This document shows, piece by piece, positions 1-32,000 of a DNA stretch of 32,000 nucleotides. The stretch is from Candidatus Woesearchaeota archaeon (GTDB lineage Archaea; Nanobdellota; Nanobdellia; Woesearchaeales; ARS49), in the NCBI GenBank assembly GCA_016188265.1, contig JACPID010000011.1, positions 1 through 32,000 on the forward strand, written 5' to 3'. The notes beneath the pieces were generated by a model. The model ran no database searches. It saw only the letters and a program-made list of their open reading frames with translations, and was not told the DNA's origin. The position numbers and the translations under genes are program-made. How positions within the stretch are numbered: the first letter of the stretch is position 1; the number at the start of each line of letters is the position of its first letter.

Positions 1-46
1 ACCACAAACCACGCACTACCCACCACCAACCAAACTATGGGTGTTT

Positions 47-781
47 TTATCCTACGTATCTTAATTCTTTTTTTTCTTTAATTTCTTGTGTTTTCATTGC
101 TTTTTGCATAATGTCTTTAATTCTTTTTTCAAATTCAACAGCTTGTTTAAGTAGTGGTTTGTAATCAACATTAAGTGAGAGGTACTTATCAAGTACTTCT
201 ATTATTTTTGCTGCTGCACGGCTGTCTGGCAAATTTGAATATGTATCAGCAAAAAATGCCATTAAAGGCAGTTCTGCTTTTTCTAAAAGCGCTGCTGTTA
301 CTCCTACAACAGTGCCTTCGCCAATGCAGGTTAATCCTAAATCTAATAATTTTTTTTCAATTTTTTTATCTCTTGTAAAATAAAAAGCATTTGGTTCGGC
401 AGTTGTCATCTCTGAAGATGTTGCTATTCCTTCAATTGAAATTATTTCTTTTGCTTGCAGTTGTTTGCATATGTCAATAACTGAATCAGCTGCTTTCCAT
501 TCTATATATAATGGTGATGTTATAGAATGAATTAAAACAAGATTATATTTTTTGTTATACCAAATACTTACAGGATCTATTAATTTGCATTTGTGGACTG
601 AAACAATTGGTGCAACCTCTTTTGATTCAAAATGATGTTTGCCTATTTGTTCAAATTCTAATTTTTCAAGAAGATAACTAGTAGTTATTGTTGCAACAAC
701 TCCTAAACCAGGAAAACCTTCTATAACTGTAACTCCTTTTGGCTTTTTTGTTAATTTAACTAAACTTCCTTTTTCATCCAT
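47..781 (-). CDS. PAC2-family proteasome assembly chaperone-like protein (COG1938-type)
   Basis: The N-terminal 'VIEGFPGLGVVATITTSYLLEKL' pattern is typical of the PAC2/ATP-grasp-like family. The length is ~244 aa. The track start at 790 is TTG; an in-frame ATG lies at 781. Confidence 0.65.
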   Translation of the reverse strand: MDEKGSLVKLTKKPKGVTVIEGFPGLGVVATITTSYLLEKLEFEQIGKHHFESKEVAPIVSVHKCKLIDPVSIWYNKKYNLVLIHSITSPLYIEWKAADSVIDICKQLQAKEIISIEGIATSSEMTTAEPNAFYFTRDKKIEKKLLDLGLTCIGEGTVVGVTAALLEKAELPLMAFFADTYSNLPDSRAAAKIIEVLDKYLSLNVDYKPLLKQAVEFEKRIKDIMQKAMKTQEIKEKKELRYVG

Positions 782-855
782 TGTATGCAATAAACTTAAT
801 TACAGAACTATTTAATTGTTTTGGTAGTAATATTTTAATATTTCACTGCTTTTAT

Positions 856-1569
856 ATGCTTATGCTTACAAAATCTCATTATTATTTTTTTATTTTTTTA
901 ATTGTTTTATTTTGCATTGGAGCACTTTCAATTACTTTTTCTTTTACTGGTAATACTGTTGGAGATTTTCAAAAACTTCCAATGCCAAAATATCCTGTAA
1001 TTCTTTTTTTTCAGGAATTTAATAATTGGATTAATAAATTGCCTTTGTTTTTAGAAAAACCTGAACCAGTAGTAATTGAGATTAAGCCAAAAACTTCAAC
1101 AACTATTTATGACTTTGGAGTTTTTGGAACTGGTGATAAAAACCAGCTAGTTGATGACTCAAAATATGTTCTTTCAATTTACAAATCAAAACTTGATCCT
1201 GAATTTATTGATTGGGAGGGTCTTAAAGTTATTGCGCAATGTATTAAAGATGATGGTGTTAATGTTGTGTATGATTTTACTGTTCAAGGAATTTTAAGAA
1301 AATCAGCAAAAACTAAAACAGTAACAATTAAGTCTGCTAGTGTTGTTTTTCCTAAAGAGTTTTGCTATCAAAGCATTTTTCCTGATGAAACTCATTTTAG
1401 AATTAAAACTTTGTGTGATGAAAAAGAAAAAGAAGGCGGCATTTTTGTTATTCCTCTTTCACTAAAGTATTCTATTCGTTTGCTGGGAAATGAAGTTTTT
1501 GCTCCTATGCATAGAAGGCCAACACAGCGTTTGTCAAGATTTGTTCAATTTCAAGGAAATTGTGTGTAA
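856..1569 (+). CDS. hypothetical membrane-anchored protein
   Basis: Open frame with one N-terminal hydrophobic segment ('YYFFIFLIVLFCIGALSITFSFTGNTVGD'). The track start at 781 is TTG and overlaps the divergent gene; the first ATG is at 856. No recognisable domain. Confidence 0.45.
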   Translation: MLMLTKSHYYFFIFLIVLFCIGALSITFSFTGNTVGDFQKLPMPKYPVILFFQEFNNWINKLPLFLEKPEPVVIEIKPKTSTTIYDFGVFGTGDKNQLVDDSKYVLSIYKSKLDPEFIDWEGLKVIAQCIKDDGVNVVYDFTVQGILRKSAKTKTVTIKSASVVFPKEFCYQSIFPDETHFRIKTLCDEKEKEGGIFVIPLSLKYSIRLLGNEVFAPMHRRPTQRLSRFVQFQGNCV

Positions 1570-1605
1570 ATATTTATATACTTATTTTTTTTTAGAGTTG
1601 TTAAA

Positions 1606-2337
1606 ATGAAGTTCCAAAATATTATTATAATTATTTTGTTGTTAATGTTTAGTGCTTGCAGTCAGCCTGTTGTTGTTAGTTCTTCAGGTGAAGTTGTTGA
1701 TAAACGTTTAGCTACTGTTTCTGGAAGATCTGAAATTGCATCTGCTCCTGATCAAGCAGAAATTGATGTAAGTGTTATTTCAAAAGGACGCACTCCAAAA
1801 GAAGTTCAGGAAAAAAATGCTGAAAATATGAATTCAGTAATTAATGTGCTTAAAAAATGGGGTTTTACTGATAAAGAGGTTCAAACAGGCCGTTATGATT
1901 TACAGCAGGACAGAAGATGGGATCCTGATACTAATCAGTATGTTGATTTAGGATACATAATTACTAATTCTGTTCACATTACAGCTAAAAAACTTGATGT
2001 TGTTGGTGATATTCTTGATTTGGTTGTTCAAAATGGTGTAAATCAAATTGAAAGAGTAAGGTTTAGTTTGAGCAAAGAAAAGCAGCGTAATGTTTTTGAT
2101 GAAGCTCTTAAAAAAGCTGCTGAAGATGCAAAATCTAAAGTAGATGTTTTGGTTAAAACACTAGGTGCAAAAATTAAAAAAGTGCACTCAATTCAAGAAA
2201 ATAATTTTATTATTAGGCCCTACGAATATGAAGGTTTTGCTCTTAAAGCTATGGCTGAAGTTAGAGCTCCTACGCCCATTATTCCTGAAGATGTAGAAAC
2301 AACTGCTCAAGTTACTGTATCTTTTGAATTAGAATAA
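1606..2337 (+). CDS. SIMPL/DUF541-domain secreted protein with lipobox-like signal
   Basis: Signal 'IIIIILLLMFSAC'. The overall pattern (PD.AEI...V, GRYDLQQ, GY...N.V.I, KKAAEDAKSKV..L) matches my memory of the SIMPL/26-kDa periplasmic immunogenic protein family. Confidence 0.65.
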   Translation: MKFQNIIIIILLLMFSACSQPVVVSSSGEVVDKRLATVSGRSEIASAPDQAEIDVSVISKGRTPKEVQEKNAENMNSVINVLKKWGFTDKEVQTGRYDLQQDRRWDPDTNQYVDLGYIITNSVHITAKKLDVVGDILDLVVQNGVNQIERVRFSLSKEKQRNVFDEALKKAAEDAKSKVDVLVKTLGAKIKKVHSIQENNFIIRPYEYEGFALKAMAEVRAPTPIIPEDVETTAQVTVSFELE

Positions 2338-2809
2338 ATATTTTTTTTGCATTTTCTTCAGAAAATCCTTTTTCAAGCAGTTTAGTATACATTATTTTTC
2401 TATGTTTTTCATTTTCTTTTTCAAGTTTTTGTGTTTCTTCTTCACGCTCTTTTATTTTTTTAAGCTTTTTTAATGTTTTTTTATAATGATTTATTAATTC
2501 TTCAATATCATTTAAATTTGAGCTTTTTGCTAAATTCTCAAAACACTCAATCTTTTTTTCAACATCTTTAATATGGTCTTCTGTTGATATTTTTTCATAA
2601 GCTTCTAAGTCAAAATTAGGATAGTTTGCATAAATTTCTGCACTTTTAATCAACAATTTTTTATTTAATGTTTCTATTTTTTTTGTTTTTTCATAACAAT
2701 ATATTAATGTTTCAAGGGAGATTTCAACATCTTTTTTTTTACTTTCAGGCACTACTTGTATTAATTGTTTGCATAAAGAAATATAATCTTCATAATCTTT
2801 TAATTTCAT
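2312..2809 (-). CDS. hypothetical coiled-coil protein
   Basis: 165-aa K/E-rich ORF. Its ATG overlaps the stop of the upstream 98-aa ORF (ATGA overlap at 2806-2809), which suggests translational coupling. Confidence 0.45.
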   Translation of the reverse strand: MKLKDYEDYISLCKQLIQVVPESKKKDVEISLETLIYCYEKTKKIETLNKKLLIKSAEIYANYPNFDLEAYEKISTEDHIKDVEKKIECFENLAKSSNLNDIEELINHYKKTLKKLKKIKEREEETQKLEKENEKHRKIMYTKLLEKGFSEENAKKIFILIQKIQ

Positions 2810-3102
2810 TTTCTTAAGCTAGTAAGAGGTTCGCCTTCTTTTAAATTTTTTAATCTTGCTTTAATTTGTTTTGACATTAATTTTTTTACGCGCATCTCTC
2901 TCATCTGCTGTGCTAGTGCATTGTCTTGAAAAACAGTGTTAATCCAATCTGAAAAATCATTTTTTTCATTGCTTACATGATGATGAAATGCGGATTCACT
3001 TAATGTTTCAAGTGTTTCTGCAAGTTGTTGTGCATTTTTTATTTTTCTGCCATCTTTTAATTGTAGTTCTTGGCCTTCTGGAGCATCTTGTAATATGTTC
3101 AT
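2806..3102 (-). CDS. small conserved-looking hypothetical protein
   Basis: 98-aa ORF containing 'AFHHHVSNEKNDFSDWINTVF'. A TATA-like 'cttatatag' lies ~22-30 nt upstream of the ATG on the minus strand. Confidence 0.45.
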   Translation of the reverse strand: MNILQDAPEGQELQLKDGRKIKNAQQLAETLETLSESAFHHHVSNEKNDFSDWINTVFQDNALAQQMREMRVKKLMSKQIKARLKNLKEGEPLTSLRK

Positions 3103-3134
3103 AAATTCTTTTTATTAATTAACTATATAAGTTT

Positions 3135-4511
3135 TTATCTTTTTGGCTCTTTAATAAATGAAAATATTATAAATGATAAAACAAAAAAAGGTATTAGAAA
3201 AAGCATTGCTATTCTTTGGCTTCCTGTTAGTACTGATATGCTTCCAAAAATAATTGGTCCGGTTGTTGCTGATATTTTGCTTGCAAAACCATTAAAGCCA
3301 AAAAACTCGCATCTTTTTTTTTGAGGCACTAATCTGCTAAGCCATGATCTGGCTATTGCTTGACTAGAACCAATTACCAGCCCAGTCATTACTGCAATTA
3401 TGTAAAACATTGTTTTGTTAGTGGTTGCTGATAGCAAAGCAACAATAATAATCCACAAAACTATTGATGTTAACAAAATTTTTTTACTTCCTTTTTTGTC
3501 ACTCAACACCCCGAAAATAATAGTTGCTGGAAAGCCTATAACTTGAATAATAATGTAAATCAGAGAAATATCACTCATCGCAAGTTGAAGAGTGTTTGTT
3601 GCATAAATTGATATAAAAGAAAACAAAGTAACCAGTGAATCATTTACAAAATAAAATGCTAAAAAAAACCAAAACAATTGCTTGTACTTTTTGATGTTTT
3701 TGATTGTGTTTAAAACATTTTTAAAACCAAGAGTGGCTAGTTCAAAAAAGTTTTTTGAATGATTTTTCACTTTTTCTTTTATATAAAAAAATGCAGGCAA
3801 AGAAAATAATAAATAAAATGCAGCTGTTGCTGGAAATGTTAGTTTATACCAAAATTCAAACTCGCCAAAATATCCATTTTTAAATAAAGGATAAAAAGCA
3901 AACAGTGCAACTAGTCCTCCTAAATAACCCAATCCCCACCCGAGTCCGGATATTCTTCCTGCAGTTTCCTTTCTTGCAATATGTGTTAAAAAAGAATCAT
4001 ATAAAACAATTGCTACATCAAAACAAAAATTAGTAAGTATAAACAAAACACTTGCAAAAAATAAATTGCTTTTGCTTGTAAAAAACAATGATGCTGTTCC
4101 TAAAACTGCAATCAAAGTAAACCAAACAAATTTTTGTTTTCTTCTTTTATCATAATCAGCAATAGCTCCAACAACTGGAGAAAATAATCCTGCAGCAAGA
4201 ATAGAAATACTTACTGCCAGCCCCCAGTAAAAATCACCCATTTCAGCTCCAGCAATAACTTCTTTGAAATAAACTGGAAAAACCATTGTGAAAATAAGCA
4301 AAGAATAAGATGAATTAGCAAAATCATACAAAGCCCAAGATATTGTTTCTTTTGTCAAAAATAGTGTATTGTTGCCATTTTTGATCACAGTCAAAAATCC
4401 AAGGGTATTGCCAATAACTGCTTTATTGGATTTTTGATGTTTTGAAATTTTTTCAAAAAAACCCATCAAATAAAAATATGATGTAAAGAAGTATATAAAC
4501 ATTAACTTCAC
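3135..4511 (-). CDS. MFS transporter, UMF1/Atg22-like
   Basis: Roughly 12 hydrophobic segments and the 'WALYDFANSSY' motif characteristic of the UMF1 family. The start is uncertain (GTG at 4511, ATG at 4502). Confidence 0.7.
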   Translation of the reverse strand: MKLMFIYFFTSYFYLMGFFEKISKHQKSNKAVIGNTLGFLTVIKNGNNTLFLTKETISWALYDFANSSYSLLIFTMVFPVYFKEVIAGAEMGDFYWGLAVSISILAAGLFSPVVGAIADYDKRRKQKFVWFTLIAVLGTASLFFTSKSNLFFASVLFILTNFCFDVAIVLYDSFLTHIARKETAGRISGLGWGLGYLGGLVALFAFYPLFKNGYFGEFEFWYKLTFPATAAFYLLFSLPAFFYIKEKVKNHSKNFFELATLGFKNVLNTIKNIKKYKQLFWFFLAFYFVNDSLVTLFSFISIYATNTLQLAMSDISLIYIIIQVIGFPATIIFGVLSDKKGSKKILLTSIVLWIIIVALLSATTNKTMFYIIAVMTGLVIGSSQAIARSWLSRLVPQKKRCEFFGFNGFASKISATTGPIIFGSISVLTGSQRIAMLFLIPFFVLSFIIFSFIKEPKR

Positions 4512-4550
4512 TACCTACGCAATTGAGTGATTAAACATTCTGAACTCTCC

Positions 4551-4565
4551 AAAGCTTTTATAAAT
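4551..4565 (+). promoter_or_regulatory. BRE/TATA-like element upstream of the acyltransferase operon
   Basis: 'aaagcttttataaat' is followed by the SD-like 'gagagaggtga' (4586-4596) and the ATG at 4600. Confidence 0.35.
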
Positions 4566-4599
4566 TCTAAATCTTTATTTCTAGTGAGAGAGGTGATTT

Positions 4600-5178
4600 A
4601 TGCTTAGATTGTTGTCTTGGAAGTTGGTACTTGCTTTTTTTAGGTTATTTCAGCATTCTGTTGTTGGTATTGATAATATTCCTAAGCCGCCGTTTATTAT
4701 TGCAGCTAATCATGAAGGTTATCTTTCTCCTTCAATTATTTTAAGGATTTTTGTTAAAAAGCTTAACCAGCCTGTTTATTCTTTGGCTGCTGTTTTGTGG
4801 TATAGTTTTATTTATTTAAGATGGTTTAATTGCATTACTGAGGGTAATGCTGTTAATAAATGTGTTAATTTATTGAAACAGGGAAAATGTATTTTGATAA
4901 TGCCTGAAGGCAGGAGAAATTATTCTAGTACTATTTCCGATTACAAAACTGGTGTTAGTGCTGTTGTTTTATTGAGCGGTGTTCCTGTTGTTCCAGTAGG
5001 TATTAAAGATTCCATTAATTTTCCTTGGTTTTTTAAAGCAAAAGTAAGTATTGGTAAACCAATTATTTTTGAACATTTTCCTAAAAAAATTATTCCAAGA
5101 AATGTTTTAGTTAAAAAAACAAATCAAATTATGAAAACTGTTGCGAGTTTAAGCAATAAAAAAATAAAGTTAATATGA
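4600..5178 (+). CDS. lysophospholipid (PlsC-family) acyltransferase-like protein
   Basis: Block I 'AANHEGYLSP' retains His, but the HX4D Asp position is Ser. Block III is 'IMPEGRR' (compare FPEGTR). Confidence 0.55.
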   Translation: MLRLLSWKLVLAFFRLFQHSVVGIDNIPKPPFIIAANHEGYLSPSIILRIFVKKLNQPVYSLAAVLWYSFIYLRWFNCITEGNAVNKCVNLLKQGKCILIMPEGRRNYSSTISDYKTGVSAVVLLSGVPVVPVGIKDSINFPWFFKAKVSIGKPIIFEHFPKKIIPRNVLVKKTNQIMKTVASLSNKKIKLI

Positions 5179-6623
5179 AACTAGAAAGTATTACTCCTAA
5201 ATTAGTTGAAAAGGTTCAAGATGTTAGATTTAGAGCTACAGTAAGATGCCTTTTGTCTCACGTTCCTGCTTACAGAGAGTTTTTTTTAAAAAATAATATT
5301 GATTTTTTTCGTATTAGAAAAATAGATGATTGGCAAAAATATAATCTTCCCCTTATAACAAAGTTGTATTATCTTAAAAATCCTGAGAGTTTTGTTGTTA
5401 AAGTTAAAAAAGATGCTTTTGATGTTTACAAAGAATATCAGTATTTCTTAAAACAAGGTTATTGGAAATATGTTTGGAAAGGATTTCTTGCAAGAACTTC
5501 GTTAAAAAATGAGCTTAAAGAGTTTTTTCAGCCTCATATTCCTTTTTTTTCAGGAGGAACAGAAAGCGGTGTTCCTACGCCTGTTTTTTTAACAGTTCAA
5601 GAAACAAAGTTGTTGGCAAAATCTATTGGGACGGTTGCAGGTTTATGGATTCAAAAATTTATGCATGAAGAAAAAACAGTTGGTATGAACTTGTTTCCTT
5701 ACGGACCGCATCTTGCTTGGCATGCAGTTCATACAGCATTTAGTAATCATGTTGATTTTAATATTGGTACAGCCGCAGGCGGTGCAATGCGTACACAGCA
5801 GCTTGTTCTTTTAGCAAGTAAATTTCAGGCAAATATTTTTGCAGGTATGGCTGATTATTTTAAGAATAGATTTCTTCCTGAATTAGTAAAACAAAAACTA
5901 AAACTTCCTAAAAGAATTTTGTTTGTTAATGGCGCAACAAAAATGCATGTTATTGAACGCAGACAAATTGAGGATTTGGCAAAAAAAGCAGGTGTAAGAA
6001 ATTGCATTATTCTTGACTTGTATGGAGCTTCTGAATTTAAAGAATCTTTGCTTCCTGAATGCACACAAGATTCTGGATTTCACCAGGTTGATCCATTTTC
6101 AACAGCTTTAAGAGTTGTTCAAACTCATTCTTCTGCAAAAAACGGCCTTATCTATAAATGGGAGTTTGCTCAATCTTATGGGCTTATGACTGTTTTTAAT
6201 CTTGATGGCGCAGGAACACTATTAGAGGGCTATCTTTTAGGTGATATTGTTTCTATTACAAATAAAAAATGCCATCATTGTAAGCTTCAAGTTCCAAAAG
6301 TTTTATCTGTTGATAGATTAAAGCATGTTTCTGCACAGCTTGCTTTAACAGGAATGGTTGAAGCAAAAGTTAAAGGAGCAAGAGTAAACCTTTCTGCACT
6401 TAGAGAGCGTATTCTAAAAATTCCAGGTGTTAAAGAAGTTCAGCTTGTTGTTAAAAAAAATCAGTGTATTATAAATGTTGTAGGTGATAAAAATAAAACA
6501 TTTTTAAATATTAAACAAGAAATTTCTAAAGAAGAATTCACACCTGTGCTAAAATATACAACCATTGAGTATTTATACTCTGGAAAGTACAAATTCAATC
6601 CTATTATAATAGAATCGCAATGA
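5175..6623 (+). CDS. adenylate-forming (ANL) enzyme, PaaK / coenzyme F390 synthetase-like
   Basis: 'FSGGTESGVPTPVF' sits at the position of the ANL P-loop (SSGTTGKP). The size is 482 aa. The ATG overlaps the upstream stop (ATGA at 5175-5178). Confidence 0.5.
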   Translation: MKLESITPKLVEKVQDVRFRATVRCLLSHVPAYREFFLKNNIDFFRIRKIDDWQKYNLPLITKLYYLKNPESFVVKVKKDAFDVYKEYQYFLKQGYWKYVWKGFLARTSLKNELKEFFQPHIPFFSGGTESGVPTPVFLTVQETKLLAKSIGTVAGLWIQKFMHEEKTVGMNLFPYGPHLAWHAVHTAFSNHVDFNIGTAAGGAMRTQQLVLLASKFQANIFAGMADYFKNRFLPELVKQKLKLPKRILFVNGATKMHVIERRQIEDLAKKAGVRNCIILDLYGASEFKESLLPECTQDSGFHQVDPFSTALRVVQTHSSAKNGLIYKWEFAQSYGLMTVFNLDGAGTLLEGYLLGDIVSITNKKCHHCKLQVPKVLSVDRLKHVSAQLALTGMVEAKVKGARVNLSALRERILKIPGVKEVQLVVKKNQCIINVVGDKNKTFLNIKQEISKEEFTPVLKYTTIEYLYSGKYKFNPIIIESQ

Positions 6624-6653
6624 ATAAATATTAATTGTTGTTTTCTTAGTATT

Positions 6654-7214
6654 ATGATAATCACAATATCTGGTAATCCTGGTTCTGGTAAAAGCACTGT
6701 TGGTAAGCTTCTTGCTAAAAATTTAGGATACAAGTATTATTCTATAGGTGACTTGATGGGTAAATTTGCTGCTGAACAAGGCATTACTATTGAAGAACTT
6801 CAAGAAAGGCGCAAAACAAATTTAAAATGGGATAGAGAAATTGATAATTATCAAAGACAGCTTGGTATTGAAGAAGATGGTTTTGTTCTTGACAGCCGTC
6901 TTGGGTGGTATTTTATTCCCCAATCATTTAAAGTATTTCTTGATGTTGATGAAAAAGTTGGTGCAGAACGTGTTTTTAAAAACCAAAGACCTGATGAAAA
7001 AAAGTACGAAAGTGTTAACAAGTTATTAAATGCTCAAAAGCAAAGAATAAAAGCAGATGCAGAACAATGGAAAAAATTATATCGTATTAATTTTCTAGAT
7101 CATAAGAACTATGCAATAATTATTGACACCACTAAATTAACAGCTGAGGATATTGTTTATAAAATAATTGAAGCTTTAGCTTTGAAATCAGAAAAAGAGC
7201 GAAAATATTACTGA
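6654..7214 (+). CDS. cmk: archaeal-type cytidylate (CMP) kinase
   Basis: The N-terminus 'MIITISGNPGSGKSTVGKLLAKNLGYKYYSIGDLM' carries a P-loop. The length is 186 aa and 'LDSRLGWYF' matches the archaeal cmk pattern. Confidence 0.75.
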   Translation: MIITISGNPGSGKSTVGKLLAKNLGYKYYSIGDLMGKFAAEQGITIEELQERRKTNLKWDREIDNYQRQLGIEEDGFVLDSRLGWYFIPQSFKVFLDVDEKVGAERVFKNQRPDEKKYESVNKLLNAQKQRIKADAEQWKKLYRINFLDHKNYAIIIDTTKLTAEDIVYKIIEALALKSEKERKYY

Positions 7215-7316
7215 AAGAGGCATCTGAAGAGGAAACAAAATAATAAATGTTGTTGTAGTTGATTTAGGAAATCACTATAAATTAATTCATGCAGGCGAAT
7301 TTACATTAAGTAAAAA

Positions 7317-7326
7317 GTTTAAAAAG
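7317..7326 (+). promoter_or_regulatory. TATA-like box in front of the hairpin-dense block
   Basis: 'gtttaaaaag' is the same decamer found upstream of spt5 (10085-10094) and is close to 'gcttaaaaag' upstream of the FKBP gene. It lies ~25 nt before 'tgtcaagaacc' at 7349. Confidence 0.3.
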
Positions 7327-7348
7327 CTAATGAGGGATAAAAATGGAA

Positions 7349-7585
7349 TGTCAAGAACCACTGGTCAATAGACCAGTGGCATGAAACTTCGGTTTCAGCA
7401 TCCAGTGGTTCACAAGAAAATGCAACACATTTTCTGTGCACAGAAAATCTTCGATTTTCTAGTGCTTGAGCACACCAAGATTCAATCGAAAATGCAAAAC
7501 ATTTTCGGTGTGTCAAGAACCGCCGGGCTAAAGCCCGGGGCGTGTTCTTGATCACGCTCAGAAATCGCAAAAAGCGTGGCTTTTT
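7349..7585 (+). ncRNA. candidate structured ncRNA or nested MITE-like hairpin block (unclassified)
   Basis: At least 8 consecutive hairpins are present. They are 7358-7379 (9 bp), 7382-7397 (C-UUCG-G loop), 7411-7438, 7442-7460, 7462-7473, 7487-7507 (flanked by cacac/gtgtg), 7514-7550 (caagaac/gttcttg enclosing ccgggc-taaa-gcccgg) and 7553-7578 followed by the T5 run 'gcttttt'. The block is visibly GC-richer than its surroundings. Three hairpins share the stem GAAAAT/ATTTTC. Confidence 0.35.
7511..7568 (+). repeat. copy A of a ~60-nt structured repeat element
   Basis: The layout is 'tgtcaagaac'-hairpin-'cgtg'-'ttcttgatcacgctcagaaatcgc'. The 21-mer at 7548-7568 is exactly the reverse complement of 13222-13242. 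Confidence 0.6.
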
Positions 7586-7652
7586 GAGAACCACTACTAA
7601 ACCACTAATGAAACACTAGTGGAATCTTAGTGTTTGAAAATCTAAAGCTAAA

Positions 7653-7856
7653 ATGCGAATGTGGCGGAAAGATGGGAAAGATAAAAACAGAATGGAAAGG
7701 AATAGAAGTAAAAATCTCCTTACAGTGAAGTTAAGGAAAGTAGGAAAAAGCAATATTGTTACAGTACCACAACCAATAATGGAAGCTGAAAACTTAAAAG
7801 AAGGCCAAAAATTAGAATTGAAGATAGAAGCTGGTAAATTAGTTTTGACCCTATAA
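7653..7856 (+). CDS. AbrB/SpoVT-like (MazE-type) small DNA-binding protein, possibly frameshifted
   Basis: The C-terminal 'TVKLRKVGKSNIVTVPQPIMEAENLKEGQKLELKIEAGKLVLTL' matches the swapped-hairpin AbrB pattern. An upstream out-of-frame piece (7630-7728) encodes 'LKCECGGKMGKIKTEWKGIEV', which resembles the Zn-ribbon N-terminus of the paralogue at 28239-28643. Confidence 0.45.
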   Translation: MRMWRKDGKDKNRMERNRSKNLLTVKLRKVGKSNIVTVPQPIMEAENLKEGQKLELKIEAGKLVLTL

Positions 7857-7964
7857 AATATAACGAAATAGTAAACGCCCCATTAGAAGAATATCTGAGT
7901 TGTAAGCTAAACATCTTGCAATCCCTGCTCGTTTTTTCATTCCTTCAAACACTTGCTCAGCACT
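7851..7964 (-). pseudogene. remnant of an ABC-transporter ATPase gene (signature to Walker B segment only)
   Basis: The minus-strand translation 'SAEQVFEGMKKRAGIARCLAYNSDILLMG...' resembles 'LSGGMKKRVAIARALA..P.ILLMDEP'. Only ~37 codons remain and there is no N- or C-terminal ATPase context. Confidence 0.3.
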
Positions 7965-8026
7965 CTAAACTTTCTACGTACTAGTGAGAGTAACGCTTAA
8001 AAAGACTTCATCTTTTCTATATTAAA

Positions 8027-8644
8027 ATGGTTAAAAAAAATGATTTTATAGAAATTGAGTACACTGCTAGTTTAAAAGAAGGTAATTCTGTTTTTGATAC
8101 TACTGATAAATCTGTTGCTGAAAAAAATAAGTTGCAGGCAAGTAAAAGTGTAGTTATTCCTTTAGGCCAAGGTTTGTTTTTGCAAGGTCTTGAAGACGCT
8201 CTTGAAGGCAAAAGTTTAGGAATACACACTGTTGAGTTGCAGGCTGAAAAAGCTTTTGGTAAAAAATCAACTCAGTTAATTAAGCTTGTTCCTACAAATA
8301 AGCTTCAACAGCAAAATATTAGGCCAGTTCCAGGGTTGCAATTAAATATTGATGGCATGTTAGGAACAGTTAAAGCTGTAAGTGGTGGAAGAACAATCAT
8401 TGATTTTAATCATCCTTTATCTGGAAAAGATGTTATTTATAAAGTTGATATTAAGCGTGTTGTTACAGATAAAAAAGAACAAGTGCAGTCATTGTTTAAT
8501 ATTTTTAACATCCCTGTAGATTCAGTAACTGTTGATGGTTTAAAAGCAATTGTTAAGGCTAAAGAAAAGCTTCCAGTATTGCTTCAAAAGGAAGTTGATG
8601 GAAAAGTAAAAGAGTTAACGGGAATTTCTGTTTTATTTTCTTAA
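8027..8644 (+). CDS. FKBP-type peptidyl-prolyl cis-trans isomerase (SlyD-like, archaeal long form)
   Basis: 'NDFIEIEYTASLKEGNSVFDTT' and 'IDFNHPLSGKDVIYKVDIKRV' form the FKBP core, with an inserted flap between them. Confidence 0.8.
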   Translation: MVKKNDFIEIEYTASLKEGNSVFDTTDKSVAEKNKLQASKSVVIPLGQGLFLQGLEDALEGKSLGIHTVELQAEKAFGKKSTQLIKLVPTNKLQQQNIRPVPGLQLNIDGMLGTVKAVSGGRTIIDFNHPLSGKDVIYKVDIKRVVTDKKEQVQSLFNIFNIPVDSVTVDGLKAIVKAKEKLPVLLQKEVDGKVKELTGISVLFS

Positions 8645-8673
8645 ATCTGTTATAGAACATATAATCTCTTCTC

Positions 8674-8689
8674 TATAAATATTTAAATA
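8674..8689 (+). promoter_or_regulatory. TATA-like element upstream of ftsZ
   Basis: 'tataaatatttaaata' ends 25 nt before the ATG at 8714 and no SD is visible. This is consistent with a leaderless or short-leader transcript. Confidence 0.35.
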
Positions 8690-8713
8690 CTCTCCGATAG
8701 TAGAAAATAGATC

Positions 8714-9817
8714 ATGGAAGTTCGTCCTGCTGATCAAAATAATTATGTACAATCCAGAGATGAAAAAAAAACTTATTCTGATCAAGAGCTTCAAGAACTT
8801 TTAGCTTCACAGCGTGCTACTATTAAAGTTGTTGGTTGTGGTGGTGGAGGAAATAATACTATTGATCGTATTACTGAGGTCGGAATTAAAGGTGCAGAAA
8901 CAATTGCTATAAATACAGATGCTCAAGATCTTCTTTACACAACTGCTGATAAAAAAATACTCATAGGTCGGGAAATAACAAAAGGGTTGGGTGCAGGAAG
9001 CAATCCTAAACTTGGTGAAGATGCTGCTAAAGAAAATGAGCATGATATTAAAAACTCTCTTCTTGGGGCAGACATGGTGTTTATCACTTGTGGTTTGGGT
9101 GGTGGAACTGGAACTGGTAGTGCACCTATTGTTGCTGATGTAGCTAAAAAACTTGGTGCATTAACTGTTGGCATTGTTACAATGCCCTTTACAATGGAAG
9201 GAAATAAGCGTTATGAAAATGCAACATATGGTCTTGAAAAATTAGAGCATCATCTTGATACTCTTATTATTATTCCAAATGATAAATTAATTGAGTTAGC
9301 TCCTGACTTGCCTCTTAATACTGCATTTAAGATTGCTGATGAAATTTTAACAAATGCAGTTAAAGGAATAGCTGAGCTTGTTACTAGAGCAGGATTAGTT
9401 AATCTTGATTTTGCAGATGTTCGTGCAGTTATGAAAGGCGGCGGTGTAGCGCTTATAGGCATGGGAGAGAGTGATAGTGAAAATCGTGCTATTGAATCAG
9501 TTGAAAAAGCAATAAACAATCCATTGCTTGATGTTGACATTTGCGGTGCAACAGGAGCTTTAATAAATATTTCTGGAAGTAAAGATCTTACACTTAATGA
9601 AGCTAGAAGAGTTGTTGAAGTTGTGACAGAAAAATTAAGTGAAGATGCTCGCATTATTTGGGGGGCTCAAATTTATGAAGATCTTGGAAGAACACTTCGT
9701 GTTATGCTTATAGTTACTGGAGTGAAAAGTCCTCAAATATTTGGCCCAGGTAAAAAATTAGCTCATGTTAATAAAGCTCAATTCTCAAATGAACTTGGAA
9801 TAGAATTTGTAGATTAG
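8714..9817 (+). CDS. ftsZ: cell division GTPase FtsZ
   Basis: '[10 protein letters not shown]' and the tubulin signature '[12 protein letters not shown]' are both present. The length is 367 aa. Confidence 0.95.
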
Positions 9818-9822
9818 TAAAT

Positions 9823-9831
9823 CATATAAAT
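9823..9831 (+). promoter_or_regulatory. TATA-like element upstream of secE
   Basis: 'catataaat' lies 22-30 nt before the ATG at 9853. Confidence 0.3.
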
Positions 9832-9852
9832 GCATTCTTATTTTCTGCTTGC

Positions 9853-10077
9853 ATGGACGTTGTTAATCAGCAAACAACAGGATGGAAGTTTTGGCTTTTA
9901 AAGTTAAAAGAATTTTACAAAGAATGCCGTCGTGTACTGGTTGTTACTCGCAAGCCTAATCGTGATGAATTTAAACTTATTGTTAAAATTTCTGGTTTTG
10001 GTATTCTTGCAATTGGCGCTATAGGTTTTCTTATTCACTTTATTAAAACTGTTATTGAGCGAGGAGGCCTTTCATAA
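9853..10077 (+). CDS. secE: protein translocase subunit SecE/Sec61-gamma
   Basis: 74 aa with the basic segment 'VTRKPNRDEF' followed by a single TM 'ISGFGILAIGAIGFLIHFI'. It occupies the conserved position before spt5-rpl11. Confidence 0.8.
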   Translation: MDVVNQQTTGWKFWLLKLKEFYKECRRVLVVTRKPNRDEFKLIVKISGFGILAIGAIGFLIHFIKTVIERGGLS

Positions 10078-10143
10078 TCAAAAGGTTTAAAAAGTAATGT
10101 CTTTTCTCAATGTATTATTCTAGTTAAAATTAGAGGGAACTAG

Positions 10144-10641
10144 ATGGAAGAGCAAGATCAAACAATATCTCACATTTATGCGTTGCGTACAACTGCAAAT
10201 CGTGAAGACCAAGTAATGGATTTTGTATCAAGCAATGCAAAGAAAAAGAACATTCCTGTTTATGCAGTTATACGCCCACATGGCATGAGGGGTTATATTT
10301 TTGTAGAAGCAAAAGATCGTGCTAGTGCTGAACAAGCAGCATTTAATGTTCCTTATGCAAGAGGTGTGTTGCCTAAAGAAATAGAATATAAGGAAATTGA
10401 GCATATGCTCGAGCAGTCTAAGAGAGAAGTTGATATTAGAAAAAATGATATTGTTGAAATTATCAGCGGTCCATACAAGCGTGAACAAGCTAAAATTACT
10501 CGTGTAGATATGATTAAAGAAAAAGTTGTTGTTGAACTGCTTGGAGCAGCTGTTCCAATTCCAATAACTGTTTCACTTGATGCTGTTAAAGTAATACGTC
10601 GTGAAACAGAAGAAATTGCAGAATTAGAGGCTGAAGAATAA
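10144..10641 (+). CDS. spt5: transcription elongation factor Spt5 (archaeal NusG)
   Basis: The NGN start is 'IYALRTTANREDQV' and the KOW motif is 'DIVEIISGPYKREQAKITRV'. An SD-like 'gaggg' lies at 10133-10137. Confidence 0.85.
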   Translation: MEEQDQTISHIYALRTTANREDQVMDFVSSNAKKKNIPVYAVIRPHGMRGYIFVEAKDRASAEQAAFNVPYARGVLPKEIEYKEIEHMLEQSKREVDIRKNDIVEIISGPYKREQAKITRVDMIKEKVVVELLGAAVPIPITVSLDAVKVIRRETEEIAELEAEE

Positions 10642-11375
10642 TGCCAGTACAAATTGTTGATGCATTAGTGCAAGGTGGAAAGGCAAGCGCAGGGCCTCCT
10701 TTAGGACCAACACTAGGCCAGCTTAAAGTAAATATAGGCCAAGTTATTTCTGAGATTAATAATGCAACTAAAGATTTTAATGGTATGCAGGTTCCTGTTA
10801 AAATTCATGTTAATACTGATGATAAATCATTTGAAATAAGTGTTGGAACTCCGCCTGTTTCTGCACTTGTTAAAAAAGAAGCAGGAATTGATAAGGGCAG
10901 TGGCAATCCTTTAACTGATAAAGTTGCAGATATTCGTATTGAGCAGGTTATTAAGGTTGCTAAAATGAAAAGTGAAAGCCTTCTTGGCAAAGACATGTTT
11001 GCAAAAGTAAAAGAAGTTATAGGAACATGCAATAGTATGGGGGTTCTTGTCGAGGGAAAACAAGCTTCTGAAGTTGTTCAAGATATTAACAAAGGAGCAT
11101 TTAAGGAAAAGATTTTTACAGGGAAAACAGAACTTAGTGCAGAAGATCTTAAACAGCTTGAAGCAGAAAAGAAAAGACTGCAAGAAGAAGTTGTCAAAAA
11201 ACGAGAACAATTTATGTCTACTGCTAAAAAGATTATTGAAGAACTTACTGGTAAGCCTCGCAGCCAAATTAAAGCAAAACTTGTTGAAGCAGGAATTCCA
11301 ACTGCAATAATAGATGAACTGCTTCCTGCTGAAGCTGTAGGTAGTGCTGCTGGAGCTGTTCCGCCTAAGAAATAA
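10641..11375 (+). CDS. rpl11: ribosomal protein uL11 with a ~85-aa C-terminal extension
   Basis: 'GGKASAGPPLGPTLGQLKVNIGQV' is the uL11 N-terminal motif. The core appears to end near 'DINKGAFKEKI', and an extra coiled-coil plus Ala/Gly-rich tail follows. Confidence 0.9.
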   Translation: MPVQIVDALVQGGKASAGPPLGPTLGQLKVNIGQVISEINNATKDFNGMQVPVKIHVNTDDKSFEISVGTPPVSALVKKEAGIDKGSGNPLTDKVADIRIEQVIKVAKMKSESLLGKDMFAKVKEVIGTCNSMGVLVEGKQASEVVQDINKGAFKEKIFTGKTELSAEDLKQLEAEKKRLQEEVVKKREQFMSTAKKIIEELTGKPRSQIKAKLVEAGIPTAIIDELLPAEAVGSAAGAVPPKK

Positions 11376-11380
11376 TTCTA

Positions 11381-13066
11381 ATGTCATATAATGAAGCTGT
11401 TAAGGAAATTTTGCAGAAAGTTCGTGTTCAAAATAAATTAACTCAAAAGAATATTGATAAAATTAAAAAAGAAGTTATTCAAAAACATAAGCTTACTCAA
11501 GTTCCTTCTAATATTGAATTATTAACACACACGCCAAAACAAGAATTAAATTTTTTAAAAAAAGTGTTGCACACTAAACCAGTAAGAACATTTTCCGGAG
11601 TTGCTCCTATAGCTATTATGACTGCTCCTTTTGCTTGCGCGCATGGCAAATGTACATTTTGTCCTGGAGGGCCTAATAGTTTTTTTGGTGATATTCCTCA
11701 AAGTTATACTGGTCATGAACCAACTACTATGCGCGCCATAAGAAATGAGTATGATAGTTACTTGCAAGTTTTTAATCGTTTAGAACAATATACTGTTTTA
11801 GGACATGCTGCAAATAAAGTCGAACTTATTATTATGGGGGGAACTTTTCCTGCAATTCCTGTAGAGTATCAAACTAATTTTGTTCTCGGTGCATTTCGTG
11901 CAATGAATGATTTTTCTGAAATGTTTTACAAAAATGGTGAATTTGATTTTAATTTATTTAAAGAATTTTTTGAGCTTCCTGGAAGCATTCATGATGTTCA
12001 AAGAATAAGGAATGTTCAAAAAAAGTTGTTTGAAATTAAAAACAAATCAAAAACAACTCTTGAGTATGAACAAATTCGTAATGAAGTTTCTAGTATAAGA
12101 TGTGTTGCTCTTTGTATAGAAACAAAACCTGATTGGGGTAAGCTTGTTCACGGCAATAGATTGCTTTCACAAGGATGTACGCGTGTTGAAATTGGTGTTG
12201 AATCTGTTTATGATGATGTTCTTTTAAAAACACACAGAGAGCATACTGTTCAAGATACAAAAGAGAGCTTTCAAATACTTCGAGATCTTGGTTTTAAAAT
12301 ATCTGCCCACTACATGCCAGGGCTTCCTTTAACAGATAAAAAAAGAGATTTTGAAGGCATGAAAGAACTTTTTAAATCACCTGATTATCGCCCAGATATG
12401 CTTAAATTATACCCGTGTATGGTTTCTCCTGGAACTGCTTTATATCATGATTACAAAAAAGGATTATTCATTCCATTATCAACTGAGGAATCAGCACAAT
12501 TAATTGCTGAATTTAAACCATTTATTCCAACTTATTGCAGGGTTCAAAGGATTAATCGTGATGTTCCTACAAAATTTTGGGAGGCAGGTGTTGGAATAAC
12601 AAACCTAAGACAGTACATACATGAAAAATATGCTCCAAAATGCAGGTGTATTAGGTGCAGAGAACCAAAAACAAAAAACATAAATTTTGAGAATGCAAAA
12701 CTATTAATCCAAGAGTATAAAGCTTCTGAAGGCAGAGAATTTTTTATTAGTTTTGAGGATACAGCTCAAGATTTAATATTTGGTTTTTGCAGGTTAAGAT
12801 TTCCATCACAATTTTTAAGAGCTGAAATAACTCCAAATTCTGCGCTTATTAGAGAAATGCATGTTTATGGCCAATCTATGCCTTTAGGTGAGAAGGGATT
12901 AGTACAGCATCGTGGTTTTGGAAAATTGCTTTTAAAAAAAGCAGAAGAAATTGCTAAAGAAAATGGAAAAGATAAAATGGTTGTTATTTCAGGAGTTGGA
13001 GTAAGAGAATATTACTCAAAATTGGGATATAGACTAGAAGGTCCTTATATGGTTAAGAAGTTATGA
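11381..13066 (+). CDS. elp3: Elp3-type radical SAM / GNAT tRNA U34 modification enzyme
   Basis: The Cys cluster 'CAHGKCTFCPGG' and the C-terminal GNAT segment 'QHRGFGKLLLKKAEEIA' are present. The length is 561 aa. Confidence 0.9.
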   Translation: MSYNEAVKEILQKVRVQNKLTQKNIDKIKKEVIQKHKLTQVPSNIELLTHTPKQELNFLKKVLHTKPVRTFSGVAPIAIMTAPFACAHGKCTFCPGGPNSFFGDIPQSYTGHEPTTMRAIRNEYDSYLQVFNRLEQYTVLGHAANKVELIIMGGTFPAIPVEYQTNFVLGAFRAMNDFSEMFYKNGEFDFNLFKEFFELPGSIHDVQRIRNVQKKLFEIKNKSKTTLEYEQIRNEVSSIRCVALCIETKPDWGKLVHGNRLLSQGCTRVEIGVESVYDDVLLKTHREHTVQDTKESFQILRDLGFKISAHYMPGLPLTDKKRDFEGMKELFKSPDYRPDMLKLYPCMVSPGTALYHDYKKGLFIPLSTEESAQLIAEFKPFIPTYCRVQRINRDVPTKFWEAGVGITNLRQYIHEKYAPKCRCIRCREPKTKNINFENAKLLIQEYKASEGREFFISFEDTAQDLIFGFCRLRFPSQFLRAEITPNSALIREMHVYGQSMPLGEKGLVQHRGFGKLLLKKAEEIAKENGKDKMVVISGVGVREYYSKLGYRLEGPYMVKKL

Positions 13067-13087
13067 AACAAATCATTATTTTCTTTT

Positions 13088-13377
13088 TTAATTTAATAAA
13101 CTGAGATCTTCTTCAATATCCTCTATTGAATAGCTTGATATAAATCCTCGATCTATAAGATAATGTTGAAACGTCAGAAATTGCCACTCGCAATCTCATT
13201 GCTTCAGCTCGGAGTAAGAGGGCGATTTCTGAGCGTGATCAAAAACTACACGCTACCTACTTCAGTAGGTAGTTTTTGACAATCCCATAATGTAAGTCCT
13301 GCACGATGAGCTGCTTCTGTTAAAGAAATTTTGCCTTTTTTTATAGTTCTCTGTAGCTTTTTCTTTTGTTTTTCTAT
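13088..13377 (-). pseudogene. UPF0175-like small HTH gene, N-terminally truncated and interrupted by a 101-nt element
   Basis: On the minus strand, 13377-13282 encodes '..KKGKISLTEAAHRAGLTLWD'. 13180-13088 encodes 'FLTFQHYLIDRGFISSYSIEDIEEDLSLLN*'. Together they resemble UPF0175 ('GK.SLGKAAELAG.S.WEF...L...GI...Y..EDLEEDL'). The two parts are 2 nt out of frame, and removing exactly 13181-13281 (101 nt = 3n+2) restores the frame. No ATG start is present. Confidence 0.45.
13181..13281 (-). mobile_element. copy B of the structured repeat element, inserted in a coding remnant (MITE-like or intron-like)
   Basis: The minus-strand sequence is 'tgtcaaaaac'-hairpin(tacctac/gtaggta)-'cgtg'-'tagtttttgatcacgctcagaaatcgc' plus a ~40-nt tail. 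It shares the exact 21-mer with 7548-7568. Its outer stem is caaAaac/gttTttg against caaGaac/gttCttg in copy A. Confidence 0.4.
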
Positions 13378-14180
13378 TCATCATAATTTATATTAACCCT
13401 CTTAACTTCAATACTAACAGCATTATCCAATACTCTTATATATCTTGGGCATAAAGTATATGAATAATTATTTTTATTGCAGTAATCTATAATTTCTTTT
13501 TTTTGTTTTTCATTATTAAATTTTACAATAACATTAAAACCTAAAGAATTTTTATGAATTATTTCTTTTTCAGCTAACTCAATTTTAATTTTGTTATTTA
13601 TTTTATTAAAAAACTCTCTTCTTTTAGGTAAACGATCAATTTCTCTTTCTAATGCATTTAATTTTGACTGGTCAAAATTTGTATTTGTTATTAATTTATG
13701 TAGTTCTTCATCATTTGTTGCTATAAAACCGCCGTAGCCTAGATTTATTGGTTTGTAAGTCCCACAACTGCATAATAATATATTGCCAATTTTTCCATTT
13801 ATTGTTCCTATGCTTCCAGAAATATCATTTACTAATAAAACATTTTTTTCTTGGCACAATTTTTGTATGTTTTCCATAGGTTGTTCTGCTATGTATCCTG
13901 GCATTGAATTAACTAATAAAACTGTGTTGGCAGTTATTTTTTTTATAAGATCTTCTTCGTTAATGATTCCATAGTCTGTTTTTACTTCAATGACTACCAT
14001 TCCTTTTTTTCTCGCGTAACTTTTATATGTCAGCCAGCCTCCTTGATCTTGGATTAATAATCTTGTTTTTTGTAGTTTTTCAGCTAATTCTAAAACATGT
14101 TTTATTGCATGATCTCCACTTTGTGTGAGTGTTACAAATTTTTTTTGTGTTAATTCCTGAATTTTTTCAAGTGCGCTCAT
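13374..14180 (-). CDS. putative PLP-dependent (fold-type I-like) enzyme, short form
   Basis: 'LCSCGTYKPINLGYGGFI' resembles the S-x-x-K PLP-lysine segment of DegT / cysteine-desulfurase-like enzymes. At 268 aa it is shorter than typical family members. Confidence 0.4.
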   Translation of the reverse strand: MSALEKIQELTQKKFVTLTQSGDHAIKHVLELAEKLQKTRLLIQDQGGWLTYKSYARKKGMVVIEVKTDYGIINEEDLIKKITANTVLLVNSMPGYIAEQPMENIQKLCQEKNVLLVNDISGSIGTINGKIGNILLCSCGTYKPINLGYGGFIATNDEELHKLITNTNFDQSKLNALEREIDRLPKRREFFNKINNKIKIELAEKEIIHKNSLGFNVIVKFNNEKQKKEIIDYCNKNNYSYTLCPRYIRVLDNAVSIEVKRVNINYDE

Positions 14181-14217
14181 AATATTTAATAAGTGGTGAT
14201 TGTTTAAAAGGCTTATT

Positions 14218-14697
14218 ATGTGGTATGATATTATTGCTTCATCTTACAAAGAGCTTTATGGTGATGAACAAAAACAAAAAATAAAGTGGTTTTTAAAAAA
14301 TTTTAATTTTAAAAAAACGCACAAAATACTTGATCTAGCTTGCGGTTCTGGTCTTTTTAATGTTGATTCTAAGATTATTGGTTTGGATAAAAGCTTTCAG
14401 TTGTTAAAACAGTCTAAATTTTCAGTAATTAATGGCATTGCTGAACAACTGCCTTTTCAGAATAAATCTTTTGATGTTATTTTTTGCTTAAGTGCAATCC
14501 ACAATTTTGATAATCCTGAAAAATCCATAAAAGAAATGTTGAGAGTTGGAAGAAAATGGTTTTTGTTGTCTGTTCTTAAAAAATCTAAATTAAAACATAA
14601 GTTATTATGTCTTATTAAGAATTATTTTATTATTAAAAAAAAATATGAAGAAGAAAAGGACATATTGTTGGTTTGCAGTCAAAAATCAGCAGAATAG
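14218..14697 (+). CDS. class I SAM-dependent methyltransferase
   Basis: Motif I is 'ILDLACGSGLF', and 'FDVIFCLSAIHNF' is also present. The track start at 14200 is TTG; the first ATG is at 14218. Confidence 0.7.
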   Translation: MWYDIIASSYKELYGDEQKQKIKWFLKNFNFKKTHKILDLACGSGLFNVDSKIIGLDKSFQLLKQSKFSVINGIAEQLPFQNKSFDVIFCLSAIHNFDNPEKSIKEMLRVGRKWFLLSVLKKSKLKHKLLCLIKNYFIIKKKYEEEKDILLVCSQKSAE

Positions 14698-14715
14698 TAT
14701 TTTTAGTCTATAAAT

Positions 14716-14726
14716 CTTTATAAAAT
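14716..14726 (+). promoter_or_regulatory. TATA-like element
   Basis: 'ctttataaaat' lies 22-32 nt before the ATG at 14748. Confidence 0.3.
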
Positions 14727-14747
14727 AATCTATTCTTTTTTGTATTG

Positions 14748-15518
14748 ATGAGGGTGTTTTTGTATGATTTAATTTCAGCATTAGATCCTTTTAAATACCC
14801 GCATATAACACTGCGGTCTCCTTTTAAAGGATTTGCTTACATGTTCAAGCTTGTTTTATTTTTTACAATTATTTTATCCTTGTTTTATATTCCTGAAGTG
14901 GCAGATATTCCGCATGCACTTGAAAAGCAGGTTTCAAAAATAAAAATTTCAGATGTTAATGGTAAATTTCAAGTTACTGAACCTATTAGGTTTCCAGAAC
15001 AAAAACCAATAATCATAGTTGATACTAATGTTGATGAACCTTCAGAATCTGTTATGCTGTTTTTTTCAAAGAATTCTCTTTTTTACAATGGAAACAAGTC
15101 TGCTTATTCTGCTTTTCTTGACATGTCAAAGCCAGATAAAAATATTGTATCTTTTCTTCGCTTAATTGTTTTTTTAATTGCTCCATCTTTGTTTTTTTAT
15201 TTATTTTTGTTATTTTTCGTAAAATATTTTATTATATCTTTAGCTCTTGCACTTCTTATTGCATCTGTCCTTGACCTTACATCCTGGGCTGTTTCTTGGA
15301 AAAAATCACTAAATCTAGCTTTTTTTGCTTCAACTTGGTCTCTTCCTTTAGAAATATTGCTTTCTCCTTTCAAAATTTACTGGCTTGGGCCTATACTTAC
15401 AGTTGGTAAATTTACTTTATATGCATTGCCTATTTTTATTTACCTTATTTTTGCAGTATTTGCTCTTGTATGCATAATACGCTACCAGCAAGAAAAAACA
15501 AATATAGATATACCATAA
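14748..15518 (+). CDS. multi-pass membrane protein (possibly DUF1189-like)
   Basis: Several long hydrophobic segments are present. The N-terminal cytosolic 'LYDLISALDPFKY...FKGFAYMF' followed by a TM segment resembles DUF1189 from memory. Confidence 0.4.
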   Translation: MRVFLYDLISALDPFKYPHITLRSPFKGFAYMFKLVLFFTIILSLFYIPEVADIPHALEKQVSKIKISDVNGKFQVTEPIRFPEQKPIIIVDTNVDEPSESVMLFFSKNSLFYNGNKSAYSAFLDMSKPDKNIVSFLRLIVFLIAPSLFFYLFLLFFVKYFIISLALALLIASVLDLTSWAVSWKKSLNLAFFASTWSLPLEILLSPFKIYWLGPILTVGKFTLYALPIFIYLIFAVFALVCIIRYQQEKTNIDIP

Positions 15519-15928
15519 TGGCAGAATTTATTCTTTTATCATGTCGTGGATCTCATACCCATATTGGAAAAACTCATGATATTAAAGAAGTTGTGCCGAT
15601 TAATAATTTCATGACAGCATCAACTGAGCCTCTTGTTTATGCAATATCACTTAATAAAGATTTAATTGCAACAAAAATGATTTCTGAAACAAAAATTTTT
15701 GCTTTAAACTTTCTTTCTGAAAAATTTAAAGAAGCAGTTGTTGATTCTAGTAAGCACACTGGTGAGTTTCATGATAAGCTTTCTTTAATTAATTTAACAG
15801 AACAACCTACAGAAAAAATTCTAGATTGTTTTTCAATAAAAGAAGCTGAAAAAGTATTAGAGTGTGAAGTGATTCATGAATTTAGTTATGGAGATAGTGT
15901 TGTTTTTTTTGGAAAAGCGCTTAACTAG
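15518..15928 (+). CDS. flavin reductase-like (FMN-binding split-barrel) domain protein
   Basis: 'PINNFMTASTEPLVYAISLNKD...TKIFALNFL...HDKL' follows the flavin reductase-like domain pattern. The ATG at 15518 overlaps the upstream stop (ATAATG). Confidence 0.5.
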   Translation: MAEFILLSCRGSHTHIGKTHDIKEVVPINNFMTASTEPLVYAISLNKDLIATKMISETKIFALNFLSEKFKEAVVDSSKHTGEFHDKLSLINLTEQPTEKILDCFSIKEAEKVLECEVIHEFSYGDSVVFFGKALN

Positions 15929-18680
15929 TTTGTTCTACAATCCATAAATTCATCATATTTAAAAATTTATTAAGATCTGGTTCATTTATAACAATTGGTT
16001 TTGTACTGCAGGCAATATCACTGGTTATGTCAAAACCATATACTGGGCTTATTATGTTAACTTTAGGAAATTTATAACAATTTCCAGGTTTTCCTTCTAT
16101 AATGCATGCATCATTTTCATTTTTTCCTAAACAAACAAGATTTTCTTCTGGAAGTTCAGTATTGCAAAATAAACCAGTACTTGGATCATTTCGACTTATA
16201 AAATCACACATCCCTGTTACTCCTCTATTTTTACACAAATCTCCTGAATTGTAACAATCTGGCATTTTTAAAAATTCATCAAGTGAGCTTAGAGTTCCTG
16301 AAAACTCAATTTCTCCACTTAAAATAAGTTCTCTTAAAATTTCAGCATTTCTTCTATCTTGTTCAGAAGGCCATTTGTATGATAACGATCTTAATAGATC
16401 AAGTGTTTCATCAATGCTGTACTTAAGTGGTTTTTCCTCACAGTTTATGGTATAACTTAGCCCCCTGCCTCTTAAGTCAAACAGTGGCCGAGCATATGTT
16501 GATAGCCTTACTTCTATTACTGCCTTTCTATTGCAAATTCCATCTTCTCCTGATTCAGTTTTACATTTGTTTCCTTCATCGCTTCCACCTCTGCATCCTG
16601 GTGTGCTTCTGCTTATTTTGCAATGTAATCTTAAATCATTATTAGCAATATCTGTATAATCACAATCGCCTGACATCCCTTCTTTCTGGCAAAGATATCC
16701 CCATCTTTGACAACCGTCCAACTGAATGTAACAACTTAGTTTATCTTTTTTAAACGCATCAGTATAGCCACAATACCCTTTTTGGTCATTTATCTCGCAA
16801 GGATATCCTTCGCTATATGGATTGTCGCATTTACTTTTTTGCAGAAGTCTATTAATCAGATCTCCGCAATTTTCTTTTTCATGCAGTTCTTCTACTTTGA
16901 ATGGTTCATTGCAAACATAATTGCTGGCAGGAGGTATATAGTAACCTTCAGTTTTAAGGTCTACACAACAAATTCTTTTTTGTTTTGGAGTTTGTGCAGG
17001 CAAAATTTGAGTTGGTGTTACTTGGGCAGGGGTGTCGTCTGATATTGGTGTTACTGATACTTGCAGTTTCGGTGGCGCCTGAAATCCTACTTCTGGCAAT
17101 AAGCAAATGCCATCTTTACATCCGTGTTCACATTTAATAAGTTTCCAACTCCCTACATTTTTGAAATTTCTTTCTGTACAATAAAACTCTTGTACATATT
17201 TTACGCCTTCAATTTCTTCACAATAATCTGTGTGTTGTTTTGTGGCGCCTGATTCATCAGTCCAGCTTGTTGTTCCTTTTATTTCTGGATTGGAGCCACC
17301 ATCACTATCTTGACAAGTTTTGGGTTCTGGCTTGCATGCGCTGTTTTCACAACCCCACGTGCAGTATTTTGTTTTCACAGCCAGTTTATTATCTTGGCAT
17401 AAATATTCTTTTAAATCCTTTCCTACACAACTATCAGTCTCAGTATCTATCAGTTTGCAATCCCATTCACTTATACAACCTAATTTTACTCCTGTTGTTG
17501 TTCCTTTTACTTCAAATGCTTCACCATTATCAGAGTCATTACAAATATTATCTTTTTGACAGGTTTTTTTATCCCAATTCCAATAACAATTACTGCCTGA
17601 TTCGCGGCAGGAATTATAATCTTTATCAGAACACTTTGATTTTATATCTTTAACACATGCACCATTTTTACATGCATCTGGACAAGTTAAATCTTCAATA
17701 ACAATATTATTTCCTTGGCAGTAATGTTCTCTTAAAGTATTTTTATTTGTGCATGCATCTAGTCCGCCAGTTCTTATTCTGCAATCTTGTTCATTCGCGC
17801 AAATAGTTCTAAAACCAAATGTATGTCCTTGAACTTCTAAATCTTTTCCATTATCTGATTCAGAACAAGTTTGTGTGTCTGTGCAACTATTTGTTTGCTG
17901 ATCCCAGTAACATGTATGACTGTCAAGACATTCATCCATAGATTGTAATTGATTGCAAATTAATTTTGGTTGCGATTTACACTCTCCGTTTTCACAACCA
18001 TTTTCACATTGTTTTACTTTAAATGCAGCAAATATTTGATCTTCTCCTTTGTTAGGATGCGCACTACAATAATATTCAATCAAGCAAGGTCCTTCGTTAC
18101 TTGCATAGCTTCCAACAGAACCAGAACAAAGTGTAGTGCATGTATCTTTATGTGGTTTAACATTTTTTGGTATAGGATCCCACCAAGCAACAACCCCTGT
18201 AGTTTCTCCTGCAATATCATAATTTTCTCCATTATCAGTATCGGTGCAAACTATTGGCTCAGTTCTACACTCTCCATTTTCACAACCATATTGGCATTTG
18301 TATCCTTCATGAATATATTGCCCGGTATTTTCCCAATAGTTTGGCGGACAAAAGTTTTCAATTAAATAACAATTATCTCCTGCGCAGCTTGAAACTTCTT
18401 TACCTCTGTCAGAAACAATATGTCCATCCCATAAAAACCCTGGATTAGCAATGCAAAAATCAGGATGATCAAATCTGTCAATTACTCCGCTAACAACTCC
18501 TTTTATATCATAATTTTTTCCTCCATCAGTATCAGTGCATTGTGCTGTTAATGTTGGTGACATTGCAACTTGTAATCCTGTAGGAGAAAGTACAGAATTC
18601 ATTACAAAAATACCAGCTAGTGCAATAAGAATTATAATTGAAACATACAAGTAATTGTATTTACTTTTTTTTAATACCAT
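15921..18680 (-). CDS. 919-aa N-terminally anchored Cys-rich modular surface protein
   Basis: The N-terminal TM is 'YVSIIILIALAGIFVM'. I count ~70 Cys by hand. There are five 'C-x-D-[ST]-D-[GN]-G ... C-x-x-G-C-x-[ND]-G-x-C' modules. Two 'C..C..CYW[DN]..C' spacers follow, then a Pro/Thr/Gln linker and 4-5 small four-Cys modules. Confidence 0.8.
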   Translation of the reverse strand: MVLKKSKYNYLYVSIIILIALAGIFVMNSVLSPTGLQVAMSPTLTAQCTDTDGGKNYDIKGVVSGVIDRFDHPDFCIANPGFLWDGHIVSDRGKEVSSCAGDNCYLIENFCPPNYWENTGQYIHEGYKCQYGCENGECRTEPIVCTDTDNGENYDIAGETTGVVAWWDPIPKNVKPHKDTCTTLCSGSVGSYASNEGPCLIEYYCSAHPNKGEDQIFAAFKVKQCENGCENGECKSQPKLICNQLQSMDECLDSHTCYWDQQTNSCTDTQTCSESDNGKDLEVQGHTFGFRTICANEQDCRIRTGGLDACTNKNTLREHYCQGNNIVIEDLTCPDACKNGACVKDIKSKCSDKDYNSCRESGSNCYWNWDKKTCQKDNICNDSDNGEAFEVKGTTTGVKLGCISEWDCKLIDTETDSCVGKDLKEYLCQDNKLAVKTKYCTWGCENSACKPEPKTCQDSDGGSNPEIKGTTSWTDESGATKQHTDYCEEIEGVKYVQEFYCTERNFKNVGSWKLIKCEHGCKDGICLLPEVGFQAPPKLQVSVTPISDDTPAQVTPTQILPAQTPKQKRICCVDLKTEGYYIPPASNYVCNEPFKVEELHEKENCGDLINRLLQKSKCDNPYSEGYPCEINDQKGYCGYTDAFKKDKLSCYIQLDGCQRWGYLCQKEGMSGDCDYTDIANNDLRLHCKISRSTPGCRGGSDEGNKCKTESGEDGICNRKAVIEVRLSTYARPLFDLRGRGLSYTINCEEKPLKYSIDETLDLLRSLSYKWPSEQDRRNAEILRELILSGEIEFSGTLSSLDEFLKMPDCYNSGDLCKNRGVTGMCDFISRNDPSTGLFCNTELPEENLVCLGKNENDACIIEGKPGNCYKFPKVNIISPVYGFDITSDIACSTKPIVINEPDLNKFLNMMNLWIVEQTS

Positions 18681-18689
18681 GCAACTCTT

Positions 18690-19505
18690 TTAATTGTAGA
18701 TATTAGGATTAACTTCTATTTCAAATCTTAATGTTGCAGCTCCGCAATTAGGGTATGTTCCTGCTGTGTTTGGTTTGCATTGGCAGGTGTATTGTTTTTT
18801 TGCATCCATTAATCCTGAATCCCAGCACCCCGGAGTATCTTTGAATGCTGCACATGACCATTTACTGTTTCCTGTAGCTCCACGGCATAATGTTGCTACA
18901 TCTACTGTTGGTTCTCCTTTAAATCCTGTCATTCCCATACCTCTAGTATCTGGTAATGGGTGTGCTCCTCCTGGTGGTGGAGGTGGTGCTGGACCAAATG
19001 GTGATTTTTTTGTGTATCCTCTAGTTGCTCCAGGTCCTGAAATCACGTATTCTCTAAATGGTAATTCTTCTTGTGTTAGCATTGTTCTTTGTTCAGCAAA
19101 ATAAACTCCTGCCATTACTTCAGGTTTTTCTTTTTCAGGCTTTTTTGTTGTTAATTCTTTGCAAGCTTTTCCTTCACTAAATTTAGCTTTTTCAGGGCAC
19201 ATGTTTGTACATGTTGCTCTTGTTAGATCATCTGCTTTTAAATCACCACATTCGCAACATCCTGTTGGTTCTGGTTCAGGCTCTGGAGCAGTTGGTTTGT
19301 ATGATTTTAGTTGTTGTGATTCTTTTAATACATTTTGTCTTACTTGAGAAATTAGTTGAGGCACATTTAAAGTTGTGTCTTTAAAAACTGGAAAAACTGC
19401 AAATCCAAAATGAGATTGTCCTGTTAATTGTGTTGTCAATAATAATCCAAGAAGTGCAAATCCTGCAACTAGAAGAAATATTATTAATTCTGTGCTTGCC
19501 TTCAT
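18690..19505 (-). CDS. 271-aa secreted or anchored Cys-rich protein with a possible type IV pilin-like (class III) signal
   Basis: The N-terminus is 'MKASTELIIFLLVAGFALLGLLLTTQLTG'. 'PEPEPEPTGCCECGD', poly-Pro 'GPAPPPPPGGAHPLP' and a C-terminal Cys-rich segment follow. Confidence 0.7.
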   Translation of the reverse strand: MKASTELIIFLLVAGFALLGLLLTTQLTGQSHFGFAVFPVFKDTTLNVPQLISQVRQNVLKESQQLKSYKPTAPEPEPEPTGCCECGDLKADDLTRATCTNMCPEKAKFSEGKACKELTTKKPEKEKPEVMAGVYFAEQRTMLTQEELPFREYVISGPGATRGYTKKSPFGPAPPPPPGGAHPLPDTRGMGMTGFKGEPTVDVATLCRGATGNSKWSCAAFKDTPGCWDSGLMDAKKQYTCQCKPNTAGTYPNCGAATLRFEIEVNPNIYN

Positions 19506-19612
19506 TAATCACACCTTTTTTTATTACTTATTATTTTTACTATTTAAGTATTTTGTTACTATTTTATAATGGTCATGAATGTTTTTAATTGTACACATCT
19601 ATAATTGTTTTC

Positions 19613-20653
19613 ATGAAGTATTTTTTTTTATTTTTTTTGATTTTTATTACAGCGTGCTCTTCTTATAAGTCTTGGAATAGTGATGCTCAATGCTATATTC
19701 AACTTAATGATGTTTATAATAAATTAAGTGAAAAATATGGTGAGAATGTTTTTGATCTTAGTATTGAGCAAGAGATTCAATCTGGATTTCTTCCAATTGA
19801 ATCATTGGATTGTGTTACAAAAGATAGCCAGCAAGGAGTATGCAAAAAACTTGTATTTGATAAACAGTATTTTTGGAGTTGTGTTGCTGTTGATAAAAAA
19901 GTTATTGTTAAACTTGAAATTATAAATTTAGGTGCTAAGACTAAAATAATTGTCACAGATACTTCACCAAAAAAAAATGATTTGTTTATTGACAAACAAT
20001 TAATACCTTTAACACCAATAAGTTCTATTCGTGCAGAAGCAACAATCACACTTCAAGATGAAAAAATCTGTGAAGATAAACCTCAAGGAGTGCAATACCC
20101 TTCAGGGCCTTTAACCCGTTATCCTAATAATTTCTTTTTTTGCCCTCCAAAAGATGGTGAATCACTTTTAACATATAAAGATCAAGTTATTTTATTGGAA
20201 TTTTTCAAAAAAGAACCAGTTAAAATACCTTTTTGCACTATTTCAGTAAATTCAGGCAATACATTGTATGTTAAAGTGAAGTTTTCTGATGAGATAACTT
20301 ATGATTTTGATTTTGAAAAAAACAAATGTATTGTTGATCAAAAAGGCAAGGTATTTAGTCTTTTGCTGAATCCTCCTAAATTAGCAGAGCAAGAATTAAA
20401 CAAAGATCAATGTTATGGTGTTTTAGCTGGAAATATTGAAAGTGTTGGCTTTGAAATGAAAAAAACAAACTGTCCTTTAGGTTGTGATGACGTTACTGGT
20501 TTGTGTAAAACAAAATATGAAGAATGGTGTTGTGTTGTTGAGTTGGCGGGCGGAAGAACATCATCAGTAATAGCTTCAGGCCCTGAAGATAAATACTGTA
20601 CTGGAAAAATTAAAAAATCAACAACAGGAAGTTGTGAAGAATTTATACATTGA
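19613..20653 (+). CDS. Cys-rich secreted protein with lipobox-like signal
   Basis: 'MKYFFLFFLIFITAC|SS' is present. The track start at 19589 is TTG; the ATG is at 19613. The C-terminal 'EEWCCVVELAGG' motif is shared with neighbouring genes. Confidence 0.7.
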   Translation: MKYFFLFFLIFITACSSYKSWNSDAQCYIQLNDVYNKLSEKYGENVFDLSIEQEIQSGFLPIESLDCVTKDSQQGVCKKLVFDKQYFWSCVAVDKKVIVKLEIINLGAKTKIIVTDTSPKKNDLFIDKQLIPLTPISSIRAEATITLQDEKICEDKPQGVQYPSGPLTRYPNNFFFCPPKDGESLLTYKDQVILLEFFKKEPVKIPFCTISVNSGNTLYVKVKFSDEITYDFDFEKNKCIVDQKGKVFSLLLNPPKLAEQELNKDQCYGVLAGNIESVGFEMKKTNCPLGCDDVTGLCKTKYEEWCCVVELAGGRTSSVIASGPEDKYCTGKIKKSTTGSCEEFIH

Positions 20654-20689
20654 AGTTTTAGATTTTTTTAATAGAAAAGTTTATACATA

Positions 20690-20715
20690 AGTAGTCTACT
20701 TTAAAGTAGACTACT
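20690..20715 (+). terminator. perfect 10-bp hairpin after the 354-aa gene, preceded by a T-run
   Basis: 'agtagtctac-tttaaa-gtagactact' forms the hairpin. The T7 run 'gattttttta' lies at 20661-20670. Confidence 0.4.
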
Positions 20716-20875
20716 ATGGAAAGAACTTATTTTGTTAACAGGCAAAACTAAACTATATGCATTATTCAGCAAAAATGGTTTTAAAAAAGAATTAAAAGAT
20801 TATGCAAAGAAAGATAAAAATATTGTTCTTTATGATCTCAAAAAAATAAAAGAAAAGCTTTTAAAGAATAAGTGA
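20705..20875 (+). pseudogene. C-terminal remnant of an archaeal ATPase (DUF234-type) gene
   Basis: The frame without an ATG encodes '..WKELILLTGKTKLYALFSKNGFKKELKDYAKKDKNIVLYDLKKIKEKL'. This resembles the '..ilFSksGFt.el.e.a...nv.L.dl' C-terminus of that family. Only ~56 codons remain. Confidence 0.35.
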
Positions 20876-21274
20876 TAAAATAATCTTAGAAGGCTTAAAA
20901 GGGTTGAATGGTGAAATTATTAAAAAATCATGCATTAAAGTTTTTTTTAGTTTTTGCTATTTTACTTGTTTTTTTAAGTTCAGCTTTTGCTCATAAACTT
21001 ATTCCAGAAGAACCGCAATCACCACATGAAAGCTATACTCTAACTGGGAAAGTTGTTGCTGAACAAGTTCTTTCATGTGGTGAGTCTAGAGGTGTTGAAA
21101 GATATGGAGTAATACAAGTTCCTTTGTCTAAAGGTTTAGCTGAAAATCTTGGTAAAAGATTTAAAAGTTTTATTTTTGAAAAATATTCTAAAGAATTTTA
21201 TGTTCCTGAAAAAATTAAGGCTGCGTGTGTTGAAGCTAAAAAAATGTGCGTAAGTGATATGTTAAAAGTAACTT

Positions 21275-21294
21275 CACAATTCTCCACAATTCTC
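21275..21294 (+). repeat. exact 10-bp tandem duplication (cacaattctc x2) that causes the frameshift
   Basis: 21275-21284 is identical to 21285-21294. This was read directly from the sequence. Confidence 0.9.
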
Positions 21295-21961
21295 TTGTCA
21301 AAATGCTTGTCCTCGAAGTGTTGGTGCTATTAGTTATTCTGATTGTACTGTTGCAGTTCAAACGCGTGATTCTGATGGTTATCCTGAAATGCTTACTTCA
21401 AGTGTTTCATGTTCTAATAAAGTAAGTTGTGGAGAAGTTCAAGGGCCACCACCTGGAATACCTAGTGTTGAACTTCCTCTAGGCGAACCAACGCCTGAAG
21501 AGGAAAAACCAAAAGCAGTAGCGAGAGAAGGAAGACTTCCAGAACCAAAAATAAAAAAGCCACCTATTTTTGAAAAACCAACTGTTGAATCTTTAAAAAT
21601 TAATTGTGGTTCAACAAAAGCAGGTGTTGGTGTTAGTAAAGTTAGTTTTGGCGGTTATACTGATGTTAGAAAAGTTTATGAAGATTATCCTGATATAGCA
21701 AATGTTGTTAAAGCATCTAGTAAAAGTGATGCTTTAAACCAAATAAATTATTATTATATATGTTCTGATGATAGATGTGAGAAAACATACAAGATTTGCT
21801 CTGACCCTTTGATTACAACATTGCCTGAAAATGATAATATGGTTGTAAGTTCAAAATGTTCTTTTTCAGTTACTTGTTCTGAAATAAGTGAACAACCAAC
21901 AATTCCTGTTTTAAGAACTGAACAAGAAATTCCTCCTTTCACACCTTCATTCTGGCCGTCT

Positions 21962-22001
21962 GGTCCTGCGCCTGCTGGTGAAGGTGAAACTTCTGGAAAA
22001 G
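21962..22001 (+). repeat. 40-nt block shared with 26153-26192 (1 mismatch)
   Basis: 'ggtcctgcgcctgctggtgaaggtgaaact[t/c]ctggaaaag' encodes 'GPAPAGEGET[S/P]GK' in paralogues A and C. Confidence 0.85.
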
Positions 22002-22171
22002 AATTTTATACACCGTATTGTGGTGATTTTAAGAAAGATTTAGGTGAAGATTGTGATCCTCCTGGTAGTGTTAGTGTTGATGGTAAGTTTATTTGTGGTT
22101 CTGATTGTCAGTGGTTTGTTTCTTCAATAGTTGGAGTTCCTGGTCAGGTTTACGGTCCTTTACCTCAGCCT

Positions 22172-22365
22172 GTTTGTGGTAATGGTGTAAAGGAAGGTGC
22201 TGAGGTTTGTGATGGTAGTGTTGGTTGTGCTAGTGGTCAGTCTTGTTCTAATGATTGTAAGTCTTGTTTTACTCCTGCTATTAGTTTGCCTAGCGCTCCT
22301 CCTGTTTGTGAAGAAGGTGAGGATGTGCGTTATTGTGTTTGCAACATGTTTAATAGTTTGGGTCA
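22172..22365 (+). repeat. composite repeat, copy in paralogue A (exact 63 nt + 60-nt variable cassette + exact 71 nt)
   Basis: 22172-22234 is identical to 24341-24403, and 22295-22365 is identical to 24464-24534. The 60 nt in between have equal length in both copies but only about half are identical. Confidence 0.9.
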
Positions 22366-23309
22366 CTGTTGTCCTGCTAATACTTACTGGAATGGTGTTC
22401 AATGCGCAGCTTATCTTGCTGGAGGTCCAACAATAATTGGAGCGCCACCAACACCCACGTATACTTATGCAAGGGTTGTTGCAAATCTTTTTAGTGCTAC
22501 TGGAAAAAGTATTATGAGTTTTACTGGAATGCAGTCTTTTGCAGCAAAAGGAGAAGGCGCTGGAAGGCAAGTTCTTGATCCTGCATGTGCTCCTACTGTT
22601 TTAATGAGTCGCGTTAAAGAAGTTGAGTGTAGTGTTGGAGAAACTAAACTAGAAAAAGGCTGGGTTTGGGATACTTGTTATGAATGTGTTAAAACACCAC
22701 TATGGCCTGCACAGTGGAGAAGTACTGATATGAGCCGTTGTGAAGGACAAAAACCTCCTGAAAAAGAAGTTGAAAAACCACGAGCTCCTCTGGGAGAAAG
22801 ACCACCAGAAAGAAGATCACCAACTCCTCTGGGAGAACTGCCTGGTCGTCCAGGAAGTGGATTACTCCCTCTTGAAGGATCAGAATGTTCAGAAGGTGAT
22901 ATAAAATGTGAAAGTGAAGATGGCGGGTGTTATTATCAAACTTGTGTTAATGGAAAGTTTACAAGTAAAGATTATGTTTCAACAAGTTGTGAGGAGTTTC
23001 TTCCTGGAAGAGTATGTTCTTCAAAAACAATTAAACCACAAACTTCCCCTCCGGGTGAAAGACCATCACCTCCTCCTGCACCTAAAGAAGAACCTAGAGG
23101 ATTACCACTTTCCGGAGAACCAGCAGAAAGACGTGTGAGTGATGAAAAAGTTTGCAAAAACGGCGCTACAAGAAAGTGTAAGATTGTAAAAGGTACAGAA
23201 GGCGCTGTCTGTAATTATGAGGTTTGTAAGAAAAATCAATGGGTTTATGACAGTGTAGTTATACCTCCTGATGTTGTGTATGAAGAGTACTGTTCATGTT
23301 AAAGCTTAT

Positions 23310-23349
23310 AGAAAACGAAATAAATAATAGGACAATAGTTTCGTTTTCT
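23310..23349 (+). terminator. 11-bp perfect hairpin downstream of paralogue A
   Basis: 'agaaaacgaaa' (23310-23320) pairs with 'tttcgttttct' (23339-23349) across an 18-nt loop. Confidence 0.35.
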
Positions 23350-23350
23350 A

Positions 23351-23398
23351 AATAGTACGCGCCATAAGAGTGTCCTACAAATTATGGCGCGTACTATT
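23351..23398 (+). promoter_or_regulatory. 17-bp perfect inverted repeat overlapping the first ATG of paralogue B
   Basis: 'aatagtacgcgccataa' (23351-23367) pairs with 'ttatggcgcgtactatt' (23382-23398) across a 14-nt spacer. The core is GC-rich in an AT-rich genome, and the ATG at 23384 lies inside the 3' arm. Confidence 0.4.
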
Positions 23399-25153
23399 AA
23401 GCAAAAGTTTTTGACAGGTCTGGTTATGAGATTTCCAAAAATAACTTATTTGATGATTTTATTTATTTTACTAGTTTTGTTTTTTTTAAGCAGTTGCAGT
23501 ACTCCTTGTGTTGAAGAAGGTCTTGAAAAGTGTTTTGGCACTAGAATGTTAAAGTGTGAAAATGGCTTATGGGCTTCTACTGGAAACTTTTGTGAGTTAA
23601 TGCCTGAACAAATCTCAAAAGAAGCGCCAAAGATTATAGTCTCAGAATATACAAAAACAAGCATTGCAATAACAAATTTATATGGTAGTGAACAGCAGGA
23701 AAAATCCTTTATTTCAGAAGTTGATGTTTTTAGTTCTAAGCCTGGAAAAATAAGTATTATTGATGAAGCAAATTTAATTGCTGGTGAAGAAAATTTAGGA
23801 GTTTGTGAAAAAGTTAAAGGTGTTCAAAAGCTTAAAGCAAATTTTGTTAAGTTAGATGCTCCTGAATTAGGAGTTCCTCAATATACTATTATACATTTGC
23901 TTGAAGAGCAAAAAGAAATATTGTATGAGTGCCCTCCAAATACTATTTTAAGAAAATCTGAAGCAACTGGCGAATTAGTATGCTATCCTGAAACAGTTTC
24001 TAAACCTGAATTAATAATTGAAATACCTGAACTTCTAACACAACAACCACAATTTCAACTTCCTGAATTAGTAGTGCCTGTTAAAGTTATTCCAGGAGTG
24101 TTTGAACCGCCTAAAATTATAAGCATAACTCCAATAACTCCAAGCATAACTCCTAGTATAATTCCAGAAATTCCTGAAGTAAGTCAATATTGTGGTAATG
24201 GTATAAAAGAGGATGCTGAGGTTTGTGATGGTAGTGTTGGTTGTGCTAGTGGCCAGAGTTGTTCACTGGACTGTTCTTATTGTTTTACTCCTGCAATAAC
24301 TGGACCTATTCCTGGAACTCCTCTTCCTCCTGCTGTTGCTGTTTGTGGTAATGGTGTAAAGGAAGGTGCTGAGGTTTGTGATGGTAGTGTTGGTTGTGCT
24401 AGTCCTGCTCAGTGTAGAAATGATTGTCAGCAGTGCATAACTCCTGCTATTTTAGTACCCCATGCTCCTCCTGTTTGTGAAGAAGGTGAGGATGTGCGTT
24501 ATTGTGTTTGCAACATGTTTAATAGTTTGGGTCATTGTTGTCCTCTTAATACTTACTGGAATGGTGTTCAATGCGCAGCTTATTTTGCTGGAGGTCCAAT
24601 AATAGTTGGAGTGCCACCAACACCAGATCTTGCATATGCAAGGGTTGTTGCAGATGTTTTTAGCGCTACTGGAAAAGTTGTTGCTGAACAAATTTCTGAA
24701 AAAAAAGAAGTTTATTATTGTTGCACTGACCAGCATGCTGGCAATTACATTGTTGAAACTAAAGATGTTCTTGAATGTATTAATTCTCATTCTTCTCTAG
24801 TTCTTGACAAGTGCGATGTTGGACCTCAAGCAATGGGCGCTTCAACTTTAAAAGAAGCTAAAGATCTTTGTTTGTACACTTATGCTTGTGTTGAAGATAA
24901 AATCCTCAAGTATTGTGGAGCAGAATATGTCAATAAAGCGCCAGCCGACAATTATCCTATAAAAGAGAAAGTTTATTGTCCGAAAAAAGTTGTTATTGCA
25001 ATTCCTCAAGAAGATGTAATCATAAACAAAATACTGGCTGTAAACAAAATAATGGTTGAATACCGGCCTATAAAATACATCGCTGTTTTGCAGCCAGTAA
25101 TTGTAGTCTTAGATAAAGAATGTGCTGAAAAAATAAGCGCGTTAAGACAATAG
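23384..25153 (+). CDS. Cys-rich secreted modular protein (paralogue B) with lipobox-like signal
   Basis: 'LMILFILLVLFFLSSC|STPC' is the signal, and the alternative start M15 lies at 23426. Two 'CGNG..E.AEVCDGSVGCAS' repeats are followed by 'PPVCEEGEDVRYCVCNMFNSLGHCCP' and then 'YARVVADVFSATGKVVAEQ'. Confidence 0.8.
   Translation: MARTIKQKFLTGLVMRFPKITYLMILFILLVLFFLSSCSTPCVEEGLEKCFGTRMLKCENGLWASTGNFCELMPEQISKEAPKIIVSEYTKTSIAITNLYGSEQQEKSFISEVDVFSSKPGKISIIDEANLIAGEENLGVCEKVKGVQKLKANFVKLDAPELGVPQYTIIHLLEEQKEILYECPPNTILRKSEATGELVCYPETVSKPELIIEIPELLTQQPQFQLPELVVPVKVIPGVFEPPKIISITPITPSITPSIIPEIPEVSQYCGNGIKEDAEVCDGSVGCASGQSCSLDCSYCFTPAITGPIPGTPLPPAVAVCGNGVKEGAEVCDGSVGCASPAQCRNDCQQCITPAILVPHAPPVCEEGEDVRYCVCNMFNSLGHCCPLNTYWNGVQCAAYFAGGPIIVGVPPTPDLAYARVVADVFSATGKVVAEQISEKKEVYYCCTDQHAGNYIVETKDVLECINSHSSLVLDKCDVGPQAMGASTLKEAKDLCLYTYACVEDKILKYCGAEYVNKAPADNYPIKEKVYCPKKVVIAIPQEDVIINKILAVNKIMVEYRPIKYIAVLQPVIVVLDKECAEKISALRQ
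24215..24252 (+). repeat. third exact copy (38 nt) of the CGNG-repeat core
   Basis: 'gctgaggtttgtgatggtagtgttggttgtgctagtgg' is identical to 22199-22236. Its first 35 nt are identical to 24368-24402. Confidence 0.85.
24341..24534 (+). repeat. composite repeat, copy in paralogue B
   Basis: This is the partner of 22172-22365. High similarity with scattered SNPs continues to ~24625 (A: ~22455). Confidence 0.9.
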
Positions 25154-25195
25154 TGATGTGGTGAAGTTTCACACATAAAAATTTATAAGTAATAA

Positions 25196-27610
25196 ATGTT
25201 ATTTGTTGTTAAAGTGCATAAAAAGAGGAAAAAAAGCTGTAAAAGCAGTAATAATGCTTTGAAAAACAAATATGTTAAGCCTTTAATAGTTTTAACTGTT
25301 TTATTTTTATTTATTGGATCTATTTTTTTATTTGAATCAACTGGTAATACATTACAGGATACATTTGATAATTTGTTTCAACAATCTGTTAAAAGAGCAG
25401 AAATATCCCCTTTTGATCCTGATCATTTTCAAACTCAATTTCTCAAAGGCAGTCCTGAAGATTTAAGAAATGAAGTTTCAGGAACTTTTACTCCTGATAG
25501 AAAAGGTGGTGGAATTTTTAGTAATAGAGTTAGTCCACATTACCCTGTTGATGGAATGATAAATATTCTTTTTGCTCCAAAATCAGATTGCCCAAGAAAA
25601 ATAATTACTACTAGAGATCCTGTTGAAACATCTTTTAGTCTTGACCTGGCTTATGCAATGACTCTTCCAGCTTTAACAGAAATGCCTTTGGTTGTTTTAC
25701 CTGAAAAAGAAGAAAAAAAAGAAGCTTTTGCTATTGGTATTCCCTCTTTTGGCTGTAGAATTAGTGTTGAAAAAATAAAAAATAATTTTGTTGTTAAAAC
25801 ACCAGATCAACAATTTGATCTTCCAGGATCTGATCAAGAAGGCTGCATTAAATCTTCTGCTGGTGAAGTTGCTGTGCCTCGGGGATTTAGTGGTAAAACA
25901 GGAGTTATTAATCTTGATGGTCCTTGTCCTCAAGGAATTGATGCTGTTATTAGCCAACTTGGTTTTAAACCTATTGGCAAAATTAAAACTTGTAATCCCG
26001 GAGAATATTGTTCTAATGGAAAATGCCTTTCAAGAAGTGTTATTAGGCAAGCAAAACCAGTAGCAGCTCCTGATTTAGTAACAGTAGCGCTGCCACCAAA
26101 AGCAGCAGAACAGGTAGAACAGGCTATACCTGCTCTAAGAATAGGTCTTCCAGGTCCTGCGCCTGCTGGTGAAGGTGAAACTCCTGGAAAAGGATTTTAT
26201 GTACCAGTTTGTGGTAATTTACAGATAGATTTCGGTGAAGAGTGTGAGACTGGTAGTGGTACTTGTCCAGAAGGTTTTACGTGTGGTTCTGATTGTAAGT
26301 GTAAGAAACCTGTTTGTGGCAATAGTAAGGTTGAGGCAGGTGAACTTTGCGATGGTGATGCTAGTTGTAAGATAAGCATAAGTGATTGTAAATATGATCC
26401 TAGTTGTCTTTCAGCGGATATAAAATGTGTTAATAATTGTGGCAGCTGTCTTTTTCCTGAGTGTAAAGACGGTCAGAAAGTAAAGTGGTGTCGTTGTGTA
26501 CCCCCACTCGCTATTTCACCCCCAATCGATCTTTCAAATACTAAGTTATGCACTTCACAAAAAATTAGTTCTGTTTGTGGTAATGGTATTAAAGAGAGTG
26601 GTGAAAAGTGTGAGGCGGATGGTGATTGTCCAGATGGTTCTGTTTGTGATGTAGGTACTAGTAGTAACACTTGTGTTTGTGTATTTGTACGCGAACCTGT
26701 ATACTACGTACCACCTCCATCTCCTGATTTAGTAACAGTAGCAAAGCAACCATTAGTTTGCCCTGATGGTTCTTATAAAGTATGGGAGAATGGTAAAGAA
26801 GTATGTAAATATTATTATGGTATAACTCCTGAATATACCCCGACAGCTCCACAAACAGGAATTATTATTGTAGGAGGACCAGCTGCAAACGCACCTTATT
26901 ATGCGCGAGTTGTTGCACCATTATTTACAGGAATGCAAACTGCAAATAATTGTCCTGATAAAATATTTTCTGAAGAATTTGAAGAAAATACTAAAGAAGA
27001 ATGTAGTTCTGAATCTGAAGCAATAACTAAAAATGAAATCTTAACAAGTCGTCGTTGTGGAGAATTATGCGGCGGTATTAATTGTAGATACAAACCTCCA
27101 GCAATAGTATTTGATTTAAAATATGAAGATAATACTTGTAAAATTGATATAAAATGTGATTGTGAACCTGCTGATGAAGAACCAACAACATTTCCTGGCG
27201 CTCCTAAACCTCCTATTGTGCCAATTCCAACTGGAGAGCCTGTTCCTCCAGAAACAGAACCTATTCCAGAAAGTGTAGTTGATGGTGGTGGTGGAATAAA
27301 TGAAGGTAATGACCCTAACTGTCCTGTTGAGGAAAAAGTAAAACCATCTTGTGAATTTAGTAAGCAACTAAAAGAATTAAGTGATAAACCTATAGGAGAT
27401 AAAAGTGTTTGTGATTCTGCAAACACTATTGAAAAATTACAGCTTAATTGTGAAGAAGCTTGTAATGCTGATTCAGAATATAAAAAGAAGCGAGAAACGT
27501 GTATTTGTTCACCTAAATTTCAAAAAACAGTTTCAGAATGTAAAGAAATACAATCAGGTATTTGGCAGAGTACAGTTTCAGGATCATGTTCTTGTTCATG
27601 TAGGTCGTAA
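25196..27610 (+). CDS. 804-aa N-terminally anchored Cys-rich modular protein (paralogue C)
   Basis: The basic N-terminus is followed by the TM 'PLIVLTVLFLFIGSIFLFESTGNT'. Three CGN..GE.C repeats are present, along with 'YARVVAPLFTGMQ'. The internal 22-nt exact repeat 26067-26088 = 26721-26742 encodes 'PDLVTVA'. Confidence 0.8.
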   Translation: MLFVVKVHKKRKKSCKSSNNALKNKYVKPLIVLTVLFLFIGSIFLFESTGNTLQDTFDNLFQQSVKRAEISPFDPDHFQTQFLKGSPEDLRNEVSGTFTPDRKGGGIFSNRVSPHYPVDGMINILFAPKSDCPRKIITTRDPVETSFSLDLAYAMTLPALTEMPLVVLPEKEEKKEAFAIGIPSFGCRISVEKIKNNFVVKTPDQQFDLPGSDQEGCIKSSAGEVAVPRGFSGKTGVINLDGPCPQGIDAVISQLGFKPIGKIKTCNPGEYCSNGKCLSRSVIRQAKPVAAPDLVTVALPPKAAEQVEQAIPALRIGLPGPAPAGEGETPGKGFYVPVCGNLQIDFGEECETGSGTCPEGFTCGSDCKCKKPVCGNSKVEAGELCDGDASCKISISDCKYDPSCLSADIKCVNNCGSCLFPECKDGQKVKWCRCVPPLAISPPIDLSNTKLCTSQKISSVCGNGIKESGEKCEADGDCPDGSVCDVGTSSNTCVCVFVREPVYYVPPPSPDLVTVAKQPLVCPDGSYKVWENGKEVCKYYYGITPEYTPTAPQTGIIIVGGPAANAPYYARVVAPLFTGMQTANNCPDKIFSEEFEENTKEECSSESEAITKNEILTSRRCGELCGGINCRYKPPAIVFDLKYEDNTCKIDIKCDCEPADEEPTTFPGAPKPPIVPIPTGEPVPPETEPIPESVVDGGGGINEGNDPNCPVEEKVKPSCEFSKQLKELSDKPIGDKSVCDSANTIEKLQLNCEEACNADSEYKKKRETCICSPKFQKTVSECKEIQSGIWQSTVSGSCSCSCRS

Positions 27611-27620
27611 TTGTATTAAA

Positions 27621-28238
27621 ATGATTCTTCAATTCCTTGGTCATGCTTCTTTTAAGCTGAAAACAAAACATACTGTTTGCTATATTGACCCTTATGTTAG
27701 TCCTGAAGTTAGTTTGGAAAAAGCTGATCTTATTCTTATTTCTCATGATGATTTTGACCATTTTAGTGAAGAAACAATTAAAAGAATTGAAACTCCTGAA
27801 ACAATTGTTGTTTCTTCTCCAAGAGTGTGTTCACGGTTGTACGCGTGCCAGCTTTTGCGCCCTCACTTTACTAAAACATTCAGAGATTTTTCTGTTACTG
27901 CAACAGAACTTTTTCACAAAGGACAACCTTACGGCATAGGATTTATAATTAAAGCAGAAGATAAAACAATTTATTTTACTTCAGACACAGAATTTAAAGA
28001 ATCTTTAAGTAAGCATAAAGCTGATATTTTAATTATTTCTGTTAGCGGTACTACAACTATGAATTATAAAAAAGCAGCAGAATTCAGCATTAAATTACAG
28101 CCTAAAATTGCTATACCTATGCATTTTGGAAAAATAGAAGGGCATCAGCATGATGCTGAATATTTCAAAGAATTAGTAGAAGCGCATAATAAAACAGAAG
28201 TTAGAATTTTAAATAAAGGAGAAGAAATTCTGCTTTGA
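27621..28238 (+). CDS. metallo-beta-lactamase-fold hydrolase (UPF0173-like)
   Basis: 'MILQFLGHASFKL' and 'LISHDDFDHF' are present, and the length is ~205 aa. The 27405 start in the track would overlap paralogue C and is rejected. Confidence 0.7.
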   Translation: MILQFLGHASFKLKTKHTVCYIDPYVSPEVSLEKADLILISHDDFDHFSEETIKRIETPETIVVSSPRVCSRLYACQLLRPHFTKTFRDFSVTATELFHKGQPYGIGFIIKAEDKTIYFTSDTEFKESLSKHKADILIISVSGTTTMNYKKAAEFSIKLQPKIAIPMHFGKIEGHQHDAEYFKELVEAHNKTEVRILNKGEEILL

Positions 28239-28643
28239 TTAACCGGATAGTTCTATTGCTAATCTTTTCTCGTCTAAAGGGAACATTCTTGCTATTTTTT
28301 TCGGGTGTATCTTAAGAAATTTAGCTATTTCAGGAGGTATTCTAAATACCAAAGAATTTCCTGATTTAACTACTGTAACTTGTTTTTCTAAACCAAATAA
28401 TTTTCTTTTTTTAACTTCACATTCAATTTCTTCAACAGTTTGATCACTTAAAAACTCACTTCCACAAGAAGTACATATTTCACAAGCTCTTTCGCCAAAA
28501 TCATGTCCGAAAAATTCAACAGAACAAAAACTTTTTTTAAGTTTTCCTCCGCAACTGCAAGGATAATCAAGTATTTCTTCCACAATTCTCACCATATCTT
28601 TATTGTAACAGGGTATATTTTCTTTAATTCTATTTTTTTCCAT
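28239..28643 (-). CDS. Zn-ribbon + AbrB/SpoVT-like fusion protein
   Basis: The Zn-ribbon part is 'CSCGGKLKK...CEICTSCGSEF' and the AbrB part is 'VTVVKSGNSLVFRIPPEIAKFLKI'. It overlaps the cysS 3' end by ~55 nt (less if M17 is the start). Confidence 0.6.
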   Translation of the reverse strand: MEKNRIKENIPCYNKDMVRIVEEILDYPCSCGGKLKKSFCSVEFFGHDFGERACEICTSCGSEFLSDQTVEEIECEVKKRKLFGLEKQVTVVKSGNSLVFRIPPEIAKFLKIHPKKIARMFPLDEKRLAIELSG

Positions 28644-30031
28644 CTAACACCGTGTGGTGTATCTTCAAGAAGAATTCCTTTTTTTTGTAATTCTGCTCTT
28701 ATATCATCACTTTTTTTCCAATCTTTTTCTTCGCGGGCTTTTTCTCTTTTATCAATTAGATTTTGTAATTCAGTTGAAAGTTTTTCTTCACCGACCTTTT
28801 CTAATCCTAGTCCTAAAACTTTGTCAAACTCTAGCATGCATTCTCGAACTAATTCAGCATCTTTCTTACTAATGTCTTCAAAAAGCGTATTTATTTCTTT
28901 TACTAGCTCAAAAACAGTTGCAAGTGCACTTGAAACTTCAAGATCATCATCTAATGATTTTGCAAATTCTTTTTTTGTTTTACTTATTAGCTTTTTAACT
29001 TCTAGATTAGTCTTGTTTGCATGGGCTTCTTTTAATCTTAACATAAAATCTTGCAATCTTTGAATAGCATTTTTTGATGCTTCTATGCCTTCAAAAGTAA
29101 AATTTAATTGTTGTCTATAATGCGTTGATAATAATACATATCTGACAGCTAATGGTTCATGTCCTTTAGCTAAAACATCTCTCAATGTGTAAAAATTTCC
29201 AGCTGATTTTGACATTTTTTTACCATCAACAACAAGCCACTCGTTATGCAACCAGTACTTTACAAAAGTTTTTCCTGTTGCCCCTTCTGATTGAGCTATT
29301 TCATTTTGATGATGTGGAAAGATTAAATCAACTCCTCCAGTATGCATGTCGAAGCTTTCTCCTAAGAATTTCATGCTCATAGCACTGCACTCAACGTGCC
29401 AGCCAGGACGCCCTTTTCCAATATAAGTCTCCCAGAATACATCACCATCTTTTTCATCCCAAGATTTCCATAATGCAAAATCTTGAACATGTTCTTTATC
29501 ATATTCATCAGCACTTACTCTTTCGCTTGCACCAGCTCGTAATTTTTTCAGATCAATATTTGCTAATCGTCCATATTTTTTGAACTTTTCAACACTATAG
29601 TAAATACTTCCATCTTCTGCTTTGTAAGCACGCCCTTTTTCTAAAAGTTTATTAATTAATTCCACCATTTCAGGAATTGTTTCTGTAGCTTTTGGAAAAA
29701 CATCTGCAAATTCAATATTGAGCATTTTTACATCTTCCATAAAAGCATTTGTGTATTTTTCAGTAAATTCCTTTAAAGAAACTCCAGATTTTTGTGAATC
29801 TCTGATTGTTTTATCATCTACATCAGTAATGTTCATTACGTGTTTAACAGAATAACCTTTATATTTCAAGTATCTTTTTAGCAAATCTGCAAAAACATAA
29901 GATCTAAAATTTCCAATATGTGCATAATTATAAACTGTTGGTCCGCAAGTATACAGTTTAACATTTCCTTTTTCCAAAGGCTTAAAAACCTCTTTTTTTC
30001 TTGTTAATGTGTTATAAAATTTTAAAGGCAT
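28589..30031 (-). CDS. cysS: cysteine--tRNA ligase
   Basis: The 'HIGN' motif ([10 protein letters not shown]) and the 'KMSKS' motif are both present. The length is 480 aa. Confidence 0.95.
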
Positions 30032-30052
30032 ATTTGATGTTATAAAGATAAT

Positions 30053-30062
30053 ACTTATAAAT
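30053..30062 (+). promoter_or_regulatory. TATA-like element in the divergent cysS / DUF1385 intergenic region
   Basis: 'acttataaat' lies 23-32 nt before the ATG at 30085. Confidence 0.3.
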
Positions 30063-30084
30063 CTTTATTTCTTTTAGTAAAAGC

Positions 30085-30930
30085 ATGAAAGAATATGTAG
30101 GAGGCCAGGCAGTTATTGAAGGAGTTATGATGAGATCTTCTTCTCATGTTGCTACAGCAGTTAGAAAACCTGATGGCAAGATTGTTATTAAAAAACAAGA
30201 ATTTGAATCTATTACAAAAAAAAACAAATTATTATCTTTGCCAGTGATTCGCGGCATTATTTTTCTTTTTGAAATGATGATTTTCGGAGTTAAAACTTTG
30301 ATGTGGAGTGCTGAACAACAAGAAAATAATAAAAAACAAAAATTATCTACATCTGAGCTTTTTTGGACTTTATTTATTTCATTTACTATTACAATACTTT
30401 TATTTATAGTGCTGCCTTTTTATCTTACTAAGATTTTTATTAAAACTCCAACAACAGGATTTCACTTGCTTGATGGCTTGTTTCGCTTAAGTGTTTTTTT
30501 AGGCTACATTATTATTCTTGGTTTTTCTAAAGATGTTTGCCGAATTTTTCAATACCATGGCGCAGAACACAAGACAGTAAATTGTTATGAATCAAAACTT
30601 TCTTTAACAATTAAAAATGTAAAAAAGTTTCCTACAGCACACCCTAGATGTGGAACAAGTTTAATTGTTGTTGTAATAGCATTAAGCATTGTTATTTTTG
30701 CACTAATAAAAACTCCAATTTGGTATGTTAATCTTGCACAAAGAATTATTTTTATCCCACTAATAGCTGGTCTTGGCTATGAAATTGCAAAATTTTTAGC
30801 ATTAAGATATGATAAAAAGTTTTGGTTTTGGCTTACCAAACCAGGAATGTGGACCCAATCCTTAACAACAAAAGAACCTGATGAAAAACAAATAGAAGTT
30901 GCAATTAAAGCATTAAAGAATGTTATTTAA
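30085..30930 (+). CDS. DUF1385-family membrane protein
   Basis: 'VGGQAVIEGVMMRS' at the N-terminus, 'YHGAEHK' and several TM segments are present. Confidence 0.7.
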   Translation: MKEYVGGQAVIEGVMMRSSSHVATAVRKPDGKIVIKKQEFESITKKNKLLSLPVIRGIIFLFEMMIFGVKTLMWSAEQQENNKKQKLSTSELFWTLFISFTITILLFIVLPFYLTKIFIKTPTTGFHLLDGLFRLSVFLGYIIILGFSKDVCRIFQYHGAEHKTVNCYESKLSLTIKNVKKFPTAHPRCGTSLIVVVIALSIVIFALIKTPIWYVNLAQRIIFIPLIAGLGYEIAKFLALRYDKKFWFWLTKPGMWTQSLTTKEPDEKQIEVAIKALKNVI

Positions 30931-31042
30931 TTTTAGTAAGCTTTATAAAGTCTTTAATCTTTGCTATGTTCTAGAATAACAATATCTAGAACTTTGAAGT
31001 GTGTATTCTTTGTTCTTTTTTTGTTATCGGAGGAAGAGAAAT

Positions 31043-31225
31043 ATGAGAGAATTTAACAGAGGCGGAGGTTACAGAAGAGATTTTGGAAGAGATTCTTCTA
31101 CACCACCTCAAAAGTTTAAAGCAGTTTGCACTGACTGTAAAGCAGAATGTGAGGTTCCTTTTGAACCAAAACAAGGCAGACCAGTACGTTGCATGCCATG
31201 TCATAAAAAATTTAAAGGATACTAG
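31043..31225 (+). CDS. small CxxC-x17-CxxC zinc-finger protein with RGG-like N-terminus
   Basis: 'CTDCKAECEVPFEPKQGRPVRCMPC' has exactly 17 residues between the two Cys pairs. 'NRGGGYRRDFGRD' forms the N-terminus, and the SD 'ggagg' lies at 31029-31033. Confidence 0.65.
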   Translation: MREFNRGGGYRRDFGRDSSTPPQKFKAVCTDCKAECEVPFEPKQGRPVRCMPCHKKFKGY

Positions 31226-31306
31226 ATTCCTTAGATAAAAATTATATTTTTTTCTTTTTTTTTTCAAAACCTTTTTAAGTAATTCTTGTTTTTTTGGATT
31301 AAGTTT

Positions 31307-31398
31307 GGGCCCGTAGCTTAGCCTGGTGGAGCGCTCGACTGATAACTGCATCAAGGCTAGATATCGAGAGGTCGAGAGTTCAAATCTCTCCGGGCCCA
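31307..31398 (+). tRNA. tRNA-Ile (anticodon GAU) with an 18-nt intron at the canonical 37/38 position
   Basis: The acceptor stem is gggcccg/cgggccc. The D arm is gctt-agcctggtgga-agc-like. The anticodon stem is ctcga...tcgag with loop c-t-GAT-a-a interrupted by ~'actgcatcaaggctagat'. The T arm is gagag-ttcaaat-ctctc and the discriminator is A. Confidence 0.85.
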
Positions 31399-31599
31399 CT
31401 TTTTATTTTGAAAGAAAGCCCGACTGTCCAACATGCTTAAAGCGAGAAATCTTTTTTCCATCAATATCCTTAACATGTTCAAGAAACATTGGTTTTGGTT
31501 TTGCCCATAATGCATTCTTACCAAAATCCTTAGAATCATAGAGAGCATGATAGACAACTAATTCTTCCAATTTGAATGGAGTTAAAGATTAAATACTTT

Positions 31600-32000
31600 T
31601 TATCCCATCATTCCAGGAGGCATTCCTCCGCCCATTGGTGGCATGTGCCCTCCGCCTTCTCCTGAGGATCCTCCTGATATTACATCGTCTATTCTTAAGA
31701 TCATTTGTGCTACTTCGCTAGCTGAGCTTATTGCTTGTGTTTTGATTTTTAGTGGTTCTATTACTCCTGATTTCCAGCTGTCCATTATTTTTCCTTTGAA
31801 CACGTCGACTCCTGCCCATTTTTGTTTTTTGTCATGGGCTGATTTTAATTCTGTAAGTATGTCTATTGGGTCAAGCCCTGCATTTTCAGCAAGTGTTCTT
31901 GGAATTACTTCTAAGGCATTTGCAAATGCATTTACTGCTAATTGTTCTCTGCCACTTAGCGAGTCTGCGAATTTTTTTAGTTCTTTTGCAACTTCAATTT
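31600..32000 (-). CDS. ths: thermosome (group II chaperonin) subunit, C-terminal part; continues beyond the window
   Basis: '[30 protein letters not shown]' is followed by the tail '[18 protein letters not shown]'. The frame stays open upstream of the track's Met ('..[36 protein letters not shown]'). Confidence 0.9.

Follow-up and report, generated by a model that had tools for sequence, protein, structure and literature searches.

Six adjacent genes for probably exported, cysteine-rich modular proteins in a Woesearchaeota genome, with a likely role in adhesion or recognition

DPANN archaea have large extracellular proteins that are restricted to particular lineages, for instance the nanohaloarchaeal SPEARE proteins. 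The same kind includes proteins with a murein-transglycosylase domain in Woesearchaeota and Pacearchaeota, and many DPANN-specific families are membrane-bound or extracellular (PMC8204110); lipoproteins have been predicted or reported to be common in DPANN (PMC12462473). Exported Cys-rich proteins of the general kind described here are already known from these archaea, and the basic finding was to be expected for the group, since lineage-specific hypothetical extracellular DPANN proteins have already been described (PMC8204110); a literature search found no paper on Cys-rich surface clusters or on sequon avoidance in DPANN.

Among the described Cys-rich modules, the DUF4215 or Myxococcus cysteine-rich repeat proteins (PF13948, IPR011936) are made of tandem units that open with CGNGxxExGExCD. 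In the members checked, the partner domains are of the surface type (DUF11, CARDB, cohesin, or the LPKTG anchor of P0069), and DUF4215 repeats are also present in a diatom adhesive-trail protein (bioRxiv 10.1101/2023.03.06.531300). An unnamed family with the pattern CxDSDGG...EYYC...CPNGCxDGAC (e.g. P0004, P0006, P0009 and P0012) is found in large surface proteins of DPANN and others. More distant likenesses concern two animal domains, the ADAM17 disintegrin domain, whose start CGNxxVDEGEECD aligns with one of the repeats described below, and the PSI (plexin-semaphorin-integrin) domain.

The locus compared here with these systems belongs to a Candidatus Woesearchaeota MAG (locus tags HYV79_02850 to 02880) and was analysed in a window of 32,000 nucleotides, i.e. 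the whole stretch of DNA under study. Its genes encode, with a probability that we put at roughly 0.6, lineage-specific cell-envelope proteins of Woesearchaeota (DPANN), which would be exported and serve most likely in adhesion or recognition. The source archaeon is tiny and probably lives in anoxic groundwater, as assumed from the apparent origin of the MAG. The genes and the elements between them are the following.

15921-18680, minus strand: gene A, 919 aa, HYV79_02850
18690-19505, minus strand: gene B, 271 aa, HYV79_02855
19506-19612, no strand: AT-rich spacer between the divergent gene pairs, with TATA-like runs on both sides
19589/19613-20653, plus strand: gene C, 354/346 aa (346 from ATG 19613), HYV79_02860
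20690-20715, plus strand: perfect 11-bp-stem hairpin, directly 3' of gene C
20908-23302, plus strand: gene D/E, split, HYV79_02865/02870
20908-21333, plus strand: D half of D/E, 141 aa
21275-21294, plus strand: 10-bp tandem duplication, CACAATTCTC x2, +1 frameshift in D/E
21389-23302, plus strand: E half of D/E, 637 aa
23384-25153, plus strand: gene F, 589 aa, HYV79_02875
25196-27610, plus strand: gene G, 804 aa (798 aa from the NCBI start at 25214), HYV79_02880

The first-pass annotation had described six adjacent genes with these product sizes, one of them split, in two divergent transcription units between ordinary metabolic genes, and the ORF analysis of 15921-27610 agrees with it on gene layout and orientation. 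The orientation flips around the 107-bp spacer, a putative promoter region; the flanking genes are of the flavin-reductase-like (PF01613) and MBL-fold (PF13483) types. Stop codons are expected at about 7% per codon from the base composition of this DNA, so the ORFs are too long to have arisen by chance. The split of D/E into D141 and E637 is due to the 10-bp duplication, and dropping one copy of CACAATTCTC restores a single ORF of 794 aa; the frameshift could also stem from misassembly or act as a reversible switch. The hairpin is a possible terminator. A scan with bacterial promoter and terminator models, which are not applicable to archaea, gave a signal no higher than the shuffled expectation. 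An ATPase gene remnant had also been proposed inside the cluster and is not supported: the sole, short open frame in the spacer 20654-20907 has no ATPase or other family match in Pfam or NCBIfam.

The word island, in the sense of horizontally acquired DNA, does not hold either. GC3 is 0.13-0.19 in the cluster genes and 0.18 +/- 0.06 in the flanks, which indicates that the genes are native; their raised overall GC sits in codon positions 1 and 2 and follows from amino-acid composition. Moreover, no integrase or transposase is present. When genomes representing species were scanned with CysRS as the anchor, 80 loci were recovered; the top one is only 65% identical, and the source MAG is not among them. 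In 22 related archaeal loci, where gene order is not conserved anyway, no window gene other than CysRS was syntenic and the cluster was not found beside it.

The cluster proteins contain 4.3-7.6% Cys, against 1.27% in 22 other ORFs of the window. Their topology was judged from hydropathy and motifs. Each had been said to begin with a hydrophobic signal or anchor, and hydropathy does give exactly one such segment per protein, at the N-terminus (Kyte-Doolittle 2.4-2.7 over 19 residues), E637 being without one because it is the downstream half of the split gene. In D the motif is that of a Sec-type signal cleaved after AFA and before H. The lipobox pattern [LVI][ASTVI][GAS]C, as defined in PMC12462473, is present at the signal-peptide end of C (MKYFFLFFLIFITAC) and F (...ILLVLFFLSSC), where ITAC and LSSC, respectively, follow a basic n-region and a hydrophobic core; the motif is shared with the archaeal lipoproteins of the AliA/AliB pathway (PMC12462473), and lipidation of C and F is predicted from it. 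Outside the signal or cytoplasmic tail, the number of Cys is even in A (70), B (12), C (16), F (34) and G (52), and odd (47) in the repaired D/E.

Other general features of the proteins had been claimed, with mixed outcome. Pro-rich linkers, taken as at least five Pro in a Cys-free 20-residue window, are present in B, E, F and G and absent from C and D, A having one Pro/Thr/Gln-rich spacer below the threshold. A double-Cys box common to dissimilar members is at chance level, since CC dipeptides are at or below the expectation from composition (A, 1 observed vs 5.3 expected; G, 0 vs 3.4) and the sequences around them resemble one another no more than random windows anchored on Cys do (P = 0.23). 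The proposed lack of enzymatic domains stands at the sensitivity of the tools used, as no cluster protein has a significant match in Pfam, NCBIfam, PHROGs or PDB sequences; family searches identified no adhesin or ligand-binding domain. The large extracellular DPANN proteins mentioned above resemble those of the cluster in being exported, large, lineage-restricted and of proposed cell-contact role, but they carry recognisable enzymatic or adhesion domains and the six cluster proteins carry none.

Genes B and C encode the smaller proteins. B has a hydrophobic anchor at its N-terminus and two six-Cys domains, each preceded by a spacer (PEPEPEP before the first, poly-Pro before the second), and gives no family match in Pfam or NCBIfam. 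A type IV pilin-like nature of B271, for which PF04021 or a FlaFind-type [KR][GA][ALIFQMVED] cleavage motif was the criterion of a class III signal, was rejected: PF04021 was not matched in Pfam/NCBIfam at E <= 10, and the MKA-ST junction lies outside what we take to be the +1 rule of these signals. C, the predicted lipoprotein with the signal MKYFFLFFLIFITAC and 16 further Cys, is without recognised relatives in family searches. A homology search with a concatenated query (B + C + D + F ends) returned not even the query proteins themselves.

In A919, a signal or anchor occupies residues 13-31 at the N-terminus; the rest comprises five six-Cys modules, two four-Cys inserts that are PSI-like, the Pro/Thr/Gln-rich spacer and an orphan C-terminal half, as follows.

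17103-18539, minus strand: module region, residues 48-526, from internal alignment
18267-18539, minus strand: module R1
17979-18248, minus strand: module R2
17655-17867, minus strand: module R3
17334-17543, minus strand: module R4
17103-17315, minus strand: module R5
17883-17957 and 17559-17633, minus strand: PSI-like inserts, four Cys each
15924-16970, minus strand: orphan C-terminal half, residues 571-919, 24 Cys

The modules, with the consensus C-x-D-[ST]-D-G-G...D-x-C...L-x-E-Y-Y-C...C-P-N-G-C-x-D-G-A-C, are five tandem copies with all the features of the unnamed CxDSDGG family, and the six Cys are kept as invariant or near-invariant columns of a 25-sequence alignment (A2). Forty-three homologs, all of them large, were found at E <= 1e-3. 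They come from Woesearchaeota, Nanoarchaeia, Aenigmarchaeota and others; a signal-like N-terminus is present in 36, and S_layer_C, SLH, CARDB or FG-GAP domains in some. A919 shares with its closest relatives a CLDxxxCYWDQ insert and an HTFGFR...RIRTGG variant of module 3, but it lacks S_layer_C, CARDB and SLH, and its 350-aa C-terminal half is found nowhere else: alignment coverage drops from 80 to 10 alignments past residue 540, and no homolog covers the protein beyond residues ~560-640. In its sequence, this half shows five small units of three Cys each and a helical stretch with YARPLF (P ~6e-4 vs shuffles, for a pattern picked after the fact). The AF2 model of residues 142-346 (two modules) is compact and mostly beta, with pLDDT 91.2; Foldseek against PDB and BFVD returned nothing below E = 0.6, a profile search of alignment A2 against PDB sequences gave no match, and the module family is covered neither by a Pfam or NCBIfam model nor by a solved structure. 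The four-Cys insert at residues 242-280 scores 16.5 bits (E = 0.011) against PSI (PF01437), under the gathering score of 23.1 bits, and its semaphorin/plexin fold matches are weak (E > 1), so that PSI membership was rejected.

The remaining genes, D/E, F and G, form a set of local paralogs in which repeats of the DUF4215 type have diverged. D/E has a Sec-type signal, Pro-rich spacers, two repeats, a core common to E, F and G, and two copies of a small C-terminal four-Cys module. F has a lipobox-type signal, a four-Cys module, a Pro-rich spacer, two repeats, the core and an orphan C-terminal domain. In G, a basic cytoplasmic tail and a TM anchor at residues 27-45 precede three repeats, the core and an orphan C-terminal Cys-rich region. 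The repeats (CGNGxxExxExCD in E) were located by regular expression and alignment, the YARVVA block from invariant columns of the E/F/G alignment (A1).

22019-22108 and 22175-22267, plus strand: DUF4215-like repeats of E
24191-24283 and 24344-24436, plus strand: DUF4215-like repeats of F
26210-26302, 26315-26449 and 26576-26680, plus strand: DUF4215-like repeats of G
22466-22492 (E), 24635-24661 (F) and 26900-26926 (G), plus strand: YARVVA-x-[LV]F block
22170-22507 = 24186-24676, plus strand: tract common to D/E and F, 82-100% nucleotide identity
21962-22084 = 26153-26275, plus strand: second tract, D/E with G, 79% nucleotide identity

These seven units have the tandem CGNGxxExGExCD starts, the Cys spacing and the homology to bona fide members that define the DUF4215 unit, although the PF13948 model itself (gathering score 27 bits) matches neither E, F nor G even at E <= 1. 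The E/F/G profile matches 298 proteins, solely at the CGNG repeat positions; of 10 matches checked, 7 contain PF13948 (E <= 0.01), the Pfam gathering score being exceeded in 6, and the ten include proteins with DUF11, CARDB, cohesin or SdrD_B domains. The repeats of F align in register with P0069 (BLASTP, E = 1e-4), a protein with four DUF4215 repeats and a C-terminal LPKTG plus TM segment. In contrast to DUF4215, the units of E and F have six Cys, not four, and no DDGN turn, and E, F and G hold only two or three units each, set in sequence without relatives. The weak ADAM17 match of the A1 profile against PDB sequences (E = 0.26) falls short of significance, and the disintegrin and PSI likenesses are resemblance only, not membership.

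Outside the repeats, E, F and G have no relative among 1.84 billion cluster representatives (~15 billion proteins); this includes profile positions 130-228, where a private core, CEEGEDVRYCVCN...CCP.NTYWNG.QC, precedes the YARVVA block. A metagenome scan with F589 gave no relative, and the full-length AF2 model of F589, built on a three-sequence alignment, is uninformative (pLDDT 32). The YAR..LF motif formerly proposed as common to otherwise dissimilar members is a real conserved block of E, F and G, which are paralogs and not dissimilar. The tracts shared by E with F, including 59 identical bases (22170-22228 = 24339-24397), and by E with G are probable gene-conversion tracts.

Finally, N-x-S/T sequons are almost absent from the cluster proteins, with 1 observed and 19.5 expected (z = -4.6), while all control patterns, and the other proteins of the window, are at the expected frequency. 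A depletion specific to the cluster suggests exposure to a glycosylation machinery outside the cytoplasm: the proteins would pass an N-glycosylating enzyme and yet stay glycan-free, which fits bare binding surfaces.

A surface location is well supported, as predicted from several independent lines: the sequon depletion specific to these proteins; the N-terminal signals or anchors of every gene, two lipoboxes included; the even Cys counts of A, B, C, F and G; the mostly signal-bearing relatives of the A919 modules, some with S_layer_C, SLH or CARDB; and the alignment of the E, F and G repeats with those of DUF4215 proteins, one of them LPKTG-anchored. Under the preferred reading of adhesive or recognition proteins of the envelope, each protein would be exported by its N-terminal Sec-type signal. 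An uncleaved anchor would then keep A, B and G at the membrane, and a lipid on the lipobox Cys would do so for C and F, while D/E, with a cleavable signal, might be released or bound to other envelope components. Outside the cell they would form strings of small disulfide-stabilised modules (five six-Cys modules in A; DUF4215-type repeats and four-Cys modules in D/E, F and G), with Pro-rich spacers as stalks and distal domains unique to this genome. In an anoxic setting, extracellular disulfides require an oxidant or a catalyst. The most likely role would be adhesion or recognition, directed at other cells, at a host or at a substrate. The genes of D/E, F and G may have arisen through duplication in place, combined with shuffling of modules and gene conversion, and would evolve under little constraint except in the Cys scaffold.

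The same export and modularity would be expected of structural proteins, S-layer subunits or S-layer-associated ones, whose modules build or decorate a wall lattice instead of acting as adhesins. PF05124 (S_layer_C) on three A919 homologs (P0005, P0006 and P0009) and SLH on others speak for such a role, but neither PF05124 nor any other S-layer family was found in the cluster ORFs with Pfam and NCBIfam, and N-terminal anchors and lipoboxes are atypical of lattice-forming subunits. Archaeal S-layer proteins are usually heavily N-glycosylated, whereas the cluster proteins avoid sequons; moreover, an essential wall component would not be expected to be confined to this genome, as E, F and G are. 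A structural function is thus considered unlikely.

A bolder version of the adhesive reading sees a fast-diversifying contact or recognition locus of an episymbiont, in which tethered disulfide stalks would carry genome-unique, glycan-free heads on a glycosylated cell, and paralogs would be switched or reshuffled by tandem duplication and gene conversion; we regard it as rather unlikely. The first-pass annotation had gone in this direction with a dedicated cell-surface or host-contact apparatus, of which the surface location stands and the dedicated host-contact part would remain conjectural, family searches having found no assembly or secretion-system genes near the cluster. Its view of the island as variable fares similarly: the 10-bp duplication, the dN/dS of the paralogs, the conversion tracts and two per-run assemblies that both stop at 21105 may hint at strain variability, but independent assemblies of the A-B-C segment are identical except for a single SNP.

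The frameshift and a dN/dS near 1 for E vs F fit decay as well as diversification. On this account the paralogs would be non-functional, drifting since their duplication, with the frameshifted D/E as the visible case, and dN/dS of 0.99 for both E vs F and E vs G, together with the lack of relatives of most of the sequence outside this genome, would be its marks. However, intact ORFs of 589-919 codons persist in spite of the stop frequency; Cys columns are kept more than others (15/22 vs 39/156); sequon depletion requires sustained selection; dN/dS is 0.68 for F vs G; and the frameshift itself may be an assembly error or a switch, all of which makes decay improbable. That the proteins are secreted metal-binding or redox proteins, whose Cys coordinate metals such as Cu, Fe or Zn instead of forming disulfides, is very improbable in spite of their Cys content and of one A919 homolog that lies near a MopE-type Cu-binding protein, as no CxxC or CxxCH-type metal or haem motif and no metal-binding family match is present, the even counts and fixed six- and four-Cys patterns are typical of disulfide scaffolds, and His is depleted (0.7% vs 1.9%). 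Equally remote is the idea of secreted effectors or toxins against hosts or competitors, like Cys-knot toxins, for although the proteins are exported, Cys-rich and include paralogs that evolve fast and have lineage-specific distal domains, an anchor or lipobox seems to tether five of the six to the membrane, no toxin, immunity or secretion-system gene was found nearby, and they are far larger than typical Cys-knot toxins.

The recognition of other cells by DPANN archaea, and their attachment to them, are little understood, and most candidate proteins are unannotated; the locus supplies a concrete set of tethered, enzyme-free, Cys-rich candidates. The unannotated six-Cys module family numbers 44 or more proteins, A919 among them; as its predicted fold is confident and no relative has been solved, it could be established as a new domain family. 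If general, the near-total loss of N-x-S/T would mark exported proteins and the surfaces that need to stay unglycosylated and, were the contact-locus reading true, sequon avoidance would be a general signature for the 'naked' binding proteins of DPANN archaea.

At 15921-27610 the window, part of a 43-kb contig from a Candidatus Woesearchaeota MAG, carries seven Cys-rich ORFs corresponding to six genes, with a flavin-reductase-like gene (PF01613) on one side and an MBL-fold gene (PF13483) on the other, so that the metabolic flanks named in the first-pass annotation were confirmed. The 919-aa product of A is HYV79_02850 at NCBI, and the adjoining products are HYV79_02855 to 02880.

Cys-rich genes of the cluster (window coordinates)
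15921-18680, minus strand: A, 919 aa
18690-19505, minus strand: B, 271 aa
19613-20653, plus strand: C, 346 aa from ATG, 354 aa with an upstream TTG start
20908-21333 and 21389-23302, plus strand: D and E, 141 and 637 aa
23384-25153, plus strand: F, 589 aa
25196-27610, plus strand: G, 804 aa

D and E are a single gene whose frame is interrupted by a 10-bp tandem duplication (CACAATTCTC twice, 21275-21294); deleting one CACAATTCTC copy gives a 794-aa D/E ORF. The ATPase remnant earlier placed within the cluster was not recovered, the stretch 20654-20907 holding a single open frame without an ATPase family match. The start of G is set by NCBI 18 nt further on, at a GTG (798 aa), and only about 10 nt separate the end of a TATA-like run, AAATTTATAA, from the G ATG (25196-25214); together, these would fit a leaderless transcript. 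At F, the second arm of a perfect 13-bp inverted repeat (TAGTACGCGCCAT / ATGGCGCGTACTA, 23353-23365 and 23384-23396) spans the annotated ATG, and might sequester the start codon by hairpin formation or serve as a binding site. With an alternative start at Met15 the lipoprotein signal of F would be more typical. A second hairpin lies 3' of E (23310-23320 / 23339-23349).

Cys accounts for 4.3-7.6% of the cluster products vs 1.27% in the 22 other ORFs of the window, bearing out their description as Cys-rich products of adjacent genes, and Gly and Pro are likewise enriched. The absence of a recognisable enzymatic domain also holds, since no significant match to an enzyme or other family was found in Pfam, NCBIfam, PHROGs or PDB sequences, the top family score (PSI in A, E = 0.011) being sub-threshold. 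The higher GC of the cluster is carried by codon positions 1 and 2, while GC3 (0.13-0.19) is the same as in the flanks; thus, the genes are native, and imported DNA was ruled out. Less could be retained of the proposed shared motifs. CC dipeptides are not in excess of compositional expectation (1 vs 5.3 expected in A, 0 vs 3.4 in G) and their flanks are no more alike than random Cys-anchored windows (P = 0.23), which disposes of the 'double-Cys box'. The 'YAR..LF' motif does exist as an invariant YARVVA.LF block in E, F and G, but those three are paralogs, and in A the YARPLF, a short stretch, was chosen after the fact (P about 6e-4). The Pro-rich linkers attributed to all members were seen in B, E, F and G, in weaker form in A, and not at all in C or D.

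Every gene encodes exactly one hydrophobic segment, which is N-terminal, as expected from the signal or anchor claimed for each product. The N-termini of C (MKYFFLFFLIFITAC) and F (...LVLFFLSSC) both match the lipobox [LVI][ASTVI][GAS]C, and PMC12462473 reports a prevalence of lipobox lipoproteins in DPANN. D has a predicted Sec-type signal ending AFA|H, and N-terminal anchors are predicted for A, B and G, the last also with a basic cytoplasmic tail. Excluding the lipobox Cys (C, F) and the tail Cys (G), Cys counts are even in A (70), B (12), C (16), F (34) and G (52), the repaired D/E having 47. A SIMPL/DUF541 protein elsewhere in the window (1606-2337, plus strand) likewise opens with a lipobox signal, MKFQNIIIIILLLMFSAC.

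Residues 48-526 of A contain five six-Cys modules (C-x-D-[ST]-D-G-G...D-x-C...L-x-E-Y-Y-C...C-P-N-G-C-x-D-G-A-C), some of them separated by two four-Cys inserts (CLD...CYWDQ). When 5.8 billion clusters were searched, the module turned up in 43 other proteins, from Woesearchaeota, Nanoarchaeia, Aenigmarchaeota and some bacteria; S_layer_C, SLH, CARDB, FG-GAP or DUF4215 domains are also present in several of these proteins. A signal-like hydrophobic N-terminus is present in 36 of the 43 (in the homolog P0004, MKKIILTAILLLMISVAGAA|NCTDTDGG), and a C-terminal anchor in none. AlphaFold2 modelled residues 142-346, from a 25-sequence alignment, as mostly beta units with a mean pLDDT of 91.2; Foldseek gave nothing below E = 0.6 for this model in PDB and BFVD, and a profile search of PDB sequences with the module alignment gave no match. 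On the basis of the homologs, their signals, the model and the failed fold and profile searches, the module is a real and widespread extracytoplasmic domain that lacks both an annotation and a relative of solved structure. All homolog alignments end at about residue 540, which leaves the C-terminal half of A, with its 24 Cys, unique. At its own locus (L082) P0004 is surrounded by exported proteins (2972-8299 and 15561-19409), including VWA, MopE-type Cu-binding and 1282-aa BNR/sortilin-like neighbours; loose clusters of surface-protein genes, differing in gene content, may be common in such genomes.

D/E, F and G are local paralogs, with identities of 61% over 199 aa (E vs F), 34% over 157 aa (E vs G) and 26-31% over 105-227 aa (F vs G). 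In nucleotide sequence, a tract of about 340 nt is common to E and F (82-100% identity, with 59 bases identical) and one of 123 nt to E and G (79%), which indicates recent duplication or gene conversion. The core common to E, F and G comprises, in order, a Pro-rich spacer, two to three CGNGxxExxExCD repeats, CEEGEDVRYCVCN...CCP.NTYWNG.QC and GGPxI[IV]G...YARVVAx[LV]F. Among 1.84 billion representatives its profile matched 298 proteins, solely via the CGNG repeats (positions about 38-125), and no other protein at positions 130-228. Seven of ten matches checked contain the already known DUF4215 repeats, and DUF11, CARDB, cohesin or SdrD_B domains were found among the ten as well. One homolog, P0069, which ends in LPKTG and a TM segment, has DUF4215 repeats that align in register with F; however, E, F and G fall short of the Pfam model, and the repeat unit has six Cys in E and F vs four in P0069. 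They are divergent DUF4215 relatives. The start of the disintegrin region of ADAM17 also gives a weak match (E = 0.26), which is a resemblance only. With G as query, 5.8 billion clusters (90% identity) returned itself and one DUF4215 protein only. An additional four-Cys module, found twice at the E C-terminus and once at the F N-terminus, shows that modules have been shuffled.

N-x(not P)-S/T sequons are strongly depleted: the seven ORFs (3715 aa) contain one, at residue 381 of A (about 17538-17540), vs 19.5 expected by composition (z = -4.6; none of 400 shuffles as low). All controls in the same ORFs are at expectation, namely the reverse sequon (19 vs 19.5), N[ST] (26 vs 21), N..[ST] (17 vs 21), D.[ST] (22 vs 24) and Q.[ST] (20 vs 15); for the remaining proteins of the window the sequon count is likewise at expectation (23 vs 27). 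The homologs of A are bimodal, with 0-1 vs 4-9 expected in P0002, P0009, P0011, P0017, P0018, P0032 and P0039, and numbers at expectation in P0021, P0028 and P0037. The SIMPL/DUF541 protein has none vs 1.5 expected, fitting the depletion in a sample too small for significance. The simplest reading would be that the cluster proteins meet an N-glycosylating oligosaccharyltransferase outside the membrane and have been selected to stay unglycosylated, as they probably are; avoidance would then be an independent sign of export, and would fit either bare binding surfaces or tight disulfide modules unable to accommodate glycans. No description of such avoidance was found in a literature search. A DegT/DnrJ/EryC1-type sugar aminotransferase gene (13374-14180, minus strand), located three genes or about 1.7 kb upstream of the cluster, bears on the question of whether the organism glycosylates its own surface, and hints that it may make modified sugars.

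The suggestion that the cluster is variable is possible but unproven. In its favour count the D/E frameshift, the conversion tracts and dN/dS values of 0.99 (E vs F), 0.99 (E vs G) and 0.68 (F vs G), with Cys columns preferentially conserved. Moreover, two independent Logan per-run assemblies (SRR12113424 and SRR12113422; loci L084 and L085, 99.99-100% identical to the window) both stop exactly at 21105, inside D. This break at 21105/21106, where population heterogeneity may begin, is not accounted for by any repeat in the window; the 10-bp duplication lies 170 bp downstream. Against it, the 7.8 kb covered by these assemblies (upstream flank, A, B, C and the beginning of D) shows a single SNP relative to the window, a nonsynonymous T/C at 18058 (H208R, variable loop of A module 2). 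Searches for a close relative with which to compare the cluster turned up neither a genome nor a metagenome contig.

The best-supported reading is thus a cluster of native, lineage-specific cell-envelope proteins, which would be tethered by anchors or lipid, built of disulfide modules on Pro-rich stalks and provided with genome-unique distal domains; the most likely role would be adhesion or recognition. S-layer or other structural envelope components are plausible for the relatives of A, but none of the cluster proteins has an S-layer domain and sequon avoidance is atypical of S-layer proteins. That the genes are decaying paralogs is argued against by the intact long ORFs, the conserved Cys and the selection on sequons. 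Metal-binding proteins would be Cys-rich too, but metal-binding motifs are absent and His is depleted, and secreted toxins fit poorly with products that are large and mostly tethered. The 'dedicated host-contact apparatus' first proposed exceeds the evidence, since assembly genes are absent and the cluster was not seen elsewhere.

DPANN genomes are known to encode hypothetical extracellular proteins that are lineage-specific (PMC8204110). What is worth pursuing here is a six-Cys domain family that lacks annotation and has a confidently predicted, so far unmatched fold, paralog sequences that have no relatives in a set of about 15 billion proteins, and the avoidance of sequons.

Follow-up and report, generated by a model that had tools for sequence, protein, structure and literature searches.

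Two neighbouring genes of a Woesearchaeota contig are identical letter for letter in two short blocks, and between these blocks lies a stretch of equal length at which the two copies match at only about half of their positions; the question raised by this locus is how such a mosaic came about. For DPANN archaea, which live attached to other cells, large cysteine-rich surface proteins are obvious candidates for the contact with the host. To our knowledge, the diversification of the genes encoding these proteins in DPANN archaea has hardly been documented. That tandem surface-protein genes undergo gene conversion is well established, and for this reason the locus adds little at the conceptual level; it offers a clean and small case in which tandem paralogues trade short tracts and yet remain distinct in a segment presumed to encode loops. 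Ectopic gene conversion has been described between tandem surface-antigen paralogues, the merozoite surface antigens of Plasmodium (PMC10919680), and between tandem surface-protein paralogues, the Gal/GalNAc lectin genes of Entamoeba (PMC3125142).

The window, that is, the whole stretch of DNA that was analyzed, comprises 32,000 nt of contig JACPID010000011.1 from Candidatus Woesearchaeota archaeon (GCA_016188265.1), and all the features described below lie on its forward (+) strand. The host is an uncultured, DPANN-type, Woesearchaeota-like archaeon. From the analyses presented here we conclude that the mosaic is real and most probably a rather common trace left by recombination between genes in tandem, and no new kind of system.

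The tandem genes and their predicted products

The locus includes three tandem, co-oriented genes placed 2-4 kb apart, F-A, B and C. ORF F (20908..21333, 141 aa) is an N-terminal fragment of gene A and bears a signal-peptide-like hydrophobic segment. Gene F-A is frameshifted by a 10-nt tandem duplication (two copies of CACAATTCTC, 21275..21294); once one copy is deleted, F and A form a single ORF of 794 aa, and it is only in this fused protein, not in A alone, that the N-terminal hydrophobic segment is present. As it stands, paralogue A (21389..23302) is an ORF of 637 aa with 41 Cys, and it is open for these 637 codons even though the duplication severs the signal peptide. Paralogue B (23384..25153) encodes 589 aa with 35 Cys, and its N-terminal hydrophobic segment ends in LSSC, whereas paralogue C (25196..27610) encodes 804 aa with 53 Cys. 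One N-terminal hydrophobic segment was found in all six proteins of the cluster. Together with a Cys content of 6-7%, these segments suggest that the products of A, B and C are extracellular.

A central scaffold with conserved cysteines is common to the three proteins (26-34% amino acid identity for C). It starts with a Pro-rich linker followed by two or three DUF4215-like cysteine repeats of the form CGNG..E..E.CDG, and it ends with a further Cys-rich segment and the sequence ...GGPxIxGxPP..YARVVAxxF. In the repeat unit next to the shared tract described below, A and B show ~30% amino acid identity, and elsewhere they do not align at the nucleotide level; A, B and C can be regarded as old paralogues.

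Genes A and B share a sharply bounded tract

The mosaic is directly visible in the A-B alignment. In gene A the shared tract has sharp limits at 22170 and 22507 (338 nt, with 45 mismatches overall), and in gene B it occupies 24339..24676, at an offset of +2169, where it corresponds to unit 2 plus the distal Cys-rich segment. It consists of one DUF4215-like "CGNG" cysteine repeat and a Cys-rich segment that is unique to the contig. The first half of the repeat (VCGNGVKEGAEVCDGSVGCAS) is encoded by an exact block (A 22170..22234, B 24339-24403) of 65 nt, two bases longer than the 63 nt of the original prediction. The second half is encoded by the divergent cassette (A 22235..22294, B 24404-24463). 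As had been claimed, the cassette measures 60 nt in both genes and about half of its positions match (27 mismatches, 55% identity), and the cysteines are kept: the products, GQSCSNDCKSCFTPAISLPS in A and PAQCRNDCQQCITPAILVPH in B, align at four conserved Cys. The equal length is simply a consequence of the repeat's constant distances between cysteines. A second exact block, of the 71 nt first reported, encodes APPVCEEGEDVRYCVCNMFNSLG (A 22295..22365, B 24464-24534), and it is followed by a tail (A 22366..22507, B 24535-24676) with 18 mismatches and exact runs of 37, 15, 12, 18 and 12 nt. The tail stays in register for 142 nt, a stretch considerably longer than the ~90 nt of similarity first reported; the point of divergence had been placed correctly at FSATGK, since similarity stops sharply at 22507/24676.

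A third exact copy was also confirmed, which matches A over 39 nt instead of 38 (22198-22236 in A, 24214-24252 in B). It belongs to B unit 1 (B1, 24188..24340), a tandem copy of the CGNG unit with a 153-nt period that is 84% identical to the unit of A; between B1 and B unit 2 (B2) the exact run is of 37 nt. A 36-nt core occurs exactly three times in the window, against zero expected occurrences.

Given that the contig comes from a metagenome assembly, the blocks could be an artefact of collapsed or cross-polished repeats. Two observations would agree with this: the k=31 contigs assembled independently from this population (Logan) do not reach beyond the flanks and end at 21105 and 27637, outside the region, and the look-ups gave no exact match for the product of F, A, B or C, or for two predicted k=31 contig fragments. 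Nonetheless, both genes stay in frame across the blocks with their Cys spacing conserved, and the blocks are just 65-71 nt long and have unique flanks; ordinary 150-nt reads would place them. In addition, identity in the tail falls off gradually and the SNPs there are biased towards transitions, as is usual when sequences have truly diverged, and the anatomy of an exact first half and a variable second half recurs in an unrelated contig. In that distant homologue (L013) two tandem units are identical over 54 nt in the first half, and nine of their ten differences fall in the second half. We therefore consider an assembly or polishing artefact very improbable.

Divergence along the tract falls into three classes

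It was predicted that divergence along the alignment would not be uniform, and this was borne out: the blocks have 0 mismatches in 136 positions, the tail 18 in 142, and the cassette 27 in 60 (chi-square P~1e-16). In a GENECONV-type permutation, the 45 mismatches were shuffled over the 338 nt of the tract. The longest run reached 71 nt or more in 0.05% of the trials (P=5e-4), and one run of 71 nt or more together with another of 65 nt or more was not seen in 100,000 permutations (P<1e-5). The A-B tract thus shows what a test of this type looks for, i.e. high identity, abrupt ends and identical runs that are too long.

The three classes are also seen in the substitution rates. With the Nei-Gojobori method, the blocks have a dS of 0, the tail one of 0.11 and the cassette one of 0.91, and the tract without the cassette has a dS of ~0.07; dN is 0.64 in the cassette and 0.14 in the tail, where dN/dS is ~1.3. 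The cassette mismatches are dominated by transversions (20, with 7 transitions), whereas 11 of the 18 tail mismatches are transitions. Replaced codons differ at two or three bases in 9 of 10 cases in the cassette, and in 4 of 10 in the tail.

When the comparison is restricted to codons with an unchanged amino acid, synonymous differences are found in 0 of 44 codons of the blocks and 3 of 38 of the tail (P=0.095), and in 2 of 10 codons of the cassette and 3 of 82 elsewhere (P=0.09). Both tests are underpowered, so that part of the heterogeneity could reflect a stronger protein constraint on the blocks, and a rapid local diversification of the cassette stays a live rival. According to this alternative, a module of ~340 nt was copied once and recently, by duplication or conversion, and the cassette then changed very fast, as positive selection for altered exposed loops fixed point mutations and in-frame indels that compensate one another; neither a second conversion nor a separate ancestry of the cassette would be needed. 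Besides the non-significant synonymous tests, it finds some support in a gapped alignment that derives GQSC/PAQC from a single substitution plus an insertion and a deletion of 3 nt each. The dN/dS of ~1.3 in the tail and a second, small clustered patch at 22457-22465 also favour it, since they speak against strong purifying selection on the entire module. Against it, 25 nucleotide changes are crowded into 10 codons of the cassette, where the transition/transversion ratio is saturated, on a background dS of ~0.07 and adjacent to 136 unchanged nt; stepwise mutation is an unlikely source of this pattern. Moreover, a distant homologue (P0006) carries an 'SPA.C' form of the B2 cassette (CTSPAYC), which hints at an old rather than a new variant. 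We regard this alternative as possible, although rather unlikely.

Affinities of the third unit and other patches

B1 and A are 84% identical over 108 nt, and B1 and B2 are 93% identical over 61 nt. The cassette of B1 is nearer to that of A than to that of B2; the A and B1 cassettes are moderately alike, and their longest exact run is of 15 nt. When the units of A, B1 and B2 are aligned together, the affinity alternates, with 11 runs among 35 informative sites (runs test P=0.008), i.e. the three copies are phylogenetically incongruent along their length. At 16 of the informative sites A agrees with B1 against B2, and at 6 B1 agrees with B2 against A. This alternation could equally arise from changes clustered on a single branch: a simple tree, ((A,B2),B1), accounts for the pattern if many changes are concentrated on the branch leading to B2, a point that runs counter to the conversion reading and is in line with fast diversification.

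Two more patches connect the genes. A segment of A (21962..22113), whose product includes GPAPAGEGET... and the first CG(D/N) unit, is 79% identical to C 26153-26301, with an exact run of 30 nt. A shorter one links F (21043..21069, TGKVVAEQ) with B (24668-24694) at 25 of 27 nt, and its copy in B overlaps the 3' end of the A-B tract and extends just beyond. The claim that outside the blocks the genes are unrelated is incorrect in view of these results, namely 84% over 108 nt for A and B1, 79% over ~150 nt for A and C, and a scaffold of conserved cysteines shared by the proteins. Considered jointly, the A-C, B1-B2 and F-B patches show that this gene family is a patchwork. For the cassettes of A and B2 no recent donor is visible.

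Non-allelic gene conversion as the probable explanation of the mosaic

Non-allelic gene conversion among the tandem paralogues, with the cassette either escaping or being overwritten, is the explanation that we consider probable. Genes 2-4 kb apart that share short identical stretches could undergo non-allelic recombination. A tract of ~340 nt, comprising the repeat unit and the distal segment, would have been copied recently between A and B, and the copying would have wiped out synonymous and non-synonymous differences alike. The 60-nt island, which corresponds to the second half of the repeat, presumably rich in loops and framed by fixed cysteines, may have kept or regained a far older sequence, either because the conversion tract was discontinuous or because a second, short conversion from another unit was laid on top. 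Selection for differing surface loops would help to maintain two distinct forms of the cassette. The direction and number of the putative conversion events, as well as the role of selection, we infer from the sequences. Short, discontinuous conversion tracts are known from Sulfolobus.

The original proposal of recent gene conversion, instead of simple duplication and drift, holds for the whole ~340-nt tract, in view of the old paralogues, the sharp ends and the dS of ~0.07. As in other cases of ectopic conversion, a sharp-ended tract of near identity lies inside diverged neighbouring paralogues, synonymous sites may be homogenised, the three copies have mosaic affinities and the proteins are predicted to be extracellular. 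The differences are the uncultured DPANN-type host, the orphan proteins and the 60-nt island of old divergence inside the tract.

Relatives of the proteins and of the repeat unit

At E<=0.01 no Pfam or NCBIfam family was assigned to A, B, C or their neighbours, and nothing beyond faint sub-threshold matches to DUF4215 and TIGR02232 was obtained. The units of the window score 8.8 bits against PF13948 (cut-off 27) and 8.8-10.2 bits against TIGR02232 (cut-off 20.8). They share with DUF4215 (PF13948) and with the cysteine-rich acidic repeat TIGR02232 ('myxo_disulf_rpt') the pattern C-G-[ND]-G-x3-E-x2-E-x-C-D-G followed by spaced cysteines, as well as the tandem arrangement in large secreted proteins; in contrast, their scores are far below the curated cut-offs, and the distal Cys-rich segment is without a relative in the HMMER and JGI searches. 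Since HMMER relatives of the CGNG unit pass the DUF4215 threshold, the units are best described as a divergent relative of DUF4215/TIGR02232 and not as a scored member.

A homologue search with the whole of A recovered nothing but A itself and its two paralogues on this contig, B and C. The index used in this search does not contain the 66-aa cut product of L016, so that the absence of a fragment from it is not evidence of the absence of a gene. An exhaustive HMMER search of 1.84 billion representatives retrieved relatives of the ~40-aa CGNG unit only, in multi-repeat proteins with DUF4215, DUF11 and similar domains, and a scan of GTDB genomes likewise gave matches to this unit alone, in Myxococcota, CPR, Omnitrophota and Nanoarchaeota. 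No relative of the distal Cys-rich segment (APPVCEEGEDVRYCVCNMF...YARVVA) was retrieved from the HMMER representatives or in the JGI metagenome scan. Two JGI metagenome scans gave no match at all, no close copy turned up when public contig collections were scanned, and no orthologue of A, B or C was found in any database searched. A PDB sequence search gave nothing meaningful, and the AlphaFold2 model of the central module, built on a three-sequence alignment, was unusable (pLDDT 36.8). The nearest relative according to CysRS has 70% identity and no synteny. The literature on a 'cysteine-rich repeat / phage AttP' (PMC7379824; bioRxiv 10.64898/2026.06.07.730663) deals with a different, eukaryotic repeat.

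Programmed variation as an unlikely alternative, and possible differences between strains

In cassette-based antigenic variation, such as that of Neisseria pilE/pilS and Borrelia vlsE, a variable segment of a surface protein lies between conserved stretches, an arrangement that is also seen here. By analogy, the blocks could act as recombination anchors for the swapping of loop cassettes between B, as the gene that is expressed, and F-A, as a silent donor with a frameshift; A, cut off from its signal peptide by the 10-nt duplication and still open for 637 codons, may be non-expressed, and conserved anchors are found on both sides of the variable cassette. Nevertheless, pilE/pilS combines an expression site with several silent, anchored cassettes, whereas the anchor core occurs three times in this window, the window has three units only, and the copies lie within long, different ORFs. 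Neither a silent-cassette archive nor an array of promoter-less cassettes was found, and further copies were absent from the protein searches with A and from the public contig scans. In view of the three units, the lack of further detected copies and the location of both copies inside long ORFs, the cassette exchange put forward at the outset is not supported as a mechanism.

Diversity-generating retroelements (DGRs) occur in DPANN and CPR, and the locus resembles them in the host group and in a localised hypervariable stretch that adjoins an identical repeat in a surface protein. A DGR was rejected: Pfam scans of the larger ORFs of the window revealed no reverse transcriptase, the 'template' copy is itself coding, and the mismatches are not confined to template adenines but involve the four bases (T15, C13, A9 and G8 in the A copy; C12, A12, T11 and G10 in that of B). 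Programmed variation, in either of these forms, is in our opinion highly unlikely.

The ends of the independent contigs at 21105 and 27637 hint that the whole F-A/B/C block may vary between co-existing strains, which would be in line with programmed variation; runs SRR12113422 and SRR12113424 are relevant to this question. There is a slight chance that F-A/B/C is a population-variable island of surface-protein genes in which the anchors drive repeated swaps of loop cassettes, with F-A as the silent donor for B; such an island would be the archaeal, host-interaction analogue of the cassette-based antigenic variation of bacteria.

The tandem genes and their proteins

Genes A (21389-23302), B (23384-25153) and C (25196-27610) are placed in tandem on the same strand, in a region (15.9-27.6 kb) that includes six genes for Cys-rich proteins with a Cys content of 4-8%. 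These six proteins are very probably extracellular, since each of them has a single N-terminal hydrophobic segment. No family in Pfam or NCBIfam matched A, B or C at E<=0.01. A central scaffold is common to the three proteins; it begins with a Pro-rich linker and two to three units of the form C-G-[ND]-G-x3-E-x2-E-x-C-D-G...C-x4-C-x3-C-x2-C, and ends with a further Cys-rich segment and the sequence '...GGPxIxGxPP..YARVVAxxF'; conserved cysteines occur throughout. Given this scaffold, these cysteines and the additional patches described below, the original prediction that the genes are unrelated outside their identical blocks was wrong. The scaffold shows 26-34% amino-acid identity to C, and unit 1 of A has low amino-acid identity to unit 1 of B, in contrast with 82% over 112 residues in the tract shared by A and B; this difference argues that A, B and C are old paralogues and the tract a recent overlay.

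A 10-nt tandem duplication (CACAATTCTC x2, 21275-21294) splits one gene into A and the upstream ORF F (20908-21333), which keeps a signal-peptide-like N-terminus; deletion of one CACAATTCTC copy gives a continuous ORF of 794 aa. Since A is open over 637 codons, the frameshift should be recent, reversible or an error. The cluster of Cys-rich secreted proteins also includes a 919-aa protein with 70 Cys (15921-18680, minus strand), for which no family match was found; it has internal repeats with a period of ~290 nt (17954-18010/18245-18298 and 18206-18248/18497-18539) and recurrent 'C.NGC.NG.C' modules. In gene C, a 25-nt repeat (24/25 identical; 26064-26088 and 26718-26742) encodes APDLVTVA before each of two CGNG units.

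Architecture of the A-B tract

The self-comparison of the window revealed two exact blocks, at 22170-22234/24339-24403 and 22295-22365/24464-24534, separated in both genes by a cassette of 60 nt with 27 mismatches (22235-22294/24404-24463); the offset between A and B is constant across the tract (2169 nt). The predicted arrangement of exact blocks flanking a divergent cassette of equal length was borne out, including the 71 nt of block 2; block 1, also identical as claimed, spans 65 nt and not 63. Similarity does continue past block 2, for 142 nt instead of ~90 nt, as an in-register tail (22366-22507/24535-24676) with exact runs of 37, 15, 12, 18 and 12 nt, and ends sharply directly past the FSATGK codons. 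The third copy, announced as 38 nt at 24215-24252, is present in B at 24214-24252, with 39 nt identical to A and 37 nt identical to the second unit of B (B2); three copies of a 36-nt core lie in the window, where none would be expected. When the 45 mismatches were permuted over the 338-nt tract, the longest identical run reached 71 nt or more in 0.05% of the trials, and runs of at least 71 and at least 65 nt occurred together in none of 100,000.

Divergence is very uneven along the tract (chi-square P~1e-16). By Nei-Gojobori estimates dN and dS are both 0 in the blocks (0/136 mismatches), 0.14 and 0.11 in the tail (18/142, 11 of them transitions), and 0.64 and 0.91 in the cassette (27/60), where the 7 transitions represent the share that would be expected at saturation. 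Among replaced codons, 9 of 10 in the cassette (25 changes in all) are changed at two or three bases, versus 4 of 10 in the tail. Part of this pattern may stem from a tighter constraint on the protein sequence that the blocks encode; in codons with an unchanged amino acid, differences amount to 0/44 in the blocks, 3/38 in the tail and 2/10 in the cassette, contrasts that are underpowered (each P~0.09). The tail also contains a second, small hypervariable patch (22457-22465/24626-24634), in which three adjacent codons (TYT versus DLA) carry 7 nucleotide changes, with near-identical sequence on either side.

Misassembly of a repeat could in principle create identical blocks; we consider such an artefact unlikely, given that both ORFs continue through the blocks, that a read is longer than either block, and that the tail shows ordinary, transition-biased divergence.

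Origin of the cassette

The cassette encodes the second half of a CGNG repeat, between fixed cysteines, and the fixed positions of these cysteines are sufficient to explain its equal length in A and B. The first unit of B (B1, 24188-24340) is a tandem copy with a period of 153 nt. Along the unit, which is 84% identical between A and B1, the affinity of A switches from B2 (first half) to B1 (GQSCS), B2 (ND), B1 (CF) and again B2 (APPV onward), giving 11 runs over 35 informative sites (P=0.008). These data also fit a simple tree, ((A,B2),B1), if numerous changes were clustered along the branch to B2. Exact runs shared by the cassettes of A and B1 do not exceed 15 nt, and no recent donor of the A or B cassette is visible. 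The 'SPAQC' form of B2 reappears as 'SPAYC' in the distant homologue P0006, a hint that this variant is old. The DNA of P0006 carries two tandem units, with 54 identical nt in the first half and 9 differences in the second, the same anatomy as in the A-B mosaic.

Recent conversion, as originally proposed, is well supported for the tract as a whole; cassette exchange is only a possible mechanism, and any account of where the cassette came from is tentative. The mosaic is real, and its most likely and simplest cause is non-allelic homologous recombination (ectopic gene conversion) between tandem genes of one family, which encode orphan Cys-rich surface proteins: a tract of ~340 nt would have been homogenised between A and B, and the cassette would lie in a gap of a discontinuous conversion tract or have been overwritten later from another unit, with selection for different loops favouring its persistence. 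The main rival seems to us less probable: a single copying event, after which the cassette itself diversified rapidly, with compensating 3-nt indels among the changes. A diversity-generating retroelement was excluded: no reverse transcriptase was detected when the larger ORFs of the window were scanned against Pfam, and mismatches involve all four bases. No pilS-like cassette archive was seen in the core count of the window, in protein searches with A or in JGI metagenome scans. Ectopic conversion between A and B would be a fresh example of a known process and no new kind of system.

Relatives of the repeat and other patches

When 1.84 billion representative proteins were searched exhaustively with HMMER, relatives of A were recovered only for residues ~257-297, that is, the CGNG unit. 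The 20 matching proteins carry up to 14 units each, several together with DUF4215, DUF11, SdrD_B or cohesin domains, and according to a GTDB scan such units occur in Myxococcota, CPR bacteria, Omnitrophota and Nanoarchaeota. Because of these relatives, and of scores of 8.8-10.2 bits against DUF4215 and TIGR02232 (under the cut-offs), the unit counts as a divergent relative of the 'myxococcal' cysteine-rich acidic repeat. For the distal segment (APPVCEEGEDVRYCVCNMF...YARVVA), neither the HMMER search nor the JGI metagenome scans returned a relative.

Sensitive self-comparison of the window disclosed additional patches, which give the A/B/C family the appearance of a patchwork: A and C are 79% identical over ~150 nt (21962-22113/26153-26301), with an exact run of 30 nt coding GPAPAGEGET; B1 and B2 are 93% identical over 61 nt; and F and B match at 25/27 nt (21043-21069, in the 5' part of F, and 24668-24694). 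The F stretch (TGKVVAEQ) lies at the start of the mature F protein, and the B copy starts at the 3' boundary of the A-B tract, extending slightly beyond it. This position suggests that the 3' junction was born of recombination at the short homology 'ACTGGRAAA'; the stretch may be such a junction or a conserved motif. 'ACTGGRAA' (TGK/TGM) is found again in A at ~22524, and FTGMQ is its equivalent in C.

Independent assemblies and genomic context

The same organism is present in the Logan assemblies of two runs. From SRR12113424, contigs L016 (13281-21105, 99.99% identity) and L014 (27637-31333, 100%) were recovered; from SRR12113422, L017 (16480-21105, 100%) and L015 (28386-31334, 99.76%). Both left-hand contigs end at exactly 21105, inside F, and L014 ends at 27637, 27 nt past the stop codon of C, so that these ends together bracket the F-A-B-C block; neither position falls on a repeat in the window. 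A look-up found the exact products of gene D and of CysRS in these runs, and the contigs carrying D also hold genes that match G and E. For F, A, B and C no exact product was on record, nor were two predicted fragments. Since the homologue search does not index cut gene products, this gives only a hint that, in the population, the block 21105-27637 varies or is shattered, possibly as a strain-variable island.

The window is archaeal chromosome (G+C about 32%) that also encodes PAC2, Elp3, FKBP26, FtsZ and CysRS, with Spt5-NGN adjoining L11. Based on CysRS, whose nearest match among 5.8 billion proteins is 70% identical and whose named matches (64-65%) are 'Candidatus Woesearchaeota', the source is tentatively a DPANN-type, Woesearchaeota-like archaeon. 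A 92-nt tRNA gene (31307-31398) was found by Rfam (59 bits) and missed by ARAGORN; it therefore probably bears an intron, which would fit an archaeal origin. The Logan contigs break within this gene too (31333/31334). Between A and B there is a strong hairpin (23344-23405; 17-bp stem, -30 kcal/mol, z = -5.7) with the ATG of B inside its 3' arm; the hairpin may serve as a terminator or in the control of translation. Further palindromes span 20657-20752, in the interval from E to F, and 7411-7464.
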